Shown here: one piece after another, positions 1 through 64,000 of the stretch
Layout: the number at the start of each line of letters is the position of its first letter
How positions within the stretch are numbered: the stretch's first letter is position 1
Source: Escherichia phage vB_Eco_mar004NP2
Sequence record: NC_048205.1
Strand: one strand, 5' to 3'
Length of the DNA stretch: 64,000 bases
Program-made: the position numbers and the translations under genes
The notes under the pieces: generated by a model
The model's input: the letters and a program-made list of their open reading frames with translations, nothing else
Database searches by the model: none
Told to the model about the DNA's origin: nothing

Positions 1-136
1 CCTTTAATGTTAGCTGGGGGAGTTACAGCGTATTTCACCCTTTTCTCCCCGATACTTATGTACTCAATTTACCCAATAACTATGTATCTAGTTAGGAAAA
101 GATTTATACATGCAGTAGATTAAGATAAAAAAGTAG

Positions 137-165
137 TTGACTTTTAGCCCTAGTTATTATATAAT
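137..165 (+). promoter_or_regulatory. sigma70-type promoter TTGACT-N17-TATAAT
   Basis: -35 at 137-142, -10 at 160-165, 17-bp spacer; followed by conserved ATATACATAAATT box; upstream of ATG 199. Confidence 0.5.
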
Positions 166-198
166 ATATACATAAATTAGTTAAGAGAGGTATATATT

Positions 199-630
199 AT
201 GTCTGATCGTTTCTACACTCAAATGGCGGAACATTTTCGTATACCACATTACGAGCTAAACATTGCACTCCGTGATCATGACTCTCCTGAGTACAAAAAG
301 CTCGAAAAGAAAGCGGAAAAATCTATTGATACAAAGGTAGGTGCATCTATGTCTAAGGGCAAAAAGTTAACTCGTCTTGATCTTAATAAAATTTTAACTG
401 AACTTTTGGGTACTGATATTGAAGGTGCTAAATTACCACTTCTTGTACTAGAGACTATGATTAAAAAGGTCAAAAATAAAGAATATAAGAAGGTAGAAGT
501 CCCAGAGGGCAGATTAAAGGCTCCTTATCAGGAAGCATTAACCGAGTGTTTGGGTGTAAATCTTGATCTGAGCACCGCAACCGTAAAAACTATGAAAAAC
601 TTCTTAGAGGCCATTAATAACTATGAGTAA
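199..630 (+). CDS. hypothetical early protein (143 aa)
   Basis: ORF with RBS GAGAGG upstream; downstream of strong promoter. Confidence 0.6.
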   Translation: MSDRFYTQMAEHFRIPHYELNIALRDHDSPEYKKLEKKAEKSIDTKVGASMSKGKKLTRLDLNKILTELLGTDIEGAKLPLLVLETMIKKVKNKEYKKVEVPEGRLKAPYQEALTECLGVNLDLSTATVKTMKNFLEAINNYE

Positions 631-913
631 ATTAGTCTATCTATTAAAAGGTTCCACCTGTAACCCGTGTAAACTTTTCGAGCCAGTATTTGATAAAGTA
701 GTCAGTGACTATAATTTGGAAATCCATAAAGAGACTGATAATACAGAATTAATGCAGAAATTTGGTGTGCGCCAAGTTCCTGTAGTAGTTCTGGCGGATC
801 GCTTACCTAATGGTCGAGTAGAAGCTAATCATATTCTGATTGGACGTCAGCTTCGTAAAGAAACTATGCACGAAGCTATTAAAAATTTCCTGGATGATAA
901 TCCAGAGGACTAA
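623..913 (+). CDS. thioredoxin-like small redox protein (CNPC motif)
   Basis: 96 aa; C-x-x-C (STCNPCK) followed by KFGVRQVPVVVL, resembling thioredoxin-fold layout; ATGA-type overlap with upstream ORF. Confidence 0.5.
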   Translation: MSKLVYLLKGSTCNPCKLFEPVFDKVVSDYNLEIHKETDNTELMQKFGVRQVPVVVLADRLPNGRVEANHILIGRQLRKETMHEAIKNFLDDNPED

Positions 914-920
914 TAAACAA

Positions 921-952
921 AGCCTGATCTTAGCTGATCAGGCTTTTATTTT
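921..952 (+). terminator. rho-independent terminator
   Basis: hairpin AGCCTGATC..GATCAGGCT followed by TTTTATTTT. Confidence 0.55.
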
Positions 953-954
953 AC

Positions 955-983
955 TTGCTTTTTGCTAAAAATTTTGGTATAAT
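955..983 (+). promoter_or_regulatory. sigma70-type promoter TTGCTT-N17-TATAAT
   Basis: -35 at 955-960, -10 at 978-983; followed by conserved TATAAATTGATGA box. Confidence 0.5.
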
Positions 984-1040
984 ACTTATATAAATTGATG
1001 AAAAGGCTATCTACACACTACAAGAAATAGGGGTATTCCA

Positions 1041-1418
1041 ATGAACTATGCATATCTAATTATTAATAATAACGTAGTTTGTGGTACTCGCGCCGTTGAG
1101 ATGGGTATTACAGAAGAAAAGTATAAGTCACTTCCAGAAAAGGAACAACAATATTATGTTGAAGAAGCTGCTTGGGAATATGCTGATGTTTATCCCGAAC
1201 AGCGTGAAGATCGCGTTACTATTGTTGTCTCTTTGGGGCTGGTTGGCTGTGATACCGAAGTTGATACAGACCTAGAGACTTTAGAAGAGTGGGGAGAATT
1301 AGACATTTCAGCTAAAAACTCTTTAATCCGTGAGGCTTTTTGGGAAGCAGTTGACTGCCATGTTGTCTTTGAGCCTAACGATGAGGAAGCTGAGAAGCAT
1401 ACTAACCACTGGGGATAA
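1041..1418 (+). CDS. hypothetical early protein (125 aa)
   Basis: ORF with RBS AGGGG; acidic protein. Confidence 0.6.
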   Translation: MNYAYLIINNNVVCGTRAVEMGITEEKYKSLPEKEQQYYVEEAAWEYADVYPEQREDRVTIVVSLGLVGCDTEVDTDLETLEEWGELDISAKNSLIREAFWEAVDCHVVFEPNDEEAEKHTNHWG

Positions 1419-1422
1419 TTAA

Positions 1423-1668
1423 ATGTTAGCGGAACAAGCAAAACGTTTAGCTAGGATAAATAGAGCTGCAATTCTTAAGAGCAGAAAGAAACCATATAAG
1501 TATGTTAAAAAGAGAATAGTTTCTTCTGTGGAGATTGGAGGTTCTTTTGTACAGTTTAATCGTGATGAAATTAGTTATGAAGCTATAAAAGCCCTCTATA
1601 AAGAGGGTTATACTCTCCAACTATCTAATGAGTATGGCACAACTATTTTAACTGTTATTTGGGAATAA
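1423..1668 (+). CDS. hypothetical protein (81 aa)
   Basis: ORF tightly packed between neighbours. Confidence 0.5.
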   Translation: MLAEQAKRLARINRAAILKSRKKPYKYVKKRIVSSVEIGGSFVQFNRDEISYEAIKALYKEGYTLQLSNEYGTTILTVIWE

Positions 1669-2534
1669 TTATGAAAAAAGAATTTAATGTACATAAAACT
1701 CTAGTAGTGCCAGATGATGCCAACTTGTTTTTCGTTGGTGATATTCATGGATGCAATGATTTGCTGGAAGATGCGTTGAAATTAGCTGGGTATAATAGCA
1801 AGAAAGATTGCGTAGTATGTGTTGGTGACTTAATTGACCGGGGCACACAAAACTTACAAGTTTTAGCTAAATTCTTATATAATCCACGTTTTTGTAGCGT
1901 TCGTGGAAATCATGACCAGTTTATGATTGTAGGAGATTGGGCTAACTGGATGTATAATGGAGGTATGTGGGCTATGAATGAGCTGGACGCAGATACCATT
2001 AAAAATATTGCCGAAGACATGGCTGAAAAACTTCCAGTATTTATGACTGTGCTGCATCGTGGCAAGAAGTATGGTGTTGTTCATGGTGGTGTACCTTTTA
2101 CATACAAAGAATGTGGTAACGAAGTAGAAACTCCAGTATGGGATAACCTTATTGCACAAGTAGAAGCAGCTAAGGAAGACCCACATGACCATCCTGGATA
2201 CCATGTTGAACCATATTTATGGGATCGAGATGTAATACAAGAAATAGGCTTCCATTTGTCCAAAAATGGTGAGGAACACCCGTATTTCCAGCGTTATTCT
2301 GGGTTTAAAGAAAAATACATGGTAGAAATACCTCCAGTTAGTGGGGTAGACTTTGTGTTTCATGGGCATACTGGAGTACCTTACCCTATTTTACACCAAA
2401 ATCGTGTTTACTTAGATACTGGCGGTGTTTTCAACGGGCAGTTGACGGTTGCGCAAGTTAATGATGAAACTGGCAAAATCACAACATTTACCACGCTTCG
2501 CGAAGATAGCTGTGGCATACAGAGGATTCTTTAA
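1659..2534 (+). CDS. Ser/Thr protein phosphatase (calcineurin-like metallophosphatase)
   Basis: motifs GDIHG, GDLIDRG, GNHD read in translation; 291 aa. Confidence 0.8.
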   Translation: MGIIMKKEFNVHKTLVVPDDANLFFVGDIHGCNDLLEDALKLAGYNSKKDCVVCVGDLIDRGTQNLQVLAKFLYNPRFCSVRGNHDQFMIVGDWANWMYNGGMWAMNELDADTIKNIAEDMAEKLPVFMTVLHRGKKYGVVHGGVPFTYKECGNEVETPVWDNLIAQVEAAKEDPHDHPGYHVEPYLWDRDVIQEIGFHLSKNGEEHPYFQRYSGFKEKYMVEIPPVSGVDFVFHGHTGVPYPILHQNRVYLDTGGVFNGQLTVAQVNDETGKITTFTTLREDSCGIQRIL

Positions 2535-3055
2535 TGAAAGTCTGCTTTTGGAGCGATCTACACTTAGGACATGCAAATATTACTAAATTCAGACCAATCT
2601 TCTCTACTATGGAAGAGCATGATGAATTTATTATGGATACTATTACATCCATGAAAGATAAGCGTACAGTATTTTATATTTTAGGGGATGCATTTGTATC
2701 TAGAAATGGTTTGGAGAAATTCGAAAAACTCTTTAGTAATGTTAGAACTACATTAGTTTTGGGGAACCACGACTTAGAACGAGAAGGGTTATCTTTCAAA
2801 GACTTAGTGGGAGTTGTAGATAACGTACAATCCCTAGTTAAGTATAAAAACTTTTGGCTTTCCCATGCTCCAGTACATCCAGAAGAGTTAAGGGGCAAGA
2901 AGAACTTACATGGGCATACTCACTTTGAGTTAATGGGGGACCCTCGTTATATTAACGTTTGTGTAGAGTATGCAAAATCACCAGTACGCCTGGAAGACAT
3001 CATGAATGGTAAGTACACTTCTCATGATAAAACTAGCTGGATGTTAAATGTCTAA
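2534..3055 (+). CDS. small metallophosphoesterase-like protein
   Basis: DLHLGH, GNHD, HGHTH motifs; 173 aa; start overlaps upstream stop. Confidence 0.55.
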   Translation: MKVCFWSDLHLGHANITKFRPIFSTMEEHDEFIMDTITSMKDKRTVFYILGDAFVSRNGLEKFEKLFSNVRTTLVLGNHDLEREGLSFKDLVGVVDNVQSLVKYKNFWLSHAPVHPEELRGKKNLHGHTHFELMGDPRYINVCVEYAKSPVRLEDIMNGKYTSHDKTSWMLNV

Positions 3056-3163
3056 GTATATAGCTGAGGTTATTATTAAACGAATTATACAGGCGATAGC
3101 AATACTTATAATCATTTGTATTGCTATTGGCACAGGATTAGGCATTTTAATTGAAAGTTTTAT

Positions 3164-3192
3164 TTGCTAAAATGCCTAAGTTTCTGTATAAT
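3164..3192 (+). promoter_or_regulatory. sigma70-type promoter TTGCTA-N17-TATAAT
   Basis: -35 at 3164-3169, -10 at 3187-3192; conserved TTTATAAATTGATGAGAAGG downstream box. Confidence 0.55.
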
Positions 3193-3222
3193 TACTTTAT
3201 AAATTGATGAGAAGGAATCAAA

Positions 3223-3654
3223 ATGAACAAAGTTGATAAAGCTCTAGTTTTCACAGCAGCAGATAAGTTTGAACAAGTTAAGGCAACTTTCCGAACCTTG
3301 TTCCAGTCTTACGTTCAGGATAAGTCTAATCCTATCTCTGAACGTTTGATGGTCTGGGAATGTCATGCATGCAATGCCTTATTAATTGCTGATTATCGTA
3401 GCGATATAGATAAAGATCTGTGCGAAATTCTTATCGCTGAGGAGGCAGAACGTTATCAGTTAATCTCTTTCCAAGATTTGGCAGAGCATATCATTCCCGA
3501 TGATCTTTGGGATAAATACTATGGTGATCCTGAAGATGAAGGAATGACTCCAGAAGCATGCATTGAGCTGATCTGCAAAGATCATCCTGAAATTGCAGAG
3601 AAATTTGAAAAAGTTTTTGCTTCTGAGTTCTCCGGCGTTGTTAACGATTGGTAA
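3223..3654 (+). CDS. hypothetical early protein (143 aa)
   Basis: ORF with RBS GAAGGA. Confidence 0.6.
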   Translation: MNKVDKALVFTAADKFEQVKATFRTLFQSYVQDKSNPISERLMVWECHACNALLIADYRSDIDKDLCEILIAEEAERYQLISFQDLAEHIIPDDLWDKYYGDPEDEGMTPEACIELICKDHPEIAEKFEKVFASEFSGVVNDW

Positions 3655-3671
3655 GTAATTAAAAAATTCAG

Positions 3672-3700
3672 TTGCTTTAAGCCTTAAAATTCTGTATAAT
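3672..3700 (+). promoter_or_regulatory. sigma70-type promoter TTGCTT-N17-TATAAT
   Basis: -35 at 3672-3677, -10 at 3695-3700; same downstream ATAAATTAATGAGAGAGG box. Confidence 0.55.
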
Positions 3701-3714
3701 AAGTTCATAAATTA

Positions 3715-3984
3715 ATGAGAGAGGAAATTCTAATGGAAAACATGACTAAAAATGAAATGGCTAACGTTCTGGCAATTCTCCTCGACATGCAGGGTTTTGA
3801 AGGCCAGCTCATGAAGATGTCTATTCCGGCAATGAAAAAGATGTACGATTCCCTGAATAAGAATGCTATGGCGTTCAACCTTGCAAAACAAGAAGCACGT
3901 TTTGCTAAAGAGCATCAGGCAACTGCCGAACGTCGTGCAGCATCTTTTGAGCGTGAAGTTAAGCAACTGAAAGGTAAGAAATAA
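3715..3984 (+). CDS. hypothetical protein (89 aa)
   Basis: ORF after promoter; basic C-terminus. Confidence 0.55.
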   Translation: MREEILMENMTKNEMANVLAILLDMQGFEGQLMKMSIPAMKKMYDSLNKNAMAFNLAKQEARFAKEHQATAERRAASFEREVKQLKGKK

Positions 3985-4148
3985 TGGAAAGAATATCCAT
4001 TTTTATGCTATCACTCCTTTTAGGAGTGTTAATATATAGTATAGTTTCTCTTCACACACGTTTAGCAGAACTAGACAATTCTATCCACGAGTTAAATGTG
4101 GAGTTGTGTAAACTAGTTCCAAACAATGAAAAATGTAAGGATATTTAA
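3984..4148 (+). CDS. small single-pass membrane protein (54 aa), not in ORF track
   Basis: ATG overlaps upstream stop (TAATG); hydrophobic N-terminal helix then helical tail; coupled to next ORF. Confidence 0.4.
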   Translation: MERISIFMLSLLLGVLIYSIVSLHTRLAELDNSIHELNVELCKLVPNNEKCKDI

Positions 4149-4429
4149 TGTTGATTGAAATTCTTATTGGGTTACTAGTTCTTACTACACTAGTAGCGAT
4201 TGGTGGAGTTATTGGGATTGTGAATGCACGAAAAAACATGGAAAGTATGCTTAGTACTAATGATGGACTACACCACCGTTTGCTAGAGCAAGAGCAAGAT
4301 ATTGAATTAGCACAAAGACGCTCGGATATTCTTAAGGAAAAACTAAATAGTATAGAAGCAATAGTTGGGAATAATAAATTACCGGCTAAAGTAATGCGTA
4401 CACAGATAATCACGGAGATTAAAAAATGA
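4148..4429 (+). CDS. small membrane protein with coiled-coil tail (93 aa)
   Basis: N-terminal TM helix LIEILIGLLVLTTLVAIGGVIGIV then charged helix. Confidence 0.55.
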   Translation: MLIEILIGLLVLTTLVAIGGVIGIVNARKNMESMLSTNDGLHHRLLEQEQDIELAQRRSDILKEKLNSIEAIVGNNKLPAKVMRTQIITEIKK

Positions 4430-4671
4430 TGATGTTTATTCTAGCATTTTATCTAATCGTGGTGGGAGTTCTAGTTACTAAGTACCATACATGGGCACCA
4501 AAGAATGTAGTTAAGGTAGCACTATTTGTTATTCCAGTCCCACTTATTATACTTTCTATGTTACTGGTGATGTTAATTGGTAAAGTGACGAAGACCGATA
4601 TTAAACGCATTGCTGATGAATTGCAACAGTCTTGTGATATGGTAGAGGATATTCTTAAAGATGAAGCTTAA
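4426..4671 (+). CDS. small two-TM membrane protein (81 aa)
   Basis: two hydrophobic segments; ATGA overlap with upstream gene. Confidence 0.55.
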   Translation: MMMFILAFYLIVVGVLVTKYHTWAPKNVVKVALFVIPVPLIILSMLLVMLIGKVTKTDIKRIADELQQSCDMVEDILKDEA

Positions 4672-4987
4672 TTTTAATGAATTAAATACCTTACATGAGA
4701 TACTACAGTTTGTGAATAATAATATTAGCATTCCAGATGACACGCTAGAAGTTCTCATGTTAATCGAGAAAAAGGTAGGAATTGAAATTGAGGATTCTTG
4801 GAAACCACTTTCTGTATTAACACCACTTAATATGAAAGTGATAGTTAAAAATATTGATACTGGTGAAGAGTGTGAAATGATTCGTAAAGAACTAGCTGAT
4901 AGCTATTCACCAAAGTCTGTAGTAATGTACCATGATGATACCGCTAAGACTCTACAGACAGCTAATTATGTATGGCGTCTCCCATGA
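4661..4987 (+). CDS. hypothetical protein (108 aa)
   Basis: ORF. Confidence 0.5.
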   Translation: MKLNFNELNTLHEILQFVNNNISIPDDTLEVLMLIEKKVGIEIEDSWKPLSVLTPLNMKVIVKNIDTGEECEMIRKELADSYSPKSVVMYHDDTAKTLQTANYVWRLP

Positions 4988-5130
4988 TTGATTTAGTACC
5001 AATTACTGCGGGGCTAATAGCACTATTAGTGCTCGCAGTTTTCATTATTGTGGAGCAGGCCAAAGTAATAAGGAGACTTAAAAACAATGGTAAAACGTCT
5101 TGTTTATCAGGCACCAAAGATTGTAACTGA
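4984..5130 (+). CDS. possible small membrane protein (48 aa), not in ORF track
   Basis: ATGA overlap with upstream stop; hydrophobic core; overlaps next ORF start in another frame, so uncertain. Confidence 0.25.
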   Translation: MIDLVPITAGLIALLVLAVFIIVEQAKVIRRLKNNGKTSCLSGTKDCN

Positions 5131-5287
5131 GTATTTTGTATTACTGCCTCAGATTGTATTTCTAACAGCATTATTTAATATACTTTTTCGACATCTAGGA
5201 ATAACGGAAAATATCTTCTACACTTCTGGGCTACTTCCTTTTATGTACGAAGGCATCATCGTGGCAATTAACGGAGTTCGTAAATGA
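5087..5287 (+). CDS. small membrane protein (66 aa)
   Basis: strong RBS AAGGAGA; hydrophobic segment. Confidence 0.5.
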   Translation: MVKRLVYQAPKIVTEYFVLLPQIVFLTALFNILFRHLGITENIFYTSGLLPFMYEGIIVAINGVRK

Positions 5288-5745
5288 CAGCACTACAACA
5301 ACTACAGAATTACTGGTTTGATAACCAATTTAACGATCTCTTCATCCAGTTGTTTGTCGAAACGAACGGACGCTTCAACTACCGATTCTTTAATAAGTTT
5401 CACGAAACAAAATTCTCGCATACAGAAATTAATGCAGCAATCCAAGACCTAACTGGTTCTAAAGTAATTCAGTATCGTGAAGTAGACTTCACACCAGATT
5501 GTTTTGGGTTTGAATTGTTTAAGAAAGCGTATAAATTTGGTAAGTTTGAGGATGCTCGTCAATGGGTTCATGATTTCTGGTACAACACCGATATTGTCCC
5601 TAGTCGCGTGCTGATTCTTAACTGGATTGCTAAGCAACATCCACCTAAAACGCAATCATCCTTCTTACCGACTGACACAGGAAACCTCTACCATGACAGA
5701 AAAGAAAAACCCATTATTGGAGCAGATGAAGGAGTGGGAGAGTAA
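5284..5745 (+). CDS. hypothetical protein (153 aa)
   Basis: ORF, ATGA overlap with upstream gene. Confidence 0.55.
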   Translation: MTALQQLQNYWFDNQFNDLFIQLFVETNGRFNYRFFNKFHETKFSHTEINAAIQDLTGSKVIQYREVDFTPDCFGFELFKKAYKFGKFEDARQWVHDFWYNTDIVPSRVLILNWIAKQHPPKTQSSFLPTDTGNLYHDRKEKPIIGADEGVGE

Positions 5746-6064
5746 TATTGAAACTGGTCTAATAGACGGTGAAGATATTGTCAACTCCATGCTAGAAGTA
5801 ACAGTAGATAATATTAATCCTATTTTGGCTGGAGAAACCTCAGATCTTATAGGACTCTCTAGCACATTTGATTCTTTGGCTAAATTAGCTTTAGACGATG
5901 AAGATATAACCAAAGAAGATCTCGCTACAGCTATGAATATGGCTATTAATGCTTACATCGGTAAACGTACTGATGAACTTGGTAAACAGATCAATAAGCG
6001 TGATGCTACGCTAGGTCTTATGGAAACGGCCACTATGTTAAGAAGTGGTAAACAACTTCATTAA
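5693..6064 (+). CDS. hypothetical protein (start trimmed to MTEKK)
   Basis: ORF track start 5627 overlaps upstream gene by >100 nt; internal ATG with AGGA upstream chosen. Confidence 0.45.
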   Translation: MTEKKNPLLEQMKEWESNIETGLIDGEDIVNSMLEVTVDNINPILAGETSDLIGLSSTFDSLAKLALDDEDITKEDLATAMNMAINAYIGKRTDELGKQINKRDATLGLMETATMLRSGKQLH

Positions 6065-6071
6065 TTTTAGG

Positions 6072-6104
6072 AGGCCAGGACTTAGTTGTTCTGGCCTTTT
6101 ATGT
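6072..6104 (+). terminator. rho-independent terminator
   Basis: hairpin GGCCAGGAC..TCTGGCC followed by TTTTATGTTTT. Confidence 0.55.
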
Positions 6105-6120
6105 TTTCAAGGAACTTCAA

Positions 6121-6324
6121 ATGCAAGTATATGTCCTTACTAGAGATATAAATGAGTATAATCAGGATGGTGAGTATTTTGTAAAAGTATTCGCTGAAAA
6201 GCCAAGTAAACAACAATTATTAGATGCGGGGGTACCCGAAGACCAGGCTAAGTGTATACTACAAGATAAAGAGTTTACCGGGGATGCTTACGAATGTTTC
6301 TACCTTAACTGTGAGACTATTTAA
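6121..6324 (+). CDS. hypothetical protein (67 aa)
   Basis: ORF after terminator. Confidence 0.45.
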   Translation: MQVYVLTRDINEYNQDGEYFVKVFAEKPSKQQLLDAGVPEDQAKCILQDKEFTGDAYECFYLNCETI

Positions 6325-6325
6325 T

Positions 6326-6772
6326 ATGAGAGAGAAAGTAAATGAATTATTAATCGAGGAAGCTAACAACTTTCCAATAAATAGGTTCATCAAATCGGAT
6401 GGATCTATTAATAGAACTAAAATTAAGCAGCTACATCCCGACTTCCAACAAGAAGCACTAAACCTTATATTTATCAAGAAAGCTGTTGCAGCTCATGGAG
6501 CTTTCTTCGGGTATGAGCGTGTAAATTATAAGACAATGCAACAGCAAGTTGAGATCTATTGTCCAGATCACGATGGTTATTACTGGCAAACTGCTAGATC
6601 TCATTTAGAAGGTCATGGATGTCGACTGTGCGCACACAAGGTTGTGCAGCGTGTCACGGATTATGGAACTTATACCGTACCAGCATGTTACCATAAATTT
6701 GTAATTGACGATAATCATATAGTTTGGTATAATAAGTTTTCAAAGCTAAGAATGGAGATAAGTAGTGAGTAG
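6326..6772 (+). CDS. zinc-ribbon protein with homing-endonuclease-type CxxH..GxGCxxC motif
   Basis: YERVNYKTMQQQVEIYCPDHDGYYWQTARSHLEGHGCRLCAHK; same motif class as ORFs at 24721-25394; start trimmed to ATG 6326. Confidence 0.45.
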   Translation: MREKVNELLIEEANNFPINRFIKSDGSINRTKIKQLHPDFQQEALNLIFIKKAVAAHGAFFGYERVNYKTMQQQVEIYCPDHDGYYWQTARSHLEGHGCRLCAHKVVQRVTDYGTYTVPACYHKFVIDDNHIVWYNKFSKLRMEISSE

Positions 6773-7055
6773 CTATATTGTATGGTCAAACCCACTAGCA
6801 GCACTTAGTAACAAACTATTTAAAACAACGTGGGGGTATAATGAAATAGACTTAGGTAGTCGCCCAATACCAAACAAACACCCCTTAGTTCCAGAGCTGT
6901 ATAAGGTAGTGATAAATGGCACGGAGTATTTGGTTGATAAATTTGACAGAAAACGTTTACTAGAGGGTATCTACGATAATTCTACATCGATAAATGAATT
7001 AGTAGAACATGCCCAAATATACGATAAGAGCTGGATGTTAATATGGAGATCATAG
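6765..7055 (+). CDS. hypothetical protein (96 aa)
   Basis: ORF. Confidence 0.5.
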   Translation: MSSYIVWSNPLAALSNKLFKTTWGYNEIDLGSRPIPNKHPLVPELYKVVINGTEYLVDKFDRKRLLEGIYDNSTSINELVEHAQIYDKSWMLIWRS

Positions 7056-7276
7056 TAATTATTTTAGCAGTTATGTTATTTATTGTAACATTTGTATCGT
7101 TTGCTATTATGCGCAGAGCTATAGAACTAGCGGAAGATATAACAAAATTACGCGGTGAGTTGGCTGCTCTTAAACTACAACGTGAAGCCCTCAAGCTATT
7201 TGTAGCTCAAGGTAGCGTAGAGCATACAGCAGAAGACTTCATCATATATCTCAAACGTTACATGGGAGTTAAATAA
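7043..7276 (+). CDS. small membrane protein with coiled coil (77 aa)
   Basis: N-terminal TM helix plus heptad-like helix. Confidence 0.5.
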   Translation: MEIIVIILAVMLFIVTFVSFAIMRRAIELAEDITKLRGELAALKLQREALKLFVAQGSVEHTAEDFIIYLKRYMGVK

Positions 7277-7461
7277 TGGAAACTCTTTTTCTTTTAATGC
7301 TCGTAGGTTCCTTGCTAGTTATATTAGCACTTCTACTGATCTGCAATATTCTTAATAATAAGAATCTAGAGCTAAAGTGTGAGAACCAAATCCTTAACCG
7401 TGAACTTAAACAATATAATCTAGCAGCCCATAAACTGTTAGACAAACTGGAGAATAAATAA
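7276..7461 (+). CDS. small membrane protein with coiled coil (61 aa)
   Basis: TM helix LFLLMLVGSLLVILALLLI plus helical tail; coupled start. Confidence 0.5.
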   Translation: METLFLLMLVGSLLVILALLLICNILNNKNLELKCENQILNRELKQYNLAAHKLLDKLENK

Positions 7462-8063
7462 TGTTTACACAACAACCTATTCAAGTAGTACCAGACCATG
7501 AACTGAACACATGGGATTATAGCCTTAAAGATTTAACTGCTACTGTACAATTCAAATCTATGAAGCTAACATTTGCACACACTGACCTTAGAGCCTGTAA
7601 AGATCTTGAAGGTAAGCTCGAAGATGCTCGTAGGATTTTTGGCACGGCTCGCATCCCGGCTGATAACCTGATTAATGCACTAATCGATGCGGGATACAAA
7701 CTCGTGAAGACTGAGGTGAACCGCCCCAATACTCCAGTGACTATTAGAGACCCGTGGCAGTCAGGGCCAAATACAATGTGGAACAGCCCTAAAATAACGT
7801 CGGATTTGCACAATGTTCCTTGTGGGGGTGTGGTAAGTAGTACGAAGTCATATAAGTTTGGTGAAGATTATGGGCCTTCTGTACAGTTAAAGCATACCCA
7901 AGAAGCTCTTGAATCTGACATGAAAAGCGTAGCGCCTGCGGATACTGAAGGTTTTAGAAGTCCCATCTATGTTACTCACTTTAATAATCTTAGACCTGGG
8001 AGTATAAATGATACTATCCTTGAGGCGTTGGGAGCTGCTCTTAATGAGAGTAAAAAGGATTAA
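7461..8063 (+). CDS. hypothetical protein (200 aa)
   Basis: ORF, ATGA-type coupling. Confidence 0.55.
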   Translation: MFTQQPIQVVPDHELNTWDYSLKDLTATVQFKSMKLTFAHTDLRACKDLEGKLEDARRIFGTARIPADNLINALIDAGYKLVKTEVNRPNTPVTIRDPWQSGPNTMWNSPKITSDLHNVPCGGVVSSTKSYKFGEDYGPSVQLKHTQEALESDMKSVAPADTEGFRSPIYVTHFNNLRPGSINDTILEALGAALNESKKD

Positions 8064-8143
8064 TAATTTCCTAATACATGAGCCTCTACGGAGGCTCTAA
8101 AATAAAAAGAAGGTCATCCAGACCTTAAAAACGGGAGATAATA

Positions 8144-9028
8144 ATGTATAACTTTAAAGATAAACTAAGACAAAATGCTGGTAAAACAAAACCTAAAGAG
8201 AATAATAATGTTCCTAATGCCAAAGTATTACCATTTCCAGAACTGTCTCAAGAAGAAAAAGATAAGTTAGCATTTATGTTTGATGCTCTTCTAGGGCTAA
8301 GTGGACGTTTATATTCCTCACTCAATATTAATGAGAAACGTCTAGTAGAGATGTTCTGTAAACGTTACCAAGTTACTTCAAAGGGCAATTCTTATAAAGA
8401 AGGTGAAAAAGCATTTACAGTCTTAAAGATTAGCGCATATGCACATCGTTTCTTAGTTTATGGATTGCAAATGGAATACTTCACCATCCCATCATTTAGC
8501 TCTTTCCATATCTTTGAAGATGAACGAATGAATATTGATGATCTCTATGGGGATACGTACAAATACTCAGGAAGTCCATTCCACGATGCATTAAGGAGCT
8601 ACCCTACTAGTTACTTACCAGTTAGGGCATCTCAAGGTAAAGCTAGCGTTTTTGCTGTTTACTCAGGATCTAAAGCATCGGATCTAGAAACTTATATATT
8701 TAAAGAGCGTAAATCTGTACTTCCAGATGAAGCATTGTATAGCAATCCATTGCTTCCAGAAAAAGAACCAGAGAAAATTGATGTAACCCCACCAATCCCA
8801 TCTGATTCTCAATATTTAATTTATGAGAAACAAGTTAAGTTATCCCTAGAAATTGGGTTAGTTACACCGCTTGCTGCAGCGTTCATAAATAGATACCTAG
8901 AAATCCCAGATGAGTTCCACCAACGTTATAATACGAATATTCAGATAACGGATGAATTAATTGCGTTAGCAAAAGATACACCTACTGACACTGAGGCGTA
9001 TCAAAAAGCATACCAAGAGTTATTATAA
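8144..9028 (+). CDS. hypothetical protein (294 aa)
   Basis: ORF with RBS GGGAGA. Confidence 0.6.
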   Translation: MYNFKDKLRQNAGKTKPKENNNVPNAKVLPFPELSQEEKDKLAFMFDALLGLSGRLYSSLNINEKRLVEMFCKRYQVTSKGNSYKEGEKAFTVLKISAYAHRFLVYGLQMEYFTIPSFSSFHIFEDERMNIDDLYGDTYKYSGSPFHDALRSYPTSYLPVRASQGKASVFAVYSGSKASDLETYIFKERKSVLPDEALYSNPLLPEKEPEKIDVTPPIPSDSQYLIYEKQVKLSLEIGLVTPLAAAFINRYLEIPDEFHQRYNTNIQITDELIALAKDTPTDTEAYQKAYQELL

Positions 9029-9561
9029 TATTCTGCATGTCTCGGTGCACAATACCTGTACCGAGACTCAAATACAAACTCTCGTTGACAGATAGCTAAA
9101 TGTATGTTATCATAACTCTATGAGTTAATAGAATTAACCATTTAGAGTTGCCACACAGAAGGTGTGGTGGTTCAGTAATTTAAAATTACTAACTTGTAGC
9201 GGAGGATACGGAGCGACAGGACAAGTTAATAAGTAATTTAATATAAATTGCTAGAAACATCACGAGACCTTCTGGCGGGGGCAAAGCTCTATATGAGAAC
9301 CCTGGGGGATCTTATATTTAAAATAAAAGTAAAACTTTTGACCATATAATTTACATTCAAGATGATACACCTGTTGCCGCTCATCTGCTAGGATGGCACA
9401 ACACTTTCTTCTAGACTCCTAAGTTTCTAGGAAAACTCTTACACTCTAGGGCAGTTTCTCTCCAACGTTACATATCCTAGGCCGGTTTAATACAGGGCGG
9501 TTATTGGGAGGGCGGTTATTTCTAGAAGACATTTTTCCAAAACACATTTCCAGAAATTACT

Positions 9562-10163
9562 GTCGGATTCGCACATTGTGTTTCTAGAAATTTATGGTCG
9601 GATTTGCACAATTGCCTAAGTTTTCATGGACACATAATCTCCTGAAAATGGCAGCATTATTTCGGGCCGAAGGCCCATGATTGCCTGAGTTTTTAGAGCC
9701 ACAAGAATTTTCACTTGTCAAGCTATTTTGCCACCTTTAGCAAATAAAATTTTACTTTATCTCCACTAATCTCAAATTAACCCAAATCTTCTCAACTCTT
9801 CCCCCAAAAACGCAGCAAATCAGGCGTTGCACGCCACCCATGCTGCTCCTCCAGTTTCTCCACTTATTTTCTCTCGCTCTCTCATCTTCTCCTCAAACCT
9901 ATACAATCACACACCCTCCAATCGAAGTCACAAAAATCTTGTCGGATTCGCACATCTTAATCCTAGAAAAACCGTGTCGGATTTGCACATATCCCACAGG
10001 ATTCGAACGCAGTTCGAGATTGCTGGAGTTTTTGGGAAAATTCATTGTCGGATTTGCACACTATAAAAATTTTTGGGGTCGGATTTGCACACTACCAAAA
10101 ATTGTCGGATTCGCACATACACGCCCGCGCGTAATCCATGGTGGCAAATGTCGGATTTGCACA
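9562..10163 (+). repeat. array of 8 direct 14-bp iterons GTCGGATT(C/T)GCACA
   Basis: copies at 9562, 9597, 9941, 9976, 10047, 10078, 10104, 10150, all same orientation, irregular spacing. Confidence 0.85.
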
Positions 10164-10189
10164 AAAGCGCAGGGCAATTGCCCTGCGCT
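10164..10189 (-). terminator. perfect GC-rich palindrome; likely terminator for the minus-strand cassette
   Basis: AGCGCAGGGCAATTGCCCTGCGCT, 11-bp stem; on minus strand followed by TTTTGTG. Confidence 0.45.
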
Positions 10190-10190
10190 A

Positions 10191-10400
10191 AATACGAATG
10201 ATAATGAGAATCATTCGTATTTAAAAAGCGGAATAAGAATGATAATAGTTCTCATTTAGAAAGTGAAATGAGAATCAATCTCATTTAAGAAAGGGAATGA
10301 GAACTATTCAAAAAATGAAATGATTCTCATTTAAAAAATGGAATGATTATCGGTTAGATAGTGAAATGCGAATGATAATGATTCTCATTTAAGAATGGAA
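10191..10400. repeat. cluster of short palindromes AATGAGA-N-TCTCATT (hairpin/operator-like)
   Basis: at least 5 palindromic units read directly; extra copies at 10727-10747 and 19721-19738. Confidence 0.75.
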
Positions 10401-10420
10401 GCGAGAAACACTATTATTTA

Positions 10421-10530
10421 AGTTACCCACAGACTTATTAACAGCACGATTTGATTTGACAGAATCCTAGCCATTTTGAGGCGTTATCAACAGACTTATC
10501 CACAGCTTATCCTACTGTATAAATATACAG
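10421..10530. repeat. left arm of ~110-bp inverted repeat with DnaA-box-like sites and 16-bp palindrome
   Basis: reverse complement of 14001-14110 aligns with identical blocks AGTTAYCCACA..TTATTAACAGCAC and ACTTATCCACAG..TTATCCTACTGTATAAATATACAG. Confidence 0.8.
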
Positions 10531-10788
10531 TATTCCTACGCAGTGAATAATTCTAATATAGCGTTAAAACGTCCTAAATCGCATTCTAACGCGCTTAATT
10601 TTGATGGGGATACTAAAACAAGGGCAAAATTGGAGGAGGCTTAAAAATTAGTTAGCTTGCTAACGATCACACAAGGCGACACGTAACACCCTAATCATTA
10701 GCAGGCTAACCATCACGGGCGCGGTTAAATGAGAATCACTCTCATTTGAGAATTGGGGGCACTCCCTGGTAGTTGCGCCCCGTTATTA

Positions 10789-10983
10789 TTAGTCTGGTAG
10801 TCGATGCGTGATCTTTTCCTCCTCCCCGTAGGAATCCACCAAATGCTGATAATAACCATCGTGATCATAAATCACTTTATCATACTCGCCACGCTCGACC
10901 GCTTGTCGGTTTTCCGGCGTATCGGGCACGTAAAAAACATCAACCATTGTACTGATTTTGGTTACAACAATTTTATTGCTCAT
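10789..10983 (-). CDS. hypothetical protein (start trimmed to MSNKIVV)
   Basis: ORF; RBS AGGGG before internal ATG. Confidence 0.45.
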   Translation of the reverse strand: MSNKIVVTKISTMVDVFYVPDTPENRQAVERGEYDKVIYDHDGYYQHLVDSYGEEEKITHRLPD

Positions 10984-11085
10984 AATAACCCCTAGTAAAT
11001 ATATTTTTGCCAATAGTGGCGAACGTTATCGCCACCAGCGGAATCATTTGCAGCCTCAACATTACCCGCGAAAATATATATAATC

Positions 11086-11430
11086 TCATTGCGCCACCTT
11101 TCGAAACGCTGTTTCAATACTATCCGCAGTGGATTGAATATACGCGCCTTTCATTATCAGGCGCTCGGTGCATATCTTGCGAAAAATATTAATAAAATCA
11201 TCTTCATTTTCTGCAATTAACGCCTCACCCATGACCTGAACGTCGCAAGATGCAAAGGTCAAAAATTGAAACGCTAGTTCACGGGCAACGACCGCATTGA
11301 TTTTATAATGCGCCTTGCCTTCATAAATATTAATAACGCCCTTATAAGCTGGGGAAAGCTGATTTAAGTAGTTTGCTAGTAATGCCGGACGGCAATTAGC
11401 AACAAAACGATTGCCTTCATAAATTACCAT
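11086..11430 (-). CDS. hypothetical protein (start trimmed to MVIYEG)
   Basis: ORF; RBS GGGGAG before ATG 11430; abuts upstream gene. Confidence 0.5.
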   Translation of the reverse strand: MVIYEGNRFVANCRPALLANYLNQLSPAYKGVINIYEGKAHYKINAVVARELAFQFLTFASCDVQVMGEALIAENEDDFINIFRKICTERLIMKGAYIQSTADSIETAFRKVAQ

Positions 11431-11431
11431 T

Positions 11432-11644
11432 TTATAGCACTCCCCGAAACGCAGCGTAAAAGGTGGCAAAATGTTTAACTGTTTCAGCTATCACGTTGCC
11501 CCGTTTATCGAATTTTTTCTCGGTAACACGGAAGGCGTTTTTATTTCGCGCTACATATTCAATTTTACAATCTTCCCGCTCGAACGTGTTAACGTCCACC
11601 AGCTTAAAGCCTTTTGAACGTGCAAGGGAAACGTTACGAATCAT
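11432..11644 (-). CDS. hypothetical protein (70 aa)
   Basis: ORF. Confidence 0.5.
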   Translation of the reverse strand: MIRNVSLARSKGFKLVDVNTFEREDCKIEYVARNKNAFRVTEKKFDKRGNVIAETVKHFATFYAAFRGVL

Positions 11645-11646
11645 TT

Positions 11647-11796
11647 TTATTCTCCTTTACTAGTCATGCAGCCCAGCAGATAAGAAAATACAGCGATACC
11701 CGCACCAATAATAACCGCGTGAACGCCGAAAGCTATTGCAAAAAGTGATAAAATAGCGCCCAAGATACCTGCTAGAATAGCTCGAAAAATAACCAT
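11647..11796 (-). CDS. small membrane protein (49 aa), not in ORF track
   Basis: perfect RBS AGGAGG 6 nt before ATG; hydrophobic throughout. Confidence 0.45.
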   Translation of the reverse strand: MVIFRAILAGILGAILSLFAIAFGVHAVIIGAGIAVFSYLLGCMTSKGE

Positions 11797-11845
11797 TTGT
11801 GATAGCCTCCTAGTTATCGGGGGATATTATATCCCCCGTTATTAA

Positions 11846-12109
11846 TTACATTAAAACAATTTTTGCAGCTTGTTTTTTGGTGCAATGTTCCGCCTTCAGG
11901 GTATCCAGCAAAAAGCCAGCCGTTTGCTGATCGATTTTATCGGCGTTATATAGTTCCTGAATGGTATTATAGGTTTTAGCAATACCGAACTCCTGCACCA
12001 TTTCATAGATGACAGCACGATTAGATACCCAGCCTTGCGCGGTAAACAGATGACTAGCAGAAGAATAAGCAACCATTTTAAGCCTCCAAATTTTTGGGAA
12101 AATTTTCAA
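11846..12109 (-). CDS. hypothetical protein (87 aa)
   Basis: ORF. Confidence 0.5.
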   Translation of the reverse strand: MKIFPKIWRLKMVAYSSASHLFTAQGWVSNRAVIYEMVQEFGIAKTYNTIQELYNADKIDQQTAGFLLDTLKAEHCTKKQAAKIVLM

Positions 12110-12182
12110 CCGTCCTTAAACGGTGTAAAGGCATTATAACAAAAAAGGCCACCAATTATGGCGACCTTTACAAAACTTTACA

Positions 12183-12677
12183 TTAAACTACTTGTAATGT
12201 TTCAATATTGAAACATCGTTTCAATTCGTCATGCAAAACAGCGTATTCATCCCATCGGGTACTATCAGGGATATAAACAAGCTGTTTTAGTCGGTTTGCG
12301 TATATTACCGCTTTATTTCCGATTATTTCAGCGCCACCATATTTAATAATTAATTTCATGACGGAATTAATAGGATCGCCGCCGTTTACATATGTGCCGG
12401 ATTTACTTAATTGATAATGATAAAGGCTTGCATATACATTATCATTCTCATACCATTCGCCCGTTTCCTCATCTTCATAGCCATCGCTACCAAAACGAGA
12501 AGCATTATCAACAGCCATTTCATGAGCGAAAGCGTCGAGATCCGTACCAGCAGGAACAAAATATTCCTCAGTATTCCCTTCACCGCAATAGCCAGTATGA
12601 CAATCGACCAAAATGATCATATCATGTTTAGCCTTGCTCACTTCCCCTAGCGAAAACCCATATTTTTCCTCAGCCAT
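12183..12677 (-). CDS. hypothetical acidic protein (164 aa)
   Basis: ORF with RBS AGGAGG; Asp/Glu-rich. Confidence 0.6.
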   Translation of the reverse strand: MAEEKYGFSLGEVSKAKHDMIILVDCHTGYCGEGNTEEYFVPAGTDLDAFAHEMAVDNASRFGSDGYEDEETGEWYENDNVYASLYHYQLSKSGTYVNGGDPINSVMKLIIKYGGAEIIGNKAVIYANRLKQLVYIPDSTRWDEYAVLHDELKRCFNIETLQVV

Positions 12678-12742
12678 TTATTAGCCTCCTATTAATTAAT
12701 AAGGGAATAGTAAAGCGGGGAAACAATCCCCGCTAAATATTA

Positions 12743-13735
12743 TTACTCGCTTTCGGTGCTAGTGGTAAAAGTAGAAATATCGATACCTTTCACCATTTCA
12801 TCAATCATTTCAGCGATGTTAAAACTTTGCACCATTTCTAGCATTGCCGCTTCCATAGCTGCGCCTGCTACCGCTTTCGCTTTCTGGTTATTCGGGGCGT
12901 ACTGGTCAACCGCTACGCTCAGCAGGTTAGCAATAACTACCCGACCAATCGGCGTATCAATATAACCTTTAATCATAAACGGCGCTTTTTTAGCCGCTAC
13001 TTTCGTGATTTGAGTCAATGCAATTTTGCCAGCTTCCAGTTTTGCAGCATTTACAACAGCGGATTTATTAGCGGCAACGATATTAGCGATCTTGGTCATG
13101 GTATTATTTCCTTTGTTTTCAGTAGTTTGAGTGTTAACGCTTTGAGTGTTAGAATTTACAGCATGTTTTTCCGTGTTGTCAATAGGCTGATCTTCCTCCT
13201 TCCAGAAAGAAAAGCCCGCGCTTTCAATATCCCCATCATATACATAAGGGTACACTTCCGACGGTAACAAAAAATTACCGTTATCATCAAAGGCCATTAC
13301 AGCCGCGAAACGATACCCGTCACAATCCGACCGATTCCAGCCAACTGATAAATAACGCCAAAATGAATCAAGAAAATTTTCAATATCATAAAGATCATTG
13401 GGGTTGGCTTCATAATTTTCTATTGAAAAAACTTCTAAGCCTGCCCCAGTATCATAGGCTTTTACTGTGCTACCTTTTACGATTATGAAATCAGTATCCG
13501 GCCCTCGACTAGTGAGCAATTGATAATCTTGATTATATAAAACAAGCGTTGCCCCTTGTTTATATAACGGTAGAAAACTATTCATATCATAGGCATCGAA
13601 ATCACCAAAAAAGTTTTGGTGAATAGTTTCAGCCTTGTTAATAAAATGTTTAATGCTGGTTGTTCTGCTACCGTCCAGCAGGTTACGCAGCGCACCTTTT
13701 AAGACGGTTGCGTTATCTGGTTTATATAGCCTCAT
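12743..13735 (-). CDS. hypothetical protein (330 aa)
   Basis: ORF with RBS GAGGGAGG; first gene of minus-strand cassette. Confidence 0.6.
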   Translation of the reverse strand: MRLYKPDNATVLKGALRNLLDGSRTTSIKHFINKAETIHQNFFGDFDAYDMNSFLPLYKQGATLVLYNQDYQLLTSRGPDTDFIIVKGSTVKAYDTGAGLEVFSIENYEANPNDLYDIENFLDSFWRYLSVGWNRSDCDGYRFAAVMAFDDNGNFLLPSEVYPYVYDGDIESAGFSFWKEEDQPIDNTEKHAVNSNTQSVNTQTTENKGNNTMTKIANIVAANKSAVVNAAKLEAGKIALTQITKVAAKKAPFMIKGYIDTPIGRVVIANLLSVAVDQYAPNNQKAKAVAGAAMEAAMLEMVQSFNIAEMIDEMVKGIDISTFTTSTESE

Positions 13736-14000
13736 TTGTTGGCCTCCCTCGTTAATCGGTGAGTGAATGATAAAGGCAATTTTCTAGCATAGGCAAATAT
13801 TATTTTACCTTTTTATTTTCCTTGCCTAGCGCCTAGTTTTATGCTAACCGCGCAGCGGTACAGTAAAGAGCAAAACACGGTGAAGCCACCAGGGCGACGG
13901 GTGAAGGCTTCACTTTAATATTACCCCACCGCATTTAGCTCGTTAGAAAGCGTTTTAGGCCGCCTAAAATTGATTGCAGTTGTTAACACTACCTTTTTAC

Positions 14001-14110
14001 CCTGTATATTTATACAGTAGGATAACATGTGGATAAGTCTGTGGATAAGTCCTTATATCGTCGCCTATCGTGTCAAATCATTTTGTGCTGTTAATAAACT
14101 TGTGGATAAC
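14001..14110. repeat. right arm of ~110-bp inverted repeat with DnaA boxes
   Basis: TGTGGATAA at 14027-14035, 14039-14047, 14100-14108; palindrome CTGTATATTTATACAG 14001-14016. Confidence 0.8.
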
Positions 14111-14392
14111 TTAAATGATAGTGGTTCTCACTTAGGACGATAGTTTCTTATAGTTATTATTTCTATCGGTTACGATTTCTTATAATTATTATTTCTCATT
14201 AATTTATAAGTATATTATATATCATGAAATAGTTAGTTGGCTAATGAGATTTTCCGTGATTAATAGTCTGCTAACAGTTCCGGCTGTTACAATCCACCAG
14301 CATGATTATCATCCTAGCAACTATTAGTCTGCTATCTTTCCGATGCATACTAACAAATAAAAGTCAATTAATTTATTTCATAAAATAAGTAG

Positions 14393-14425
14393 TTATCCAC
14401 TGGAAAATAAAAGTCAAGTGGATAA
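14393..14425. promoter_or_regulatory. inverted pair of DnaA boxes
   Basis: AGTTATCCAC..N17..GTGGATAACT, perfect 10-bp inverted repeat matching DnaA-box consensus TTATCCACA. Confidence 0.6.
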
Positions 14426-14826
14426 CTAGGAAAATTTCATTTTTGCTTTTGGGGATAAGTTATCAACAAGGCTAGAATGCGCCTAAAACGCCCTATAACG
14501 CGATGAAGTTTTTAGCCATGCCATTGCATTGCCTACCCTCGTTTATCGCTACCACGAGCTTTTTAGTTTTTGTCAAGTAGGGCAAGGCAAATATAAATGA
14601 AAAAATTACTTGCCAACCTGCTGGGTTTTATGGTATTCGCGCGCCCGTTTCCTTTAATTTTAGTGCGCCGCGCCCAGGTCGCCGCACGGTGTCCGGTGGC
14701 ATTTTGTCTTTACGTTTCTTTACAAAAATAAGGTTGCGCCATTTTTACTATTTGCTATTATTTATCTCGTAGGGCGGCAATGACGAACTACACGGCGGGA
14801 AGTTTACCGCCGCGCTCTTTAAAAAT

Positions 14827-15116
14827 TGGGTACATCTTAAAGTCTATCGGCGGTAAACTTATATTATAAGGAATCGCAGATATGAAACAAACTTTATTGA
14901 TCACTGGTAAACCAGCTAAAAAATTAGATGGTACTACTAAAAAATTGTTGACAATAGCCCAGCAATCCGTAAAATACCGATTTGCTCAGTACAAGAAAGG
15001 CCGCCAGCAGGGTTTAGAAATGATCTGGCGTAATATTATGATCGACCTGAAAGAAAATCATAAAAAACTGCAAAAAACAGTTTGACACCCTAGCCGATAG
15101 GCTTTAAGATGTACCC
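14827..15116. repeat. 24-bp inverted repeat pair flanking the 67-aa gene
   Basis: GGGTACATCTTAAAGTCTATCGGC (14827-14850) versus GCCGATAGGCTTTAAGATGTACCC (15093-15116), 1 mismatch. Confidence 0.7.
14882..15085 (+). CDS. small basic protein (67 aa)
   Basis: ORF with RBS AAGGAA; Lys-rich. Confidence 0.5.
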   Translation: MKQTLLITGKPAKKLDGTTKKLLTIAQQSVKYRFAQYKKGRQQGLEMIWRNIMIDLKENHKKLQKTV

Positions 15117-15315
15117 AGTTCGATGAGAGCGATAACTTGATACAATTTGACGGTTAGGTGATTCCCCATAAATCATCCTGCCCCCTAACTGGGATATAGC
15201 AGCCTGCGTGGAGTTCCTTAAATTGATTATAGCGGTGAGCGGATTGTTGCTTATTACCTGCTACTTTCTAGCAGGTAATGCGGAACAATCCCCTAAATAA
15301 CTTGGAGTTTATACT

Positions 15316-15567
15316 ATGCAAAACGTTATTACCGCGCCTAAAATTGGTCAATCCGTTTTTATTCCTTTCGTTACTAAAACGGATGAACTAACCGGAAAAG
15401 CCGAACGTATTAAAGGTGCGGCGCTTATGCCGTTTGATACAATCGACGCGGTATACGCTGAAAATGAACGTAGTAACAACGGCAAAACCGTTTTTAGCGT
15501 TCGCGTTAAATCCGGCGACGTTGTAAAGGTTGTACAGCGTAACGAAAAATGGGAAGCTGTAGCGTAA
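15316..15567 (+). CDS. hypothetical pre-early protein (83 aa)
   Basis: ORF with conserved upstream box ..CCCCTAAAT..GGAGTTT.. Confidence 0.55.
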   Translation: MQNVITAPKIGQSVFIPFVTKTDELTGKAERIKGAALMPFDTIDAVYAENERSNNGKTVFSVRVKSGDVVKVVQRNEKWEAVA

Positions 15568-15663
15568 TAGTGTTACTTTTATATCCCCCAGTAGTTCGGG
15601 GGATATAACGATTAACATTATGTTAATCTTATCCCTTAAATTAAACTAATAGGAGTTTTTACC

Positions 15664-16071
15664 ATGACTAACGTTAAAACCGCAAAATTTGCTTGGAATG
15701 AAGAAAACACTCAAAAAGCTGTTTCTATGTACCAGCAGTTAATTAATGAAAACGGTTTAGATTTCGCAAATAGCGACGGTTTAAAAGAGATTGCAAAAGC
15801 AGTGGGCGCGTCTTCTCCCGTGTCTGTTCGCTCAAAATTGACCAGCGCAAAAGCGTATCAGAAAAGCGATAAGCCTCGCAAAGTTGGCGGCGGTAGCTCA
15901 ATCCGCAAAGCTCACTATGTACGCGTTATCGCTAAACATGCTATTGATTCCGGCATTATTAAAGACGCCGACGATCTGGCAAGTCTGGAAAGTGCAAAAC
16001 TTGAAACGCTGGACGCCGTAGCGCAACTGTTAGGCGTTGCCGATGAAGTAAAACAGGCCGCAGGTGAATAA
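15664..16071 (+). CDS. hypothetical pre-early protein (135 aa)
   Basis: ORF with conserved upstream box. Confidence 0.6.
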   Translation: MTNVKTAKFAWNEENTQKAVSMYQQLINENGLDFANSDGLKEIAKAVGASSPVSVRSKLTSAKAYQKSDKPRKVGGGSSIRKAHYVRVIAKHAIDSGIIKDADDLASLESAKLETLDAVAQLLGVADEVKQAAGE

Positions 16072-16127
16072 ATTTAATTAGTGGGGAATATTCCCCACTA
16101 TAATTTCCCTTTGACTGGAGTTTTAAA

Positions 16128-16325
16128 ATGATCTTTTACCCCACTGAATCGTTAATTTTAGGCTTATTTATTATGGCGGCCTCGTTATTATTCGCTTATT
16201 TTCAAAATGATTTAGACTCATATTATTTTAAACGTAAGTCTAAATTGGCAAAGCGTTTAGGTCTGATTTGTTTTATTGCCGCCATTGCTTGTGGTGTTAG
16301 TTCTAGCCTTATGCCTTTAAATTAA
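16128..16325 (+). CDS. small membrane protein (65 aa)
   Basis: two hydrophobic segments; conserved upstream box. Confidence 0.5.
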   Translation: MIFYPTESLILGLFIMAASLLFAYFQNDLDSYYFKRKSKLAKRLGLICFIAAIACGVSSSLMPLN

Positions 16326-16422
16326 TGTTGCAAATTATAACGCCTATTATTCAAGGCGTTATATTTGGCAATATTTGCCAATAACAAACGTTTTTTAATC
16401 CCTTTAATGGAGTTTTATTAAT

Positions 16423-18087
16423 ATGATTATTTCCGCAGAAAAACAAACCGTTATCCTGAAAATGGCCGCTGACTTTAATTTCTATGGTAAACGTCTGCGC
16501 GCTACTAAACTGGAGGTCTGCGACGATATATCAAAAGCGGTCTACGATACAACAAAACACTCGACCGCTATCTGCGACTGGTTGGAAGCAAATAAACCAG
16601 CTAAACCGAAAGCGGCGAAAGTAGCAAAAGCCATTAAAAACGATGAGCGTCCAGAAGCGGCGGGGATTGTTTCTAGCACGGTTGAGCAATGGGAAGTAAA
16701 GCAGGGTAAACGCTTTATTATTACGTCGATTCAGAATAATACTTTCCCGCATAAAAACTTTTTAGCCTCATTGGAGCAATTTGCTAAATATATCGGCGCT
16801 GATTTGCTGGTTAGCAAGTTTATTTATAACAAAAACGGTTTTCAAAATGGCGAGGGTGCAGAAGGAATAAAATATGATTCCGCATTTGACAAATATATCT
16901 GCAATAAAAACGTGTTTTTAAATAACCGCCGTTTTGCTTTCATGGCTGAAATTAACGTTTTGCCAACCGCAGATTATCCGCTTTCTGGATTCGCTGAAAC
17001 TGCAACGGCGCTTAATCTGGAAGGTCTGGCAATTGGTCACGCTAAAATTACCGCTGAAAGCGTGCCAGCTTTAAAAGGTGAAGTAGTGCGCCGTATGTAC
17101 TCAACCGGAACGGCAACGCTCAAAAACTACATTCAGCAGAAAGCAGGACAAAAGGCCGAGGCGCTGCATAACTTCGGTGCGCTAATTGTCGAGTTCGACG
17201 AGGACGGGGAATTTTTTGTACGCCAGCTCGAAACGATGGACGAAAGCGGGGTATTTTATGATCTGAATGTGTGCGCTACTCCTGCCGGATGCTATGAGAC
17301 ATCGGGGCATGTTTTAGGCTTGCAATACGGCGATATTCACGCAGAAAAACTAGATGATGATTGTGCCGTTGCGTCATGGGCTGGCGAAAATAGCTTGCTT
17401 GATATTCTCAAGCCTAAATATCAGTTTATCCATGACGTGCATGATTTTACATCACGCAACCATCACAACCGCGCATCCGGTGTATTCCTAGCAAAACAAT
17501 ACGCCGCCGGACGTGATAAGGTATTAGATGATCTTATCGATACGGGGCGCGTGCTGGAATCAATGGAACGTGATTTCTCGCAAACAATCATTGTTGAATC
17601 TAATCACGATTTGGCGCTATCCCGTTGGCTTGATGATCGTAATGCTAACATTAAAGACGATCCAGCAAACGCGGAACTATATCACCGCCTAAATGCCGCG
17701 ATTTATGGAGCTATTGCAGAAAAAGACGATACTTTCAACGTGCTAGATTATGCGCTGCGCAAGGTTGCAGGTTGTGAGTTTAACGCCATTTTTCTAACTA
17801 CTGACCAATCTTTCAAGATTGCAGGCATTGAATGCGGCGTACACGGTCACAACGGCATTAACGGCAGCCGTGGCAATCCTAAACAATTTAAGAAATTGGG
17901 CAAATTAAACACCGGACACACTCACACCGCCAGCATTTATGGCGGCGTGTATACCGCTGGCGTAGCTGGTAGTCTGGACATGGGTTACAACGTTGGCGCG
18001 TCAAGCTGGACGCAAACGCATTTAATTACCTATGCAAACGGTCAGCGCACTTTGATTGACTTTAAAAACGGTAAATTCTTTGCGTAA
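16423..18087 (+). CDS. A1: A1-like pre-early protein (554 aa)
   Basis: size and position next to dmp-like gene as in T5 pre-early region; GDIH and GHNG motifs compatible with phosphoesterase-like fold (recalled, not searched). Confidence 0.6.
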   Translation: MIISAEKQTVILKMAADFNFYGKRLRATKLEVCDDISKAVYDTTKHSTAICDWLEANKPAKPKAAKVAKAIKNDERPEAAGIVSSTVEQWEVKQGKRFIITSIQNNTFPHKNFLASLEQFAKYIGADLLVSKFIYNKNGFQNGEGAEGIKYDSAFDKYICNKNVFLNNRRFAFMAEINVLPTADYPLSGFAETATALNLEGLAIGHAKITAESVPALKGEVVRRMYSTGTATLKNYIQQKAGQKAEALHNFGALIVEFDEDGEFFVRQLETMDESGVFYDLNVCATPAGCYETSGHVLGLQYGDIHAEKLDDDCAVASWAGENSLLDILKPKYQFIHDVHDFTSRNHHNRASGVFLAKQYAAGRDKVLDDLIDTGRVLESMERDFSQTIIVESNHDLALSRWLDDRNANIKDDPANAELYHRLNAAIYGAIAEKDDTFNVLDYALRKVAGCEFNAIFLTTDQSFKIAGIECGVHGHNGINGSRGNPKQFKKLGKLNTGHTHTASIYGGVYTAGVAGSLDMGYNVGASSWTQTHLITYANGQRTLIDFKNGKFFA

Positions 18088-18143
18088 ATAATTAATCCCC
18101 TAGCGGCTTGAAATATAGCCGCTATTACAGGAGCTAAATTAGA

Positions 18144-18401
18144 ATGAAAGTTACATTACCCAAAACGCTAGACGAAAAAGCATTTATTTCACCGGATGAA
18201 ATGGAATCCGATAAAGTTTACAGCTTCGGGCCTATTCTAGCCGCCAAAACTAATACTGATGGGATTATTACGGTCGATTATCGTGATAATGATATTGTAC
18301 CCTTTGACGATGATGGTGCTTTTTATGAGTGGCTAAGCGATAATAATTTACCCGTAAACGGTGAATTAACGCCGTACCAGATGCAGATTATTATCAAATA
18401 A
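18144..18401 (+). CDS. hypothetical pre-early protein (85 aa)
   Basis: ORF. Confidence 0.5.
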   Translation: MKVTLPKTLDEKAFISPDEMESDKVYSFGPILAAKTNTDGIITVDYRDNDIVPFDDDGAFYEWLSDNNLPVNGELTPYQMQIIIK

Positions 18402-18439
18402 ATTAAATCCATTATTAAACTAATTGGAGTTTTATAAAC

Positions 18440-18832
18440 ATGAAAAAGCAAAATATTCCATTTGACCGCGCTCAATCCTCAATTGTTCTGGTTTATTCTA
18501 ATGGTGAGCGTTACCACGTCGAGGCGGGGCACGTTATTGATGAATTGCTAGATTTCAATGACGCTTTGCAGGTTACAACATTTGCATATATGCAAGGCAA
18601 ACTAACTAGCCATATTAAAGCAAAAGGCGTTTATGTTGACACGGTGAAACAAGAAACGATTATCATCGACGCAGTAAAATCCGGTCTAACCTTTGCAGTT
18701 GTCGCGCCTTGCCCCGCTTGCCTTGATGATCAATTGATTTCTGCAAAAGTATATACTTGTGCGGGGATTCGTTCCCATGTATCAGGTGAGGATGTTAGTT
18801 TTATCGCCGATGCGTTGGCTTATGGTCTTTAA
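18440..18832 (+). CDS. hypothetical pre-early protein (130 aa), possibly A2-like by size
   Basis: ORF between A1-like and dmp-like genes; assignment positional only. Confidence 0.5.
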   Translation: MKKQNIPFDRAQSSIVLVYSNGERYHVEAGHVIDELLDFNDALQVTTFAYMQGKLTSHIKAKGVYVDTVKQETIIIDAVKSGLTFAVVAPCPACLDDQLISAKVYTCAGIRSHVSGEDVSFIADALAYGL

Positions 18833-18911
18833 TAGTTAATTTATTATTACCCGCTTATAAATAGCGGGTAATGCTGAATTAATCTAATCCCTTAAATGGA
18901 GAACGTAACAA

Positions 18912-19646
18912 ATGAATAAAGCTATCATGAATCTTTCCCGCAGCTTCCCGCATATTTCCCGCGTCATGATTTGGGATTTAGACGGCACTATCATTAATTC
19001 TTTCCATCGTGTAGCACCCTGCTTTGATAGCGAGGGCAATTTAGATTTAAATAAGTATAAAAATGAAGCGTGTAAACACCATTTAATAATGCAAGATACT
19101 TTATTGCCATTGGTTGAATATATGCGCCAGTGCATGAATGACGCAAATACTTTAAACATTATTTGCACCGCTCGACTGATGAGTAAGTCGGACTATTATT
19201 TCTTGCGTAAACAAGGGTTGCGCGGTCGTGGTAATAGTAATATCCGCGTATTTTCCCGCGATACACTACACAAATATTTTAAAGCTGATAAGGTTAGCGA
19301 AATATACCACAGCAAAGACGCAGTATATAAATCTTATTATTTTGAATTATTTAAACAGTTATATCCTAACGCTGATTTTACAATGATTGATGATCATAAA
19401 GGCGTGCTATCAGCGGCAGCGTCATACGGATTTAAAACGCTGGACGCACAAGCCGTTAATGATATTCTATCAATCGGCGTGGCATTGATAGGTGAAACCT
19501 TTATTGATGAATCTCTCGACGATGATAATGATTATCAATTCCTAGCTGACCGTTTAAAATTATGCTGGGAAGGTATGACCGAGGAAGAACGCGCAGAATA
19601 TAGTTGCAGTCCTCAACAATATATTGAGAAATTAAAAGTTGCCTAA
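18912..19646 (+). CDS. dmp: HAD-family 5'-deoxyribonucleotidase (dmp-like)
   Basis: N-terminal HAD motif I MIWDLDGTI; 244 aa. Confidence 0.7.
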   Translation: MNKAIMNLSRSFPHISRVMIWDLDGTIINSFHRVAPCFDSEGNLDLNKYKNEACKHHLIMQDTLLPLVEYMRQCMNDANTLNIICTARLMSKSDYYFLRKQGLRGRGNSNIRVFSRDTLHKYFKADKVSEIYHSKDAVYKSYYFELFKQLYPNADFTMIDDHKGVLSAAASYGFKTLDAQAVNDILSIGVALIGETFIDESLDDDNDYQFLADRLKLCWEGMTEEERAEYSCSPQQYIEKLKVA

Positions 19647-19798
19647 CAATTAAAGTTGAAATAGTCACGGTGTGTAATGATACCATGCCGTGACTATTAG
19701 CCTGCTAAGTACCGGGCGGTAATGAGACTCATTCTCATCTGGGGGGCCACTGGACACACCCACGCGTACGTAATCCAAAGAAATTGGCAAAAGTCAAA

Positions 19799-20044
19799 TT
19801 AGCGCATAGAAGGGTCATCAAACCTGTATTCTGGTCTGAACTCACGGAATCTCTTCCGCGACGCCCGAGATCCATCCGACCACTCCCGCTCAAACTCCGC
19901 ACGTTTCTCGTCAAACTTCCGCTCCCTTTCCGCAATCTCCCGCGTCACTCCCGCAATATATTTACGATGCTTATTGATTGCCGCAGTCGTCCCGAAAACT
20001 CCCGTGAGTATCCCGATAATAAAAGCAATTACAATACTAAACAT
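19799..20044 (-). CDS. small membrane protein with charged helical tail (81 aa)
   Basis: TM helix FSIVIAFIIGILTGVFGTTAA; 8-nt overlap with upstream ORF. Confidence 0.5.
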   Translation of the reverse strand: MFSIVIAFIIGILTGVFGTTAAINKHRKYIAGVTREIAERERKFDEKRAEFEREWSDGSRASRKRFREFRPEYRFDDPSMR

Positions 20045-20231
20045 CTAATTCCCTCTCAATTTGCAGAATACGGGTACTATCACAGCGTTGAAGCTCTACT
20101 AATTTTTCTAGTGCAAATTGTTGCTGCTTTACCTGGGCCTCTAGAGTTTTTAGGCGAACATACGCGGTATAAGAAACAATGAAAATTGCCCAGATTAATA
20201 TTACTATTAATGTAGCTGCCACTTCCATCAT
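20037..20231 (-). CDS. small membrane protein with coiled coil (64 aa)
   Basis: TM helix plus heptad-like tail; ATGA overlap with upstream ORF. Confidence 0.5.
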   Translation of the reverse strand: MMEVAATLIVILIWAIFIVSYTAYVRLKTLEAQVKQQQFALEKLVELQRCDSTRILQIERELDV

Positions 20232-20335
20232 TTACGTTTCTCCAGCAATAAAGTTTCAATTCTAGCTAAGTGATTATCTAAAATACATTGCCCAATAATC
20301 ACAATCCCTAATAGTGCAATAATTACCCATTCCAT
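20228..20335 (-). CDS. tiny membrane protein (35 aa), not in ORF track
   Basis: translated by hand; TAATG overlap with upstream ORF, ATGA with downstream. Confidence 0.35.
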   Translation of the reverse strand: MEWVIIALLGIVIIGQCILDNHLARIETLLLEKRK

Positions 20336-20463
20336 TAAATCCACCCCGCCATAGCTGCTAACCAAAAACCTACGAAAATAAAGAATAGGAGAGTTCCGAA
20401 CCCAAAACTATTTATCCAACTCTCATACACCTCTCCGCGTCTATTATTTCTTTTGTTTGACAT
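20335..20463 (-). CDS. tiny membrane protein (42 aa), not in ORF track
   Basis: translated by hand; RBS GGAG upstream; hydrophobic C-terminal half. Confidence 0.35.
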   Translation of the reverse strand: MSNKRNNRRGEVYESWINSFGFGTLLFFIFVGFWLAAMAGWI

Positions 20464-20630
20464 ATCTTTCGTGCTCCCATAAATGTGATATTTTAAAATA
20501 TGTGCATAACCAACCGTGCTTGTGGACTCCTAGAAGGACTTCTACTTTTCTTACATAGTGGTTTCTGCCAATATACCATCCAAGAAATAAAAAATTTAGT
20601 TTACTTGGATGTCTTTTTGTTTTATACTAA

Positions 20631-20897
20631 TTACAGGTAATTAGATTGCTCTAGTTTAAATTTACAATCACCATATTTAAGGTCAAACTGACTGAGATCC
20701 CACCACCCAAATTTAGTACGGAGCTGTACTACTGGAAAGCGATCTCCCTTAATACGAACTTTTTGAACCTTGAGACCGTAATATTCTTCTCCCGCACCAC
20801 CAAAAGATTTTACAAATCCCGTACAAAATGGTTTGGGAGCAGGTACACAACCAGATAATATAACTGTGGCAACTAGTGCAATTACAAACTTTTTCAT
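20631..20897 (-). CDS. llp: Llp-like lipoprotein (receptor-blocking, superinfection exclusion)
   Basis: signal peptide plus lipobox LSGC; 88 aa; divergent from receptor-binding protein gene, as in T5 llp/oad. Confidence 0.65.
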   Translation of the reverse strand: MKKFVIALVATVILSGCVPAPKPFCTGFVKSFGGAGEEYYGLKVQKVRIKGDRFPVVQLRTKFGWWDLSQFDLKYGDCKFKLEQSNYL

Positions 20898-20982
20898 ATT
20901 TATCTCTCCATTTCTAATTTATGAATTTATTATAGCAAAATAGAGGGATGAAAGCAAATACATTTTTATAATAGGAGATTAT

Positions 20983-22740
20983 ATGGGTTTTTTCGCTGGA
21001 AAGTATAGCGATGGTAAGACCGTACTATCTTTAAATACTGAATCTGGGGGTGACATTAATCGTCACTATAGTCCAAGTAATAATAGTATTTTTCATAGTG
21101 ATATGCCATTTGTTCTAGTTGAGGGTACTTATGAGGCAGGATTAGGTGATGCCGGGAATGGGTTTTTCGTATGTCAGATGCCTCCTGATATAGTAAATAT
21201 TAAATCTAATGATCCTGGTAGAGTTATACTAACTGCTATTGAGATTAATGGTACTCACAGAGCTTTTCTTAATGGTACTCAGAGTAAAGTTGGTCAAACT
21301 ATAGTTGCCACTCAAGCAGACCCCTTTAGATCTTTTGCTAGTGTTTCTCAAACCAGTGGATTTGCATTTGGTAATAGTCTAGCATCTGGAACTTATAATT
21401 ATAACCCATCGATAGGGCACGAAGAATCTATCTCTAGGAGTGGTACAGGTGGTACTACGTTACATAGTACCTACCATGGGATAGTTAGGCCTGGTGCGGG
21501 AGCTCCTGTAGGTGTTACTGTTGCAGAAGCCTTTGCACAATTAGGTTTTCCTACTAATAGTAGCACAGTACCTGTAGATGGGAATAACCCGTACTATTGG
21601 GATCCTGGATGGATGTCGCCTCTAGGAGCAGCACATAGAGGGCATGATTGGTTTTATGTTTGCAACTCTAATATACGTGGATACGGTGGGGTTAGACAAG
21701 GGCTCCCAGGTAATGTAAATACTATGTACCACGACGGTGGGAACAGATTTGTTTGTAGGGGATCTACTACTAATTTAGCTAACCAGTCGGGTGACTCTAC
21801 AATACTACAGGATTGGTATAATATAACCCCTACTAAGGTTATTTGGTATGTTCTTAATTTAAGGTACTCTAATGGTGGAATGAGTATTTCAGGCAACCCC
21901 TTTACTGGTTCTGATATTCTTATATCTCCTTCTAATTTCATAATTAAAGGGGTAAGTCTCCCTAATACCGGGTATAAATTTATAAATCAGAATGCTTTTG
22001 GTAACCTAGGTTACCGTCCTGATATGGAGTATATAGGAAATAACGCAGCGTATACCGGGGTTTTTGGGGATACCACGGCAAGGTGTGAACTTGTAGGGTC
22101 TAGTAATGGAGGATTATGGTCTCCTGTAGACTATGGTGGAGCTAAATCCCAAATTAGCATTTACAAATTCGGAGCTGGTAAGCAATGGTATGTAAACTCT
22201 AGGGATAATACTATCGGTAATGAACACGGGGTTGTTTGGGGACCATCAGCAGTTCCATTACGACTTTTTGGTGGAAATGTAGGTAGCTCTTACATGGGGG
22301 ATGATATTACTCCCAGCTACCCGGGAACAGGGGATAGATACGTTGGTTTATCAACTATTGGGCTAGGTATACCGGGTGGCAATGCTACAGTAATTCTTAC
22401 CACTGAAGTTATATCAGGTAACCTTAACTGTGCAGGTGTTCCTGCTAATACATGGAATAACGGTGTGTTTCAAGTGCAAGGAAGAAGAGCATATAGCTAT
22501 AGTAATGGAGATGCAATATTCCACCAGATTTTAACATTACCAGTAGGGTATTTAGTACCTTTTCATACTACATCTGCTTTTAGGTACACACCTAACAATG
22601 CCCTAAGTAGAAATAGTTTTATATATACTGCTAAAAATCTGGGGAATGGAAATGTAGAGTTAGGGGTAGTTATGCACGTAAGTTTAGGTAGTGCAGTTTT
22701 CCTACCGAGATTAAGAGTAACAGTTCAACGCCTTACCTAA
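20983..22740 (+). CDS. receptor-binding tail protein (pb5/Oad-like)
   Basis: 585 aa Gly/Asn/Ser-rich protein divergent from llp-like gene; first gene of late block. Confidence 0.6.
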
Positions 22741-22750
22741 AGGAGGAAAT

Positions 22751-23233
22751 ATGGCAAATGATGTATTAGTACCAGATCTTATGTCCCCTGAAGGGATGGA
22801 TGTAATTGAAGCATATTTACAGTGTGGCAGCGATGTGCCTTCTGCCGCACGTAGTCTTGGGATGTCCGAAATTGCTTTTCGAGATATTATGAATCGTAGT
22901 GAAGTTAAGAACTACTTAAATGATATTTTTATGGAGAGTGGTTTCCGTAACAGAGATCGTTTATTTGGTGTTCTGGATGAAGTTATCAAGCGTAAACTAG
23001 AGGAACTAGAAGAAACTGGCATGGGTTCTGACCAAGATATTATGGATATTCTCTGGAAAGCACATAAAATGAAAATGGAAGAAATGAAAATGATGGTAGA
23101 ACTGGAGAAAGTGAAGGCAGCAGCCCGTACTCCAGCTAACCAGACCAACATCCAGAATAATATTATTGCTGGAGCTGGGGATCAAAACTACATGGACTTA
23201 ATTACTTCCCTAGCTACTGGAGGTAAGAAGTAA
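22751..23233 (+). CDS. putative terminase small subunit (160 aa)
   Basis: immediately upstream of and coupled to terminase large subunit; positional. Confidence 0.4.
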
Positions 23234-24549
23234 TGGAAGTATCAAGACCTTACGTTAATACAGTAGATGTTATTGATTTCGGAATAGATAAACGTTTCTT
23301 TCGTCTACCTGTTTCGGGAATACTAGCACAAGAAGGTATTACACCTAATGGTCCTCAAATAGCGATTATTAATGCTCTAGAGGATCCTAGACATCGTTTT
23401 GTAACGGCGTGTGTATCACGCCGTGTAGGTAAATCCTTCATCGCATATACTCTTGGGTTCCTAAAATTGCTGGAACCTAATGTGAAGGTGTTAGTAGTTG
23501 CTCCTAACTATTCACTGGCCAACATCGGATGGTCTCAGATTCGTGGTCTTATTAAAAAATATGGCCTACAAACTGAACGTGAGAACGCTAAAGATAAGGA
23601 AATTGAGTTAGCTAATGGTTCTCTGTTTAAACTAGCTTCCGCTGCTCAGGCTGACTCCGCGGTTGGACGTTCATATGATTTTATCATCTTTGACGAGGCG
23701 GCAATTTCCGATGTGGGTGGTGATGCCTTCAGGGTTCAGCTGCGTCCTACTCTAGATAAACCTAATTCTAAGGCTCTATTTATTTCCACACCTCGTGGAG
23801 GTAACTGGTTTAAAGAGTTTTACGCCTACGGATTTGATGATACGTTGCCTAACTGGGTATCTATTCATGGTACATATCGTGATAACCCTCGTGCTGACCT
23901 GAATGATATAGAAGAAGCACGTCGTACGGTTAGTAAAAACTACTTCCGCCAGGAATATGAAGCTGACTTCTCTGTATTTGAAGGTCAGATTTTTGATACT
24001 TTCAATGCTATTGACCATGTTAAAGACCTTAAGGGTATGCGTCATTTCTTTAAAGATGATGAAGCATTCGAAACGTTGCTTGGTATCGACGTTGGTTATC
24101 GTGATCCTACAGCAGTTCTTACTATTAAGTATCATTACGATACGGATACTTACTATGTATTAGAAGAGTATCAGCAGGCGGAGAAAACTACAGCTCAGCA
24201 TGCTGCTTACATTCAGCACTGTATAGATCGTTATAAAGTTGATCGTATTTTTGTTGACTCCGCGGCAGCTCAGTTCCGTCAAGACTTAGCTTATGAGCAT
24301 GAAATTGCATCAGCTCCAGCTAAAAAATCTGTCCTAGATGGCCTAGCATGCCTGCAAGCACTGTTCCAACAGGGTAAGATTATTGTAGATGCCTCATGCT
24401 CCTCCTTAATTCATGCACTGCAGAACTATAAGTGGGACTTCCAAGAAGGTGAAGAGAAATTATCACGTGAAAAACCACGTCATGATGCTAATTCTCACCT
24501 TTGTGATGCGCTGCGCTATGGAATTTACTCTATTTCCCGTGGTAAATAA
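23233..24549 (+). CDS. terL: terminase large subunit
   Basis: 438 aa; Walker A-like SRRVGKS; position upstream of portal. Confidence 0.8.
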   Translation: MEVSRPYVNTVDVIDFGIDKRFFRLPVSGILAQEGITPNGPQIAIINALEDPRHRFVTACVSRRVGKSFIAYTLGFLKLLEPNVKVLVVAPNYSLANIGWSQIRGLIKKYGLQTERENAKDKEIELANGSLFKLASAAQADSAVGRSYDFIIFDEAAISDVGGDAFRVQLRPTLDKPNSKALFISTPRGGNWFKEFYAYGFDDTLPNWVSIHGTYRDNPRADLNDIEEARRTVSKNYFRQEYEADFSVFEGQIFDTFNAIDHVKDLKGMRHFFKDDEAFETLLGIDVGYRDPTAVLTIKYHYDTDTYYVLEEYQQAEKTTAQHAAYIQHCIDRYKVDRIFVDSAAAQFRQDLAYEHEIASAPAKKSVLDGLACLQALFQQGKIIVDASCSSLIHALQNYKWDFQEGEEKLSREKPRHDANSHLCDALRYGIYSISRGK

Positions 24550-24827
24550 ATAAGTATAGGATGGGATACTACTCAGTTGGTATCCCATTCCTGCATTTTA
24601 AAATCCCCTTTACAAATTCGATACGATTATGTATACTATATTCATTGATCGGGAGAACTTCTCCCATAATAGAACGTAAACAAGAAAAATTAATGCTCTA
24701 CATGGGGTGTAGGAGATTCTATGGGTCGACAAAAGCTAACAATAAAAGATATAAATATTAGATTAGCTGATCGTGGAATCCAAATTGTCGGTGAGTATGT
24801 AAACCAACGTACAAAAACAGTATTTAA

Positions 24828-25394
24828 ATGCCAGAGAGCACATGTTTGGGAAGCAACACACATTCTATACTCCATATGGGGAGAGGTTGTCCACACTGCT
24901 CCAATAATACAATATCGTTAGATGAAGTTAATAACAGAATATCTAATATAGGGTATACTCTGTTAAGCAGCTATACTAATGCTAAAACAAAACTACATCT
25001 ACGCTGCAATAAGGGGCATGACTGTTTACTTACCTTAGATGGATTGACTCAAGGTAAGAGATGTCCTTATTGTTCTCTTAAGTGGGAGAATGGCGGATTC
25101 CTCTATATCATGTCCTCCTCTAGTGGTACTAAAGTAGGCATAAGCTTATACCCTGAGAAACGGCTGAATGAAGTTAAAAGAGAATCTGGATTTTCTGACC
25201 TATACTTGTTCACCATGTATCATCTGCCAGATAGAGAGACTGCTTTAGATTTAGAAAAGGAAGTTCACAGAGAATATTATAATAAAAACTGTGGGTTTTC
25301 TAATTTTACAGGAAGCACGGAATTTTTTAATGTTGCTCCTGAGGATATAGTAATCTTTCTAAGTAGCTTTGGATTGGAGGATTATGGCCACTAA
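24828..25394 (+). CDS. homing-endonuclease-like protein (zinc ribbon plus GIY-YIG-like/T5orf172-type region)
   Basis: CPHCS..CPYCS zinc motifs; GFLYIMSSSSGTKVGIS resembles GIY-YIG-like core; upstream 24721-24921 fragment in another frame has the same motif. Confidence 0.5.
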   Translation: MPESTCLGSNTHSILHMGRGCPHCSNNTISLDEVNNRISNIGYTLLSSYTNAKTKLHLRCNKGHDCLLTLDGLTQGKRCPYCSLKWENGGFLYIMSSSSGTKVGISLYPEKRLNEVKRESGFSDLYLFTMYHLPDRETALDLEKEVHREYYNKNCGFSNFTGSTEFFNVAPEDIVIFLSSFGLEDYGH

Positions 25395-25821
25395 TACTAA
25401 GTACAAACGTGATGCCATTTCCATAATGAGGGATGGTATAAAATCTAGGTATAGTAAGGATGGTTGCTGTGCTATATGTGGTAGTAGTGAAGACCTAGAA
25501 CTTCACCATTATCATACTATATCTCAGCTAATAAAAAAATTTGCTAAAGAACTCCAGCTGGATTTCACTGATGAGAATATCGTCCTTTCAAATAGGGAAG
25601 CATTCTACAAGAAATATGAGCATGAGTTAGTTAGGGACGTGGTAACATTGTGCCAGCACCATCACCAATTATTACATAAGGTTTACACAAAAGAACCTCC
25701 TTTATTTTCTGCTAATAAGCAAAAAGCGTGGGTTCAAAAGCAGAAAGACAAATTACAGAATCCTCAAGAAAAGACACAAGTCAAGACTGAAACAAAATCA
25801 GGATTCGCAAGGTTCTTATAA
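25369..25821 (+). CDS. HNH endonuclease
   Basis: CAICGSSEDLELHH and LCQHHHQLLHK motifs. Confidence 0.7.
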   Translation: MDWRIMATNTKYKRDAISIMRDGIKSRYSKDGCCAICGSSEDLELHHYHTISQLIKKFAKELQLDFTDENIVLSNREAFYKKYEHELVRDVVTLCQHHHQLLHKVYTKEPPLFSANKQKAWVQKQKDKLQNPQEKTQVKTETKSGFARFL

Positions 25822-27032
25822 TGGGTTTAAAAAGCTGGATTACTGAAAAGTTAAATCCGGGTCAACGTATTATAAGAGACATGGAACCAGTTAGTCATCG
25901 CACTAACCGTAAGCCTTTTACCACTGGACAAGCCTACAGTAAAATTGAGATTCTCAATAGAACTGCTAATATGGTTATAGATAGTGCGGCGGAGTGTTCT
26001 TATACTGTCGGAGATAAATATAATATTGTTACGTACGCTAATGGCGTCAAAACAAAGACTCTAGACACTCTCTTAAATGTACGACCTAATCCATTCATGG
26101 ATATAAGCACATTCCGTAGACTTGTAGTCACTGACCTACTTTTTGAAGGTTGTGCATACATCTATTGGGATGGCACATCGCTTTACCATGTCCCGGCTGC
26201 TCTTATGCAGGTCGAGGCAGATGCCAATAAGTTTATCAAAAAGTTTATATTTAATAATCAGATAGACTATCGCGTAGATGAGATTATCTTTATAAAGGAT
26301 AACAGTTACGTGTGTGGCACAAATTCTCAAATTTCTGGACAATCTCGTGTTGCTACTGTTATTGATTCTCTTGAAAAGCGTTCTAAGATGCTTAACTTTA
26401 AAGAGAAATTCCTAGATAACGGAACCGTGATTGGTCTTATTCTTGAGACGGATGAAATCCTGAACAAGAAATTGCGTGAGCGTAAACAAGAAGAATTACA
26501 ACTCGATTATAATCCTAGTACTGGTCAGTCTTCTGTCCTGATTCTAGATGGTGGTATGAAAGCTAAACCGTACTCCCAAATATCCTCTTTTAAAGATCTA
26601 GACTTTAAGGAAGACATTGAAGGATTTAATAAATCTATCTGTCTAGCCTTTGGTGTTCCGCAAGTGTTGCTTGATGGGGGTAATAATGCGAACATTCGAC
26701 CAAACATCGAACTGTTCTATTATATGACTATCATTCCTATGCTGAACAAACTGACTAGTTCTCTTACTTTCTTTTTTGGTTATAAGATCACTCCGAATAC
26801 TAAGGAAGTCGCAGCATTAACACCAGATAAAGAAGCAGAGGCTAAACATTTAACCTCATTGGTTAATAATGGTATTATAACCGGTAACGAAGCTCGTTCA
26901 GAGCTGAACCTTGAACCTTTAGATGATGAGCAGATGAATAAGATCCGTATTCCTGCTAACGTCGCTGGTTCTGCAACAGGTGTATCTGGTCAAGAAGGTG
27001 GTAGACCCAAGAGTTCCACCGAGGGAGATTAA
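25821..27032 (+). CDS. portal protein
   Basis: 403 aa; between terminase and prohead protease. Confidence 0.7.
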   Translation: MGLKSWITEKLNPGQRIIRDMEPVSHRTNRKPFTTGQAYSKIEILNRTANMVIDSAAECSYTVGDKYNIVTYANGVKTKTLDTLLNVRPNPFMDISTFRRLVVTDLLFEGCAYIYWDGTSLYHVPAALMQVEADANKFIKKFIFNNQIDYRVDEIIFIKDNSYVCGTNSQISGQSRVATVIDSLEKRSKMLNFKEKFLDNGTVIGLILETDEILNKKLRERKQEELQLDYNPSTGQSSVLILDGGMKAKPYSQISSFKDLDFKEDIEGFNKSICLAFGVPQVLLDGGNNANIRPNIELFYYMTIIPMLNKLTSSLTFFFGYKITPNTKEVAALTPDKEAEAKHLTSLVNNGIITGNEARSELNLEPLDDEQMNKIRIPANVAGSATGVSGQEGGRPKSSTEGD

Positions 27033-27034
27033 GA

Positions 27035-27520
27035 ATGATTGATTATAGTGGTCTGAGGACCATTTTTGGTGAAAAACTGCCAGAATCTCATATCTTCTTT
27101 GCTACGGTTGCTGCGCATAAATATGTTCCTAGCTATGCTTTTCTGCGTAGAGAACTAGGGCTTTCATCTGCGCATACTAATCGTAAAGTATGGAAGAAAT
27201 TTGTAGAGGCTTATGGTAAAGCAATTCCTCCGGCTCCACCATTAACTCTTTCTAAAGATTTAACTGCGAGCATGTCAGTTGAAGAGGGAGCAGCATTAAC
27301 ACTTTCTGTTACTGCAACTGGGGGTACTGGTCCATATACTTATGCATGGACTAAAGATGGTTCTCCTATTCCTGGTGCTTCAGGAGCTACCTATACTAAG
27401 CCTACAGCAGCAGCTGAGGATGCCGGCTCTTATAAAGTAACTGTAACAGATAGTAAGCAAGTAAGTAAGGATTCTACTGCATGTGCTGTAACAGTTAATC
27501 CTACTGTTCCTGGAGGCTAA
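27035..27520 (+). CDS. capsid decoration protein with Ig-like domain (pb10-like)
   Basis: 161 aa; C-terminal Ig-like repeat TGGTGPYTYAWTKDGSPIPGASGATY. Confidence 0.6.
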   Translation: MIDYSGLRTIFGEKLPESHIFFATVAAHKYVPSYAFLRRELGLSSAHTNRKVWKKFVEAYGKAIPPAPPLTLSKDLTASMSVEEGAALTLSVTATGGTGPYTYAWTKDGSPIPGASGATYTKPTAAAEDAGSYKVTVTDSKQVSKDSTACAVTVNPTVPGG

Positions 27521-27523
27521 TAA

Positions 27524-28156
27524 ATGACACAAGCTGCTATTGACTATAACAAGTTAAAATCAGCACCGGTTCATTTAGATGCTTATATTAAATCTATTGA
27601 TAGCGAATCCAAAGAGGGTGTTGTAAAAATACGTGGATTCGCTAATACAATTAGTAAAGATCGCGCTGGTGATGTAATTCCTGCTTCTGCATGGAAAACA
27701 TCTAATGCACTTACTAACTACATGAAAAACCCGATTATTCTTTTCGGACACGATCATCGTCGTCCAATCGGTAAGTGTATTGATCTTAACCCCACTGAAA
27801 TGGGTCTCGAAATCGAATGCGAGATCTATGAAAGTTCTGACCCGGCTATCTTTTCACTAATTAAAAACGGTGTACTGAAAACTTTTAGTATCGGATTCCG
27901 CTGCCTAGATGCAGAGTGGGATGAAGCTACTGATATATTTATTATTAAAGATTTAGAACTATACGAAGTTTCGGTAGTTTCTGTACCTTGTAATCAGGAC
28001 TCAACATTCAATCTCGCTAAGAGCATGAATGGTCATGATTATACTGAATGGCGTAAATCTTTTACTGCAATAAGTTCTAAAGCTGTCCCAGCTCAAGAAC
28101 GTAATCTTTCTGAACTAGAAAAACTTGCGATAGCTTTAGGCTACGTTAAAGAATAA
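27524..28156 (+). CDS. prohead protease
   Basis: 210 aa immediately upstream of major capsid gene. Confidence 0.65.
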   Translation: MTQAAIDYNKLKSAPVHLDAYIKSIDSESKEGVVKIRGFANTISKDRAGDVIPASAWKTSNALTNYMKNPIILFGHDHRRPIGKCIDLNPTEMGLEIECEIYESSDPAIFSLIKNGVLKTFSIGFRCLDAEWDEATDIFIIKDLELYEVSVVSVPCNQDSTFNLAKSMNGHDYTEWRKSFTAISSKAVPAQERNLSELEKLAIALGYVKE

Positions 28157-28173
28157 CGGAGAATTATTTAAAA

Positions 28174-29550
28174 ATGACTATTGATATTAATAAGCTGAAA
28201 GAAGAACTTGGTCTGGGTGATCTGGCTAAATCTCTGGAAGGTCTGACCGCTGCTCAGAAAGCCCAGGAAGCTGAACGTATGCGTAAAGAGCAGGAAGAAA
28301 AAGAACTGGCTCGTATGAATGACCTGGTTTCTAAAGCAGTTGGCGAAGATCGTCAGAAACTGGAACAAGCTCTGGAACTGGTTAAGTCCCTGGATGAAAA
28401 ATCTAAGAAGAGCGCAGAACTGTTCGCACAGACTGTAGAAAAGCAGCAGGAAACCATTGTTGGTCTTCAGGATGAAATTAAATCTCTGCTAGCAGCTCGT
28501 GAAGGTCGTTCCTTCGTCGGTGATAGCGTAGCTAAAGCACTGTATGGTACTCAGGAAGCTTTTGAAGATGAAGTTGAAAAACTAGTTCTCCTGTCTTATA
28601 TGATGGAGAAGGACGTATTTGAAACTGAACATGGTAAAGCCCACGTTAAAGCTGTTAATACTTCTTCCTCTGTACAGGTTTCCAGTGAAAACTACGAAAC
28701 TATTTTCTCTACCCGTATCCTTCGTGACCTGCAGAAAGAGTTAGTAGTTGGTGCACTGTTCGATGAACTGCCAATGTCCAGCAAAATTCTTACTATGCTG
28801 GTTGAGCCTGAAGCTGGAAAAGCTACTTGGGTAGATGCTGGTTCCTACGGTACTGATGCTACTGTTGGTAACGAAGTTAAAGGTACTCTGACTGAAATTA
28901 GTTTTAAAACCTACAAACTGGCTGCTAAGTCCTTCATTACTGATGAAACTGAAGAAGATGCAATCTTCTCCCTGCTGCCGCTGCTGCGTAAGCGTCTGAT
29001 TGAAGCACATGCTGTTTCTATCGAAGAAGCTTTTATGACTGGTGATGGTACTGGTAAGCCGAAAGGTCTGTTGAAACTGGCTGAAGATGATGGTGCTAAA
29101 GTTACTACTGAAGCTAAAGCTGATGGTACTGTTCTGGTAACTGCTAAAACTATCTCTAAACTGCGTCGTAAACTGGGTCGTCATGGTCTGAAACTGAGCA
29201 AACTGGTACTGATAGTATCTATGGATGCTTACTACGATCTGCTGGAAGACGAAGAATGGCAGGATGTTGCACAGGTTGGTAACGATGCTGTTAAACTGCA
29301 AGGTCAGGTTGGTCGTATCTATGGTCTTCCGGTTGTAGTTTCTGAATACTTCCCAGCTAAAGCAGCAGATAAAGAGTTCGCAGTTATTGTTTATAAAGAT
29401 AACTTCGTAATGCCGCGTCAGCGTGCTGTTACTGTTGAACGTGAGCGCCAAGCTGGTAAACAGCGTGATGCGTACTACGTTACTCAGCGTGTTAACCTGC
29501 AACGTTACTTCGAAAACGGCGTTGTATCTGGTGCTTACGCTGCATCTTAA
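28174..29550 (+). CDS. major capsid protein precursor (pb8-like, with N-terminal scaffold domain)
   Basis: 458 aa; coiled-coil N-terminal ~150 aa; very optimal codon usage; followed by terminator. Confidence 0.85.
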   Translation: MTIDINKLKEELGLGDLAKSLEGLTAAQKAQEAERMRKEQEEKELARMNDLVSKAVGEDRQKLEQALELVKSLDEKSKKSAELFAQTVEKQQETIVGLQDEIKSLLAAREGRSFVGDSVAKALYGTQEAFEDEVEKLVLLSYMMEKDVFETEHGKAHVKAVNTSSSVQVSSENYETIFSTRILRDLQKELVVGALFDELPMSSKILTMLVEPEAGKATWVDAGSYGTDATVGNEVKGTLTEISFKTYKLAAKSFITDETEEDAIFSLLPLLRKRLIEAHAVSIEEAFMTGDGTGKPKGLLKLAEDDGAKVTTEAKADGTVLVTAKTISKLRRKLGRHGLKLSKLVLIVSMDAYYDLLEDEEWQDVAQVGNDAVKLQGQVGRIYGLPVVVSEYFPAKAADKEFAVIVYKDNFVMPRQRAVTVERERQAGKQRDAYYVTQRVNLQRYFENGVVSGAYAAS

Positions 29551-29562
29551 TACAGGCTTTTC

Positions 29563-29596
29563 AGCCGATAAGGAGAGCTTCGGCTCTCCTTTTTTA
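29563..29596 (+). terminator. rho-independent terminator
   Basis: AAGGAGAGC-TTCG-GCTCTCCTT then TTTTTTATT. Confidence 0.7.
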
Positions 29597-29609
29597 TTGG
29601 GAAAAATAA

Positions 29610-30122
29610 ATGCAAATCATCACAGCCGAAGATTATAGATTATATGGTGGTTTAAAACGACCTGAATTAGAATCTGGTGTAGAAATGATGATTACTGCTG
29701 CCAATGCGCTGATCACAAGCCTTCTAGGCATGGATGACGCTGATGCGGTAGACCAGTTAATCAATACAAAACCTACACGTAGGAAATATTTTCTGAGCTC
29801 ACCATCTGCTACCTCCGTAACTAAAGTGACGATTAACGATAATGAGATTGACCCAGAGCAGTATAGGCTATACTCTGACGGTATTATCCTTCTCAAATTT
29901 AATCCTCCAGAAGGTTATATGGATGTAGCATATACACAAGGTGGATTCAATCCAATACCTGAAGATCTCAAACTTGCAGCATGTATGTTAGTAGATCATT
30001 GGCACAAACAAGATTATCGCCAAGCTAAAACAATTGGTGGTGAAACAGTAACCTTCAATAGCACTAAGTCTGGTATTCCAGAGCATATTCGTACTATTAT
30101 TGAAGTATATAGGAGAGTATAA
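29610..30122 (+). CDS. head completion/adaptor protein (170 aa)
   Basis: position after capsid gene. Confidence 0.45.
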   Translation: MQIITAEDYRLYGGLKRPELESGVEMMITAANALITSLLGMDDADAVDQLINTKPTRRKYFLSSPSATSVTKVTINDNEIDPEQYRLYSDGIILLKFNPPEGYMDVAYTQGGFNPIPEDLKLAACMLVDHWHKQDYRQAKTIGGETVTFNSTKSGIPEHIRTIIEVYRRV

Positions 30123-30889
30123 TGTCTCTTTCCGATCTAGCTAAACAAATTATTAAAGAGCAGCTAGATACTGCAGGACGATCTGAAAATAATAAGAATA
30201 CTGTTGTATACTCTGTTGAAACAGGGCTAAAAGATCCTACCAGAGATGGTACTGTTGCTCAAGTATCTTTTAAGTTTTCAAAGCCTGTATCCCAAGATCT
30301 TCTTGATGTTAGAACAGCCTCTATACTAAAAGCTGTATCCTCTAGTTTAGATCTTTCGGGAGATTTAGGTGCTTTAGAGAATTTAATACAAGCAACCGCT
30401 GGTAAAAAATCTGCTGTAGGTAAAAAACGTTCTACAGGCAGAGTACAGGTAAACTTTGGGGATCCTAGAGACGTAGAGGATGGATACTCAGGTGCAATAA
30501 CAGGTGCTTCCGGACGTTTTGTATCAAATAGCAATATGAAGGTTATATTAGAGATAGTTGCTAAAGAGTACTTAATAAAGGATATGAAAAAGACAGGAGC
30601 GCCATTAAAATTTAGAACCGGTCGCTTTGCAAATTCTCTGAAAATTAAGGATGTTATACTTAGAGATGCAGAGACTAGTAAAGGCTCTCCTGAATTGAAC
30701 GTAACATATAATTATATGACTCGTCCATATTCTGTATTCAACCCTGCAGTATCTACGTATAGAAGATTATCTCTAAGACCTTATCCTGGCGCTAGAAATC
30801 CACAAAAACTTATTGGTGAGGCTATAGCAAAAGCTGCAAGAGACCTGATTCACTCTAGATATAAAATCAAGGTTAATCAAGGAACCTAA
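30122..30889 (+). CDS. head-tail connector protein (255 aa)
   Basis: position; coupled start. Confidence 0.4.
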   Translation: MSLSDLAKQIIKEQLDTAGRSENNKNTVVYSVETGLKDPTRDGTVAQVSFKFSKPVSQDLLDVRTASILKAVSSSLDLSGDLGALENLIQATAGKKSAVGKKRSTGRVQVNFGDPRDVEDGYSGAITGASGRFVSNSNMKVILEIVAKEYLIKDMKKTGAPLKFRTGRFANSLKIKDVILRDAETSKGSPELNVTYNYMTRPYSVFNPAVSTYRRLSLRPYPGARNPQKLIGEAIAKAARDLIHSRYKIKVNQGT

Positions 30890-30892
30890 TAA

Positions 30893-31378
30893 ATGGACCA
30901 TAGAACAAGTATTGCACAAGCTCTGGTTGACCGTATATCTAAACAGTTGGACGGTTCTCAACCTGACGAATATTTTAATAACCTATATGGAAACGTTTCT
31001 CGTCAAACTTATAAATTTGAGGAAATACGAGAGTTTCCTTATGTGGCAGTTCATATCGGAACTGAAACTGGGCAGTATCTTCCTTCAGGCCAACAGTGGA
31101 TGTTTTTAGAACTTCCAATCCTGGTGTATGATAAAGAGAAAACAGACATTCAAGAGCAACTTGAAAAACTCGTAGCGGATATAAAAACCGTTATTGACAC
31201 AGGTGGAAATTTAGAATATACTGTTAGTAAACCTAATGGATCGACCTTCCCATGTGAGGCAACTGATATGATCATTACATCAGTTAGTACAGATGAGGGT
31301 CTACTGGCCCCATATGGTTTAGCAGAAATAAATGTAACAGTGAGGTATCAGCCTCCACGTAGGTCACTTCGCAGATAA
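30893..31378 (+). CDS. tail completion/terminator protein (161 aa)
   Basis: position upstream of tail tube gene. Confidence 0.4.
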   Translation: MDHRTSIAQALVDRISKQLDGSQPDEYFNNLYGNVSRQTYKFEEIREFPYVAVHIGTETGQYLPSGQQWMFLELPILVYDKEKTDIQEQLEKLVADIKTVIDTGGNLEYTVSKPNGSTFPCEATDMIITSVSTDEGLLAPYGLAEINVTVRYQPPRRSLRR

Positions 31379-31404
31379 GTTACAGATTAGGAGAAAATAA
31401 TTAA

Positions 31405-32814
31405 ATGTCTTTACAACTATTACGTAATACTCGAATCTTCGTGTCTACGGTTAAGACTGGTCATAATAAGACCAACACGCAAGAGATTCTAGTTCAGGAT
31501 GATATTTCTTGGGGTCAGGACAGTAACTCAACAGATATTACTGTTAATGAAGCTGGTCCGCGTCCAACTCGTGGTTCTAAACGTTTTAATGACTCTTTAA
31601 ACGCGGCTGAGTGGAGTTTCTCTACTTATATCCTGCCATATAAAGATAAAACTACTAACAAACAGATTGTCCCTGACTATATGTTATGGCATGCTCTTTC
31701 TAGCGGTAAAGCTCTTAACCTAGAAGGTGATACAGGAGCACATAATAACGAAACCAATTTTATGGTTAACTTTAAAGATAACGCGTACCACGAACTGGCA
31801 ATGCTGCATATCTACATCCTGACTGACAAAGCATGGAGTTACATCGACTCTTGCCAGATCAACCAGGCAGAAGTTAACGTTGATATTGAGGATATTGGTC
31901 GTGTAACTTGGTCAGGTAATGGTAACCAGCTTATTCCTTTGGATGAGCAACCATTTGATCCTGATACTGTAGGTATTGATGATGAAACTTATATGACTAT
32001 TCAGAGTTCTTATATCAAGAACAAATTGACTATCCTGAAAATTAAGGATATGGATTCTGATAAGGCATATGATATCCCTATTACTGGAGGTACTTTCACC
32101 ATTAATAACAATATTACGTACCTAACCCCCAATATTATGTCCCGTGTAAATATTCCGATCGGTTCATTTACTGGTGCGTTTGAACTAACTGGTTCTCTGA
32201 CAGCTTACCTTAATGATAAAGCTCTAGGATCTATGGAGCTATATAAAGATCTAATTAAAACTCTTAAGGTAGTTAACAAGTTTGAAGTTGCACTTATCCT
32301 TGGTGGTGAATATGATGATGAACGTCCGGCAGCTGTGTTAGTTGCTAAACAGGCGCATGTTAATATTCCTACTATTGAGACTGATGATGTACTTGGTACT
32401 TCAGTAGAGTTTAAAGCTATCCCTACAGATCTGGATACTGGTGATGAAGGTTATCTTGGTTTTTCTAACAAGTATACTAAAACCACTGTGGCTAATCTGA
32501 TTGCTACAGGAGATGGCGCTAAAACTCCACCAAAACTAGTTGAATCAATCACAGTTAAATCAGCTGGTAATGTCACTTCAGTGGAGAATAGCAATACTCT
32601 ACAGATGTCTGTTGAAGTAACTCCGCCAGATGCTACTAATAGTGCTGTAACTTGGTCTATTTCTAGCGGTGATGCAGCTACAATTGATCCAGAATCTGGT
32701 CTATTAACTGCGGATACTACTAAGACTGGAGAAGTTACTGTGAAAGCTGTAGCTAAAGACGGTTCTGGTGTAGAAGGTACTAAGAGCATTACAGTTACTG
32801 GTTCTGGTGGCTAA
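31405..32814 (+). CDS. major tail tube protein with C-terminal Ig-like (Big_2-type) domain (pb6-like)
   Basis: 469 aa; C-terminal VTWSISSGDAATIDPESGLLTA..VTVKAVAKDGSG. Confidence 0.7.
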   Translation: MSLQLLRNTRIFVSTVKTGHNKTNTQEILVQDDISWGQDSNSTDITVNEAGPRPTRGSKRFNDSLNAAEWSFSTYILPYKDKTTNKQIVPDYMLWHALSSGKALNLEGDTGAHNNETNFMVNFKDNAYHELAMLHIYILTDKAWSYIDSCQINQAEVNVDIEDIGRVTWSGNGNQLIPLDEQPFDPDTVGIDDETYMTIQSSYIKNKLTILKIKDMDSDKAYDIPITGGTFTINNNITYLTPNIMSRVNIPIGSFTGAFELTGSLTAYLNDKALGSMELYKDLIKTLKVVNKFEVALILGGEYDDERPAAVLVAKQAHVNIPTIETDDVLGTSVEFKAIPTDLDTGDEGYLGFSNKYTKTTVANLIATGDGAKTPPKLVESITVKSAGNVTSVENSNTLQMSVEVTPPDATNSAVTWSISSGDAATIDPESGLLTADTTKTGEVTVKAVAKDGSGVEGTKSITVTGSGG

Positions 32815-32818
32815 TTAA

Positions 32819-33721
32819 ATGTACTACTCTCTAATGAGAGAGTCAAAAGTTATAGTTGAGTATGATGGTAGGGCATTTCATTTTGATGCCCTATCAAACT
32901 ATGATATACAGACTTCCTACGAGGAATTCAAGACTCTTCGTAGGACTGTTCATCGTAGAACTAACTATGCAGACTCTATTATAAATGCTCAAACCCCCTC
33001 TTCTATCTCTCTAGCAGTAAATTTCAGTAATACTCTTACGGAGGCTAACTTCTTTGAATGGTTAGGTTTTGATAGAAAAGGTAATACTTTCTTACTCCCA
33101 CTATATAGTAATAATATTGAACCTATTATGTTTAATATCTATATAGTAAATAAAGATAATAACTGTGTATATTTTGAAAACTGCTATGTATCTACAGTAG
33201 ATTTTTCTTTAGATAAGAACATACCAATTCTTAATGTTGGTATTGAGTCTGGGAAATTCTCAGAAGTATCTACCTATAGAGAAGCAGCTTCTATTATACA
33301 GGGTGAAGTAATGTCTTACAGCCCAGTAATAGCTTCTACTAATGGCAGCATCTTACCCGGTCTTATTTCTGCCTCTTTATCTTTCCAGCAGCAGTGCTCT
33401 TGGAGAGAGGATAAGAGTGTTTTTGATATAAATAAAATTTATAATAATAAAAGAGCCTATGTAACTGAAATGAATGCTTCGGCAACCCTTTCTTTGTATT
33501 ACTTAAAACGTTTTGCAGGGGATATGGTTTATAATATAGAACCGGAGACAGATGTACCTTTAAATATAAGAAATAATAATATTTCTATAGATTTTCCTTC
33601 AGCACGTATTACAAAACGCCTAGATTTCTCAGATGTGTATAGAGTTGAGTGGGATATTATACCTACTGCTTCCTCAGACCCAGTGAGAATAGATTTCTTT
33701 GGAGAAATTAAAAATGATTAA
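32819..33721 (+). CDS. tail structural protein (300 aa)
   Basis: position between tube and tape measure genes. Confidence 0.4.
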   Translation: MYYSLMRESKVIVEYDGRAFHFDALSNYDIQTSYEEFKTLRRTVHRRTNYADSIINAQTPSSISLAVNFSNTLTEANFFEWLGFDRKGNTFLLPLYSNNIEPIMFNIYIVNKDNNCVYFENCYVSTVDFSLDKNIPILNVGIESGKFSEVSTYREAASIIQGEVMSYSPVIASTNGSILPGLISASLSFQQQCSWREDKSVFDINKIYNNKRAYVTEMNASATLSLYYLKRFAGDMVYNIEPETDVPLNIRNNNISIDFPSARITKRLDFSDVYRVEWDIIPTASSDPVRIDFFGEIKND

Positions 33722-34118
33722 TTTAAAAGATATTACTCTTGATACTCGTACTATTACTCTTTCCTACCCAGGTATGCCGAACTTTAAACTAGAACTTAAC
33801 TATATGTCTCGTGCTACCTCTAAACGTGTTATTTCTTCTGCTAAACGCGATGAATGGGTTAATGGTACTTTGATTCAGGTACAGGATGATGATAAGTTCA
33901 TTGAAGCCTTCGTTGACGCAGCTATTAAAGGTTGGACCGGTTTGACTGTAGGTGACGTTGAAAAACTGATGCTGATTGAAACAGATGCTGATCCTGCTAC
34001 TGAAGTTCCTTTTAGCCGCGATAATGCTGTAATGCTCATGCAGAACTCTGCTGCGTTTGACTCTTGGATCAACCAGACAGTGTTCCACTTAGACACTTTT
34101 CGTAGCCCAAAAGCGTAA
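33699..34118 (+). CDS. tail assembly chaperone (139 aa)
   Basis: acidic small protein upstream of tape measure gene. Confidence 0.45.
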   Translation: MEKLKMINLKDITLDTRTITLSYPGMPNFKLELNYMSRATSKRVISSAKRDEWVNGTLIQVQDDDKFIEAFVDAAIKGWTGLTVGDVEKLMLIETDADPATEVPFSRDNAVMLMQNSAAFDSWINQTVFHLDTFRSPKA

Positions 34119-34179
34119 AGAACTCCTAGATGCTGTTGCTGATTTTGCAGATAAATGTATTAAAAGCTCAGCATCTAAA

Positions 34180-34548
34180 ATGACCAAACAACAATATTTA
34201 ATACTTTGTGAGTCAATGGGTATAGAACCTGATCCTAAGGCTATGCCTGTTGAGCTTGAAGATTTTCCACCTATTGTAGCTATTAGTATGAATATTTATA
34301 ATAGTCTAGTTGACTGTTTCATACCTGGTGACTTTCCTATCTTTATAGGTAAAGATAAAGCTGCTCTAGGTGTTTTATTTGATATTTATGGGATTACCGA
34401 TCCTATAGAAAAAGAATTTGTTCTACACATTATCAATATATTTGATGCTAAAGCTGTAGACGCTGCACGTAAACGTGCCGAGAAGCATAAACCGCAAAAC
34501 GGAAGAATACCTAACGTTAAGCCACATGCTAGATCTCGGGCGCGATAA
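34180..34548 (+). CDS. tail assembly protein/chaperone (122 aa)
   Basis: position. Confidence 0.4.
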   Translation: MTKQQYLILCESMGIEPDPKAMPVELEDFPPIVAISMNIYNSLVDCFIPGDFPIFIGKDKAALGVLFDIYGITDPIEKEFVLHIINIFDAKAVDAARKRAEKHKPQNGRIPNVKPHARSRAR

Positions 34549-34583
34549 AAGTTTCCTCCAATGGGCGTTCCACGATGAGGCTT

Positions 34584-34616
34584 GGCTCTGGGTGATTTGC
34601 CCAGAGCCTTTTTTAT
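34584..34616 (+). terminator. rho-independent terminator
   Basis: GGCTCTGGG-TGATTTG-CCCAGAGCC then TTTTTTATT. Confidence 0.7.
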
Positions 34617-34631
34617 TGGGAAAAATAAAAT

Positions 34632-37600
34632 ATGACTGATAAGCTAATACGAGAATTACTGATAGACGTTAAACAGAAGGGGGCAACTCGTACTGCAAAG
34701 TCTATTGAAAACGTATCTGATGCATTAGAGAATGCTGCTGCGGCTTCTGAGCTAACGAATGAACAGTTAGGTAAAATGCCCAAAACTCTATACTCCATTG
34801 AGAGAGCAGCAGACAGGGCAGCAAAAAGTCTTACTAAAATGCAAGCTAGTAGGGGTATGGCTGGTATCACTAAATCCATTGATGGTATTGGTGATAAGCT
34901 AGATTACCTGGCTATCCAACTTATTGAAGTAACAGATAAGCTAGAAATTGGATTCGACGGAGTTTCTAGATCTGTTAAAACAATGGGCAATGATGTTGCA
35001 GCTGCAACAGAGAAAGTTCAAGATAGATTGTATGACACCAATAGAGTTTTAGGCGGTACAACTAGAGGTTTTAATGACACTGCAGGTGCCGCTGGTAGAG
35101 CTTCTAGAGCTATTGGTAATACTTCTGGTTCGGCACGTGGGGCTACCCGTGATTTTGCAGCAATGGCTAAGATCGGTGGTAGTTTACCTATTATGTATGC
35201 AGCTCTTGCTTCCAACATCTTCGTTTTGCAATCTGCATTCGAACAACTTAAGTTAGGTGATCAGCTAAATCGTCTAGAAAAATTTGGTGTTATAGTAGGT
35301 ACTCAGACAGGTACTCCTGTTCAGTCTCTTGCTAGATCACTACAAGAAGCTGCCGGATATGCTATCTCCTTTGAAGAAGCAATGAGACAAGCATCCTCTG
35401 CTTCTGCGTACGGATTTGATGCTGAACAACTTAATAAATTTGGTCTAGTAGCTCGTCGTGCTGCTGCTGTTCTTGGCGTTGATATGACTGATGCACTTAA
35501 CCGTGTAATTAAGGGTGTATCTAAACAAGAAATCGAACTTCTGGATGAACTTGGTGTTACTATTCGTCTTAATGACGCATATGCTGATTACGTTAAACAG
35601 TTGAATGCTGCAAACACAGGTATAACATATAATATTAATAGCCTTACTACCTTCCAGAAACAGCAAGCGTATGCTAATGCTGTTATAGCAGAGTCTACTA
35701 AACGTTTTGGTTACTTAGATGAAGTTTTACGTGCTACTCCGTGGGAGCAGTTTGCCGCTAATGCTGATGCCGCACTGAGAAAGATTCAGCAGGCTGCTGC
35801 TAAGTATTTAGGGCCGGTAATTGATGCTATCAACACAGTATTTTATACTTCTCAGGCTTCTATATCTGCTGAAGCAGCTAGAGCTCAAGAAAAAACCAAT
35901 AGACAGATAGATCCTACCAACGTTGGTGCTGTTGCTTTAAGTTTGGCCGCTTCTGAAGAAGGCTATAATAAAGCTCTAGATATGTACAAGGAATCTCTTG
36001 ATAAGCGTAATAAGCTAAAATCCGAATTCGATAAACGAATGGAGCAAGCGGATTTCTATACAAGATTAGCCATACGTCAAGTTGGTGAAGGTATTCCTGT
36101 TGGTCTTGCTGCTGCTGGTGCTTCCGAAGCTAATAAAAAGTTCGTAGAAGAAACTGCGGCTATGGGTCTACAAGTAACCAGACTAGGTAAGGAAGTAGAA
36201 GATTCTACTGAAAACCTTAATGCTTGGAAGTCAGCCTATCAAGCTGCGGGTGCTGCTGCTGCAAAAGCTAATCCAGAGTTTCAGAAACAGATTAATCTAC
36301 AGAGAGATACTACTGATCCTGGTGCTGTATATGACTTTAACTCCACAGTATTAAAAGGACTAACTGAACAACAGAAAGCATATAATCAAACTAAGAAAAC
36401 TGCTAGTGACTTAGCTAATGATATACAGAACGTTGCTCAGAATACAGATACTGCTGCTAAAACTAGTGCTACTTTAGCAGATGCTATAAAAAACATAGAA
36501 TCTCTATCCTTAGGCACTGGTAAGAGTGCCGATGAGTATGTTAAAAACCTTAACCTGGGCTATAACACACTGTCTGAAATGAAAACTGCATCTCAGGCTC
36601 TATCTGAGTATGTTAAACTAACTGGTAATGAAACTAAAAATCAGTTAGCAGTTCAACAGAAAATAGCTGATGTGTACAACCAAACTAAGGATAAGGAAAA
36701 GGCTCAGGAAGCGGGTAGACGTTTAGAGTTGCAACAGTTAGAAGAGCAAGAAGCTGCTTTACGCCGTGTTCTTCAAACAAACCAGGGAAATAAAGCTGTT
36801 GAGAAAGAAATTGAAAAAATTCAGCTGGAGAAACTTAGACTTACCAATCAGGGTATGGAAGCCCAGAAGAAGGTCAAGGATTACACAGATAAAATTCTTG
36901 GTGTAGATCGTGAGATAGCTCTCCTGAATGACCGTACTATGACTACTACTCAATATAGATTAGCTCAGCTAAAACTAGAACTAACTGTAGAGAAAGAGAA
37001 GTACGAATGGTATACAAAACAAGCGGACAAACAGAAAGAGGCGGAACAGTCTAGACGTGCGCAAGCACAAATAAGCCGGGAGTTATGGGAAGCGGAGAAG
37101 CAGGCAACTGCCTCACATGTATCAGCTCTCATGGATGCACTAGAAGTCAGCCAAACACAAAGAAATGTTACTGGCCAAGCTCAGATTCTTACGGAAAGAT
37201 TATCTGTTTTGCAAGAACAGCTAGAACTATCTAAGGGCAATACCGAAGAAGAGATCAAGTATCGTAATGAGATCTATAAAACTGCTGCTGCTCTAGAGCA
37301 ACTTAGAAAGCAAAGAGAAGGCCAAATGCAGCAACAGGTAGGATCTTCTGTGGGTGCTGTGTACACTCCTACAACTGGACTATCTGGGGAAGACAAAGAT
37401 TTTGCAGATATGCAAAATAGAATGGCTTCTTATGATCAGGCAATCTCTAAGCTATCTGAATTAAATTCTGAAGCAACCGCTGTGGCTCAAAGTATGGGTA
37501 ACTTAACTAACGCTATGATTCAGTTCTCTCAGGGATCCTTAGATACTACCTCCTTGATTGCTTCTGGCATGCAAACTGTATCTTCTATGATTCAGTATAG

Positions 37601-38312
37601 TACTAGTCAACAGGTTAGTGCTATTGATGCAGCTATCGCAGCGGAGCAGAAACGTGATGGTAAATCAGAAGCATCTAAAGCTAAATTGAAGAAGCTAGAA
37701 GCTGAAAAGCTGAAGATTCAACAAGACGCAGCTAAGAAGCAGATTATCATCCAAACTGCGGTAGCAGTAATGCAAGCGGCAACAGCTGTACCGTACCCGT
37801 TCTCTATTCCTTTGATGGTGGCGGCAGGTTTAGCAGGTGCCTTAGCTCTTGCTCAAGCATCTTCTGCTTCTGGTATGTCAAGTATTGCTGATTCTGGAGC
37901 GGATACAACTAGTTACTTAACCTTAGGAGAGCGTCAGAAGAATATAGATGTGTCTATGTCTGCTAATGCTGGTGAATTATCTTATATCCGTGGTGATAAA
38001 GGCATAGGCGGTGCTAACTCTTTCGTTCCTCGTGCTGAGGGTGGTAATATGTACCCTGGGGTTAGCTATCAAATGGGTGAGCATGGTACAGAAGTAGTTA
38101 CCCCTATGGTTCCTATGAAAGCTACGCCTAATGATGAGCTAAAAACCTCATCTAACTCAACTTCAGGAAGACCTATCATCCTGAATATTAGTGCTATGGA
38201 TGCTGCAAGTTTTAGAGAGTTTGCTTCTAGTAATAGTAGTGCTCTAAGAGACGCAGTGGAATTAGCTCTGAATGAGAACGGTGCTAGTCTGAAAACATTA
38301 GGAAATTCTTAA
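34632..38312 (+). CDS. tape measure protein (pb2-like)
   Basis: 1226 aa, extensive coiled coil, hydrophobic Ala/Gly-rich segment near C-terminus. Confidence 0.9.
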   Translation: MTDKLIRELLIDVKQKGATRTAKSIENVSDALENAAAASELTNEQLGKMPKTLYSIERAADRAAKSLTKMQASRGMAGITKSIDGIGDKLDYLAIQLIEVTDKLEIGFDGVSRSVKTMGNDVAAATEKVQDRLYDTNRVLGGTTRGFNDTAGAAGRASRAIGNTSGSARGATRDFAAMAKIGGSLPIMYAALASNIFVLQSAFEQLKLGDQLNRLEKFGVIVGTQTGTPVQSLARSLQEAAGYAISFEEAMRQASSASAYGFDAEQLNKFGLVARRAAAVLGVDMTDALNRVIKGVSKQEIELLDELGVTIRLNDAYADYVKQLNAANTGITYNINSLTTFQKQQAYANAVIAESTKRFGYLDEVLRATPWEQFAANADAALRKIQQAAAKYLGPVIDAINTVFYTSQASISAEAARAQEKTNRQIDPTNVGAVALSLAASEEGYNKALDMYKESLDKRNKLKSEFDKRMEQADFYTRLAIRQVGEGIPVGLAAAGASEANKKFVEETAAMGLQVTRLGKEVEDSTENLNAWKSAYQAAGAAAAKANPEFQKQINLQRDTTDPGAVYDFNSTVLKGLTEQQKAYNQTKKTASDLANDIQNVAQNTDTAAKTSATLADAIKNIESLSLGTGKSADEYVKNLNLGYNTLSEMKTASQALSEYVKLTGNETKNQLAVQQKIADVYNQTKDKEKAQEAGRRLELQQLEEQEAALRRVLQTNQGNKAVEKEIEKIQLEKLRLTNQGMEAQKKVKDYTDKILGVDREIALLNDRTMTTTQYRLAQLKLELTVEKEKYEWYTKQADKQKEAEQSRRAQAQISRELWEAEKQATASHVSALMDALEVSQTQRNVTGQAQILTERLSVLQEQLELSKGNTEEEIKYRNEIYKTAAALEQLRKQREGQMQQQVGSSVGAVYTPTTGLSGEDKDFADMQNRMASYDQAISKLSELNSEATAVAQSMGNLTNAMIQFSQGSLDTTSLIASGMQTVSSMIQYSTSQQVSAIDAAIAAEQKRDGKSEASKAKLKKLEAEKLKIQQDAAKKQIIIQTAVAVMQAATAVPYPFSIPLMVAAGLAGALALAQASSASGMSSIADSGADTTSYLTLGERQKNIDVSMSANAGELSYIRGDKGIGGANSFVPRAEGGNMYPGVSYQMGEHGTEVVTPMVPMKATPNDELKTSSNSTSGRPIILNISAMDAASFREFASSNSSALRDAVELALNENGASLKTLGNS

Positions 38313-38316
38313 AACT

Positions 38317-38346
38317 GGAGGAGGACTTTGAGTCCTCCTTTTCTTT
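38317..38346 (+). terminator. rho-independent terminator
   Basis: GGAGGACT-TTG-AGTCCTCC then TTTTCTTT. Confidence 0.65.
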
Positions 38347-38421
38347 ATGGAAAAATAAAAATTTCTTGATAAAATTTTCTAATACTATTATAATATTGTT
38401 ATTAAAGAGGAGAAATTAACT

Positions 38422-39036
38422 ATGAGATTACCAGACCCATACACGAATCCAGAACTTTCAGGCTTAGGATTCGAAAGTGTTAACCTGATTGATAATGACC
38501 CAGTAATTCGTGATGAGTTACCAAATGGTAAAGTTAACGAAGTTAAGGTATCTGCTCAATACTGGGGTATAAATATTTCTTATCCAGAATTATTTCCAGA
38601 TGAATATAGTGTTCTAGATGCATTTATTCTAGAATACAAAAGGACTGGTGGTTATATAGATGTTATATTACCACAATACGAAGCTTTTAGAGTTAGAGGT
38701 AATACTAGCCTAGTAAATATACCTGCTGGACAGAAGGGTTCTAATATAACTATGGATACAAAAGGACTTCTCACAGGTATTCCAAAACCAGGGGATCTAT
38801 TTAAGCTATCTAACCATCCAAAAGTATATAAAATAACATCATTCAATAAATCAGGCAATACGTGGTCTATAAACTTATACCCTGATTTATTTATAACTAC
38901 TACTGGGGCTGAGAAACCAGTGTTTAACGGAATACTATTTAGAACAAAACTCATGAATGGTGATGCTTTCGGATCTACATTAAATAATAACGGAACATAT
39001 TCCGGCATCTCATTAAATTTACGGGAAAGTTTATGA
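38422..39036 (+). CDS. distal tail protein (Dit, pb9-like)
   Basis: 204 aa directly after tape measure gene. Confidence 0.6.
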   Translation: MRLPDPYTNPELSGLGFESVNLIDNDPVIRDELPNGKVNEVKVSAQYWGINISYPELFPDEYSVLDAFILEYKRTGGYIDVILPQYEAFRVRGNTSLVNIPAGQKGSNITMDTKGLLTGIPKPGDLFKLSNHPKVYKITSFNKSGNTWSINLYPDLFITTTGAEKPVFNGILFRTKLMNGDAFGSTLNNNGTYSGISLNLRESL

Positions 39037-41882
39037 AGAAAATACTAGATAGTGCTAGAAACTACTTAAAAAATAATAGCAGAATAAAAACTGCTAGTCT
39101 AATTTCCCTAGAATTACCTGGCTCTACTGGTACTAGTACTGCTTTTATTTATTTAACTGATTATTTTAGAGATGTACTATATAATGGTATTTTGTACCAG
39201 GCCGGTAAGGTTAAGTCCATTAGCACACATAAACAAAATAGAGATTTATCTATTGGCAGTCTATCTTTTACTATTACGGGTACAGCGCAGGATGAAGTAC
39301 TGAAATTAGTGCAGAATGGTGTGTCCTTTTTAGATAGAATAGTAACAATCCACCAAGCAATTATTACAGAGGATGGTTCTATTTTACCTGTAGACCCAGA
39401 CACAAATGGCCCTTTATTATACTTTAGAGGGAGAATTACCGGTGGGGGTATTAAGGACAACATTAGTACTTCTGGGGTTGGAACCTCCACAATTACTTGG
39501 AATTGTTCTAACCAATTCTATGACTTTGATAGGGTTAACGGTAGATTTACTGATGATGCTTCTCATAGAGGGCTTGAGGTTGTAGCAGGGCAATTAGTTC
39601 CATCTAACGGGGCTAAAAGACTTGAGTACCAAGAAGATTATGGGTTCTTTCATGCTAATAAAAGTATCTCTATTTTAGCAAAATATCAGGTACAGGAAGA
39701 GAGATACAAGCTAAAGTCTAAGAAAAAGCTATTTGGCCTATCTAGAAGCTATAGTCTTAAAAAGTATTATGAGACTGTTACTAAAGAAGTAGATATAGAT
39801 TTTAACCTTGCTGCTAAGTATATACCAGTAGTTTATGGTGTACAGAAAATACCAGGAATACCTATTTTTGCGGATACGGAACTACACAATCCTAATATAG
39901 TTTATGTAGTATACGCCTTTGCTGAAGGGGAGATAGACGGTTTTCTTGACTTTTCCTTCGGGGATAACCCTATGATTTGTATGGACTCTAATGATAGCTC
40001 TGCTAGAACCTGTTTCGGTGTTAAAAAAGTAGCAGGAGACACCATGCAAAGAATAGCATCAGGAATATCTTCTAGTAGTCCTTCTGTGCATGGTCAGGAA
40101 TATAAGTATAATGATGGTAATGGTGATATAAGGATTTGGACTTATCATGGAAAAGCTGATCAAACGGCTTCTGAAGTATTAGTAGACATAGCGAAAGAAC
40201 GTGGGTTCTACCTTCAGAATATGAATGGCAATGGACCGGAGTACTGGGATGCTAGGTATAAACTACTAGATACTGCATACGCAGTGGTGCGCTTCACTAT
40301 TAATGAAAATAGGACTGAGATTCCTGAAGTTAGTGCTGAAATTCAAGGTAAAAAAGTAAAAGTCTATCATTCTGATGGTAGAGTAACTGCTAATAGTACT
40401 AGTTTAAATGGTATTTGGCAAACACTTGACTACTTAACCTCCGATAGATACGGTGCTAATATTACCATTGATCAGTTCCCTCTTCAGCAATTAATACAGG
40501 AAGCAGCTATTTTAGATATTATAGATGAATCCTATCAGGTATCTTGGCAGCCATATTGGAGATACGTTGGGTGGACTGATCCACTAGCAGAAAATAGACA
40601 AATAGTACAAATGAATACTATTCTGGATACATCTGAATCAGTATTTAAAAATGTGCAAGGTTTATTAGAGTCCTACGGTGGGGCTATTAACAACTTATCT
40701 GGCCAGTACAGGATTACTGTAGAAAAATACTCTAATACTCCATTAGAGATTAATTTTCTAGATACTTACGGTGATTTGGAGCTATCAGATACTACTGGTA
40801 GAAATAAATTCAACTCAGTTCAAGCATCTATCGTAGATCCAGCCCTTAGCTGGAAAACTAATTCCATTACATTCTATAACTCCAAGTATAAGGAACAGGA
40901 CAAGAACCTAGACAAAAAATTACAATTATCTTTTGCAAATATAACTAACTACTATACTGCTAGAAGTTTTGCAGACAGAGAACTTAAGAAATCTAGGTAT
41001 TCTAGAACCCTCTCATTTTCTTTACCATATCAATTCATTGGTATTGAGCCTAATGATGCTATTGCATTTACATACGACCGTTACGGATGGGATAAGAAGT
41101 ACTTTTTAGTAGATGAAGTCGAAAACTCTAGGGAAGGAAAGATAAATGTTACTCTACAGGAGTATGGAAAAGATGTATTCATCAACTCTGATCAAGTAGA
41201 TAATAGTGGTAATGATATACCAGATATTAGTAACAACGTTCTTCCTCCTAGAGATTTTAAGTATACTCCTACACCCGGTGGCTTAGTTGGTTCTATAGGT
41301 AAAAATGGTGAGTTATCCTGGCTTCCGAGTCTAACCAATAATGTAGTTTATTACTCTATTGTGCACTCAGGCCATGCCGAACCTTACATAGTACAACAGT
41401 TAGAGACCAATCCTAACGAACGTATGATCCAAGAAATAATTGGGGAACCAGCAGGTCTGGCTATATTTGAGATAAGAGCAGTAGATATTAATGGTAGAAG
41501 AAGTTCCCCGGTGACTCTGTCTATAGAACTTAACTCTGCTAAAAACCTTAGTGTAGTATCTAATTTTAGGGTAACTAATACTGCTTCTGGAGATGTAACT
41601 GAGTTTGTTGGCCCAGATGTAAAACTAGCTTGGGATAGAATACCTGAAGAAGATATAATAGAGAGTATATTTTATACACTTGAAATACACGATTCGCAAA
41701 ATAGGATGTTAAGAAGTGTACGTATTGAAAATCAGTATACTTATGACTATTTATTAACATATAATAAGGCAGACTTTGCTCTCCAGAACAGCGGTGCTCT
41801 AGGTATAAATAGAAAATTGTATTTTCGTATTAGGGCTGAAGGGGATGATGGAGAACAGTCTGTGGAGTGGGCATCCATTTAA
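39033..41882 (+). CDS. baseplate hub/tail tip protein (pb3-like)
   Basis: 949 aa following Dit. Confidence 0.65.
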   Translation: MKKILDSARNYLKNNSRIKTASLISLELPGSTGTSTAFIYLTDYFRDVLYNGILYQAGKVKSISTHKQNRDLSIGSLSFTITGTAQDEVLKLVQNGVSFLDRIVTIHQAIITEDGSILPVDPDTNGPLLYFRGRITGGGIKDNISTSGVGTSTITWNCSNQFYDFDRVNGRFTDDASHRGLEVVAGQLVPSNGAKRLEYQEDYGFFHANKSISILAKYQVQEERYKLKSKKKLFGLSRSYSLKKYYETVTKEVDIDFNLAAKYIPVVYGVQKIPGIPIFADTELHNPNIVYVVYAFAEGEIDGFLDFSFGDNPMICMDSNDSSARTCFGVKKVAGDTMQRIASGISSSSPSVHGQEYKYNDGNGDIRIWTYHGKADQTASEVLVDIAKERGFYLQNMNGNGPEYWDARYKLLDTAYAVVRFTINENRTEIPEVSAEIQGKKVKVYHSDGRVTANSTSLNGIWQTLDYLTSDRYGANITIDQFPLQQLIQEAAILDIIDESYQVSWQPYWRYVGWTDPLAENRQIVQMNTILDTSESVFKNVQGLLESYGGAINNLSGQYRITVEKYSNTPLEINFLDTYGDLELSDTTGRNKFNSVQASIVDPALSWKTNSITFYNSKYKEQDKNLDKKLQLSFANITNYYTARSFADRELKKSRYSRTLSFSLPYQFIGIEPNDAIAFTYDRYGWDKKYFLVDEVENSREGKINVTLQEYGKDVFINSDQVDNSGNDIPDISNNVLPPRDFKYTPTPGGLVGSIGKNGELSWLPSLTNNVVYYSIVHSGHAEPYIVQQLETNPNERMIQEIIGEPAGLAIFEIRAVDINGRRSSPVTLSIELNSAKNLSVVSNFRVTNTASGDVTEFVGPDVKLAWDRIPEEDIIESIFYTLEIHDSQNRMLRSVRIENQYTYDYLLTYNKADFALQNSGALGINRKLYFRIRAEGDDGEQSVEWASI

Positions 41883-43939
41883 TGATTTCAAATAATGCAC
41901 CAGCCAAAATGGTCTTAAATAGTATAATGACTGGATATACTTTGGCTTATGTCCAGCACTCCATTTATACTGATTATGATGTTATTGGTAGATCTTTTTG
42001 GTTAAAAATAGGAGAAAGTATAGATAGACGTGATTACACCGGTATAGATACTTTCTTCGTAATGATTAATAATTTAACCCCCTCTACCTCCTATGAGATT
42101 CAGGGGGCTTTCTATGACTCAATTATTGACTCAGAGTTACTAGAAGCTAAGATTGGTATCAACCTCTCTAATGAAACTAACTTTAGAACAAAGGAAAAGC
42201 CAATAATTACTGCAGCAAGATCTGAATCAGAACCCGTTGACGTTGGTGTTGGTGCTCCAATAGTTGTTGTAGAGACTGCTGGTGAGGCTAGTTACTGCAC
42301 TATTGAATTAAAAAGTACTGCATCAGAAGATAGTGAATGGGTTAAATATTACATAGGAGCACTGGGACCTACTATCAAATTTGGTGGTGTTCCTGTTGGC
42401 AACTATAAGATCAGAATATCTGGTCAAGTTACTATGCCAGATGGTGTTACAGTTGACTCATCTGGCTATTATGAATATCCTAGCGTTTTCACTGTAGCTT
42501 ATAATTTCGTACCACCTACTGCACCTACTAACATTGACTTTAAAGCTGCACGAATCGCAGACGGTAAGGAACGATATGATGTTAGAATAGAGTGGGACTG
42601 GGAACGTGGTGCTGGTGCTAATGTCCGTGAATTTCTGGTTACTTATATAAACTCTGAAGAATATTCTAAGACTGGCTGGGCTAAAGCTCAAAAGATAAAC
42701 GTTGGTGCTGCCAGAGCCGCAACGATTATATCATTCCCATGGAAAGTTGAGCATACTTTTAAGGTATCATCAATTGCCTGGGGACCAAATAAGCAAGATA
42801 TAGCAGAATCAGCTCCTGTAACGTTTATACTTAATGAAGATACTCCTCTAGACAACAGCTTTGTCAATGAGACTGGTATTGATGTTAACTATGCCTTTAT
42901 TAAGGGCAGCATGAAAGATGGAGAAATCTGGAGACAGACATTCTTAATCGACGCAGCTACTGGTGCTATTAACATTGGTCTGCTAGATGAAGAAGGAAAA
43001 GCACCTATTTCTTTTGACCCTATAAACCGTGTTGTTAACGTTGATGGTAAAGTAATTACTAGAGATATTAATGCTGCGAACTTTATCATGACTAACTTAT
43101 CTGGTAAGGATAATCCAGCAATTTACACTCAAGGTAAATCTTGGGGTGATAATAACTCCGGTATTTGGATGGGTATGGATAATACTTCTGCCAAAGCTAA
43201 ACTAGACATTGGTAACGCCACACAATGGATACGTTATGATGGTGATGTGCTACGTATTTCTAGTGGAGTAGTTATTGGAACTCCTAATGGCGATGTAGAT
43301 CTGGGTACTGGTATGCAAGGTAAGCAAACAGTATTTGTTTATAAGTTAGCAACATCTCTACCTGCTAAACCACTAGAACAAGATTATCCGCCTCCTGGTT
43401 GGTCAAAAACTCCACCTAACCGTACAGATATGACACAAAATATCTATACCACTACAGGTACGCTTGATCCAGTTACTAATAGGTTATTAGAGGGTACTAG
43501 CTGGTCGGATGTAGTTCAGTGGAGTGGTACTGAAGGTACTATAGGGCATGATGGACAACGTGGTCCTGGGATGTATTCTGTAGGTATAGCAGGTTTAGGT
43601 GGTTGGGATGATGGACAAGCTAATTCCTTCTTTCAAAGTAACTTCGGTTCTCCACCAGTTAAATACGATGTATTAACTGAATTTAATAGTAATGCCCCCC
43701 AATCAGCATTTACAAGGCAATGGAATGGGTCTGGTTGGGTTAACCCTGCAATGGTTCTCCATGGAAACATGATTGTTAATGGGACGGTGACGGCAGATAA
43801 AATTGTAGCAGGAAATGCTTTCTTATCTCAGATCGGTGTTAACATCATTTATGATAGGAATGCTGCATTATCGGGAAACCCTGAGGCATACTACAAGATG
43901 AAGATAGACCTAAATAGTGGGTATATCCATATAAGGTAA
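41867..43939 (+). CDS. central tail fibre/straight fibre protein (pb4-like)
   Basis: 690 aa following hub gene. Confidence 0.55.
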   Translation: MGIHLMISNNAPAKMVLNSIMTGYTLAYVQHSIYTDYDVIGRSFWLKIGESIDRRDYTGIDTFFVMINNLTPSTSYEIQGAFYDSIIDSELLEAKIGINLSNETNFRTKEKPIITAARSESEPVDVGVGAPIVVVETAGEASYCTIELKSTASEDSEWVKYYIGALGPTIKFGGVPVGNYKIRISGQVTMPDGVTVDSSGYYEYPSVFTVAYNFVPPTAPTNIDFKAARIADGKERYDVRIEWDWERGAGANVREFLVTYINSEEYSKTGWAKAQKINVGAARAATIISFPWKVEHTFKVSSIAWGPNKQDIAESAPVTFILNEDTPLDNSFVNETGIDVNYAFIKGSMKDGEIWRQTFLIDAATGAINIGLLDEEGKAPISFDPINRVVNVDGKVITRDINAANFIMTNLSGKDNPAIYTQGKSWGDNNSGIWMGMDNTSAKAKLDIGNATQWIRYDGDVLRISSGVVIGTPNGDVDLGTGMQGKQTVFVYKLATSLPAKPLEQDYPPPGWSKTPPNRTDMTQNIYTTTGTLDPVTNRLLEGTSWSDVVQWSGTEGTIGHDGQRGPGMYSVGIAGLGGWDDGQANSFFQSNFGSPPVKYDVLTEFNSNAPQSAFTRQWNGSGWVNPAMVLHGNMIVNGTVTADKIVAGNAFLSQIGVNIIYDRNAALSGNPEAYYKMKIDLNSGYIHIR

Positions 43940-43945
43940 TAAATA

Positions 43946-44368
43946 ATGAGTACTGAAAATAGAGTTATAGACTTAGTAATAGATGAAAAAGTACCTTATG
44001 GTCTAATGATGCAATTCTTAGATGTTGATGATAGTACTTATCCACCTACAAATACCCCTGTTAACTTAACAGGGTATTCCCTAAGGGGTACTATAAAGGC
44101 GGGGCTTGATGAGAACGCGGAAACTTTGGCATCTTTTACTACTAAAATTATTGATGCTGCTCAAGGTGCTATAGCTATAAGTTTACCTGTAGAGGCGGTA
44201 GATAATATTGGTGAAAAAGCTACCAAAGAGAGAGATAAGTATAACCCTCGCCAACGTTTTGCAGGATACTATGATATAATTATGACACGAGATGTCATAG
44301 GATCAGCTATTAGCTCTTTTCGTATAATGGAGGGTAAAGTATTTATCAGTGATGGGGTAACTAGATAA
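43946..44368 (+). CDS. tail collar protein (140 aa)
   Basis: position. Confidence 0.4.
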
Positions 44369-46758
44369 TGGCAATAACTACTAAGATTATTGTACAACAA
44401 ATATTAAATATTGATGATACTAAAGCTACTGCTAGTAAATTTCCTAGATACACAGTAACTCTTGGAAATTCTATTAGCTCTATTACTGCTAATGAGTTAG
44501 TATCTTCTATAGAGGCTGCTGCTAAATCTGCTGCGGCTGCAAAAGATTCTGAAATAGCTGCTAAAACCTCAGAACTTAATGCTAAGAACTCTGAACAGAA
44601 AGCTGCTATTTCTGCTGGAGCTTCTGAAGCTTCTGCTACTCAGTCTGCTACCTCTGCTACTCAGTCTGCCACTTCTGCTACTAAATCCGCAGAATCAGCT
44701 GCAGCTGCAAAAACCTCTGAAACCAATGCTAAGTCTAGTGAAACAAAAGCTAAAACTAGCGAAACTAATGCAAAAGCTAGTGAAACAAAAGCTAAAACTA
44801 GCGAAACTAATGCAAAAGCTAGTGAGGATAAGGCAAAGGCTAGTGAAACCAACGCTGCTGCTTCCGCTGCTGCTGCAAAAATTAGCGAAACTAACGCTAA
44901 AATTAGTGAGACTAATGCTGCTGCGTCTGCTGCCGATTCTAAAGGTTTTAGGGATGAAGCAGAAACATTCGCTAGACAAGCTGCAACATCTGCATCCGCT
45001 GCTAAAGTATCCGAGACTAATGCAAAAGCTAGTGAGACTAAAGCCAAAGCTAGTGAGACTAAAGCCAAAGCTAGTGAGACTAACGCAGCTAGTTCCGCAA
45101 CTTCAGCTAGTCAGTCAGTAACTACTATTCAAGGCTTAAAATCAGATGTTGAGCAGCTAAAATCAGATACTCAGGCCATTAAAAACAGTGCTGTAACAGA
45201 GACAACAGCTATAAAGGCAGATGTTGCGCAGTTAAAAACAGACACACAAGGCATTAAGAATAGCGCGATAACAGAAACTACCACGCTAAAAAACCAAGCT
45301 GCTAATTCTGCAACTAGTGCTGCTAATTCTGCTACTGAAGCAGGAAAACAAGCTACTAATGCTGCTAATAGTGCTAATACTGCTAAAACTGAAGCCGATC
45401 GTTCAAAAACTGAGGCTGATAGATCAGAAGCTGCTGCTAATTCTACCCCCGACATTCAACCTCTTCCAGATGTATGGATACCGTTTAACGATTCTCTAGA
45501 TATGATCACCGGCTTTGCGCCAGGCTATAAAAAAATAACAGTCGGTGATGAGGAAATAACACTGCCCAGTGACAAGATTGTTAGCTTTACACGTGCATCA
45601 ACTGCGACATATATTAATAAATCAGGTGTATTAACTGTTGCGGGGATTGATGAACCTAGATTTGAAAAGGATGGTTTGCTCATTGAGGGGCAAAGAACTA
45701 ACTATCATCTTAACTCACTTACGCCATCTAAGTGGGGAGCTACAACAAGTGTAACTATAACAGAAAGTGGTGTTGATGAGTTTGGATTTACTTATGGGCG
45801 GTTTCAAATAAAGGACGAAAAAATTGGGACAAATACGGCAATGAATATCGCTGCGATTTCAGGAGGAAGAGGTGTCGATGTTACCGGAACTGAAAAGTAT
45901 GTTACAACATCATGTCGTGTAAAAAGCGATAGTGCTAATATACAATGTCGTATAAGATTTGAAAGATATGACGGATCCGCATATTTTTATCTAGCAGATG
46001 CATATCTTAATATAACAGATATGTCCATTAGAAAAACGGGAGTAGGGGCTGCAAGAATAACCGCCCGAGCGGAGAAAGAATCTAATGGATGGATTTATTT
46101 CGAGGTTACATATCAATCTGAAGCTATTGATAATATGGTTGGCTCTCAGATCCAAATTGCTCCACCTGTTTCACCTGGCACTTATTCTGGTGGAGAGTAC
46201 TTACAGGTAGCTACCCCTCAAGTTGAAGGCGGGGCGTGCGCTTCATCGTTTATTATTACAGAAGCGACTCCAGTAACACGGGCAAGCGATATGGTCACAT
46301 TACCAATAAAAAACAACCTTTACAATTTGCCGTTTACAGTACTTGTGGAAGCTCATAAAAACTGGAGTATAACGCCAAATGCAGCGCCACGTGTTTTTGA
46401 TACCAGCGGTCATCAAACCGGAGCGGCTATTATTCTTGCTTTCGGATCTGCCGAAGGCGATAATGATGGTTTCCCTTATTGCGATATAGGTAAATCAAAC
46501 AGAAGGGTTTACGAGAATGCAAAACTAAAAAAGATGATCATGGGAATGAGAGTAAAGAGTGATTACAATACTTGCTGTGTAAGTAATGCCAGAATATCAA
46601 GCGAAACAAAAACGGAATGGAGATACATACAATCAACGGCTACTATAAGGATTGGAGGACAAACAACTACGGGCGAACGTCATCTTTTCGGGCACGTTAG
46701 AAACTTTAGAATCTGGCATAAGGAACTAACTGATAGACAAATGAAGGAGTATGTATGA
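44368..46758 (+). CDS. L-shaped tail fibre protein A with N-terminal tandem repeats and C-terminal LamG-like domain
   Basis: 796 aa; SETNAKASETKAKT repeats; C-terminal RNFRIWHKELTDRQMKEY resembles LamG/ConA-like domain ending. Confidence 0.6.
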   Translation: MAITTKIIVQQILNIDDTKATASKFPRYTVTLGNSISSITANELVSSIEAAAKSAAAAKDSEIAAKTSELNAKNSEQKAAISAGASEASATQSATSATQSATSATKSAESAAAAKTSETNAKSSETKAKTSETNAKASETKAKTSETNAKASEDKAKASETNAAASAAAAKISETNAKISETNAAASAADSKGFRDEAETFARQAATSASAAKVSETNAKASETKAKASETKAKASETNAASSATSASQSVTTIQGLKSDVEQLKSDTQAIKNSAVTETTAIKADVAQLKTDTQGIKNSAITETTTLKNQAANSATSAANSATEAGKQATNAANSANTAKTEADRSKTEADRSEAAANSTPDIQPLPDVWIPFNDSLDMITGFAPGYKKITVGDEEITLPSDKIVSFTRASTATYINKSGVLTVAGIDEPRFEKDGLLIEGQRTNYHLNSLTPSKWGATTSVTITESGVDEFGFTYGRFQIKDEKIGTNTAMNIAAISGGRGVDVTGTEKYVTTSCRVKSDSANIQCRIRFERYDGSAYFYLADAYLNITDMSIRKTGVGAARITARAEKESNGWIYFEVTYQSEAIDNMVGSQIQIAPPVSPGTYSGGEYLQVATPQVEGGACASSFIITEATPVTRASDMVTLPIKNNLYNLPFTVLVEAHKNWSITPNAAPRVFDTSGHQTGAAIILAFGSAEGDNDGFPYCDIGKSNRRVYENAKLKKMIMGMRVKSDYNTCCVSNARISSETKTEWRYIQSTATIRIGGQTTTGERHLFGHVRNFRIWHKELTDRQMKEYV
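44560..45110 (+). repeat. tandem 21-nt (7-aa) coding repeats inside tail-fibre gene
   Basis: repeated GCTAGTGAAAC(A/T)AA(A/T)GC(T/A)AAA units. Confidence 0.8.
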
Positions 46759-47033
46759 GAGATATAATCCTAAAATTCACGGATAAATCAGCATATAAAG
46801 ATTTTCTCTTAAAAATAGAGTGGGATACTAATGAAAATTTGCAAAACCAAATAATGCTTGACGAAATTGGATATACTTATACTGAAATCTCTCCGCTAGG
46901 TGATGAGGAACCTAGATGCATCCGTAATGAAGGGTATTATATTAATGTAAGGATTCTTGATGAATCCTTTACTTACGAATCCTTCGAGCCTTTTATAGTT
47001 CAGCTAGAACAGCCTCTTAGAGTATGGGCATAA
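46755..47033 (+). CDS. hypothetical protein (92 aa)
   Basis: ORF coupled between the two fibre genes. Confidence 0.45.
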   Translation: MRDIILKFTDKSAYKDFLLKIEWDTNENLQNQIMLDEIGYTYTEISPLGDEEPRCIRNEGYYINVRILDESFTYESFEPFIVQLEQPLRVWA

Positions 47034-47042
47034 GGTTTTATA

Positions 47043-48812
47043 ATGGTAACTAAAACAGTAATTCCTACGGATATTACAAAACTTAAAAATGAGTCACTTA
47101 ATAAAAATAATAACCTGAGTGACTTAGCAGACCGTGCAGCAGCATGGCTAAATGTGCGTCCTATTGGATCTACCCCTCTTGCTGGAGATCCTGTTAGTGA
47201 CTATGATGCCGCAACTAAGCGTTGGGTGGAGAACAAACTTAATACTGGCACAGTAGGACCCACAATGAATGGTGTTATGAACTACGGGGTGGGGGATTTT
47301 CATCTTCGAGATAGCCGTGCGTATATTCAACCTTATGAGGTAGTTTCTGATGGGCAGCTTCTTAACAGGGCTGACTGGCCTGAACTTTGGGCGTATGCAC
47401 AAATGGTTGGAGCTATAGATGATTCAGTTTGGTTAGCAGATGTAGGACAACGTGGGAAATATTCTACGGGAGATGGTACCACTACTTTCCGCGTCCCAGA
47501 TCGTAATGGTGTGCAACTAAATTCAATCAAAGGGTTATTCGCTCGTGGTGACGGTGGGGGGGATGCTGGTCAAGCTGGTTCAATATCAGAAGCTGCAGCA
47601 CCCAATATTACTGGTAGTTTTCCTGGCGCTATTGCTGGTGCATATGAAGAAGCGCTTAATAGATATTCATCTAGATTTGGTCTTATTGGGGCGATTGGTG
47701 GTGAAAACGGCTTAGGTGCCGCTCCTGGAGGTGCATCTAAATCATTCGCCGTAGTTAATCCTGATAACCAATACGGATTTAGTTTTGATGCAAACTTAGC
47801 GGACCCTGTTTATGGGCGTTATGGAATAAAAGGTACTATTATTCCAAACAGCTTTATAGGTGTCTGGGTAATCCGTGCTTCTGGTGGGTTCGTGGCTGCA
47901 AAGACTTCGTGGAGTGTTATTAGTGGTGATGCTGTCAAACCTAATACTGGTACTACTGTTTATGGCGGGAGTGTACTATCTGAGTATAAAGTAGGTACTA
48001 GTAGTGAGGCTGTAAGTACACTACGAGCTAAAGCTACTATTGGTGGCACCTACTCTACTGAACTACTAATAGACAATAAATCTACCGGTAAATCGAATTC
48101 CGCCCAGCTTGTAGATAATGGGGATTTTGTAACGGATCGTTTTAAAGCTAGATTAGTTACTGGCATGGCGTGGTCTCAGACTGGCTGGGTACAAGGTACT
48201 CTTTCTCAGAACGAGGTCAATATAGGTAGTACATTTAACTTTAATAGTATATTGAGCGGTTCCCAGTCTTCTTCCGCAGGGTATAAGACATCTGCACATT
48301 TTGGATTAATTCATAATGACTTAGGCTCATTTGCAGATTCTTGTTGGCAGGTAGCGGGAGATGATGATAATAAATTTGGTGTGCGTTTAAAAATTCAGCC
48401 GAATAATAATAGTATTTATTTTTATTCTTGGTGGCCAGGTGCTTCAGCAACCTATACTTTGCAATTAAATGCTGTATCTGATTCTCGCTTAAAGCATGAT
48501 ATTAAGGCTATAGACGCAACTAAGTCCATCGAGGTATTAAAAGGATTAGAATTCCAATCCTTTGTATATAATAACGATGAAAAATCTCGTGTCCGACGTG
48601 GGGTTATTGCTCAGCAAGTAGAGACTATAGAACCACTTTATGTAAAAACTAGAAAATTTTATAATGATGACGGAATAGAGCAGGAGCAAAAGGAATTAGA
48701 TACAACTCCAATGCTTCTTGACACTATGCATGTTGTGCAAGATCTTATTAAACGGATTGAAGATCTAGAGAAAGAGCTTGAGCAATTAAAGGTACAATTA
48801 GTATCACAATAA
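47043..48812 (+). CDS. tail fibre protein B with C-terminal intramolecular chaperone (S74-type autoproteolytic domain)
   Basis: 589 aa; SDSRLKHDI motif and C-terminal coiled coil. Confidence 0.65.
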   Translation: MVTKTVIPTDITKLKNESLNKNNNLSDLADRAAAWLNVRPIGSTPLAGDPVSDYDAATKRWVENKLNTGTVGPTMNGVMNYGVGDFHLRDSRAYIQPYEVVSDGQLLNRADWPELWAYAQMVGAIDDSVWLADVGQRGKYSTGDGTTTFRVPDRNGVQLNSIKGLFARGDGGGDAGQAGSISEAAAPNITGSFPGAIAGAYEEALNRYSSRFGLIGAIGGENGLGAAPGGASKSFAVVNPDNQYGFSFDANLADPVYGRYGIKGTIIPNSFIGVWVIRASGGFVAAKTSWSVISGDAVKPNTGTTVYGGSVLSEYKVGTSSEAVSTLRAKATIGGTYSTELLIDNKSTGKSNSAQLVDNGDFVTDRFKARLVTGMAWSQTGWVQGTLSQNEVNIGSTFNFNSILSGSQSSSAGYKTSAHFGLIHNDLGSFADSCWQVAGDDDNKFGVRLKIQPNNNSIYFYSWWPGASATYTLQLNAVSDSRLKHDIKAIDATKSIEVLKGLEFQSFVYNNDEKSRVRRGVIAQQVETIEPLYVKTRKFYNDDGIEQEQKELDTTPMLLDTMHVVQDLIKRIEDLEKELEQLKVQLVSQ

Positions 48813-48817
48813 AAGAA

Positions 48818-48850
48818 AACCCCAGTGGACAAAATCCACTGGGGTTTATT
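48818..48850. terminator. bidirectional rho-independent terminator
   Basis: CCCCAGTGGA-CAAAAT-TCCACTGGGG with T-tract on plus and A-tract upstream. Confidence 0.75.
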
Positions 48851-48868
48851 ATTTATTTTATATGTAGA

Positions 48869-49315
48869 TTACTTACTTCCTGAACTTCCAAATCCTCCTT
48901 CTCCACGTACAGTCTCTTCTAACTCATCAACGATTTCAAAATTATGAGTTGAGTAATGTGGCAATACCACTAGCTGACAAAGTCTCTCGAAATTCTCCAG
49001 AGTTTGCATTTCAGAACCGTAATTATAGAGGTTCATCTTAATAGTACCACGATAGTCCGAGTCGATCACCCCTGCGGTGTTTGCAATCATCAAATAGCGC
49101 TTACCTAAAGAGCTACGAGGAACCACCAAACCGAACCAACCTCGCGGAATTTCTACCGCGACACCGGTGTCAATCATTAGGGATTTGCCTGGCGCAATAG
49201 CACGTAAATCTGCGGCAGGGTTTGTACCAAAGAATGCTCGCAGATCCATACCTGCGGCATCTTCGGAACCAATCTTAGGCATACAATCTGGATGAGTTAA
49301 TTTAATTTTAATCAT
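48869..49315 (-). CDS. dut: dUTPase
   Basis: 148 aa; motifs VPRSSLG and GVIDSDYRG. Confidence 0.85.
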   Translation of the reverse strand: MIKIKLTHPDCMPKIGSEDAAGMDLRAFFGTNPAADLRAIAPGKSLMIDTGVAVEIPRGWFGLVVPRSSLGKRYLMIANTAGVIDSDYRGTIKMNLYNYGSEMQTLENFERLCQLVVLPHYSTHNFEIVDELEETVRGEGGFGSSGSK

Positions 49316-50187
49316 TGTTCTGCAATCTCCAAAATATCTTTTGTAAACTTATCTAATACATCTTGACCTACAGCAGCAATAGCGTCCACACAGTAGGTAG
49401 GTAAATCAACTAAAATTAGGTTTCGATAAAGCAATTCTTCCGAAGCATTTAAATTCTGTATATATTTCTGTTTTCCAGGTAGTGGAAGCTGATCAATAAT
49501 ATCCAGAACGTTACCAAATTCACGAATAATATTATACCCGCGTTTTGCCCCAATACCTTCAACACCACGGATATTATCCCCTAAATCACCCATAATTGCT
49601 TTCAGAGAGATAAACTGCTCTACATCGTCAACATTATGGTGCTCATACATATCACGAAGATGATATTCACGACGTGTTGTAAAAGAGAAGCGAGAAACTT
49701 TATCAGTTAATAAAGTATCCCAGTCACCATCGGTAGAAATTAGCCAAACATGATCATATAGATGCCCAATCAGCTTAACAATATAAGCTGCCATATCATC
49801 TGCTTCTACACCACGAATAGTGAAGGTTGGGAATGTAGTTTCACATAGTTCGAAAGCATCTTTCAAATACTCGAAAAACTGCTCATCTAACGCTTTTTCC
49901 TCTTCCGTACGCTGAGAGTATTTCTCATCTCGATTCCCTTTATACTCTGGAAGATGCTCTAGGCGGAATGCAGACTTTCCTTTATCCCCTAAAACTATTG
50001 TAGTTCTAGCAGAATAAGATTTTGCTAGAGACTGAATAGTGGAAACATAACTTGAGGCAAATGGTTTTTTACTATTGTTATGTTTGAAGCGGAAGCCTAA
50101 GTTAGTTCCATCAACAATCATTAGGTTACGACGGGAAGCCATTTCAGCTTCCTCTTCTTCAATAAATTTTCCCCAGGATTTACTCAT
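49312..50187 (-). CDS. flap endonuclease/5'-3' exonuclease (D15-like)
   Basis: 291 aa; N-terminal LMIVDGTNLGFR PIN-like motif. Confidence 0.8.
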   Translation of the reverse strand: MSKSWGKFIEEEEAEMASRRNLMIVDGTNLGFRFKHNNSKKPFASSYVSTIQSLAKSYSARTTIVLGDKGKSAFRLEHLPEYKGNRDEKYSQRTEEEKALDEQFFEYLKDAFELCETTFPTFTIRGVEADDMAAYIVKLIGHLYDHVWLISTDGDWDTLLTDKVSRFSFTTRREYHLRDMYEHHNVDDVEQFISLKAIMGDLGDNIRGVEGIGAKRGYNIIREFGNVLDIIDQLPLPGKQKYIQNLNASEELLYRNLILVDLPTYCVDAIAAVGQDVLDKFTKDILEIAEQ

Positions 50188-50669
50188 TATTTAATTAAGT
50201 CCTCAACAGATGCATGATGTAGCCACGGTTCAAATAAACCAATTACGATTTCCATGTCTTTCTTATTTAACACCATATGGGTACGACTCATTAAGTTGTC
50301 AACCATCGGGTCTGCGCTATCCAAAGCTATTAACCACTGTCCTCTGTCTTTTTTGAATATTAATGCAGACTTGGAGTTCATCTGCTCACCTTCACGTGAG
50401 CATTGCTGCCACCACTTCTCTAGAGTGGATTCACCGACATTAAATAAATTACTTGATATATTATCATCTTTATACCACTTAACTTCGAAGCAGTATTTAC
50501 TAATGTGTCCGCTTTGTGGTGGAAGGTAGATGTCACCTTTCAGTCCGTGGCTCTGGCCAAAAGCACCAGAGCCAGGAACACGTTCCCACTCAAGACCTGT
50601 ACGCTCGCGTAGAATATCTCTTACCTGATATTCACCACGTTTACCTTTCTCTCTACTATCTACAGCCAT
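50187..50669 (-). CDS. hypothetical replication-module protein (160 aa)
   Basis: ORF coupled to neighbours. Confidence 0.55.
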   Translation of the reverse strand: MAVDSREKGKRGEYQVRDILRERTGLEWERVPGSGAFGQSHGLKGDIYLPPQSGHISKYCFEVKWYKDDNISSNLFNVGESTLEKWWQQCSREGEQMNSKSALIFKKDRGQWLIALDSADPMVDNLMSRTHMVLNKKDMEIVIGLFEPWLHHASVEDLIK

Positions 50670-50672
50670 GTT

Positions 50673-52511
50673 TTATTCTAAGTAGGAAAATCCTTCTGCA
50701 TCTTTTTTGACAGTAATCTTATGGGCCAATGGATGCGTATGCCCATGAGAAACAATGATAGAGTTTAGACTTTCTTCCTCATTTAATAATTCAACAAGGG
50801 TGTCAAGTCCTTTCGTATCAATAAAGCTAATTACTTCATCAAGGAATAGAAGATTAATATTAACTTTACTAATAGATGTTAGTAGCATTCGAATAGCTAA
50901 CAGAGTTGCTAGGTTGATTCGACTTTGCTGACCAGTAGAGCAGTTCTCCATACTGGTACGGTTTCCATCATTGAAGATTACTACTTGTAATTTTGTTTCA
51001 TCAAGTTCAAATCCAAGTGCGAACTTACCACCAGTCATAATGGAAAGGTATTTATTAATTAGTTCTTCAAATACTTTCACACTATGCTCTAGCTTATACC
51101 CTACCAGATTTTTCAATGCGGCGATCAGAATATCGAGATCAGCAACAGCTTCTGATACTTCATCCAGTTTGGAAGTAATCTCAGACATTTCTGCCTCAGC
51201 TTTCTCAATCTGTTCTAGTTTCGCTTTATATTTTGCATTGGCTAATTCAACATTTGCATTATGCTCTTTGGCAATTGCAACCTTAGAACGTCCATCAGCA
51301 ATTTCCTGTTCTAATTGTCGTATTTGCACCTGTAGGTTTTGCACATTGAGTTCTTCAAAAGAAGCATCACTCATTGAATTTTTGAACTCGTCTCTAGCTG
51401 CTACTGCTTTATCCAAAGCATCCTTTGCTCTAATATACGTAGTGTACTCAAGTTGTTCTTTCTTCAGCTGTTCTAGCTTGGTTTCAAGAGATTGCTTCTC
51501 TTTGAACAGAGGATCATATTCTGTTCTAGCCATATCCATTGCTTTTTGAGCAGCAGTTGTATCCAGGTGAGTACCACAAGTAGGACATTCAGTATTTGAA
51601 GCCTCTTGCTTGAACTTCTGATAACGTTTCTTGACTTCGCCCGCACGTGAGGTCACAATCGTTAGGTCACGCGTAACACTCGAGATCTCTTCATTTTGGT
51701 CGGTGGGCGCAGGCAAATTTTTGAAAGGCTCGAAAGATTGTTCGGCAACTTGTACAGCTTTGTCCAAATTACGCAATTTAGTAATATTAGCCTCTTGAGA
51801 CTTGGCTAATGCCGCCTTAATTTTCGATTCTGTAAGTTCTTGTGCTAATGGTTCTTCATCAAATTCTGGTACTTCGACTGGTTCTTGTAAGGTTCCCAAG
51901 TTATTCTTTCCATTAAGGATTTTTGTAATTACAGCCATTTGGCCCTGCAAATTATTTAAGGTATTTGCTATTTCTTTACGGTCAGCCTTAATAGTTTCTG
52001 ACATTTCTTTATACTGTTCTTGATTGAACAAGTTAACAAGAAAAGCCTTACGTGTTGCATCTGTTGCTTTGAGGAAGTCTAGATTGGAACCAACAGATTG
52101 ATAGATTAGTTTAGTGAATGTTTGGAAGTCACCACCCATAATCTCTTCAATCATCTTGTACGTTTGAGTTGCTGTGTGTCCACTGATATCTTCTCCATTC
52201 TTAATCAGTGTAACCTTAGCAGTTGATTTAACTACTTTATGCAATTCATACTCATCTTCATCTTTCGAGAAGTAAGCATGCATATCATACTCTTTCTTCG
52301 GAGAACCCCAAGAGAATAGGGCGTCCTTCTTGATACCACGTGAGTTCTTGTTATAAAACAATTCCTCAATAACAGTAGCAATAGTGGACTTCCCTAGACC
52401 GTTTCCTCCGATTAACTGAGTAACTGGATTCTTATCGAAATGAATTACGATGTCCCTACCGTAAGACATAACGTTACTAAATTTTAGTGTCTTAATTGTA
52501 ATCTTTGACAT
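50673..52511 (-). CDS. SbcC/Rad50-like ATPase
   Basis: Walker A GGNGLGKST, long coiled-coil middle, C-terminal D-loop LFLDEV; start trimmed to MSKITIKTLKF. Confidence 0.8.
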   Translation of the reverse strand: MSKITIKTLKFSNVMSYGRDIVIHFDKNPVTQLIGGNGLGKSTIATVIEELFYNKNSRGIKKDALFSWGSPKKEYDMHAYFSKDEDEYELHKVVKSTAKVTLIKNGEDISGHTATQTYKMIEEIMGGDFQTFTKLIYQSVGSNLDFLKATDATRKAFLVNLFNQEQYKEMSETIKADRKEIANTLNNLQGQMAVITKILNGKNNLGTLQEPVEVPEFDEEPLAQELTESKIKAALAKSQEANITKLRNLDKAVQVAEQSFEPFKNLPAPTDQNEEISSVTRDLTIVTSRAGEVKKRYQKFKQEASNTECPTCGTHLDTTAAQKAMDMARTEYDPLFKEKQSLETKLEQLKKEQLEYTTYIRAKDALDKAVAARDEFKNSMSDASFEELNVQNLQVQIRQLEQEIADGRSKVAIAKEHNANVELANAKYKAKLEQIEKAEAEMSEITSKLDEVSEAVADLDILIAALKNLVGYKLEHSVKVFEELINKYLSIMTGGKFALGFELDETKLQVVIFNDGNRTSMENCSTGQQSRINLATLLAIRMLLTSISKVNINLLFLDEVISFIDTKGLDTLVELLNEEESLNSIIVSHGHTHPLAHKITVKKDAEGFSYLE

Positions 52512-53469
52512 ATTTCGCAGCTCTAGCCAAGATTCTATCAATGTCGCCTTGAGACAGCTTCTCGACTTCACGGAAGTAAAGTTCAAGTTCCCCTAACATA
52601 TCAAGATCAACAAGATTTAACTTAGCGTCTTTAGTAACTCGATGGTTAATCTTCTTATCTAACAAATCAGAGTCTTTAATAGACTTTAATTGAACAACGT
52701 CACCAGTAACTTCATAGACTACACGATCATAATCACTAGGTTCCATCTCTTCACCTGCTCCGATTGTTTTACGAATCAGTTGTGGTAAATCACCTAGTTC
52801 AATCCATTCTACTTTTAATGTGTCGGTATCAATGATAAAGCAACCATTTGTACCTTTTGTGCGTTCTCTATGGAACGATGTAGTTAATGGAGATCCTGGG
52901 TAGAGAAGTCTAGTAGATCCGATAGTCTGGCTATTAGTATAAGAATGTAAATCGCCAGCAATTACAGTATCATAACAGTTGTACTTAGTTAGATCAATTT
53001 CTGGTTTTACATGTGGAGGGATTTCACCACGAACATGCGTGAAACATAGTTTTGATACAGGAGGTTTCCACTTAGATTTATGGATTTCGTCATATGGAAC
53101 AATATCAAATTCAGGGGAACGATATGGTTTGGTAATTACTTCCCACTTACCACTCGTTACTTTATTAATAACTCCTGCATAATGATATAGGCATGAAATA
53201 GTCTTAGTTATTAATTCATGATTACCTGTAAATACCATTCCTATATGATCTAGCCTAGACATAAATTTTTCTAGAAGTTCTACTTCTTCCGACGACGGGT
53301 CGGAATGATCAAATAAATCACCACCAATAATATGCAAATCACAGTTATGATTATGGAATATATCATTTAACCGTTCTCCTAGCATCAGGAAGCGACGCTT
53401 CTGCCATTCTTTGGGTATCTTATCTTGGCCCAGCTTAATATGATGATCAGCACTAAATAATATTCTCAT
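52492..53469 (-). CDS. SbcD/Mre11-like nuclease
   Basis: MRILFSADHH and GDLFD metallophosphatase motifs; 325 aa. Confidence 0.8.
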   Translation of the reverse strand: MRILFSADHHIKLGQDKIPKEWQKRRFLMLGERLNDIFHNHNCDLHIIGGDLFDHSDPSSEEVELLEKFMSRLDHIGMVFTGNHELITKTISCLYHYAGVINKVTSGKWEVITKPYRSPEFDIVPYDEIHKSKWKPPVSKLCFTHVRGEIPPHVKPEIDLTKYNCYDTVIAGDLHSYTNSQTIGSTRLLYPGSPLTTSFHRERTKGTNGCFIIDTDTLKVEWIELGDLPQLIRKTIGAGEEMEPSDYDRVVYEVTGDVVQLKSIKDSDLLDKKINHRVTKDAKLNLVDLDMLGELELYFREVEKLSQGDIDRILARAAKYVKDYN

Positions 53470-53477
53470 AAGTTAAA

Positions 53478-53497
53478 AAGAAAGGGGCCGAAGCCCC
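53478..53497 (-). terminator. terminator-like hairpin on minus strand
   Basis: AGGGGC-TTCG-GCCCCT followed on minus strand by TTCTTTTT. Confidence 0.5.
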
Positions 53498-53505
53498 TCT
53501 ATTTA

Positions 53506-54279
53506 TTAGTCGTCCAGATCGCTTGCAGCTTCTGTGTCAATACCTTTCTGGGAGCCTGCATTGCTATTACCAGATTTGGCATCATCATCTTTATTCTCAC
53601 GACCCTCCATGAAGGCTTGAATTGCTTCTTTCTGCTCTTCATAGGTAGGAACCGGATAGGTTTGTTCCAGAGAAGGAACTTTTTCGAACTTAATGATGTC
53701 GCCATCTTCATCACACATAGCTTCACCGATCAGATCTACATCTGCAGCATATTGCTTAGATTCTGCACTGTTAGGATCTTGCAGCTTAATCTGGAACTGC
53801 ATAGCAGCAATCTGCTGTACATCATACTCAGTATCGAAACCTTTACCTTTTTTCTCGATAGAAATATCAATATCAAACGGAGTTGCCAGATTCAACTGCT
53901 TCATGATAGACTGGATGCCTTTCAGAATAGTAGCCTTGACTTCCATTACTTTCAGTTTGTTATCAGAACGGTCGATAACAAAAGCGATATAGTTTTTCTT
54001 CGGTTTCAGCGGAACACGATTACCGTCTTTATCCAGCTCTTTCTCGAAGAAGCCCATCTCATGAACCGGATCAGCTTTACCACGAACAAAGCTCTCTTTG
54101 TCACGGTTAAAACGGAGACATTCAAAAGGAGCTACGTTACCCTCTTTATTAGTCAGCCAATAGACATAACGTGGAAGAACACCAGAAACGATACGGACAC
54201 GAGTGATACCGTTGTTGAACTTCAGGAATTCGATTTTATCGTTAGAACCGCCAGTAGTTTCGCCCCAAGACTTAGCCAT
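53506..54279 (-). CDS. hypothetical replication-associated protein (257 aa)
   Basis: ORF with acidic C-terminus. Confidence 0.6.
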   Translation of the reverse strand: MAKSWGETTGGSNDKIEFLKFNNGITRVRIVSGVLPRYVYWLTNKEGNVAPFECLRFNRDKESFVRGKADPVHEMGFFEKELDKDGNRVPLKPKKNYIAFVIDRSDNKLKVMEVKATILKGIQSIMKQLNLATPFDIDISIEKKGKGFDTEYDVQQIAAMQFQIKLQDPNSAESKQYAADVDLIGEAMCDEDGDIIKFEKVPSLEQTYPVPTYEEQKEAIQAFMEGRENKDDDAKSGNSNAGSQKGIDTEAASDLDD

Positions 54280-54556
54280 ATTTTATTTCCTCTTTAAAGA
54301 TTAATTTCGATTTGTTAATTGCGATTAGTGGGTTAGTGTCGATTACTAAACGTGGTATCCATACTGGAACATATTGTATGTTCAAACTAGGATCGTTTGT
54401 AAACTTGTATTCGGCATAATTTCGTAGACTTAAAATTCCTAGATATTCTGCCAGTTGTCTATTAGACAATTTATTTGGATTATCAACTATTGTTGACTCA
54501 TTCAAAATGAATGAGGAACCGACCAATAATTGGTGAGCATCAGGCTCTATGAGCAT
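54272..54556 (-). CDS. hypothetical protein (94 aa)
   Basis: ORF downstream of two promoters. Confidence 0.5.
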   Translation of the reverse strand: MLIEPDAHQLLVGSSFILNESTIVDNPNKLSNRQLAEYLGILSLRNYAEYKFTNDPSLNIQYVPVWIPRLVIDTNPLIAINKSKLIFKEEIKYG

Positions 54557-54663
54557 TCTTTTGAATAACTTAATAATTAGGTCGGAATTTCCTCTAGCTA
54601 GTAAGTATAGCTTTTCATAATCGAAGAATTTAATTTTTGTTTTCTCCTCGAATTTATGTATAT

Positions 54664-54693
54664 ATTATACTAGATTTCGAGAGAATTTAGCAA
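54664..54693 (-). promoter_or_regulatory. sigma70-type promoter TTGCTA-N18-TATAAT (minus strand)
   Basis: reverse complement read directly; contains conserved TATAATATATACATAAATT element. Confidence 0.5.
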
Positions 54694-54764
54694 CTAAAAT
54701 TTTTATTTTTCTGCTTCGGACTTTCTTATCAATCCGAAACTTTCTCTCTCAAATTTATGTATAT

Positions 54765-54793
54765 ATTATACATCATTTATGAGCTGTTGCCAA
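54765..54793 (-). promoter_or_regulatory. sigma70-type promoter TTGGCA-N17-TATAAT (minus strand)
   Basis: second copy of TATAATATATACATAAATT element; overlaps 3' end of helicase gene. Confidence 0.5.
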
Positions 54794-56129
54794 ATGCAAT
54801 TTTAGCTAATTGAACTGCTTTCTCAGGAGTCATGGTAATAGTTTTCCACCCATTGTTACGATATACTGCCATACGTCCAGAAGCCTGCCTTAGTCCAGTG
54901 CCACCTTTCATAATTAGATCTACAACAATAGGGTCGAGTTTACCATCGACAATACGTTGAACACGTCCTGCAAGCTGTTCAATGAGAGATTCATTATTAA
55001 TGAGGCTTCCCATTATTAAACAAGACAGCTCATTAAGGGAAATACCTTCAGAGAAGATACTTTGAGCTGCTGCAAGTACACAAGGCCCACCTTTTGCTAT
55101 ATCTTCCTGAATTTTTAATCGGTCATCCAAGTGAGTTGCCCCTATAATTTCATATGTTGTAACACCACGTTGTGCAAGAGCTTCTAGTACTGTTTGGATT
55201 AACTCTGTTCTATCACTTACAATGAGTACTTTATGTCCCATATTCACATATAAATGTGCTAGGTTTATAATAGTTTCTCGATATTCAGGATGATTATACA
55301 CATCATTAGCACGTAATGCCCACGGTACGTTTTGGTTTCCAGACAACTCAACTGGTACGGAGTACCTGTGGATTGTAGGTGCAACAGTATTATTAACCGG
55401 TGGGCTAAAGATCTTATATCCAAAGAAATCTTTGAACATAACTTGTAGACCATCTTTACGTTTTAATGTTCCAGATAGCCCAATCTTATAGCGAGCACAT
55501 GATATTTCTAGGAAGTTAGTGAAAGTTGTAGCCACACAATGGTGAACTTCATCAACTATAACAGTACCGAATACTTTAGAAAGATTATTCGCATGTTTAT
55601 TCACTGTTTGAATATTACTGACTACAATTGGTGGATCAATATTGTATTTCCCAGAACCTATAATACCTGGCTCAAATCCAAACCATTTACGAACTTCTGC
55701 TGCCCACATCTCACGAATAGATGTGTTAGTACAAATTACCAGAGTTTTCTGGCCAAATTTATACGCAAGTGCAAGGGCTAGGATAGTTTTGCCAAATCCA
55801 GGCTTACCATTAATAATACAGGTATCATCACACTCTTCATATATTGGGAGCTGGTCTTCTTCACGCAGCTTGAACTTAGGTTTTGGTATATCTACCGGAG
55901 CTAATGTGCGTTTATCGACTAATTCGTATTTTACTCCTTTAGCATCTAGTAAGTCCAGACGCGTAATAGGAATCCACTTAATCTCTTTGGCAACAACACC
56001 ACTATTCTTATACATAATAGGGTATTTACTAGTCATTGTCTCAATGTGATAAGTGGTTTGCTTACTACAATAATCCCAAAGTTCATCATCGGGCTTGAAA
56101 TAGGCTTTATTAGATATAACAACCTTCAT
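54777..56129 (-). CDS. superfamily 2 DNA helicase (DExH)
   Basis: Walker A GKPGFGKT, VIVDEVHH motif; 450 aa. Confidence 0.8.
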   Translation of the reverse strand: MKVVISNKAYFKPDDELWDYCSKQTTYHIETMTSKYPIMYKNSGVVAKEIKWIPITRLDLLDAKGVKYELVDKRTLAPVDIPKPKFKLREEDQLPIYEECDDTCIINGKPGFGKTILALALAYKFGQKTLVICTNTSIREMWAAEVRKWFGFEPGIIGSGKYNIDPPIVVSNIQTVNKHANNLSKVFGTVIVDEVHHCVATTFTNFLEISCARYKIGLSGTLKRKDGLQVMFKDFFGYKIFSPPVNNTVAPTIHRYSVPVELSGNQNVPWALRANDVYNHPEYRETIINLAHLYVNMGHKVLIVSDRTELIQTVLEALAQRGVTTYEIIGATHLDDRLKIQEDIAKGGPCVLAAAQSIFSEGISLNELSCLIMGSLINNESLIEQLAGRVQRIVDGKLDPIVVDLIMKGGTGLRQASGRMAVYRNNGWKTITMTPEKAVQLAKIAFGNSS

Positions 56130-56623
56130 AATTTTATTCTAAGTCTAGGAATTTCAGGCTCCTCTTGATGGACTTGATAAATAACAGGGCTATTATTTAC
56201 CAGAATATAGCTTATATAAGCTGGAACATAGGATAATACAAATGGATAAGGAACTTTAGCCACATAGCATTGGTATTTTCCATTATAAATTCTAGCTGAA
56301 TGCAAAACTTTAGAGGTGACAACATCATAGAACGTAGTTTTCTTCCAGTTAATAAGATTTCCATCAGAATCTATAAATTGGCTACGCTTTGACCCAACTA
56401 ATTGAGACAACATTGATATTCTACCTCTAATAGGGTAGAGCTTGTATGGTAATTCTTTCCGTTTCTCAAATAGAATAAGTCTACGTTGAGAAAACGTGCC
56501 AGGCAACTTCCTGTTATCTAGCACATATTTATTATATCTTGTTGTAATTACGGAATAATCACCTTCTTGCTCAATTGATACAAACGCCCGTAAAGCATAT
56601 ACGGGCAATTTGAAATTAAGCAC
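56126..56623 (-). CDS. hypothetical protein (165 aa)
   Basis: ORF coupled between polymerase and helicase. Confidence 0.5.
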   Translation of the reverse strand: MLNFKLPVYALRAFVSIEQEGDYSVITTRYNKYVLDNRKLPGTFSQRRLILFEKRKELPYKLYPIRGRISMLSQLVGSKRSQFIDSDGNLINWKKTTFYDVVTSKVLHSARIYNGKYQCYVAKVPYPFVLSYVPAYISYILVNNSPVIYQVHQEEPEIPRLRIKL

Positions 56624-59183
56624 CGAGAATCCTTCTCACGTTATCCAAATCTTTACATATAGCAATAAACTTATCATCCTTGTACTTGCTATGATCTGGA
56701 TGCTCTTTATCCATTGCAGCTAGTTTCTTATACTCGAACTCTGCATCAAGTAATACACCCTTGACATAACGAGTATATTCATCATCATCAATACAAGCGA
56801 TTGATGGGTGCTGTTTCTTCATCTTACCACAAGAATAGTCACGAGAACCTCCTGCTTCAGAATCTGAATCAATACCAATCGGACAGCCAGGAATACTAAT
56901 ACCACGGTCTTTCTGAATATTACGAATCAGGATTTCATTGTATTGGTCGATCAAGTCTTCACGAACAATAGCAACTACGGAGTCATGAACTAGCATAACA
57001 ATCTTCATCTCTTGTTCTAGGCCAAGAGAAATGATCTCATTATCTGCATCTACAGCACCTAAAAGGAGACTGTCGGAAGAAGCAGACTGAATGATTGCGT
57101 TAAATCCAGAACGGATTTCTTCACCCTGAACACCACGGTCTTCGGAATGGATATTATGCAGACGACGTTTACGACCAAAGTGACTATAGATAAATCCATG
57201 ATTCTTGATCTGGTCGTGACACTTATCAATCCAACGCTTAAGCTGCGGGAACTGACCGAAGTAAGTTTCGATATAGTCCTTCGCATCCGCAACAGTACAC
57301 TCTACAAACGGTTCACCTGTCTTAGCAGCCTGTTCCAGAAGAGCTTCGTTAACAGAATGAGCTACTTTAGCCGGGCCAGAACCATACAGAATACCAAAGG
57401 TGATTGCTTTAGCAGCCTGACGCAGAGCTGGGAATAACTTTTTAACATCACGAGGCTCGCATTGGAGTTTAAATACCATGTGTGCGATGTTAGAGTGGAA
57501 GTCAGGGTATTTATCAGGTTCATTTCTCATGTTGATAAATACTTGTTGCATATTTCTATCACCAGATAGAACAGCAGCATAATAAACTTCCGCAGTTGTT
57601 AAGTCCCATGCAATTACACGATACCCGGGAGGAGCTACTACACAACCCTTGATAATAGATTCATCACGAGGTAACTGTTGCAGGTTCAGTTTACCAGAAG
57701 AACTCAGACGACCAGAAGTAGTCATATGTTCATGGAAACCAGTACGAATGCAACCATCTGCATCAATACTCAGAAGAATCTTCTCAACATAAGTAGAGAT
57801 CAGCTTAGTCAGCTTACGAATCTCTAGTAGAGTCTTAGCAATTGGATGCTGCGTAGCCAGTTCATTCAGAGCTTCTGCATCTGTAGAGTCTGCCCCAGTA
57901 TCCGTCAATTTACCTGTTGGAGTTAAGCCAACATAATCAAACAGAAGAACACGCAGTTGCTTAACAGAGTTTGGGTTAAACGCCTCGTTCTGGTCTTTTT
58001 CTAGCTGAACGACTTCTGGATAAGTATACAGTTTCTCACGAGCCTTATTCAGATTATGGGTTAACTGGTACTGAGCTTCTTTTAAACGATCAATAGAAAT
58101 AGGTACACCACGATCCTCAACACGCTGGAGAAATACACAACCAGGCATTAGGACATCATAATACAGACTGCAAAGTTTTTCATTCTTCTCAATTTTTGGT
58201 AAGAAGAAGTTGTGCAAACGTATGGTGGCATCGGTATCTTTTGCAGCGTAAGGCCACATAATATCAAACGGAATTAAATCATAGGTGAAATCTTCTTTCT
58301 TGATTTTATGTGCTTTGCAGTAATCCTCCTTGAACTTATCTAGTTCAAAGTCATAGTCGCCCATATCGGTATACTTCATTGCTAGAGATTTCAAGCCATG
58401 AGTACCACGACGCTCATCTAGAACATAATGCTGCAACATGGTATCATGGAGCCTGCGTTCTTTATGTGCTTTATCAAAAGTAAGTCCCAGATGGTACTTA
58501 TAAAAGTGCATATCAAACTTCAAGTTGTGAAAAACAATAGTGTGGTTTTCACTATCCAGAATTTTCTGGAGATAATATACTGCAACCTCTGTGAGACAAT
58601 CAGAATCGATATATACACCCTGATACTCTTGGTGAGACATAGAAACACCAAGCAGATAACCATCTCGACAGTATAGTGCTGAGGTTTCGGAGTCGAATGC
58701 GACAGGTCCGATAACCATATTATACACCATCTTGATATATTCTTCCGCCTCGTCAGGGTCAGTAATAGGACGGTAATCACCAGCTTTTGCAATCTTCTCA
58801 CGACCATTGATAATATCGTGGATATTCTCTACTGTTGCATCGAAAACTGGTTTCATTTCAGGCTTAAAGTGTAACTGGGCGGGGCTGATACTCGCAATCC
58901 AGTTAGCATATCCATTATACTCTACACGTTTACCAGTATAGTCACCAATGCCTTTCTTACCTGCAAAGTACAGGAAAGGCTCGGCACCTACCAGTATAAC
59001 AAAATCATAATCATTCGGGTCAAATGGGTTTTCCGGAGTCCCGATAGTAATATGCTTTTTGAGCAAACGACCGGATAACTTCTCGTTACACATATGGAAT
59101 ACATCAACTTCCTCGCCGTATAGCTGGAAATGTTTATCATAACGAGTGTTATTTAGAGCTTTATCAACTACTGCGATTTTCAA
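56616..59183 (-). CDS. DNA polymerase, family A, with 3'-5' exonuclease domain
   Basis: 855 aa; motifs FDSETS and ITFGILYGSG; apparent TTG start with GGAGA RBS. Confidence 0.85.
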   Translation of the reverse strand: MKIAVVDKALNNTRYDKHFQLYGEEVDVFHMCNEKLSGRLLKKHITIGTPENPFDPNDYDFVILVGAEPFLYFAGKKGIGDYTGKRVEYNGYANWIASISPAQLHFKPEMKPVFDATVENIHDIINGREKIAKAGDYRPITDPDEAEEYIKMVYNMVIGPVAFDSETSALYCRDGYLLGVSMSHQEYQGVYIDSDCLTEVAVYYLQKILDSENHTIVFHNLKFDMHFYKYHLGLTFDKAHKERRLHDTMLQHYVLDERRGTHGLKSLAMKYTDMGDYDFELDKFKEDYCKAHKIKKEDFTYDLIPFDIMWPYAAKDTDATIRLHNFFLPKIEKNEKLCSLYYDVLMPGCVFLQRVEDRGVPISIDRLKEAQYQLTHNLNKAREKLYTYPEVVQLEKDQNEAFNPNSVKQLRVLLFDYVGLTPTGKLTDTGADSTDAEALNELATQHPIAKTLLEIRKLTKLISTYVEKILLSIDADGCIRTGFHEHMTTSGRLSSSGKLNLQQLPRDESIIKGCVVAPPGYRVIAWDLTTAEVYYAAVLSGDRNMQQVFINMRNEPDKYPDFHSNIAHMVFKLQCEPRDVKKLFPALRQAAKAITFGILYGSGPAKVAHSVNEALLEQAAKTGEPFVECTVADAKDYIETYFGQFPQLKRWIDKCHDQIKNHGFIYSHFGRKRRLHNIHSEDRGVQGEEIRSGFNAIIQSASSDSLLLGAVDADNEIISLGLEQEMKIVMLVHDSVVAIVREDLIDQYNEILIRNIQKDRGISIPGCPIGIDSDSEAGGSRDYSCGKMKKQHPSIACIDDDEYTRYVKGVLLDAEFEYKKLAAMDKEHPDHSKYKDDKFIAICKDLDNVRRILGA

Positions 59184-59276
59184 ATTTAATCTCCTCTTGG
59201 TAAGTAAGTATAACTTCAGTGTTTCTTCTCTAACTTACCAATATATTATATCAAAATATTGGGATAATAGCAAATA

Positions 59277-59606
59277 CTATTTATAGGTGTGAAGTAATTT
59301 ACGCATTTCATTGCGCTGCTTTTCTAGTACCCGAAATTCTTCATCTATACGCAGAAAAGCATCTAGCGCTTTCATAGATTGCTCAGTATTTTCTACAACA
59401 GCCCAATCATATGTTAGGTATACCTCTTGACCTGTATCTTTTACTTTAAAGTAAATATAAGATGCAGGTAATTTAGGATCACCAAATAAATGGAAATTCT
59501 TTCGTTTATTAAGGGACTCCAGTGTTGTAAACCGCTCTAGTTTAACCTCTTTGTGTGTTACACTATCATACACTGGAACATCCGCATAAATATATACATA
59601 TTCCAT
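59277..59606 (-). CDS. hypothetical protein (109 aa)
   Basis: ORF. Confidence 0.5.
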   Translation of the reverse strand: MEYVYIYADVPVYDSVTHKEVKLERFTTLESLNKRKNFHLFGDPKLPASYIYFKVKDTGQEVYLTYDWAVVENTEQSMKALDAFLRIDEEFRVLEKQRNEMRKLLHTYK

Positions 59607-59632
59607 AGTAGCTCCTCAGTTATTTAGGACTA

Positions 59633-60523
59633 TTATACCAAATCTTTAAGCGATTCAGCAACTAAAATTTCAATACGTTTTGCTAACATATCAATTTCAT
59701 CTTTGTTTAAATCACCTGGATCTTTGCCTTCAGGTAGGAGAAAGTTAGCAACTACAGGTGTTAAACGCGTTTTTGTACGAATTAGCTTAGCCAATGCTTG
59801 TGCAGCTTTATTACCAGAAGCATCATTATCTAGTAAGATAACAACAACTTTTACACCAGCAATAATATAAGGACTGAACTTATCTGCAATGTTATCCGAA
59901 GTAAACTGATGTGTACCAAAGCAGCAAGAAGCATAGTCTATACCATTATCCTCTAGGTTCAGCATATCAAAGATACCTTCAACTAGAATAAGAACTGGAG
60001 TATTATATCGTACAGGGAAAATCGGTGGTGAAACTTGTTTTGGTTTTACTAAGTATTTAGGAGGGGCAGAACTGTTTATAGAACGACCCAAAAATAGGAT
60101 ATTGCGTCCAACAGCATCTGTGATTGGGAATACAATTCTGCCTTCCCAGTCTGCTTGGTGTTGGAAAGCAAAATATTTCTTCAAGGTCTTAGAACTTATA
60201 CCTCGGAAATCACCTTCGAAAAGGTAAGCAGATTCAGGAATTGCAAGATTCGTAGATCCATTCCTAATCTCTGAAATCTTTTTACGTACCTGCGATAGTC
60301 TTGGAGACTGTCGGTACTGAGTCTCATTAAAATAATGGTAAATGCTCGGTATACCTTTACCGAAGCCACAACTCAAGCAGTGCATAATACCTGTTTCAGG
60401 GTCAATACGCAAACTTGGGTGTTTATCGTCATGATCTGGATTGAGACAACAGATGAGGATGTCCCCACCTGTGTCTTTATATTCAATGCCTTTCAGATCA
60501 AGTAGTTCTGTTATTCTACTCAT
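59633..60523 (-). CDS. DNA primase (zinc-binding plus TOPRIM)
   Basis: CCLNPDHDDKHPS..HCLSCG zinc motif; VILLDNDASG TOPRIM-like. Confidence 0.75.
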   Translation of the reverse strand: MSRITELLDLKGIEYKDTGGDILICCLNPDHDDKHPSLRIDPETGIMHCLSCGFGKGIPSIYHYFNETQYRQSPRLSQVRKKISEIRNGSTNLAIPESAYLFEGDFRGISSKTLKKYFAFQHQADWEGRIVFPITDAVGRNILFLGRSINSSAPPKYLVKPKQVSPPIFPVRYNTPVLILVEGIFDMLNLEDNGIDYASCCFGTHQFTSDNIADKFSPYIIAGVKVVVILLDNDASGNKAAQALAKLIRTKTRLTPVVANFLLPEGKDPGDLNKDEIDMLAKRIEILVAESLKDLV

Positions 60524-61992
60524 ATATCGCTGGCCTGTTCACCTGTTGAATTTTCAGCTTTGTCTTTCTTAGCACGTTTAGATTGAGCCGGCTTATCCTT
60601 CTCAATAGGGATAACGAACTCAGCTTCCATTTGAGATATATCTTCCATTGCTAGGTTGGTAGTGTTATCCATCCGCAGGGTTTCCCAGTTCATTTTAGGC
60701 ATAAACTTCACGCTATCAGAAGAACGAGTCTTAACGAAGTCAAACATAATAGCACCTTGACCATTATCAGCTTTTGCAGCATTAAGATTAGCAGCCATGT
60801 CTGCAGAATCAAGAATCCCCTTTGACATACGTGTTCTACCATCTTGATCGATCTGGTAAGGAGCTACACCAGCCACGTTATGTTTCTGGCAGATGGATTT
60901 GAAAGACGAGCTAACAACCATCTGTTCTTTCCAGTCATACATATCAATGGTTTTAGAGTCTGGAAGTCTGGTTTGGTTAATATAGTCCAGTAAAGCTACT
61001 GTAACTTTATCCCCATATCTAGCAACTAATTTATTTAATTCTACATCAACTGTTGTAATAGACAGCTCAGGGTCATAAACAATAATCATAGGAGTATGTA
61101 GCTCATACCCTTCTATTAGCTTACTCTCCATATCGTAGAAATCACTCATCTTAGCCATTGTGTACTGTTTAACGAAGTTGTCGAAAAGCTCTTCACCACC
61201 ATTAAACATTCTAGCTCTAGTTCTGGCTAATCTCAACAGAGCTGCACCTTCTAGAGTATTATTACGCATTGCTAGTGCTGATACACCAGCTAACATGGCT
61301 AGATTACGTCTAAATACTTCATGTTCTTTCATCTCAATTGAGAAGTATGGAGCAATATCTCCATTCAAATATTGCTGAACCTGTATGTTTGAACAGATAA
61401 TGGATTTACCAGTACCACGCCAACCACCAAGCAGTAACGTTTCTGTGCGAGCTAAACCAATTTGAGCGTCGAACTCATTACAAATACCAAGAGCGATTAA
61501 ATTCAGTTTGGTATCTTCTTCTCTCTGGAAAATACGCATGTTATCTGCGTTGAATACTTTTCCAGTATTCGTTACTTTCTCTTCTAATTTTAAGTGAAGG
61601 GAGGCAACTCGGTTGAGAATTTCTCCCTGATCCAGCATTGTTAAATCTTGAAGCACGTCTGTTTCTAGAAGCTTCAGGAATAAATCCTGTGTATATTCAG
61701 CCTCTAGGACTTCAAGTGCCTGTTCCATGCTCACTTCTGGAATTTGAGTGTTAGCTAAGACGACTAGAGCTTGAGAAAGGCGGGCGTTTCTATTAGCTTC
61801 AAGCATAAGTGCGTCAATGGACGGCATTGTGTTATATTTTTTATAATAATTCTGGACGGCTTGGTAAATTGAGGAGAAAGCGTCATTAAAATGATCTTTA
61901 TGCAGTTTTGAGAATGTTTCCAATGCTATTTGCTTCTGTTCGGAAGCTAGAAGCATCTTCAACACTACAGCTTGCACGTTAAACAAGGTCAT
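60520..61992 (-). CDS. replicative helicase/RecA-fold ATPase (DnaB-like)
   Basis: Walker A GGWRGTGKS; start trimmed to MTLFNV with RBS AAAGGAGA. Confidence 0.65.
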   Translation of the reverse strand: MTLFNVQAVVLKMLLASEQKQIALETFSKLHKDHFNDAFSSIYQAVQNYYKKYNTMPSIDALMLEANRNARLSQALVVLANTQIPEVSMEQALEVLEAEYTQDLFLKLLETDVLQDLTMLDQGEILNRVASLHLKLEEKVTNTGKVFNADNMRIFQREEDTKLNLIALGICNEFDAQIGLARTETLLLGGWRGTGKSIICSNIQVQQYLNGDIAPYFSIEMKEHEVFRRNLAMLAGVSALAMRNNTLEGAALLRLARTRARMFNGGEELFDNFVKQYTMAKMSDFYDMESKLIEGYELHTPMIIVYDPELSITTVDVELNKLVARYGDKVTVALLDYINQTRLPDSKTIDMYDWKEQMVVSSSFKSICQKHNVAGVAPYQIDQDGRTRMSKGILDSADMAANLNAAKADNGQGAIMFDFVKTRSSDSVKFMPKMNWETLRMDNTTNLAMEDISQMEAEFVIPIEKDKPAQSKRAKKDKAENSTGEQASDI

Positions 61993-62027
61993 TCTCCTTT
62001 GCACGCTTTCGTGCCTTCTAAATGCAA

Positions 62028-62058
62028 AAAGGGGAAGGAGCATAGCCCCCTCCCCTTA
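62028..62058 (-). terminator. terminator-like hairpin on minus strand
   Basis: GGGGAAGGAG..CCCCCTCCCC imperfect stem, followed on minus strand by TTTTTGC. Confidence 0.45.
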
Positions 62059-62074
62059 GGTTTAATTTACCAGA

Positions 62075-62842
62075 TTATTCAGCAGCCGCAGCTTTTGCAT
62101 CCAGTTTAGCACGCTTAGCGGCACCATCATAGTCCTTAGCAACCAGACCACGACGAGACAGCATAGATTTAACACCACGCTCAGACTTGCCAGTTTTCTC
62201 AGCGATCTCAGCAACAGTCATGTTAACCAGATCCAGACCCTCTAACAGATCTTCACGAGTTTTAGCACTTGAGGTTTCCTGTACCGGCATAGCCGCGATA
62301 CGACCTTCACGAAGCAGGCTCAGAGCTTTACCACGGATCTGCTTGATATTACGACCGAAGTGAGCAGCGATAGCTTCAATAGTAGCACCAGCAACAACCT
62401 GATTAACAAAATCAGTTTCTTCATCCGGAGTGAAGGAACGAACAGCAGCAGCTTTTTCGGTTGGCTTAACAGAAGCGGTCATTTCCAGACTCAGAATCTT
62501 ACCCTGTACCTGTTTAGCACCGAACTGACCACCAGCTACAGCAGCAGCGATTTCAGCATAGGTATACTGACCAGCATGAGCGTTCAGGAAATCAACCAGT
62601 TCAGCTTCCTGCTCAGGAGTCCACGGGGATTTCTGTACTTCGTTAGCTTTTTGTACTTCAAAACCTTCTTTACGCAGCTTAGAGCCAACAGAGCGAGCGG
62701 TAACGTCTTTGCCAGTTTCAGCAGCCAGTTCAGCAGCGATAGCAGCTACTTGTTCTTGAGAGATTACAGCAACACCCAGAGCAGTGGCTTTTGCTTTCAG
62801 AGACTCGGTTACACCTTCTACGTTCCAGTTCAGTTTAGACAT
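62075..62842 (-). CDS. putative DNA-binding protein, Ala/Lys-rich (255 aa)
   Basis: ORF; helix-rich; function positional guess. Confidence 0.5.
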   Translation of the reverse strand: MSKLNWNVEGVTESLKAKATALGVAVISQEQVAAIAAELAAETGKDVTARSVGSKLRKEGFEVQKANEVQKSPWTPEQEAELVDFLNAHAGQYTYAEIAAAVAGGQFGAKQVQGKILSLEMTASVKPTEKAAAVRSFTPDEETDFVNQVVAGATIEAIAAHFGRNIKQIRGKALSLLREGRIAAMPVQETSSAKTREDLLEGLDLVNMTVAEIAEKTGKSERGVKSMLSRRGLVAKDYDGAAKRAKLDAKAAAAE

Positions 62843-63617
62843 TATTATTTTTCTCCAATAGTTCTTTAATCGACAGGATTTCTATCCCATTCGTTTCGGC
62901 TTTCTTATAAGATGAGGAAGAACGTTTTGATTCATCCTCACAGATTAGGTATTTGACGTCTTTAGTAACTGATTTCTTAACCGTATACCCTAGACCTTCT
63001 AAATAGTTTGTTGCATCCGTTCGATTTGCAAAATCTTGCAAAGATCCGGTAATACATACCGCGATTCCATTTGGCTGGGCAACTAATTCATCTGTAATGA
63101 TGACGTCAGCTTTAGTGCCCTTAATACCAGTTGAAAATTTCCACGGTAGTTCGATAACATCCTTGCCTTGTGGGGAATTTAGCCAGGCTTTGTAATTTTC
63201 TCCAGCCTTGCCGTCAGCCTTCACATCATGGAAGCTAGTGCAATTTTGGGATAATTTCTTTGCTGCAACCTCTCCAATTAGAGGGATTCCTAAAGAACCG
63301 AGAACTGAACCAAAGTCAATGTCTCCGCGAACTTTAGTATTTAATTCGCTAATTAACTTAGCGGCAACCTTGCTACCCACGGCTCTAACCAAATCTTCTT
63401 CGGTTAGGTAAAATAGTTCTGAAATCTTCGTCAGCTCCAGCTTCTCAATAGTTTTTGGGCCAAAGCCCTTTAACTTCATTTTTGAACAGAAGTTCTCAAT
63501 TAACTTACTTGATTGCGCTGGACAGTTGGACTTATTCCGACAGAATAATTGTCCGTTGACAAGATCTAGCTTAGAACCACAAGAGGGACATTGTGTTGGA
63601 ATTTCGATTTTCATCAA
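62835..63617 (-). CDS. NAD-dependent DNA ligase, C-terminal subunit (zinc finger, HhH, BRCT-like)
   Basis: N-terminal CPSCGS..C..C zinc motif aligns with LigA zinc finger; 260 aa. Confidence 0.6.
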   Translation of the reverse strand: MMKIEIPTQCPSCGSKLDLVNGQLFCRNKSNCPAQSSKLIENFCSKMKLKGFGPKTIEKLELTKISELFYLTEEDLVRAVGSKVAAKLISELNTKVRGDIDFGSVLGSLGIPLIGEVAAKKLSQNCTSFHDVKADGKAGENYKAWLNSPQGKDVIELPWKFSTGIKGTKADVIITDELVAQPNGIAVCITGSLQDFANRTDATNYLEGLGYTVKKSVTKDVKYLICEDESKRSSSSYKKAETNGIEILSIKELLEKNNNV

Positions 63618-63644
63618 ATTTCTTCCTTATCAATTTATATAAAT

Positions 63645-63673
63645 ATTATAGCAAGTATTTAAGCATTTAGCAA
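63645..63673 (-). promoter_or_regulatory. sigma70-type promoter TTGCTA-N17-TATAAT (minus strand)
   Basis: reverse complement read directly; between the two ligase ORFs. Confidence 0.55.
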
Positions 63674-63774
63674 CTACAATTTTAACTAACTTTGCTTACC
63701 CTCGCCATAACTTTCTATCCCTCAACTGAATGATAATAGTATATACCTAAGCGGCGAAAATGTCAATAACCACT

Positions 63775-64000
63775 TTATAATTCCGATATGGTAGATGGGT
63801 AGCAAAGGGTTATGTATTAATCGTATACTCGCTCTACTATACACGGGATTACACCACCAGCACGAATCACTCGAATCTGGCAACCGATCTCTAGATCGAG
63901 AGAGTTAATATAATCAACGTTATTAAGAGTCGCCTTAACAATTGTAGCATCATCAATAATTACCGGTTCGAAATAGCCAACTGGAGTTACTTTACCAGAA
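63775..64000 (-). CDS. NAD-dependent DNA ligase, N-terminal subunit (3' end only; 5' end beyond window)
   Basis: hand translation gives OB-domain segment [37 protein letters not shown], then 22 unrelated residues and a stop. Confidence 0.5.

Follow-up and report, generated by a model that had tools for sequence, protein, structure and literature searches.

The array of eight same-strand 14-bp repeats at positions 9562 to 10163 of the window (the whole 64-kb stretch of Escherichia phage DNA that was analysed, 64,000 nucleotides) is the repeat family that has been catalogued as "direct repeat D" (DRD) in the region of phage T5 that holds the injection stop signal and the end of the terminal repeat. 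The array is thereby already known and is not a new element, and it was confirmed to be real and local. Its split into two and six copies straddles the predicted physical end of the terminal repeat, and its bipartite, oriented motif, confined to a single locus and conserved far beyond its surroundings, has the look of a protein-binding site. Tentatively, the array is read here as a cis-acting part of the injection stop signal (iss) module, through which second-step transfer would be controlled and/or the genome end formed, and in which the repeats may serve as sites for one conserved DNA-binding protein, most likely A2, that would convert the first-step stall into second-step transfer. The stop and restart of DNA transfer in T5 are still poorly understood; in two papers from 2026, the iss is still equated with a repeat-rich non-coding region and second-step transfer is likewise described as poorly understood. 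To this picture, the present study adds a core motif that is found family-wide, its fixed position between the genome end and nick 1, and three candidate binders (A2, SciB, and DnaA), and such comparative anatomy narrows the experiments on the DRD binder to a short list.

The array is T5 direct repeat D

An exact search of the window for GTCGGATTYGCACA returned all eight same-orientation iterons that the initial annotation had described, each on the + strand, together with a ninth + strand copy at 7799 that had been overlooked (Table 1), and no copies on the minus strand. Dinucleotide-preserving shuffles (n = 100) gave 0.00 matches to the same pattern. When two mismatches were tolerated, the sole addition in the window was an adjacent pair at 51317/51332, and in the complete genome of Kenya-K33 (106,672 bp) the motif was found only at the homologous 8+1 sites and at the same degenerate pair; the motif is thus not present at similar density genome-wide, which agrees with the local array that had been proposed. 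The degenerate pair (51317-51345) is located on the window + strand within a 637-aa minus-strand ORF, carries two mismatches per 14-mer in the window and one in Kenya-K33, and is probably due to chance.

The start-to-start distances of the eight copies are 35, 344, 35, 71, 31, 26, and 46 bp. A segment of 72 nt with two motifs 35 bp apart occurs twice, at 9554-9625 and at 9933-10004. By our own calculation, the two-sided probability that all nine copies fall on the same strand is ~0.004. The tract is non-coding and lies between early and pre-early genes, as first described, the flanking gene sets being convergent: the early ORFs of the + strand stop at 9028, and the minus-strand ORFs of the pre-early side begin at ~10789. 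The isolated copy at 7799 lies 1.7 kb further along the entering DNA, on the same strand as the array; it encodes S-D-L-H and is conserved in T5 and many relatives.

The T5-like character of the genome, likewise recognised at the outset, is borne out by 454 T5-like phage records that match the region, mostly from Salmonella and Escherichia phages. Among the records that start at the left end, most match on the minus strand, so that the window represents the T5 map in reverse. Downstream, the pre-early gene A2 and the genes A1 and dmp are followed by the left end of the terminal repeat at ~19756, and then by the genes for the receptor-binding protein, the small and large terminase subunits, and the portal protein. 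Situated between the portal gene and that of the large terminase subunit, an ORF at 24828-25394 has endonuclease PHROG matches, including HNH and homing endonucleases, and is probably a mobile insertion. The ORFs nearest to the array (7461-8063 and 8144-9028) match only PHROGs of unknown function.

In the T5 record AY587007, DRD copies 1-6 are annotated at 9672-9895, copies 7-8 at 10225-10274, copy 9 at 10397, and copy 10 at 12073, inside ORF019, and the GTCGGATTYGCACA pattern matches exactly nine annotated DRD features of this record, on the complementary strand. The neighbourhood agrees as well: the repeat end falls between copies 6 and 7 and nick 1 beside copy 1, and further along in the window follow, in the T5 order, the direct repeat C palindromes and then the DnaA boxes in inverted repeats D'/C'. 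A second T5 record, AY543070, annotates the iss at 9140-10149. By homology, this interval covers the six-copy cluster, which places the array in the injection-stop region where the initial annotation had expected it, at ~7.9-8.3% of the genome and in non-coding DNA at the right end of the left terminal repeat. In T5, the shear point is estimated at ~9618, the nick is at 9661-9668, and DRD copy 1 starts at 9672. Davison 2020 (bioRxiv 10.1101/866236) distinguishes three major classes of repeats in Repeat Region 3, one of them being the "nine DRD repeats", and gives the repeats of this region no role.

Table 1. Repeat copies, neighbouring elements, and genes in the window, with their T5 counterparts where these are given.
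Feature	Position	Strand	Remarks
Isolated DRD copy in ORF 7461-8063 (T5 ORF019 homologue)	7799..7812	+	sense strand of the ORF; homologue of T5 direct repeat D copy 10
Sigma-70-type promoter-like site	9085..9113	+	TTGACA-17-TATCAT preceded by TG (extended -10); directly after last early gene
Two GGGCGGTTA motifs	9495..9518	+	third exact copy (GGGCGGTAA) at 19714-19722
DRD copy, C-type, outer cluster	9562..9575	+	outside terminal repeat; homologue of T5 DRD copy 8
DRD copy, T-type, outer cluster	9597..9610	+	homologue of T5 DRD copy 7; predicted genome end 86 bp away
GC hairpin GGGCC-GAA-GGCCC	9664..9676		~20 nt outside end; read directly from sequence
Predicted physical right genome end / terminal-repeat boundary	9690..9712		TTTTTA, then GAGCCACAAGAATTTTC after the cut between 9695 and 9696; repeat runs rightward to ~19756
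C-rich, G-poor tract, 220 nt	9720..9940	+	C/G up to 8; between genome end and inner cluster
DRD copy, first of inner cluster	9941..9954	+	homologue of T5 DRD copy 6; 245 bp inside terminal repeat
DRD copy, inner cluster	9976..9989	+	shares 72-nt unit with 9941 copy
DRD copy, inner cluster	10047..10060	+	exact search
DRD copy, inner cluster	10078..10091	+	exact search
DRD copy, inner cluster	10104..10117	+	exact search
DRD copy	10150..10163	+	homologue of T5 DRD copy 1; 3 nt upstream of GCGCAGGG nick-1 site
T5 major nick-1 signature	10131..10189	+	GTAATCC 10131-10137, spacer with 10150 DRD copy, GCGCAGGG 10167-10174
AT-rich palindromic AATGAGAATCATTC-type repeats	10190..10420		T5 direct repeat C / palindromes E-I
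DnaA and DnaA-like boxes, paired: TTACCCACA, TTATTAACA, TTATCAACA, TTATCCACA	10422..10510	+	DRD strand; T5 inverted repeats D'/C'
Pre-early gene A2 (DNA-binding protein)	15664-16071	+	
Gene A1	16423-18087		100% identical to Salmonella phage SPLA5b
dmp	18912-19646		
Terminase small subunit, 160 aa	22751..23233	+	upstream of large subunit; PHROG 'terminase small subunit'

Genome end, nick 1, and the conserved module

The left terminal repeat of T5 ends at 10139, and PhageTerm repeats amount to 9743 bp in BF23 and 10100 bp in KpGranit. These three phages have an end junction in common, in which TTTTTA before the cut is followed by GA(G/T)CCACA(A/G)(G/A)AATTT, and its equivalent in the window lies between 9695 and 9696. 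With the end predicted there, the two-copy cluster falls outside the terminal repeat, 86-134 bp beyond its end, and the six-copy cluster inside, in its last 245-470 bp. Seven of eight repeat-bearing IMG/VR assemblies end 243-245 bp past the sixth copy. A GC hairpin outside the end has a counterpart of other sequence (CACGGTG..CACCGTG) at the same place in KpGranit, which suggests that structure rather than sequence may be conserved here. The C-rich tract on the other side of the end looks like a site at which Rho could load onto a transcript started at the 9085 promoter, and Proteus and Vibrio phages have pyrimidine-rich tandem repeats at its position.

A gap of 3 nt separates the end of the inner cluster from the major nick-1 site, where first-step transfer gives way to the second step. 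The three major nick sites of T5 consist of GTAAT(C/A)(C/T), a spacer of ~28-29 nt, and GCGCAGGG, all on the DRD strand, which is the nicked strand; in the window, the nick is predicted directly before G10167, at a 24-nt palindrome (10166-10189). The GTAATCC element upstream of the nick is not within the 8-bp nick features of AY587007. DRD was also considered as part of the nick recognition site, and this was rejected because, among the three major sites, DRD is found in the spacer of nick 1 only. A nick-site-like pattern (GTAATCC, 25 nt, GCGCATAG) is present at 19770-19809, just beyond the left terminal-repeat boundary.

Past the nick, the AT-rich block consists of palindromic repeats and has DnaA boxes nearby, and the initial annotation was right to place such boxes close to the array (TTATCCACA at 10496, near-consensus boxes at 10423-10492). 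Three perfect TTATCCACA boxes on the minus strand at 14028-14109 seem to form an inverted counterpart to the pairs at 10422-10510, and would correspond to inverted repeats C/D in Repeat Region 2 of T5. At the opposite edge of the repeat block, and directed into it, is a near-consensus promoter-like site that is without annotation in the T5 records; it is kept in T5, KpGranit, Erwinia phage KEY, Proteus phage 1, and Vibrio phage D239, and its flanks are not conserved. The GGGCGGTAA copy of the next motif is located at 19714, ~35-40 bp from the other terminal-repeat boundary, and three of the four exact copies of GGGCGGTWA in the 64 kb lie near the two repeat boundaries; these three agree in strand and in the side of the cut on which they lie, making this motif a candidate for a signal common to both ends. 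A comparison of the two repeat boundaries for a shared cut-site sequence found nothing convincing.

A motif search in related phages, as had been suggested for the array, revealed that it is conserved family-wide with variable copy numbers. A scan of IMG/VR for two motif copies 15-45 bp apart yielded 38 stretches, all in 95-121 kb T5-like contigs and all with the same-strand 2+6 layout. In 16 relatives, a sample that is biased because it was selected by the motif, the block 9302-10800 is 90-100% conserved and the adjacent coding DNA ~40-60%. Outer and inner copies number 5+6 in Klebsiella K7_rec14, 4+6 in KpGranit, and 3+5 in Erwinia KEY. In the Klebsiella and Erwinia phages, the A1 of which is 66-73% identical to that of the window, the RTCGGA-WWY-GCACA core is kept and the spacers have diverged, with an end-to-nick identity to the window of 0.67-0.69 at DRD positions versus 0.34-0.38 elsewhere. 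In a logo of 55 sites from six phages, TCG and CA (14-mer positions 11-12) are invariant, the other GCACA bases are nearly so, and the central three bases are variable; T-A follows the core, and an A-rich stretch is found 5-9 nt upstream, giving a full core with flanks of T-RTCGGA-WWY-GCACA-TA with the A-rich stretch before it.

More distant relatives retain part of this arrangement. Vibrio T5-like phages (A1 30-35% identical) have six related copies at the same place, e.g., GTCGGATTTGCACC-CAG-GCGCAGG in Vibrio phage IW18, which is a DRD beside the nick motif; Vibrio phage D239 is without the outer cluster. Proteus phage 1 has one canonical DRD-like copy, beside its GCGCAGGG, and other iterons elsewhere. 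In the equivalent region of this Novosibvirus (L045 2970-3157, 3524-3640, 4136-4289), these iterons comprise ~10 CCATTCTATTAYTC units, three 46-bp repeats, and ~7 (C/A)TG(C/T)AAA units, the reverse complement of which resembles the DRD core. Vibrio phage 1.063.O was dropped as a comparison since its organisation is not T5-like. Across the family, the order of the module is promoter, GGGCGGTTA motifs, outer DRD (in some lineages only), GC hairpin, genome end, C/T-rich tract, inner DRD, nick motif, AT-rich palindromes, DnaA-box pairs, and, as the last element, a CTACTGTATA..TACAGTA palindrome.

Candidate readings of the array

From the comparisons above, we infer three main readings, ranked as follows: I) A2 and second-step transfer, II) the terminase, and III) DnaA. 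According to Davison 2020, second-step transfer depends on A2, a dimeric DNA-binding protein. In the first reading, the DRD sites would be the recognition elements of one sequence-specific protein, the DNA-reading surface of which would be conserved across Demerecviridae. The binder would be the pre-early, helix-turn-helix-like A2, together with A1; upon its arrival in the cytoplasm, A2 would load onto the DRD stretch, and this loading would turn the stalled first-step complex into second-step transfer. It is possible, and put forward with reserve, that the DRD array is the A2 operator set through which A1/A2 restart transfer, the protein-site pair being conserved from coliphages to vibriophages. 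Consistent with this, V55, R56, K58, and L59 of the central helix of A2 are invariant and S57 is kept in four of five sequences from coliphages to Proteus and Vibrio phages, and A2 occurs in this phage family only. A confident AlphaFold2 model of A2 is all-helical (pLDDT 84, pTM 0.47). A Foldseek search of this model against the PDB returned no significant match (best E = 0.5), so that a helix-turn-helix fold is only putative for A2; the weak top matches included TetR, TnpE, Myb, and homeodomain folds, and the A2 sequence profile had no match in the PDB.

Several observations count against A2. Proteus phage 1 retains the A2 helix yet has only one canonical DRD-like copy, and the DRD site is non-palindromic, whereas A2 is a dimer. 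The DRD sites of T5 lie just right of the estimated shear point and may hence still be outside the cell while transfer is paused. Chloramphenicol does not prevent formation of the first-step fragment, i.e., the first-step stop takes place without phage protein synthesis, so that A2 could explain the restart but not the stop. Lastly, the array always lies ~100-250 bp from the genome end and beside the nick, which would fit a terminase equally. The phyletic distribution is uninformative in choosing between A2 and the terminase small subunit (TerS), both being restricted to the same family.

Rather more doubtful is the reading of DRD as a platform for TerS ('SciB'), which in turn would place the large subunit for two reactions, the cutting of concatemers between 9695 and 9696, at the right end of the terminal repeat, and the nick at GCGCAGGG, in a manner akin to lambda cosB or the P1 pac hexamers. 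In T5, BF23, and KpGranit, the physical end falls between the two clusters (by PhageTerm for the latter two phages), the inner cluster keeps the above distance from the end in every lineage examined, the outer and inner clusters of the window lie 86 bp and 245 bp, respectively, from the predicted end, and the last DRD copy is 3 nt from a major nick. Moreover, the gene adjoining the large terminase belongs to the PHROG 'terminase small subunit' and is labelled 'putative SciB' in GenBank records (T5, Spc35), a label that ties the terminase to the nicking genes, which were identified as sciA and sciB (PMC3517423). However, a search of the window found no DRD near the other terminal-repeat boundary (~19756), and the motif that is near both boundaries is GGGCGGTWA and not DRD, which detracts from the terminase reading. 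Lineages that have a common DRD core differ in the helix-turn-helix region of TerS, the outer cluster is missing from Vibrio phage D239, and the other major nick sites are without DRD. The packaging direction, too, is uncertain, as a last-in-first-out inference stands against the left end being packed first (PMC3517423).

That DRD forms a low-affinity DnaA array is unlikely. Here, the nine bases at the 3' end of each DRD (ATTYGCACA) would act as cooperative sites for host DnaA, and the array would extend the high-affinity boxes at 10422-10510 and tether the entering DNA, as an extension of Davison's DnaA injection-stop model. The T-type copies match the consensus TT(A/T)TNCACA at 8/9 positions and the C-type copies at 7/9, a copy in Vibrio phage D239 (TTTTGCACA) is a perfect consensus match, and the DRD copies are oriented like all four DnaA and DnaA-like boxes. 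The conservation of the DnaA reading head across all hosts counts in the same direction. Nevertheless, the DnaA consensus is strictly matched by 0 DRD copies, TCGG, which lies outside the DnaA 9-mer, is invariant at ~2 bits in the 55 sites from six phages, and the variants of Klebsiella phages (GGAAATGCACA) break box positions 1-2. The DRD spacings range from 16 to 81 bp, unlike oriC arrays, which are regularly spaced. In addition, the DRD copies are not among the DnaA boxes listed by Davison 2020.

The initial annotation had suggested that the array could be the platform of a phage or host protein governing two-step transfer, and this idea is plausible. It had also proposed an origin or a partition-type site, and this part was not supported. 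Same-strand iterons occur here together with DnaA boxes, a palindromic AT-rich block, and a strong inward promoter, which makes the region superficially origin-like; an iteron-type replication origin or a centromere-like partition site is nevertheless very improbable, as the iteron spacing is irregular, without phasing, and different in other genera, no Rep or Par gene is evident beside the array (a comparison of the four flanking ORFs with Pfam gave no family), a need for partition is not evident in a lytic phage, and the T5 origins have been mapped near the genome centre (cited by Davison 2020).

A function at the RNA level, in which the 9085-9113 promoter would make a non-coding RNA with GUCGGAUUYGCACA repeats that bind a protein, e.g., as a CsrA-type GGA sponge, is likewise very improbable: all nine copies, including the intragenic one at 7799, are sense for + strand transcription, the promoter-like site is kept from T5 to Proteus and Vibrio phages, and the motif includes GGA, but the GGA is mostly paired in the predicted folds of four phages (mean unpaired ~0.1-0.35 versus a background of 0.41-0.49), the inner cluster is downstream of the 220-nt C-rich, G-poor tract of Rho-loading look, a bipartite core with an A-rich stretch before it is a typical feature of DNA sites, and Rfam gave no match above any family threshold, only sub-threshold ones. 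To our knowledge, the consensus sequences of CRP, PurR/GalR, TyrR, NtrC/sigma-54, and IHF show no convincing match to DRD.

Comparison with known systems

Among partition sites, parC of plasmid R1 consists of two clusters of direct iterons that are bound by ParR. The array is similar in having two clusters of short direct repeats and differs in that its four flanking ORFs are without a ParM/ParR- or ParA/ParB-type domain and in that it is part of a lytic phage genome. With the iteron origins of oriλ, P1, F, and R6K and with oriC, the array has in common direct repeats beside DnaA boxes and an AT-rich block, and the 3' half of DRD resembles a DnaA box; however, the DRD copies are irregular in spacing, have no evident adjacent initiator gene, are longer than a DnaA box, and contain an invariant TCGG half.

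Terminase recognition arrays beside the cut are exemplified by the R sites of lambda cosB and by the P1 pac hexamers, which flank the cut. The likeness here is that several short repeats are found no more than a few hundred bp away from the genome end and, in this lineage, on either side of the cut. In contrast to these systems, none are found at the other end, the copies are all direct, binding by the terminase is only putative, and the TerS helix-turn-helix does not follow the conservation of the motif.

The closest comparison is with DRD of T5 itself. The differences are confined to the degenerate T5 copy 9 (ATCGGATTTGCACA at 10397), which is absent from the window, and to two spacings of inner copies, which are 35/71 in the window versus 25/81 in T5. 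Otherwise, both phages have the same 14-mer (reverse-complemented with respect to the T5 map strand), all on the same strand, arranged in the same order with respect to the repeat end, nick 1, the palindromes of direct repeat C, and the DnaA boxes, and with an extra copy in the ORF019 homologue.

Follow-up and report, generated by a model that had tools for sequence, protein, structure and literature searches.

A GC-rich hairpin at a predicted nick and a Fur-like array of dyads in the injection stop signal region of a T5-like phage

Why should some 200 bp of non-coding phage DNA carry a perfect GC-rich palindrome of 24 bp and, directly next to it, a series of AT-rich dyads built on AATGAGA and TCTCATT half-sites? 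The two lie together at positions 10164-10400 of the window, by which we mean the whole 64,000-nucleotide stretch of DNA that was analysed. The initial annotation offered two readings for the entire tract, operators of a dimeric regulator or cruciform-forming DNA, and it suspected a connection with a pre-early block, with nicks or with the ends of the genome.

The tract and the layout of the terminal repeat

Judged by its sequence, the window is that of a T5-like phage (Demerecviridae), reverse-complemented relative to T5. A BLAST search with positions 9800-10900 returned 447 phage records, and all of them are T5-like (Demerecviridae of Salmonella, Escherichia and Klebsiella). A 391-bp core of the region was found in 547 phage records, and the A1 protein is 100% identical to A1 of Salmonella phage SPLA5b. 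The T5 record (AY543070) has a left terminal repeat (LTR) annotated at 1-10219, which contains dmp, A1 and A2, an "injection stop signal (iss)" at 9140-10149 and a "major DNA single-chain interruption" in the minus strand at 9748/9749. Window positions 9650-10850 are collinear with T5 positions 9100-10300, with a mean column identity of 87%.

By homology, positions 10164-10400 are inside the counterpart of the T5 iss, or "Repeat Region 3". The larger tract at 10131-10532 is in a large non-coding region at the inner end of the terminal repeat and downstream of the pre-early genes, and it has the same elements in the same order as the T5 iss, namely the DnaA-box pairs in inverted repeats, the DRC/DRE/pal units, the GC palindrome and the DRD repeats. 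Some details differ from T5. The palindrome is perfect over 24 bp here and has an 18-bp core in T5; the window has one AT-rich unit more than T5; it has copy A and an intact terminal dyad (Table 1), neither of which is found in T5; and it has 6 + 2 copies of the DRD repeat as compared to nine in T5. Beyond position 19756 the window runs into sequence that precedes the right repeat in T5.

Table 1. Positions of the iss elements, the related terminal copies and the terminal repeat in the window; a slash in a motif marks the interruption
Feature	Position	Strand	Remarks
Terminal repeat (first-step-transfer DNA)	9696-19756		Reverse-complemented relative to the T5 LTR; placed by homology to the T5 LTR and its two boundaries
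Left physical genome end	~19756		By homology
dmp	18912-19646		
A1	16423-18087		
A2	15664-16071		
DRD repeats outside the terminal repeat	starts 9562, 9597		Two further copies
DRD repeats, GTCGGATTYGCACA	9941..10163; starts 9941, 9976, 10047, 10078, 10104, 10150	+	Six copies; match 'DRD' of Wang and Davison
Bipartite nick signal, GTAAT-N29-AA/GCGCAGG	10131-10173	+	Homologue of the T5 interruption 9748/9749
GC palindrome	10166-10189		Perfect over 24 bp; conserved hairpin; followed on the minus strand by TTTTGTG
Directional AT-rich array	10189-10395	+	7-8 units; GAnAAT hexamers in 7-1-7 dyads; DRC/DRE/pal region of T5
Clear dyad	10189-10223		14-nt perfect arms
One-mismatch dyad	10238-10258		
Clear dyad	10266-10288		
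Half-unit	10296-10309		Pairs with 10244-10256
Clear dyad	10317-10332		
One-mismatch dyad	10371-10389		
Junction between AT-rich array and DnaA boxes, GAAGCGAGAAACACTATTATTTAAG	10397-10421	+	Present in all relatives examined
Two pairs of DnaA or DnaA-like boxes, TTACCCACA + TTATTAACA and TTATCAACA + TTATCCACA	10422-10506	+	IRD'-spacer-IRC' of Davison
20-bp palindrome, TACTGTATAAATATACAGTA	10513-10532		Adjoins the DnaA boxes; conserved in T5
Copy A, ATTAGCAGGCTAA..GGGCGCGGT..AAATGAGAATCACTCTCATTT..GGGGGCACT	10690-10775	+	Between the last rightward pre-early ORF and the iss
Two overlapping Fur-box-like 19-mers, 6 bp apart, including the perfect 7-1-7 dyad TGATAATGATTATCA	19518-19542		In the 3' part of dmp; T5 homologue 228-252
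Copy B	19690-19756	+	Last ~65 nt of the left genome end; dyad TGAGACTCATTCTCA at 19723-19737

The tract is thus a rediscovery of an element already described in T5, because Davison 2020 lists for this region palC to palJ, DRB, DRC, DRE, nine copies of DRD and the paired DnaA boxes, and its palindromes and repeats had been described earlier (Heusterspreute 1987, Wang 2005 and Davison 2015, as cited in Davison 2020). What is new is that the GC palindrome is a conserved hairpin at the predicted major nick and that the AT-rich dyads read like Fur sites. The comparison splits a "bewildering array" into a hairpin that covaries, located at an extended bipartite signal for nicking, and an array that has the grammar of Fur operators, and it adds a duplicated module from the left end. 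The identity of the region with the T5 iss, the membership of the DRD repeats and DnaA boxes in the same element and the identity of the half-sites with those of Fur operators are additions to the initial annotation.

The order of the elements is maintained among the relatives. We compared 13 T5-like phages, and up to 26 loci for some questions. All 13 share the DRD repeats (GTCGGATTYGCACA), a CACGTAAT box, the last DRD, wAA/GCGCAGG, the GC hairpin (absent in the Klebsiella phages), 3-10 AT-rich units, GAAGTGAGAAACAC..TTTAAG and the paired DnaA boxes. Conservation in related phages, which the initial annotation had proposed as a check, is found for the order of the elements. The GC hairpin itself is absent in the Klebsiella phages and Pectobacterium phage My1; the Klebsiella phages retain AAGCGCAGG. 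My1, which belongs to another subfamily and has an A2 protein that is 58% identical, kept the DRD repeats, five Fur-like units and the DnaA boxes, and the motif of its units is unchanged. The Vibrio T5-like phage D414 (A1 34% and A2 42% identical) has DRD-like repeats (xTTCGCACAT), a GC-rich element, an AT-rich array and DnaA boxes, and its array consists of 48-bp units built on ATTATTGT octamers.

Rfam returned chance matches below threshold only (SprD, 29 bits with a threshold of 100; PrrF, 23 with a threshold of 90); the tract is not a known RNA family. The ten pre-early proteins matched only DUFs in Pfam. Scanning viral contigs with the 18-mer of a DnaA-box pair (TTATCAACAGACTTATCC) produced 31 loci, four of them T5-like and the remainder without any feature of the iss, and a BLAST search of plasmids with one AT-rich unit produced only short, insignificant matches near unrelated genes.

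The GC palindrome and the predicted major nick

The palindrome AGCGCAGGGCAATTGCCCTGCGCT exceeds every other perfect palindrome of the window in length, and in 200 first-order Markov shuffles the maximum was 20 bp, short of its 24 bp. The initial annotation correctly called it perfect and placed its start at 10164, which is 2 nt too early. It is probably palI/palJ in the T5 nomenclature. The corresponding T5 palindrome is at 9729-9746, and the T5 nick reads 5'-CAAAA/GCGCAGGGC. Because window positions 10162-10175 are identical to this annotated nick sequence, we predict a single-strand interruption in the plus strand between A10166 and G10167, that is, at the first base pair of the palindrome. 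The suspected link to nicks is thereby borne out by homology, in that the palindrome begins at the counterpart of the T5 7.9% nick.

As in the major nick sites of T5, the sequence AAAA/GCGCAGG (10163-10173) occurs on the strand that corresponds to the nicked one in T5, at the counterpart of 9748/9749, and its GTAAT box is at the same distance as in the other major nicks; it also fits the published consensus NPu/pGCGCN. The signal can be extended beyond that consensus, since all four annotated major nicks of T5 read RR/GCGCRGG with GTAAY 24-32 nt upstream, three of the T5 nick features being annotated "by match to the consensus" and not base-mapped. Within 112 kb of T5 the nicked strand has four occurrences of RRGCGCRGG, and these are the four major nicks; the other strand has two, both without GTAAY. 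The full bipartite motif is present twice on the plus strand of the window, at the palindrome and at 51673-51713, which is the homologue of the T5 64.8% nick and has a predicted interruption at 51706/51707. Unlike the other T5 major nick sites, the 7.9%-type site is in a conserved hairpin; the T5 nicks are annotated, whereas the nick here is predicted from the sequence. T5 mutants without nicks are viable, and so the nick is not essential for the pause in DNA transfer.

The hairpin has been kept as a structure. Among 18 distinct sequence versions of the site, all those that have the hairpin keep the stem GCAGGGC/GCCCTGC, with loops of 4, 5, 5 and 11 nt (AATT, AATTT, AAACT and AAAATGAAAAT), and the stem contains two independent compensatory pairs (GCAGAGC..GCTCTGC and CAGGTC..GACCTG). 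Since the loop varies in length while the stem is conserved and compensated, the GC palindrome, as far as a comparison of sequences can tell, is a selected stem-loop. The same variation, a spacer of 4-11 nt with the stem kept, rules out an operator for a dimer with fixed spacing. Folding, another check suggested by the initial annotation, was applied to the tract as a whole: as single-stranded DNA, positions 10140-10430 are far more stable than shuffled sequences (z = -8.3).

The AT-rich array and its likeness to Fur operators

The heptamers AATGAGA and TCTCATT occur 29 times in the window, and seven of the 29 fall within 211 bp (binomial p = 6e-12); TGAGAATNATTCTCA with up to 3 mismatches has 18 matches as compared to 6.3 expected. 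The cluster reported by the initial annotation is therefore real, although its palindromes are not all complete, some of the units being half-sites or dyads with one mismatch. The units have a left half TGA[GT]AAT and a right half ATTC[GT]CATTT, which resemble Fur operators, and a period of ~29-35 bp, with start-to-start spacings of 29, 35, 46 and 58 bp. The consensus of 45 distinct units, taken from 23 distinct arrays, is GAATGA(G/T)AAT(G/C)ATTC(G/T)CATTT. Across these 45 units, which are directional, the right half reads ATT[CAT][GT]CA followed by TTT.

The arms of these units do not behave like the stem of the GC palindrome. At the variable positions of the 45 units we found, in the 7-1-7 frame, no excess of complementarity between the arms (16/45 as compared to 16.3 expected, and 15/45 as compared to 20.7 expected), and in the 7-7-7 and 7-13-7 frames complementarity was likewise not above chance. 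Hairpins can be ruled out for the AT-rich units, because in three frames their variable arm positions are no more complementary than chance. Arms without covariation fit half-sites for a protein. Each of the two readings in the initial annotation thus holds for one part of the tract: the operator fits the AT-rich dyads only, with their arms that do not covary, and the structure fits the GC palindrome only, with its compensated stem.

Which protein do the half-sites resemble? The array follows the grammar of Fur operators, that is, strings of GAnAAT hexamers in the arrangement forward-forward(-forward)-x-reverse, 7-1-7 dyads and overlaps of 6 bp. Positions 10199-10215 (TGATAATGAGAATCATT) are identical to 17 nt of the aerobactin iucA promoter/operator; the 43-mer of this promoter has a 100% match in 791 plasmids, 20 bp upstream of iucA. 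At least 14 of the 19 positions of the Fur consensus are matched at 13 sites in the window, 11 of which are in the terminal repeat, and several are in pairs 6 bp apart. T5 has 13 unique sites of this quality, ten of them in the LTR. Matches of 14-16/19 are found at 10200, 10235, 10368/10374, 19518/19524 and 19718, and both the consensus and the 6-bp spacing are represented among them; a 6-bp offset is typical of real Fur clusters (PMC2189734).

The likeness also holds when matrices are exchanged. A matrix was built from the 45 phage units only and used to scan 50 kb of E. coli K-12 (595001-645000; 100,000 positions), and its top 11 matches are all in DNase-I footprints of Fur, covering four footprints of the ent-fep cluster (fepA-fes, fepB, entC and fepD-entS). 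The footprint coordinates were taken from Table 3 of PMC2189734 and shifted by +777 to NC_000913.3, and the shift was checked against the start of fepA. With the reverse matrix, built from the E. coli footprints and iucA, the top six matches in the window, and likewise in T5, are all inside the terminal repeat. The phage units are thus interchangeable with footprinted sites by both matrices and by the identity with iucA. Clusters of Fur-like sites are enriched in the terminal repeat (p = 4.6e-4 in the window and 1.0e-4 in T5), and the enrichment persists when the iss array is left out (p = 0.019 and 0.003, respectively). An AT bias can be ruled out as its cause, the repeat having 40.2% GC as compared to 38.6% elsewhere.

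At the level of sequence, then, the motif of the AT-rich units is equivalent to Fur operators. It shares with those of iucA P1, fepB-entC, fepA-fes and fepD-entS the GAnAAT hexamers, the 7-1-7 dyads, the 6-bp overlaps and the reciprocal recognition by matrices. There are differences as well. Chromosomal Fur clusters extend over tens to ~100 bp, whereas the phage array is longer and more regularly phased (29-35 bp); the array prefers CG in its right half-site (ATTCGCA); it is in non-coding DNA of a virulent phage; and no recognisable promoter overlaps it.

Related dyads also occur outside the array. The initial annotation had seen two of them, at 10727-10747 and 19721-19738, both with a G-run and then CACT behind them. 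Both are real, and when they are aligned, as had been proposed, they prove to be the cores of a diverged direct repeat of ~65 nt that reads ATTAGCnnGCTAA..GGGCG(C)GGT..AATGAGAnTCAnTCTCAT.TG..GGGGGC(C)ACT (copies A and B in Table 1). The suggested link to the genome ends is likewise supported by homology, the copy at 19721 being ~20 bp from the left physical end. In My1 and EscoHU1 the dyad of copy B has its first base at nt 19, counted from the annotated left end, and the corresponding value for the window is about nt 21; copy B is degenerate in T5, DT57C and Sealy. Copy A is present in the Tequintavirus relatives and absent in T5, and Epseptimavirus has the dyad alone.

Possible roles in the pause of DNA transfer

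The two-step DNA transfer of T5, in which entry is arrested once some 8% of the genome is inside, has been known for more than 50 years. Its arrest requires no protein synthesis and does not occur with FhuA proteoliposomes (Davison 2020), which favours a pre-existing host factor for the stop. Pauses during ejection in vitro correlate with the positions of the nicks (review PMC2771126), and this makes a structural contribution of nick and hairpin plausible. The reading that we prefer, and hold to be evenly balanced between right and wrong, is that the tract is the composite cis core of a T5-type iss, in which a GC stem-loop at the nick site is combined with an AT-rich array for a dimeric protein, host Fur being the simplest binder. 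Such an element would act at the level of the DNA at the inner end of the terminal repeat, where first-step transfer pauses. Its stem-loop would begin exactly at the 7.9% interruption and form part of the extended signal of GTAAY, ~29 nt and RR/GCGCRGG; on the opposite strand it resembles an intrinsic terminator at the close of the rightward pre-early operon. Pre-existing host Fur might load cooperatively on the ~200-bp array during entry, beside the paired DnaA boxes, and the complex next to these boxes might help to hold the DNA at the pause or to release it. Binding of a protein to the array, its identity as Fur and its contribution to the pause are all things that we infer. A more specific proposal, which we regard as unlikely, is that host Fur is the missing trans-acting partner of the iss in the enterobacterial T5-like phages. 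On entry, Fur dimers would then polymerise along the array of ~200 bp and at the dyad 20 bp in from the leading end of the DNA, and with DnaA at the neighbouring boxes they would form a complex that holds or caps the first-step-transfer DNA.

Some observations do not sit well with Fur. Binding of Fur is iron-dependent, and the two-step transfer is not known to depend on iron. Fur of Vibrio uses the same box, and the units of Vibrio phage D414 match the Fur consensus at no more than 11 of 19 positions though the architecture is kept; therefore the motif tracks the phage lineage, as expected for a phage-encoded binder. A literature search found no paper linking Fur to T5. Finally, Fur operators normally overlap promoters (39 of 42 strong Fur clusters overlap sigma-70 promoters; PMC2189734). 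At the array there are only weak 9/12 promoter-like matches, their number not clearly higher than in shuffles (8 as compared to 4.3 +/- 2.4), the T5 record has no promoter annotated at this position, and the lack of a strong promoter counts against Fur.

The binder might instead be encoded by the phage. The array would then consist of operators of a phage dimeric protein, most plausibly the pre-early A2, and its likeness to Fur sites would be incidental or a case of mimicry, an explanation that we consider possible, if somewhat unlikely. A2, acting with A1, would attach to the array in the stalled DNA and either release this DNA or pull in the remaining genome. A2 is annotated in T5 as a DNA-binding protein and is needed with A1 for transfer, and the motif of the array does follow the phage lineage, being the same in My1 and different in D414 (A2 identities as given above). 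The direction of the units, their consistently non-Fur-optimal right half (ATTCGCA) and the conserved CATTT tail would also suit such a protein. The AlphaFold model of A2 is all-helical (pLDDT 85) and has a weak, non-significant resemblance to HTH/Myb-like folds; Foldseek found no significant match (best E = 0.64), a sequence search of the PDB found none, and there is thus no support for a Fur-like winged helix in A2. Nor is a specific site for A2 known, and one would expect Fur to bind in vivo in any case to sites so near to its footprinted operators. Moreover, since the arrest occurs without protein synthesis, A2 cannot cause the stop and could act only at the restart. It is also conceivable, although we think it quite improbable, that no protein is involved, and that cruciforms or hairpins, a flexible nick and bent or easily unwound AT-rich DNA by the DnaA boxes, much like an origin, jam or slow the DNA in the channel of the tail or envelope. 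The stable single-stranded fold, the covarying GC stem and the correlation of in vitro pauses with nicks would agree with this, as would the retention in D414 of an AT-rich array of different sequence. However, covariation is missing between the arms of the AT-rich units, many of which are poor palindromes, base composition would by no means require so high a conservation of the sequence, and ejection into FhuA proteoliposomes in vitro is complete (Davison 2020); DNA structure alone therefore does not stop transfer.

Two other explanations were weighed. The terminal module, its internal copy and the nick signal might be sites for the terminase or for a nick-and-displace synthesis of the 10-kb repeat, and some of the layout would suit this: copy B keeps its distance of ~20 bp from the left end in both My1 and EscoHU1, the terminal ~65 nt recur in diverged form as copy A, the nick is ~470 bp from the inner boundary of the repeat, and strand displacement from nicks is an annotated activity of the T5 polymerase. 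Yet T5 packages normally with a degenerate copy B, which it shares with DT57C, and without copy A, and the array and hairpin are hundreds of bp from either boundary of the repeat, so that we consider a role in packaging very improbable. The GC palindrome might also be no more than an intrinsic terminator for the rightward pre-early operon, with the array as a small RNA or as the 3' untranslated region of that operon. The palindrome does look like such a terminator on the minus strand: the predicted RNA hairpin has a 10-bp stem (-24.6 kcal/mol, z = -5.7) and is followed by UUUUGUG, there is no other terminator-like site between the last ORF and the hairpin, and a covarying stem with a free loop is typical of terminators. 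A consensus terminator scan made no call at the site, though, and Rfam had nothing above threshold; the T5 record places another terminator, separate from this one, upstream of the iss; and the Fur-like grammar and the arrays would be left unexplained. This explanation seems to us extremely improbable.

A composite element with a nick-site stem-loop and a protein-binding array would have some practical consequences. If either Fur or A2 binds the array, the mechanism of stop and restart would be directly testable with standard tools. If the binder is Fur, genome entry would pause and restart in a manner coupled to the host's iron status; in this context, the enterobacterial T5-like phages use the iron-regulated receptors FhuA and FepA. 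Either way the element would bear on how the takeover of the host is staged and on why intercalators or defence systems can trap these phages after first-step transfer.

A last observation concerns the surroundings of the array. Davison 2020 compared this region of T5, whose replication origins map elsewhere, with oriC. The phage repeats differ from those of oriC in being dyads and hexamer strings and not 13-mer unwinding elements, and they share with oriC the placement of paired DnaA boxes directly beside an array of AT-rich repeats.

Bipartite nick signals

All four of the annotated major nicks of T5 share an extended motif, GTAAY-N24-32-RR/GCGCRGG (slash, nick), and on the T5 minus strand RRGCGCRGG occurs only at those four sites. 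No prior description of this bipartite signal was found in the accessible literature. The window has a second full copy, listed in the table with the other features, and this copy predicts a + strand nick at 51706/51707. Its T5 counterpart sits within the D13 gene.

Nick signals, Fur-like sites, palindromes and outlying DRD copies (window positions unless marked T5)
Feature	Sequence	Position	Strand	Remark
Bipartite nick signal, second complete copy	GTAACACTCGAGATCTCTTCATTTTGGTCGGTGG/GCGCAGG	51673-51713	+	Homologue of T5 64.8% major nick
Annotated major T5 nicks (loci L001-L003)		T5 9750, 22338, 39748, 78575	minus	
GC hairpin, then 9-1-9 palindrome	TATATCCCCC..GGGGGATATA, then GATTAACATTATGTTAATC	15582-15628		Directly upstream of A2
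Perfect Fur 7-1-7 consensus	TGATAATGATTATCA	19523-19537		T5 counterpart 233-247
Perfect palindrome, 22 bp	TAGTGGGGAATATTCCCCACTA	16079-16100		Shortly past A2, within terminal repeat
Perfect palindrome, 20 bp	ATGTTTCAATATTGAAACAT	12197-12216		Within terminal repeat
Two DRD copies		9562-9575, 9597-9610		Outside terminal repeat

Fur-like sites and paired DnaA-type boxes

Sites that resemble operators of the host iron repressor Fur are also present elsewhere in the terminal repeat. The 9-1-9 palindrome upstream of A2 is perfect, and its Fur-like score is among the highest (sites 15604/15610); this pair is also kept in T5, at 4169/4175. The perfect 7-1-7 consensus is overlapped by a second site, offset by 6 bp. 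It falls within the coding sequence of dmp, in the 3' portion, and the left end of the genome is about 230 bp away.

The counterpart of the injection stop signal region (iss) in Vibrio phage D414 (L071, 8820-9330) has the same architecture, with xTTCGCACAT repeats, a GC-rich GCGGGCGCGGAGCGC, an AT-rich array and DnaA boxes. The D414 array is not of the Fur-like type; its units measure 48 bp and contain the 8-nt sub-repeat ATTATTGT.

The 18-mer TTATCAACAGACTTATCC contains two DnaA-type boxes 3 bp apart. Exact copies are present in 27 viral contig stretches from IMG/VR that have no other features of the T5 iss (L006-L018 and L021-L034). This paired module seems to be widespread among unrelated phages.

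Boundaries of the terminal repeat

Because two copies of DRD, the direct repeat found beside the GC palindrome of the iss, are located in unique DNA past the 9696 boundary, the repeat region extends beyond the terminal repeat, as has likewise been reported for T5. The start of the right terminal repeat is annotated differently across records of near-identical sequence: relative to the T5 position, it is about 90 nt further in for chee24 (L044) and about 10 nt further in for Kenya-K15 (L045). Therefore, the deposited repeat boundaries of this family are unreliable at the base level.

Directly outside the left boundary, the + strand at 19777-19812 reads cgtacGTAATcc..N27..attA/GCGCAtag, which resembles a weak version of the nick signal, with a GTAAT box and Pu/GCGC. 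This sequence, which is kept at the T5 right-repeat junction (T5 ~111480-111520), may represent a minor nick or be tied to end formation.

Follow-up and report, generated by a model that had tools for sequence, protein, structure and literature searches.

The halt of T5 DNA injection at 8% of the genome, and its later resumption, pose a question that has stood since the 1960s. The injection-stop mechanism was still called poorly understood as of 2026, and the responsible cis element is still just a map region, of which the repeats discussed here are the best-conserved part. The T5 element was described as eight DnaA boxes in pairs with a 52-bp spacer, and DnaA was proposed as its putative ligand (Davison, bioRxiv 10.1101/866236). 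According to the same author, a DnaA box in the T5 repeats was already noted in 1987; he also drew the analogy to oriC and put forward a 'restriction enzyme' model for A1/A2 (Davison, bioRxiv 10.1101/866236). Descriptions of these DnaA boxes date from 1987 and 2020.

In this study, we analyzed a window of 64 kb from Escherichia phage vB_Eco_mar004NP2 (NC_048205.1). The original prediction described inverted repeats of about 110 bp with DnaA boxes around a 3.5-kb opposite-strand gene cassette, and regarded the whole as an invertible or mobile module or a recombination-generated insertion. As a control element these repeats have long been annotated and discussed in T5-like phages and are hence already known, so that the repeat finding as first written adds nothing new. 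The arms are conserved cis-acting repeats of the first-step-transfer (FST) DNA, probably binding arrays for host proteins at the injection stop, and not the sites of a switch or transposon.

Results

Identity and anatomy of the arms

One outstanding inverted repeat was found by a repeat search of the window (10399-10530 versus 14002-14133; 132 nt with 80% complementarity, separated by 3471 nt); the next in length has 48 nt at 71%. The predicted repeats are real and slightly longer than claimed. By alignment, the arms are orthologues of the annotated T5 repeats IRC-spacer-IRD (6022-6152) and IRD'-spacer-IRC' (9332-9462), conserved cis-acting FST elements, and the window belongs to a T5-like phage and runs opposite to the canonical T5 map. 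The iss-side arm is 90% identical to T5 9332-9463, and T5 records label the aligned regions as inverted repeats C, D, D' and C', palindrome D and 'injection stop signal'. Both arms lie inside the terminal repeat, inverted to each other, in agreement with the predicted geometry and the predicted placement in the FST region of a T5-like phage. The A2-side arm sits between two divergent pre-early operons; the iss-side arm adjoins the iss direct repeats and the nick. T5 iss maps to about 9766-10797 of the window.

9696..19770: terminal repeat (FST DNA), single collapsed copy of about 10 kb, reverse of the T5 map; limits approximate, from BF23 and T5 boundaries placed on the window by blastn (homology only)
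9555..10170, plus strand: array of TGTCGGATTYGCACA repeats (T5 'direct repeat D' in reverse complement), belonging to the annotated injection stop signal region
10167..10188: palindrome GCGCAGGGCAATTGCCCTGCGC, homologue of T5 palindrome J with the 7.9% major nick site (CCCTGCGC)
10190..10420, plus strand: repeats of the GAGAATCATTCTCATTTAAG type together with palindromes, counterparts of T5 direct repeat C and palindromes E-I
10399..10530, plus strand: iss-side arm, orthologue of T5 IRD'-spacer-IRC' (AY587007 9332-9462)
14002..14133, minus strand: A2-side arm, orthologue of T5 IRC-spacer-IRD (AY587007 6022-6152)

The two near-identical blocks of the original prediction are evident from the comparison of the arms, in which 39 of 46 positions agree in the outer block and 45 of 50 in the inner block (38/40 in its IRD part), but only 22 of 36 in the central spacer core. 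Spacers are arm-specific, as orthologous spacers have an identity of 0.71 versus 0.55-0.57 for paralogous ones, and the spacer of the iss-side arm contains an invariant TTGAC. With the T5 repeats the arms share their length (131-132 bp), terminal-repeat position, block structure, palindrome D at the inner end, four box pairs 3 bp apart, the 52-bp spacer and the adjoining DRD/DRC repeats and nick palindrome. Eight boxes are present here against seven in T5; nothing essential differs.

DnaA-type boxes

All four perfect TTATCCACA DnaA boxes of the window (10496 on the plus strand; 14028, 14040 and 14101 on the minus strand) are located within the 264 nt of the arms, which confirms that the repeats carry such boxes. 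When variants with 1-2 mismatches are included, which make up half of the eight boxes, each arm contains two pairs 3 bp apart (10423/10435 and 10484/10496; 14028/14040 and 14089/14101), spaced 61 nt start to start in both arms. For the looser motif TTWTNCACA, no enrichment was found across the whole window (9 versus 7.6 expected), but the boxes are clustered in the arms more than chance would give. Pairing, polarity and spacing of the boxes are identical in all lineages compared.

10423-10443 and 10484-10504: DnaA-like box pairs of the iss-side arm
10507-15: degenerate third box, iss-side arm
14028-14048 and 14089-14109: DnaA box pairs of the A2-side arm
14390..14470: further DnaA-like boxes, inverted pair 14393(+)/14417(-) plus 14450(-) and 14460(+), corresponding to T5 'Repeat Region 1'

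Clusters of same-orientation 9-mers with short fixed spacing, in which consensus and near-consensus boxes are mixed, are also found in oriC, datA and DARS. In contrast to these, the arms have a spacing of 3 bp, and neither an unwinding element nor replication initiation is in evidence. T5 replication origins were reported near the middle of the genome (Davison, bioRxiv 10.1101/866236).

A LexA-like palindrome at the inner ends

The predicted 16-bp palindrome CTGTATAAATATACAG is present in both arms (10515-10530, and as its reverse complement at 14002-14017), but it is not perfect, having AA at its centre. In the left arm it reaches 20 bp. At the inner end of each arm, this palindrome looks like a near-consensus LexA (SOS) box and is a candidate LexA binding site.

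10513..10532: LexA-like (SOS) box TACTGTATAAATATACAGTA, T5 'palindrome D', 19/20 to the consensus
14000..14019: second LexA-like box, minus strand reads TACTGTATAAATATACAGGG, 18/20 to the consensus

CTGT-N8-ACAG occurs four times against 0.77 expected, a count that none of 100 shuffles reached. With a weight matrix built from six SOS boxes verified in the MG1655 sequence, the arm sites score 27.8 and 23.4 bits, compared with 18.7-25.8 bits for these six operators; of the sites in a larger, 18-site matrix, only six were verified in sequence. Exactly one LexA-like box is located at each inner end in phages of E. coli, Salmonella, Yersinia, Klebsiella, Pectobacterium, Serratia, Proteus and Vibrio. 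Among 73 distinct arm sites, CTG..CAG is intact in all, and the variable positions are those that vary among natural SOS boxes. The centre of the palindrome is found as AA or TT, never AT or TA.

The arm boxes share the 20-bp palindrome, the invariant CTG...CAG and the TA-rich centre with the E. coli LexA operators of recA, umuDC and sulA. They differ from these in that each is joined to tandem DnaA-type boxes at constant distances of 17 and 29 nt, that two of them stand inverted to each other on the phage DNA with 1.6-4.3 kb between them, and that neither overlaps a recognizable promoter. No overlap with annotated T5 promoters was found, the gene-011 promoter being about 180 bp away, and the promoter-consensus matches that do overlap the boxes (13983-14010 and 10524-10551) are weak, with nothing stronger. 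Therefore, neither box appears to be a classical operator. T5 grows on recA hosts, and thus LexA cleavage is not an obligatory step. We regard it as possible, though still short of probable, that the palindrome is truly a LexA operator, set at a constant distance from tandem DnaA boxes throughout the Demerecviridae lineages sampled, with the arms also being substrates for whole-operon inversion. The resemblance to LexA boxes goes beyond the literature searched, which extended to neither the 1987 paper nor a 2015 review, and may have been noted earlier.

Conservation and dispensability

The arm was detected in 534 related phage records, at 2 or 4 places in each. Its inner block keeps about 90% identity in all comparisons, whether orthologous or paralogous, and a Vibrio phage retains 55 nt of the arm at 91% identity. 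Between Markadamsvirinae (window, T5, BF23) and other lineages, A1 is 44-75% and A2 37-66% identical, and across eight host genera the arms are better conserved than the coding sequence that they enclose. A cis element evolving far more slowly than every phage protein fits a conserved host protein as ligand. Within a genome, the arms are no more alike than between genomes (0.725 versus 0.719), and no concerted evolution was seen in the within-genome comparison. Thus, their likeness is kept by selection and not by exchange.

The A2-side arm is experimentally dispensable. A published T5 hegG-017 deletion phage is viable with small plaques, and by primer mapping the deletion spans about 5393-9081, which removes this arm with the whole operon and keeps the iss-side arm. 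The A2-side arm is degenerate or missing in some lineages, and Type 4 phages were described without it (Davison, bioRxiv 10.1101/866236).

The enclosed operon

By homology, the enclosed 'cassette' is the rightward pre-early operon, T5 genes 011-017, and its flanking genes are on the plus strand, as the original prediction had it. It was said to comprise seven minus-strand genes; eight ORFs were counted, one of which (41 aa) is doubtful. All match phage protein families, with no transposase or invertase among them, as stated, and DUF7566 is the sole Pfam match. The view that they have no recognizable function is out of date, since phenotypes have been published for homologues of T5.011, T5.013 and T5.015: T5.011 is toxic to E. 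coli, and T5.013, annotated with two transmembrane domains, is toxic or lytic when expressed. The nickase label on phrog_4227 (the T5.014 family) is apparently an off-by-one error.

10789..11013, minus strand: T5.017 homologue, phrog_6973, likely start gives 64 aa
10992..11117, minus strand: doubtful ORF of 31-41 aa, phrog_22819, BF23_00017, overlapping a truncated T5.016-like frame (10973-11089)
11086..11469, minus strand: real T5.015 homologue, 114 aa from MVIYEGN, Ung-dependent AP-site nickase; phrog_4379, labelled 'unknown'
11432..11644, minus strand: T5.014 homologue, 70 aa, phrog_4227
11647..11796, minus strand: T5.013 homologue, 49-aa peptide with two hydrophobic segments
11846..12109, minus strand: T5.012 homologue, phrog_5145, probably 76 aa
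12141..12169, minus strand: intrinsic terminator, homologue of the T5 terminator annotated after gene 011
12183..12677, minus strand: 164-aa protein, phrog_6741, in BF23, My1 (My1_018) and Klebsiella phages; this gene is absent from the T5 operon
12743..13735, minus strand: T5.011 homologue, '37 kD pre-early protein', DUF7566, phrog_4263, first gene of the operon
13741..13819, minus strand: rightward pre-early operon promoter, 96% identical to the experimentally characterized T5 promoter upstream of gene 011
14882..19646, plus strand: leftward (canonical) pre-early operon, with homologues of hdi/T5.008 (14882-15085), T5.007 (15316-15567), A2 (15664-16071), A1 (16423-18087) and dmp (18912-19646), all on the plus strand

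Orientation of the operon in relatives

The original prediction would have been refuted if all relatives carried the same genes in the same orientation without polymorphism at the repeats, but this is not the case. Through the gain and loss of genes, the distance between the arms ranges over 1.6-4.3 kb, and in Klebsiella (Sugarlandvirus) and Pectobacterium (My1) relatives a homologous four-gene operon is flipped between the same arms. There, promoter and terminator ends are swapped relative to the arms, which are themselves unchanged. Judged from the sequence records, the state in Sugarlandvirus and My1 arose by inversion during evolution, where earlier work had described a 'replacement', a result that goes beyond the literature that could be searched. 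No lineage has both orientations, and the flipped one is found in all of about 80 Klebsiella records. Among about 540 related genomes, synthetic inverted junctions matched 0 records at >=80% coverage, whereas the native junctions matched 249 and 159. These comparisons thus support recombination across the arms over evolutionary time, and do not support programmed or ongoing inversion.

A transposon or mobile cassette with terminal inverted repeats was rejected: no transposase was found, no 4-12-bp direct repeat as target-site duplication at the outer ends of the arms, and no empty site among the 534 related records, in which polymorphism is limited to the content between the arms. A recent insertion does not apply either, since the enclosed genes make up the pre-early operon that is canonical in T5 and BF23. 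The serine-invertase segments Mu G, P1 C, Salmonella Hin and e14 Pin also consist of a gene block bracketed by inverted repeats and occur in nature in both orientations, which in T5-like phages is seen solely between distant lineages. The T5-like segment was rejected as a member of this class, as it has neither an invertase gene nor, in sequence records, mixed orientations among close relatives. It further differs in its 132-bp arms full of putative host-protein sites, as opposed to 26-bp crossover sites, and in enclosing no alternative tail-fibre or flagellin sets.

Discussion

Several explanations of the arms have to be weighed. Binding or cleavage sites for phage A2 or A1-A2, which would release the block or, as in Davison's A1/A2 model, cut and circularize the genome, with an incidental resemblance to host sites, are suggested by the need for both proteins in second-step transfer, by the fit of a 20-bp palindrome to A2, a dimeric dsDNA-binding protein, and by the place of palindrome D among Davison's candidate cleavage sites (bioRxiv 10.1101/866236). 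However, A2 has diverged far more between lineages than the inner block and palindrome, and the palindrome varies where natural SOS boxes vary and never in its CTG/CAG triplets; we consider this explanation unlikely. Classical chloramphenicol experiments place the first-step stop before any phage protein synthesis, so that the stop itself, at least, cannot depend on A2. Slightly less likely again is a transcriptional boundary, at which host proteins would insulate or regulate the strong divergent pre-early promoters and block read-through from the toxic operon without a role in DNA transfer. LexA and DnaA both act as transcriptional repressors or roadblocks, several operon genes are toxic, and the A2-side arm lies in the gap of about 1.1 kb between the divergent operons, the iss-side arm just past the operon's end. 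Against this stand the distance of the LexA boxes from the gene-011 promoter and their lack of overlap with any annotated promoter, the constancy of the arms in flipped lineages despite the swapped promoter and terminator ends, and the mild phenotype when one arm and the operon are deleted.

Two further readings are very improbable. A functionless relic, an ancient inverted duplication persisting by chance or through inter-copy recombination alone, could account for an A2-side arm that is deletable and in places degenerate or lost, but not for arms that outconserve the enclosed genes, keep invariant box spacing and are no more alike within than between genomes. The other is a programmed invertible segment or mobile cassette, with the arms as recombination sites of a 3.5-kb module that flips or moves in phage populations. 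Its appeal lies in the 132-nt inverted repeats around an opposite-strand operon, the occurrence of a homologous operon in both orientations within the family, the variable gene content and an inner-end palindrome whose 2-bp asymmetric centre, AA or TT, is superficially similar to that of invertase crossover sites. It is contradicted by the lack of an invertase, integrase or transposase in the cassette and of a target-site duplication, by the 0 records with inverted junctions, by lineage-fixed orientation and by arms that are present in all relatives and not homogenized within genomes.

Most likely, the arms would serve host DNA-binding proteins as landing pads in the injection-stop region. Flanking a dispensable and variable rightward operon, each arm may be a fixed-geometry array for host proteins already present at DNA entry, with two DnaA-type box pairs (3 bp apart, 52-bp spacer) followed by a consensus-grade LexA operator at the inner end. 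On entry, the arrays would be loaded with DnaA, as proposed by Davison, and with LexA, as proposed here, and the resulting nucleoprotein complex might tag the FST DNA at the injection-stop region or keep it there until A1/A2 permit the second step. How a protein on DNA that has already entered would prevent the rest from following is not obvious. The iss-side arm would be the main element, with the A2-side arm as an accessory copy. As inverted repeats, the arms allow homologous exchange with each other, and rare events of this kind have flipped the enclosed operon at least once, and probably twice, in the evolution of the family.

In summary, this study corrects the record on two points: the Sugarlandvirus and My1 operon appears inverted, not replaced, and the widely propagated 'Ung-dependent nickase' label belongs to another gene family than the one that bears it. 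For the arms it makes no difference which way the enclosed operon points; this amounts to a natural experiment and, together with the dispensability of one arm, narrows attention to the iss-side arm. LexA is a new candidate ligand beside DnaA. If the palindrome is indeed a LexA operator, the injection-stop elements of T5-like phages would be composite landing pads for two host proteins, and the pause between first and second step, or the handling of first-step DNA, would be tied to the SOS and replication-initiation machinery of the host.

Results

The original prediction of an inverted repeat proved to be correct. The arms are 132 nt long, 80% complementary and 3471 nt apart (10399-10530 and 14002-14133), and the next longest inverted repeat of the region has 48 nt at 71%. 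Two near-identical blocks had been described and were recovered in each arm (outer block 39/46, inner block 45/50 identical); the spacer core between them has diverged (22/36).

Features of the window and of the T5 element (T5 positions from the AY587007 annotation)
9840-10259, plus strand: 139-aa ORF, wholly inside the direct-repeat arrays of the injection stop signal (iss)
10399-10530, plus strand: iss-side arm, orthologue of T5 IRD'-spacer-IRC'
11086-11469, minus strand: gene of the 114-aa T5.015 type, concerned by the nickase label
11432-11644, minus strand: gene of the 70-aa T5.014 type, concerned by the nickase label
13741-13819, minus strand: 96% identity to the T5 promoter annotated upstream of gene 011
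14002-14133, minus strand: A2-side arm, orthologue of T5 IRC-spacer-IRD
T5 6022-6060 and 6112-6152: inverted repeats C and D
T5 9332-9372 and 9424-9462: inverted repeats D' and C'
T5 9330-9349: palindrome D

Salmonella phage PMBT29 shares 98% identity with the region, which matched about 475 T5-like phages. Against BF23 and T5, the window reads as the canonical map in reverse complement and carries a single collapsed terminal repeat (~9,696-19,770); therefore, the cassette between the arms is, within the first-step-transfer (FST) DNA, the rightward pre-early operon. To its right, hdi, 007, A2, A1 and dmp are located on the plus strand, and the early genes on its left lie outside the terminal repeat. 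Each arm aligns to its own orthologous T5 copy, the neighbouring repeats correspond to the T5 DRD and DRC families and the palindrome with the 7.9% nick, and the kilobase around the repeats is labelled 'injection stop signal (iss)' in AY543070. The same anatomy was described for 25 phages, with two copies of 131 bp, eight DnaA/DnaA* boxes paired at 3 bp, a constant 52-bp spacer and a variable, weakly conserved coding region between the copies (Davison, bioRxiv 10.1101/866236). In this preprint the first DnaA box is attributed to a 1987 paper, and it was proposed that the DNA is retained there by membrane-bound DnaA. Injection is stopped by a mechanism that was still called poorly understood in 2026. 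The observation is correct, and the element has already been annotated and discussed. The 139-aa ORF is unlikely to be a gene; small ORFs have been annotated over these non-coding iss repeats in several relatives.

Seven minus-strand genes were originally counted between the arms; we found eight minus-strand ORFs, and the plus-strand orientation of the flanks was upheld. By homology and AY543070 locus tags these are T5.011, a 164-aa protein with no T5 counterpart, T5.012, T5.013 (its homologue has two hydrophobic segments), T5.014, T5.015, a small ORF that is doubtful as a gene, and T5.017. All eight were placed in phage protein families and none in a recombinase family, in agreement with the earlier statement that the cassette lacks a transposase or invertase; the sole Pfam hit in the cassette was DUF7566 in a 330-aa protein, with no recombinase or other known domain. 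In published work, three T5 genes (011, 013 and 015) proved toxic in E. coli, the 015 product was identified as an Ung-dependent nickase, genes 011-017 could be dispensed with and the gene-011 promoter was characterised experimentally. In PHROG, the label 'endonuclease nicking abasic sites generated by host Ung' sits on phrog_4227, the 70-aa family of T5.014. According to the AY543070 locus tags and to the cloning primers 15ATG/15Stop, the actual T5.015 has 114 aa, MVIYEGN...FRKVAQ (phrog_4379, 'unknown'). The label looks one gene off, and it has been carried into many GenBank records.

All four perfect TTATCCACA boxes of the 64-kb window lie in the arms. This clustering is significant and is the sole significant DnaA-box signal, as the loose DnaA consensus showed no significant enrichment across the window (9 vs 7.6 expected). 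If near-consensus variants are counted, there are four boxes per arm, forming two pairs with a 3 bp gap. Further DnaA-like boxes occur beyond the arms at 14390-14470, namely an inverted pair TTATCCACT at 14393 (plus) and 14417 (minus) and two more at 14450 (minus) and 14460 (plus); they are the counterpart of T5 'Repeat Region 1'. A TTGAC motif occupies a fixed position at the spacer centre (10456-10460 and 14072-14076) in nearly every arm examined, the one exception being the A2-side arm of Pectobacterium phage My1, and the spacer around the motif diverges; a -10 element at proper spacing is missing downstream. Two forms of the outer spacer half (~10435-10465 and ~14067-14097) were found, TTATYMACAG-CAC... 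and TTATACAwww-TGTAAA... (loci L001-L059 of related phages). They form a mosaic across arms and lineages, T5 having one form per arm and the window the same form twice, which suggests old, occasional short-patch exchanges. No Rfam family reached its gathering score anywhere in the 64-kb window.

On the inner side, both arms end in the palindrome CTGTATAAATATACAG. In its extended form in the left arm, TACTGTATAAATATACAGTA, it differs at one position from the SOS-box consensus TACTGTATATATATACAGTA, and by this comparison it looks like a LexA box. CTGT-N8-ACAG occurs four times in the window (0.77 expected; 0/100 shuffles reached four), and two of these matches are the arm palindromes. The others (61050-61065 and 61381-61396) are 330 bp apart, have matrix scores of at most 12.6 and are probably due to chance. 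Six operators were confirmed in MG1655 upstream of recA, lexA (two), sulA, umuD and uvrA. With a matrix of these six confirmed sites only, the arm sites scored 27.8 and 23.4 bits vs 18.7-25.8 for the genuine operators. An 18-site matrix, made up of these six and 12 unconfirmed sites, gave 25.8 and 22.5, with 17.4 for the next best window site and 17.8 for the best of 20 shuffles.

In phages from E. coli, Salmonella, Yersinia, Klebsiella, Pectobacterium, Serratia, Proteus and Vibrio, exactly one LexA-like box was present at the inner end of each arm. Its distance from the DnaA-type boxes was constant, and the loci of these phages, from eight host genera, contained no further box. CTG..CAG was intact in 73/73 distinct sites and only the centre and flanks varied, as in natural operators. 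The palindrome centre, in 64 distinct arms, was AA in 46, TT in 17 and TC in one, never TA or AT; a TA centre would make both the palindrome and the LexA consensus perfect. This leaves two readings, flipping of the centre as a unit or counter-selection of perfect symmetry. In Yersinia phage phiR201 (locus L051) the inner block is doubled on the iss side, giving two full-score LexA-like boxes 101 bp apart (6615 and 6716); an IRD' duplication in phiR201 was noted previously (Davison, bioRxiv 10.1101/866236). The T5-like Vibrio phage VCPH (locus L062) carries 55 nt of inner block (500-553) with 91% identity to a Klebsiella phage, and a second LexA-like box about 2.6 kb off, upstream of A2 (3145); between these boxes, the genes run on the opposite strand to A2/A1. 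The Davison preprint does not mention LexA or SOS, and no LexA/SOS link to the T5 iss was found in the searchable literature.

Synthetic junctions with a flipped cassette and the native ones were queried against 50,697 phage records (at least 80% coverage). The left junction was native in 249 records and flipped in 0, the right junction native in 159 and flipped in 0, which rules out a present-day inversion polymorphism in close relatives. Because the DNA junction test is blind to distant lineages, protein-level mapping of the window proteins was added. Homologues of the 330-aa, 164-aa, T5.015-like and T5.017-like proteins were found on the A2/A1 strand, in reversed map order, in Klebsiella phages Boggle, KpGranit and Spivey, two IMG/VR contigs and My1; gene order along transcription is the same as in the window. 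By profile search, My1_019/018/017/016 match phrog_4263/6741/4379/6973 (E 1e-33 to 1e-95), which are also the four families of the window operon; KpGranit matches phrog_4263 and phrog_6741 strongly and phrog_4379 weakly. In these flipped lineages the DnaA-box arms have the same polarity and still flank the operon, and the outside genes are the same. The flipped junction is common to about 80 Klebsiella records, and the T5-type arrangement is seen in Serratia Kamaji and Proteus RP7.

Discussion

The original prediction of an invertible or mobile module finds no present-day support. In addition to the missing flipped junctions, no target-site duplication was detected at the arms, and the arms were found in 534/534 related records. 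Within the reach of sequence data, both a programmed switch and a transposon are excluded. The mobile or invertible reading does find an echo in an evolutionary inversion within the family: judged by homology, the flipped arrangement is an inversion plus gene turnover, and this inversion was not found described in the searchable literature. The neighbour-joining trees of A1 and A2, (Proteus,(Serratia,(My1,(Sugarlandvirus,Markadamsvirinae)))), call for two inversions; on the 330-aa protein tree, which is weak, one would suffice. Divergence of the 330-aa protein follows the backbone, which favours in-place flipping of the operon over separate acquisition. A crossover search via spacer identity in the flipped lineages showed the A2-side spacer unmoved, the iss-side spacer being too diverged to place a crossover.

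Apart from a switch, the rival readings are that the arms are a relic, transcriptional boundaries, or A2 or A1-A2 sites. Concerning a relic, arm identity across 25 genomes was 0.725 within and 0.719 between genomes; there is no signal of concerted evolution in this comparison. The inner block was ~0.90 identical in all comparisons, and spacers were specific to each arm. These values therefore indicate that selection on shared sites, not frequent exchange, keeps the arms alike. As for transcriptional boundaries, nothing convincing or recognisable as a promoter overlaps the LexA-like boxes. With regard to A2 or A1-A2 sites, between Markadamsvirinae and the other lineages A1 is 44-75% and A2 37-66% identical vs ~90% for the inner block; by these identities, the cis element evolves much slower than any phage protein. 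The injection stop comes before phage protein synthesis. Together, this slow evolution and the early stop argue for conserved host proteins, pre-existing in the cell, as the ligands.

A T5 'hegG to 017' deletion is viable with smaller plaques (2026 preprint). Its primers map to ~5393-9081 on AY587007, so that IRC-spacer-IRD and the entire operon are taken out and IRD'-spacer-IRC' is kept. Type 4 phages are without the A2-side arm, and an early report that places a second FST band close to the position of this arm has been cited (Davison, bioRxiv 10.1101/866236). From the viable deletion and the Type 4 phages it follows that the pair geometry is not essential and that the iss-side arm is the primary element. 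The iss-side arm is also better conserved, with 0.90 for its outer block vs 0.72 on the A2 side.

We favour the arms as host-protein landing pads, with both the binding and the link to the pause inferred; such a cytoplasmic complex would not obviously halt DNA entry. DnaA and LexA would fit as pre-existing host ligands. Potentially, the arms organise the FST DNA at the injection-stop region, and rare recombination across them may have given rise to the flipped operon.

Follow-up and report, generated by a model that had tools for sequence, protein, structure and literature searches.

The seven minus-strand open reading frames (ORFs) at 10789-13735 of the window, by which is meant the whole 64,000-nt stretch of DNA that was analysed, are genuine genes under purifying selection, and together they very probably form the rightward pre-early (first-step-transfer) operon of a Tequintavirus, encoding accessory effectors of host takeover which the phage can do without in laboratory hosts. 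This assignment follows from a gene order shared with T5.011-T5.015 and T5.017 and protein identities of 68-100% to them, from the hdi/A2/A1/dmp flanks, and from the promoter and repeats which lie on either side of the genes. In this regard, the locus as a whole is ordinary and largely known. What is new here is that one of its products, the 164-residue protein p164, belongs to a small and uniformly acidic family so far found only in T5-like phages.

The first-pass annotation of this DNA had placed the seven genes in a pre-early-like region of a T5-type phage, and this placement is borne out by the flanking genes, which match T5 hdi, 007, A2, 005, A1, 002 and dmp at 90-98.5% identity. Its description of the genes as uncharacterised does not stand, since they include orthologs of T5.011-T5.015 and T5.017, of which T5.015 is a characterised nickase and T5.011 and T5.013 are known to be toxic. 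It remains the case, as was also claimed, that most of the products are without an assigned biochemical function, and sequence-profile and fold searches gave no lead in this respect.

That the seven ORFs are genes, a further claim of the same annotation, is confirmed by the ORF list together with their conservation. Gene starts were set by the combination of an ATG and a Shine-Dalgarno site, which corrected three of the seven, such that the products are of 76, 114 and 64 residues rather than 87, 127 and 74. Every one of the seven genes is preceded by a Shine-Dalgarno site, every product aligns over its whole length with a PHROG family, and dN/dS against the orthologs in T5, Stitch and SuperGirl lies between 0.00 and 0.31 at dS of 0.25-2.2. 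The genes also recur in hundreds of phage genomes. An additional ORF of 38 codons (Table 1) is probably not a functional gene; its residues 4-33 match T5 8648-8737 at 93% identity, in frame with the start of T5.016, a gene found in <15% of Demerecviridae, and no exact copy of its product was found in a collection of 15 billion proteins.

Table 1. Features of the operon and its surroundings, in positions of the window; proteins are named by their length in residues
Feature	Positions	Strand	Assignment
Promoter region (pre-early, sigma-70) that precedes the rightward operon	13741..13819	-	counterpart, by alignment, of the annotated T5 promoter at 6411-6489
p330, 330 aa	12743..13735	-	T5.011 ortholog; DUF7566 (Pfam PF24450), phrog_4263
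GC-rich hairpin between p330 and p164	12714..12734	-	weak terminator or attenuator, from a terminator-like scan
p164, 164 aa	12183..12677	-	phrog_6741, homolog of My1_018; in this phage, gone from T5
Rho-independent terminator after p164	12144..12169	-	11-bp stem followed by a T-run
p76, 76 aa	11846..12076	-	T5.012 ortholog, 82.9% identical; phrog_5145
GC-rich hairpin between p76 and p49	11818..11838	-	palindromic 9-bp stem, CGGGGGATA(TAA)TATCCCCCG
p49, 49 aa	11647..11796	-	small membrane peptide; T5.013 ortholog, 68% (68.3%) identical
p70, 70 aa	11432..11644	-	T5.014 (aliases T5p013, ORF015); basic, pI 10.0
p114, 114 aa	11086..11430	-	T5.015 ortholog (aliases T5p014, ORF016); Ung-dependent abasic-site nickase by orthology
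38-aa ORF	10973..11089	-	N-terminal remnant of T5.016 left by a deletion, from its sequence match to T5
p64, 64 aa	10789..10983	-	T5.017 ortholog, 89% (89.1%) identical; phrog_6973
Non-coding region after the operon, rich in repeats and palindromes	9550..10760	.	positional counterpart of the T5 injection-stop signal

On one side of the cassette is the A1/A2/dmp operon, which is transcribed divergently, and on the other are the injection-stop-type repeats; the pre-early promoter region ahead of the cassette is ~98% identical to that of T5 over 161 aligned columns. The T5 promoter upstream of 011 has been experimentally characterised, according to a preprint on T5 genes. Within the operon, the hairpin that follows p330 has an 8-bp stem with six GC pairs and is missing in T5, where it was lost along with p164; the terminator which follows p164 is kept in T5, its position matching that of the annotated terminator at 7534-7559. 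A promoter-like site inside p330 (13182-13153) was set aside, as the scan which produced it gave 32 sites when about 20 are expected by chance, and an Rfam match to SprD, which scored 29 bits where the cut-off is 100, was likewise judged to be a chance one. Downstream, the repeat region holds ~10 copies of TGTCGGATT(T/C)GCACA, a palindromic unit AAATGAGAATC..TCTCATTT that occurs seven times, and boxes of the TTATCCACA type; the T5 annotation places its injection-stop signal directly after T5.017. A single copy of the cassette region lies in the window; in T5, Stitch and My1 the annotation puts the homologous region within the terminal repeat.

By analogy with T5, the cassette would be part of the leading ~8% of the genome at DNA entry, and host RNA polymerase would transcribe it from the strong sigma-70 promoter while transfer of the remaining DNA is paused. 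The hairpins within the operon probably make expression graded from gene to gene.

Products shared with T5

Functions can be provisionally carried over from T5 to p330, p49 and p114, whose identities to their orthologs span 68-93%. In T5, genes 011, 013 and 015 are toxic to the host, with nucleoid, lysis and nickase phenotypes, respectively. The first of these, T5.011, disorganises the nucleoid, and p330 is 78.6% identical to it (tblastn). The first-pass annotation saw no recognisable motif in any of the seven proteins, and this holds for six of them; scans of all the products with Pfam, NCBIfam and PADLOC returned DUF7566 in p330 as the sole match (E = 3.6e-111, 372 bits where the gathering cut-off is 27, over positions 5-336 of the 336-position profile). 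From the alignment, p330 consists of a variable N-terminal domain (1-185), a disordered linker rich in Q, N and T (186-212) and an Ala-rich helical C-terminal domain (213-325), the last of which is nearly invariant across the aligned relatives. The structural model has a pLDDT of 63, falling below 50 in the linker, and a profile of the family found no match among all PDB sequences; nor did phmmer searches of the same sequences with six of the cassette proteins. The conserved helical domain probably contacts a conserved partner, while the variable domain probably serves in adaptation to the host.

The 114-residue protein is 93% identical to T5.015 over all of its 114 residues, has the same position in the operon and carries the UniRef name DNA-(apurinic or apyrimidinic site) endonuclease. 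T5.015 binds the host uracil-DNA glycosylase Ung and cleaves abasic sites, thereby exploiting Ung and not inhibiting it (Mahata et al. 2021, PMC8201957). The earlier suggestion that Ung might be a target of the cassette is thus right in so far as the T5 ortholog of one product binds it, and wrong as to inhibition. By orthology, p114 would bind host Ung and nick the abasic sites that Ung makes, such that replication of the host would be arrested, with the uracil-free DNA of the phage presumably being spared.

The neighbouring p70 is the most constrained gene of the operon, being 100% identical to T5.014 with a dN of 0 at a dS of 0.77 against T5. It is on this 70-residue protein that RefSeq and PHROGs place the label 'endonuclease nicking abasic sites...', and the label is probably misplaced. 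If the locus-tag numbering has been read correctly, the nickase of Mahata et al. would be the 114-residue T5.015, in disagreement with RefSeq and PHROGs; this reading draws on the locus-tag list of the paper, the NC_005859.1 numbering of the preprint, the UniRef/UniProt name and the DT57C cross-reference. The probable mislabel has been copied through RefSeq, PHROGs and annotations of the pharokka type, and needs correction. Among roughly 441 Markadamsvirinae records p114 is found in 437 and p70 in 435, a co-occurrence from which it may be that p70 is a partner of the nickase.

The membrane peptide p49, which had been singled out earlier for its perfect ribosome-binding site, is as described: AGGAGG stands 9 nt before the ATG, the GRAVY is 1.74 and there are two hydrophobic stretches (~2-22 and 25-42), with a top 19-residue hydropathy of 2.54. 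In this it resembles membrane-disrupting peptides of the T5.013 type, T5.013 itself being annotated with two transmembrane domains. Since expression of T5.013 lyses cells, p49 may similarly act as a two-segment membrane peptide that damages the envelope. As for p76 (dN/dS 0.07-0.15), its ortholog T5.012 is not among the toxic genes listed by T5 screens, and p64 (pI 4.8, dN/dS 0.12-0.17) is 51% identical to the product of My1 8251-8421 (My1_016). Together with p70, these two are conserved small proteins of the operon.

The acidic protein p164

The 164-residue protein had been described as strongly acidic, with a possible DNA-mimic-like composition. Acidic it is, but only moderately so (pI 4.54, net charge -15, 17% Asp+Glu). 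This moderate density is a property of the family: sequence-based charges of 34 diverse relatives all give a pI of 4.05-4.8 and a net charge of -10 to -33, in a family which has diverged to 23% identity and which keeps conserved acidic columns at positions 37-77. The conserved core is built of motifs with Gly, Thr, Ala and aromatic residues (TGYCGE, NGGDP), and most of the relatives carry a zinc-ribbon-like insert. Neither phmmer nor the family profile gave anything significant against all PDB sequences, and no Pfam or NCBIfam family was matched. The model is of a mixed alpha/beta globular protein (pLDDT 86.5, pTM 0.81), the structural relatives of which are only uncharacterised proteins of T5-like phages; the fold search gave no similarity to a solved structure, and no known DNA-mimic protein is among the fold matches listed.

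The family comprises 32 clusters in 1.84 billion proteins and occurs in 344 phage records. Its distribution is patchy, taking in about half of the Markadamsvirinae as well as T5-like phages of Klebsiella, Pectobacterium and Erwinia. In Markadamsvirinae and My1 the gene adjoins that of p330 on its downstream side, while in a Klebsiella phage one gene lies between them. In T5 a clean deletion of ~560 bp has removed the gene, and p164 is for this reason outside T5-based screens; in other words, it is the sole conserved pre-early gene that such screens could not test.

Of the cassette products, p164 is the best anti-defence candidate left. It could be that p164 alone of the seven products acts against host defence, as an accessory, acidic decoy for a DNA-binding immune protein of some hosts, which it would bind and block, hence its patchy distribution. 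Such a role would be in keeping with a negative charge retained across so divergent a family and with the conserved acidic columns, with the position of the gene as a self-contained unit between two hairpins of a pre-early operon, with its clean removal from T5, and with a confident model that is without a known fold neighbour. The charge is, however, modest, the core motifs look like those of a binding or catalytic site in a folded protein, most relatives have the zinc-ribbon-like insert, and adjacency to p330 could equally mean that the two proteins work jointly. On balance, a decoy function confined to p164 is rather unlikely, if by no means negligible. An antidote to the toxic p330 was considered and rejected, as T5 keeps 011 without p164.

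The DNA mimics T7 Ocr, ArdA and PBS1/2 Ugi offer the natural comparison. Like them, p164 is small, acidic and (by analogy with T5) pre-early. Unlike them, it has no sequence, profile or fold match to any solved structure, its model is alpha/beta globular with conserved motifs that contain Gly and Cys, and its relatives mostly have the zinc-ribbon-like insert. Moreover, p164 has a lower charge density than these mimics, Ocr and ArdA being much more acidic. What survives of the mimic suggestion is therefore the acidity, which is conserved family-wide and leaves room for an acidic-decoy role, and not any resemblance to a known mimic in sequence or fold. As an acidic accessory protein, p164 would most likely bind and block a basic, nucleic-acid-binding protein. 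A fuller proposal, in which p164 founds a new pre-early acidic family, acts by neutralising a DNA-binding protein of host immunity or repair, was overlooked because of the deletion in T5, and had an ancestral zinc ribbon give way to an acidic loop in the Tequintavirus/Epseptimavirus lineage, is speculative and taken as a whole unlikely. The roles suggested here for p164, p70 and the domains of p330 are all ones that we infer.

Restriction insensitivity and host defence

An anti-defence role for this block of genes is an old published hypothesis and not a new lead, and it is unproven. In its broadest form, the cassette would be a dedicated anti-defence island whose products are direct inhibitors of restriction-modification, of RecBCD, of Ung or of further host nucleases, and would be the source of T5-type restriction insensitivity. 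In its favour, insensitivity of Tequintaviruses requires first-step-transfer DNA free of restriction sites, from which it follows that a protective function is expected to be expressed from that DNA (PMC10644984). In the present window, the first-step-transfer stretch has no EcoRI, EcoRV, HindIII, BamHI, PstI or EcoKI sites, compared with 35 in the other 52 kb. Moreover, the cassette genes are dispensable on laboratory strains yet under purifying selection, and p330, p164 and p64 are acidic in composition.

The gene contents of other phages nevertheless argue against this particular cassette. T5 is restriction-insensitive without p164. The Tequintaviruses tested, DT57C included, are described as highly resistant to restriction (PMC10644984), and DT57C is without four of the seven genes (those of p330, p164, p76 and p64). 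Conversely, the Epseptimaviruses are restriction-sensitive despite having, at 56-94% identity, six of the cassette genes in Stitch and all seven in SuperGirl (= Bas29). In addition, the sole product of known mechanism damages host DNA through Ung and inhibits no defence, and there is no solved-structure similarity for the cassette proteins. Of the factors known in T5 for anti-defence or trigger roles (Ptr1/ORF094, Ptr2/ORF103, Rad, tRNAs), none is encoded in the cassette. The published accessory-gene screens have T5-like genes outside their coverage.

The first-pass view of the seven genes as anti-defence candidates is thus sound as regards the first-step-transfer DNA in general, but a dedicated island at this locus appears improbable. 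From the natural deletions in T5 and DT57C, and from the gene content of the sensitive Epseptimaviruses, the operon is an unlikely home for the restriction-insensitivity function, and attention accordingly moves to the leftward operon. In this way the search is narrowed for the first-step-transfer gene behind T5-type insensitivity to restriction, CRISPR and RecBCD, a question since the 1970s.

Finally, the reading that some of the small ORFs are chance frames in an AT-rich regulatory region hardly merits consideration, for although spurious overlapping ORFs abound on both strands and the 38-aa ORF is indeed a remnant, the Shine-Dalgarno sites, full-length PHROG matches, dN/dS values and recurrence of all seven genes already refute it.

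Relation to T5 and My1

The rightward pre-early operon proposed here has its closest counterpart in T5.011-T5.017 of the left terminal repeat of T5 (NC_005859 6495-9157). Both lie between divergent pre-early promoters and an injection-stop region, gene order is kept, and six genes are shared at the level of identity given above, as is the promoter DNA. The cassette differs from that of T5 in having the additional p164 between the orthologs of 011 and 012, in the reduction of T5.016 to the 38-residue stub, in the absence of hegG upstream, and in a p49 to which T5.013 is longer by ~11 residues. A T5 mutant without hegG-017 (Annor et al.) is viable, showing the block to be dispensable in T5.

The more distant Pectobacterium phage My1 (Mccorquodalevirinae) differs in that its operon has the opposite orientation to that of T5, My1_019 and p330 have unrelated N-terminal domains, and homologs of p76, p49, p70 and p114 are absent. 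It is alike in that My1_019 has the C-terminal domain of p330, at 53% identity, with the p164 homolog My1_018 immediately downstream of it; these two genes, and that of the p64 homolog My1_016, all lie in the terminal repeat.

A known pre-early operon

The seven ORFs occupying 10789-13735, all on the minus strand, are the known rightward pre-early host-takeover operon of a T5-like phage. In T5 (NC_005859) the counterpart is T5.011-T5.017, a plus-strand block in the left terminal repeat, within first-step-transfer DNA. The plus-strand neighbours (hdi, 007, A2, 005, A1, 002 and dmp) are 90-98.5% identical to those of T5, and upstream of p330 the sequence shares ~98% identity with the T5 stretch in which a promoter is annotated at 6411-6489; the promoter upstream of 011 is listed as experimentally characterised (Annor et al. 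2026, bioRxiv 10.64898/2026.04.02.716235). Hairpins lie downstream of p330, of p164 and of p76. At 10500-14000 the window matches 439 phage records in all, with 99% identity to the Tequintavirus genomes of Salmonella phages PMBT29 and SPLA5b and Escherichia phage mar004NP2.

Features of the cassette, their T5 orthologs (identity by local tblastn) and counterparts in other records; proteins are named by length in amino acids
Feature	Window	T5 locus tag	Identity	Other T5 names (key from DT57C record)	Counterpart
p330		T5.011	78.6%		3457-4448, OR896837.1
p164					3932-6377, Klebsiella phage vB_Kpn_K7_rec11 (with neighbours)
p76		T5.012	82.9%
p49		T5.013	68%
p70	11432-11644	T5.014 (70 aa)	100%	T5p013, ORF015	8086-8298, NC_005859 (label conflict)
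p114	11086-11430	T5.015 (114 aa)	93%	T5p014, ORF016	8300-8644, NC_005859 (label conflict)
p64		T5.017	89%
38-aa ORF	10973-11089	T5.016 (N-terminal stub)			1708-1803, OR896837.1
Promoter-like site in p330	13153-13182
Repeat families	9550-10760; about 14020-14090
Region aligned to DT57C	10982-13792				5800-6930, DT57C

That all seven are genuine genes under constraint, as the first-pass annotation had it, is confirmed by a Shine-Dalgarno sequence and ATG at each, read directly from the strand, and by dN/dS values of 0.00-0.31 (dS 0.25-2.2) against the orthologs in T5 and in the Epseptimavirus phages Stitch and SuperGirl (Bas29). Three starts are corrected, giving proteins of 76, 114 and 64 aa in place of 87, 127 and 74 aa. 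The 49-aa peptide is, as described, strongly hydrophobic, with AGGAGG preceding its start. The 38-aa ORF is the leftover of a deletion that took away most of T5.016, a gene found in <15% of Demerecviridae (Annor et al. 2026). It overlaps the p114 stop codon (ATGA), and at least one close relative has it annotated as a CDS.

Published functions and the nickase label

The T5.011-T5.017 block has already been investigated as a whole. Expression of 13 T5 pre-early genes identified T5.008, T5.011 and T5.015 as toxic, with T5.015 binding host Ung and cleaving Ung-made abasic sites, such that replication and cell division are arrested (Mahata et al. 2021, PMC8201957). All 17 pre-early genes were subsequently expressed by Annor et al. 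(2026): 011, which "resists functional predictions", disorganised the nucleoid, 013 caused cell lysis, and 015 gave elongated cells with guillotined nucleoids; a hegG-017 deletion phage was viable. In Tequintavirus Bas33, ten pre-early proteins are seen when infection is blocked past the first transfer step. From these two expression studies of the T5 orthologs, the earlier description of the genes as uncharacterised is wrong for p330, p49 and p114.

Records disagree on which protein is the nickase. The abasic-site endonuclease label sits on the 70-aa T5.014 in RefSeq NC_005859, PHROG 4227 and pharokka-style annotations; in UniRef, the 70-aa protein is "ORF015" and the 114-aa protein is "DNA-(apurinic or apyrimidinic site) endonuclease". 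The UniRef name, the DT57C name key and the T5.0xx locus tags of both papers, in which 015 is toxic and 014 is not, make it very probable that the 114-aa protein is the nickase, with the RefSeq/PHROG label displaced by one gene. The shift likely arose because T5.014 bears the name ORF015 in another T5 record. Of roughly 441 Markadamsvirinae records, p70 is present in 435 and p114 in 437, a near-universally co-occurring pair worth carrying forward.

The p330 and p164 proteins

Over its full length p330 is DUF7566. Its N-terminal domain is variable (64-69% identity inside Tequintavirus, about 25% to Klebsiella phages), and its Ala-rich helical C-terminal domain is 99% and 62% identical, respectively; only the latter is common to My1, Serratia and Providencia phages. 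The structural model, in which the linker is disordered, has a mediocre pLDDT of 63, and the fold search returned generic helices as sole matches. A promoter-like site inside the gene (TTGACA, 18 nt, TAAATT) lies just 5' of Met213, an internal ATG that follows AAGGA and stands where the conserved domain begins; this residue is not conserved among Klebsiella phages. Since T5 gene 011 was cloned only following synonymous recoding (Annor et al. 2026), an internal expression signal is conceivable, promoter-like matches often arising by chance. In OR896837.1, a re-annotated mar004NP2, the ortholog is broken into CDSs of 253 aa and 77 aa; RefSeq has for mar004NP2 a 330-aa protein identical to p330, and the split is probably a sequencing frameshift or annotation artefact.

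The acidity noted for p164 (pI 4.54, net charge -15) is shared by 34 of 34 diverse family members (pI 4.05-4.8), with acidic columns conserved at positions 37-77; TGYCGE, YQLSxSG, NGGDP and RLKQLVYIP are the best-conserved motifs. It is encoded in 344 phage records, including Tequintavirus, Epseptimavirus, Klebsiella T5-like phages, Pectobacterium My1 and Erwinia KEY. The family as a whole is tiny, with 18 clusters at 90% identity and, among 1.84 billion proteins, 32 at 50%. No copy was found by tblastn in the T5 first-step-transfer region, and the My1_018 family is without a T5 homolog according to Davison. In the alignment, T5 has a clean ~560-bp deletion that begins just past the stop codon of 011, ends at that of p164 and leaves the p164 terminator in place. 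The homolog lies directly 3' of that of p330 in Stitch, SuperGirl and My1; in Klebsiella phage vB_Kpn_K7_rec11 one gene intervenes. The order there is p330 homolog, unrelated 164-aa gene, 175-aa p164 homolog and a 115-aa protein whose C-terminus is weakly p114-like (46% over 26 aa, E = 3e-4). The AlphaFold model is a confident mixed alpha/beta fold (pLDDT 86.5, pTM 0.81), for which Foldseek matches among viral models were limited to uncharacterised T5-like phage proteins. Profiles against PDB and Pfam gave no match except zinc-ribbon hits, to an insert: several relatives contain a CxxC...CxxC element (two CxxC motifs in 13 of 34) where p164 has the loop DGYEDEETGEWYEND. A role as an acidic decoy is possible, without homology support of any kind. 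As a family-restricted acidic protein outside T5-based assays, p164 is worth carrying forward.

Restriction insensitivity and flanking DNA

Tequintaviruses withstand restriction of types I, II and III as long as their first-step-transfer DNA is free of sites, and Epseptimaviruses are more sensitive (PMC10644984). The first-step-transfer stretch (10701-20300) contains no EcoRI, EcoRV, HindIII, BamHI, PstI or EcoKI site, with about 6 expected from the 35 in the remaining 52.4 kb, which is consistent with classical site avoidance.

The view of these genes as anti-defence candidates is reasonable, if long-published; for restriction evasion it is weakened by natural gene content. T5 is restriction-insensitive without p164. 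DT57C, which the text, not the heat-map, of PMC10644984 places in the resistant Tequintavirus panel, lacks p330, p164, p76, p64 and hdi; precise deletions of p330+p164, p76 and p64 leave the promoter, the p164 terminator and p49-p70-p114, which suggests that this trio is the operon's conserved core. Among Epseptimaviruses, SuperGirl has seven and Stitch six of the seven genes, at 56-94% identity. In other words, presence or absence of the operon's genes does not track insensitivity, and the determinant more likely sits outside the operon, on a comparison by gene presence in which allelic differences may matter.

The repeat families flanking the operon are dense and both direct and inverted, with TGTCGGATTYGCACA present in roughly 10 copies and a palindromic AAATGAGAATC..TCTCATTT unit in 7; DnaA-box-like TTATCCACA motifs occur in the divergent promoter region as well as 3' of the operon. 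The non-coding region 3' of the operon is rich in repeats and palindromes, and in this regard it resembles the injection-stop signal of T5.
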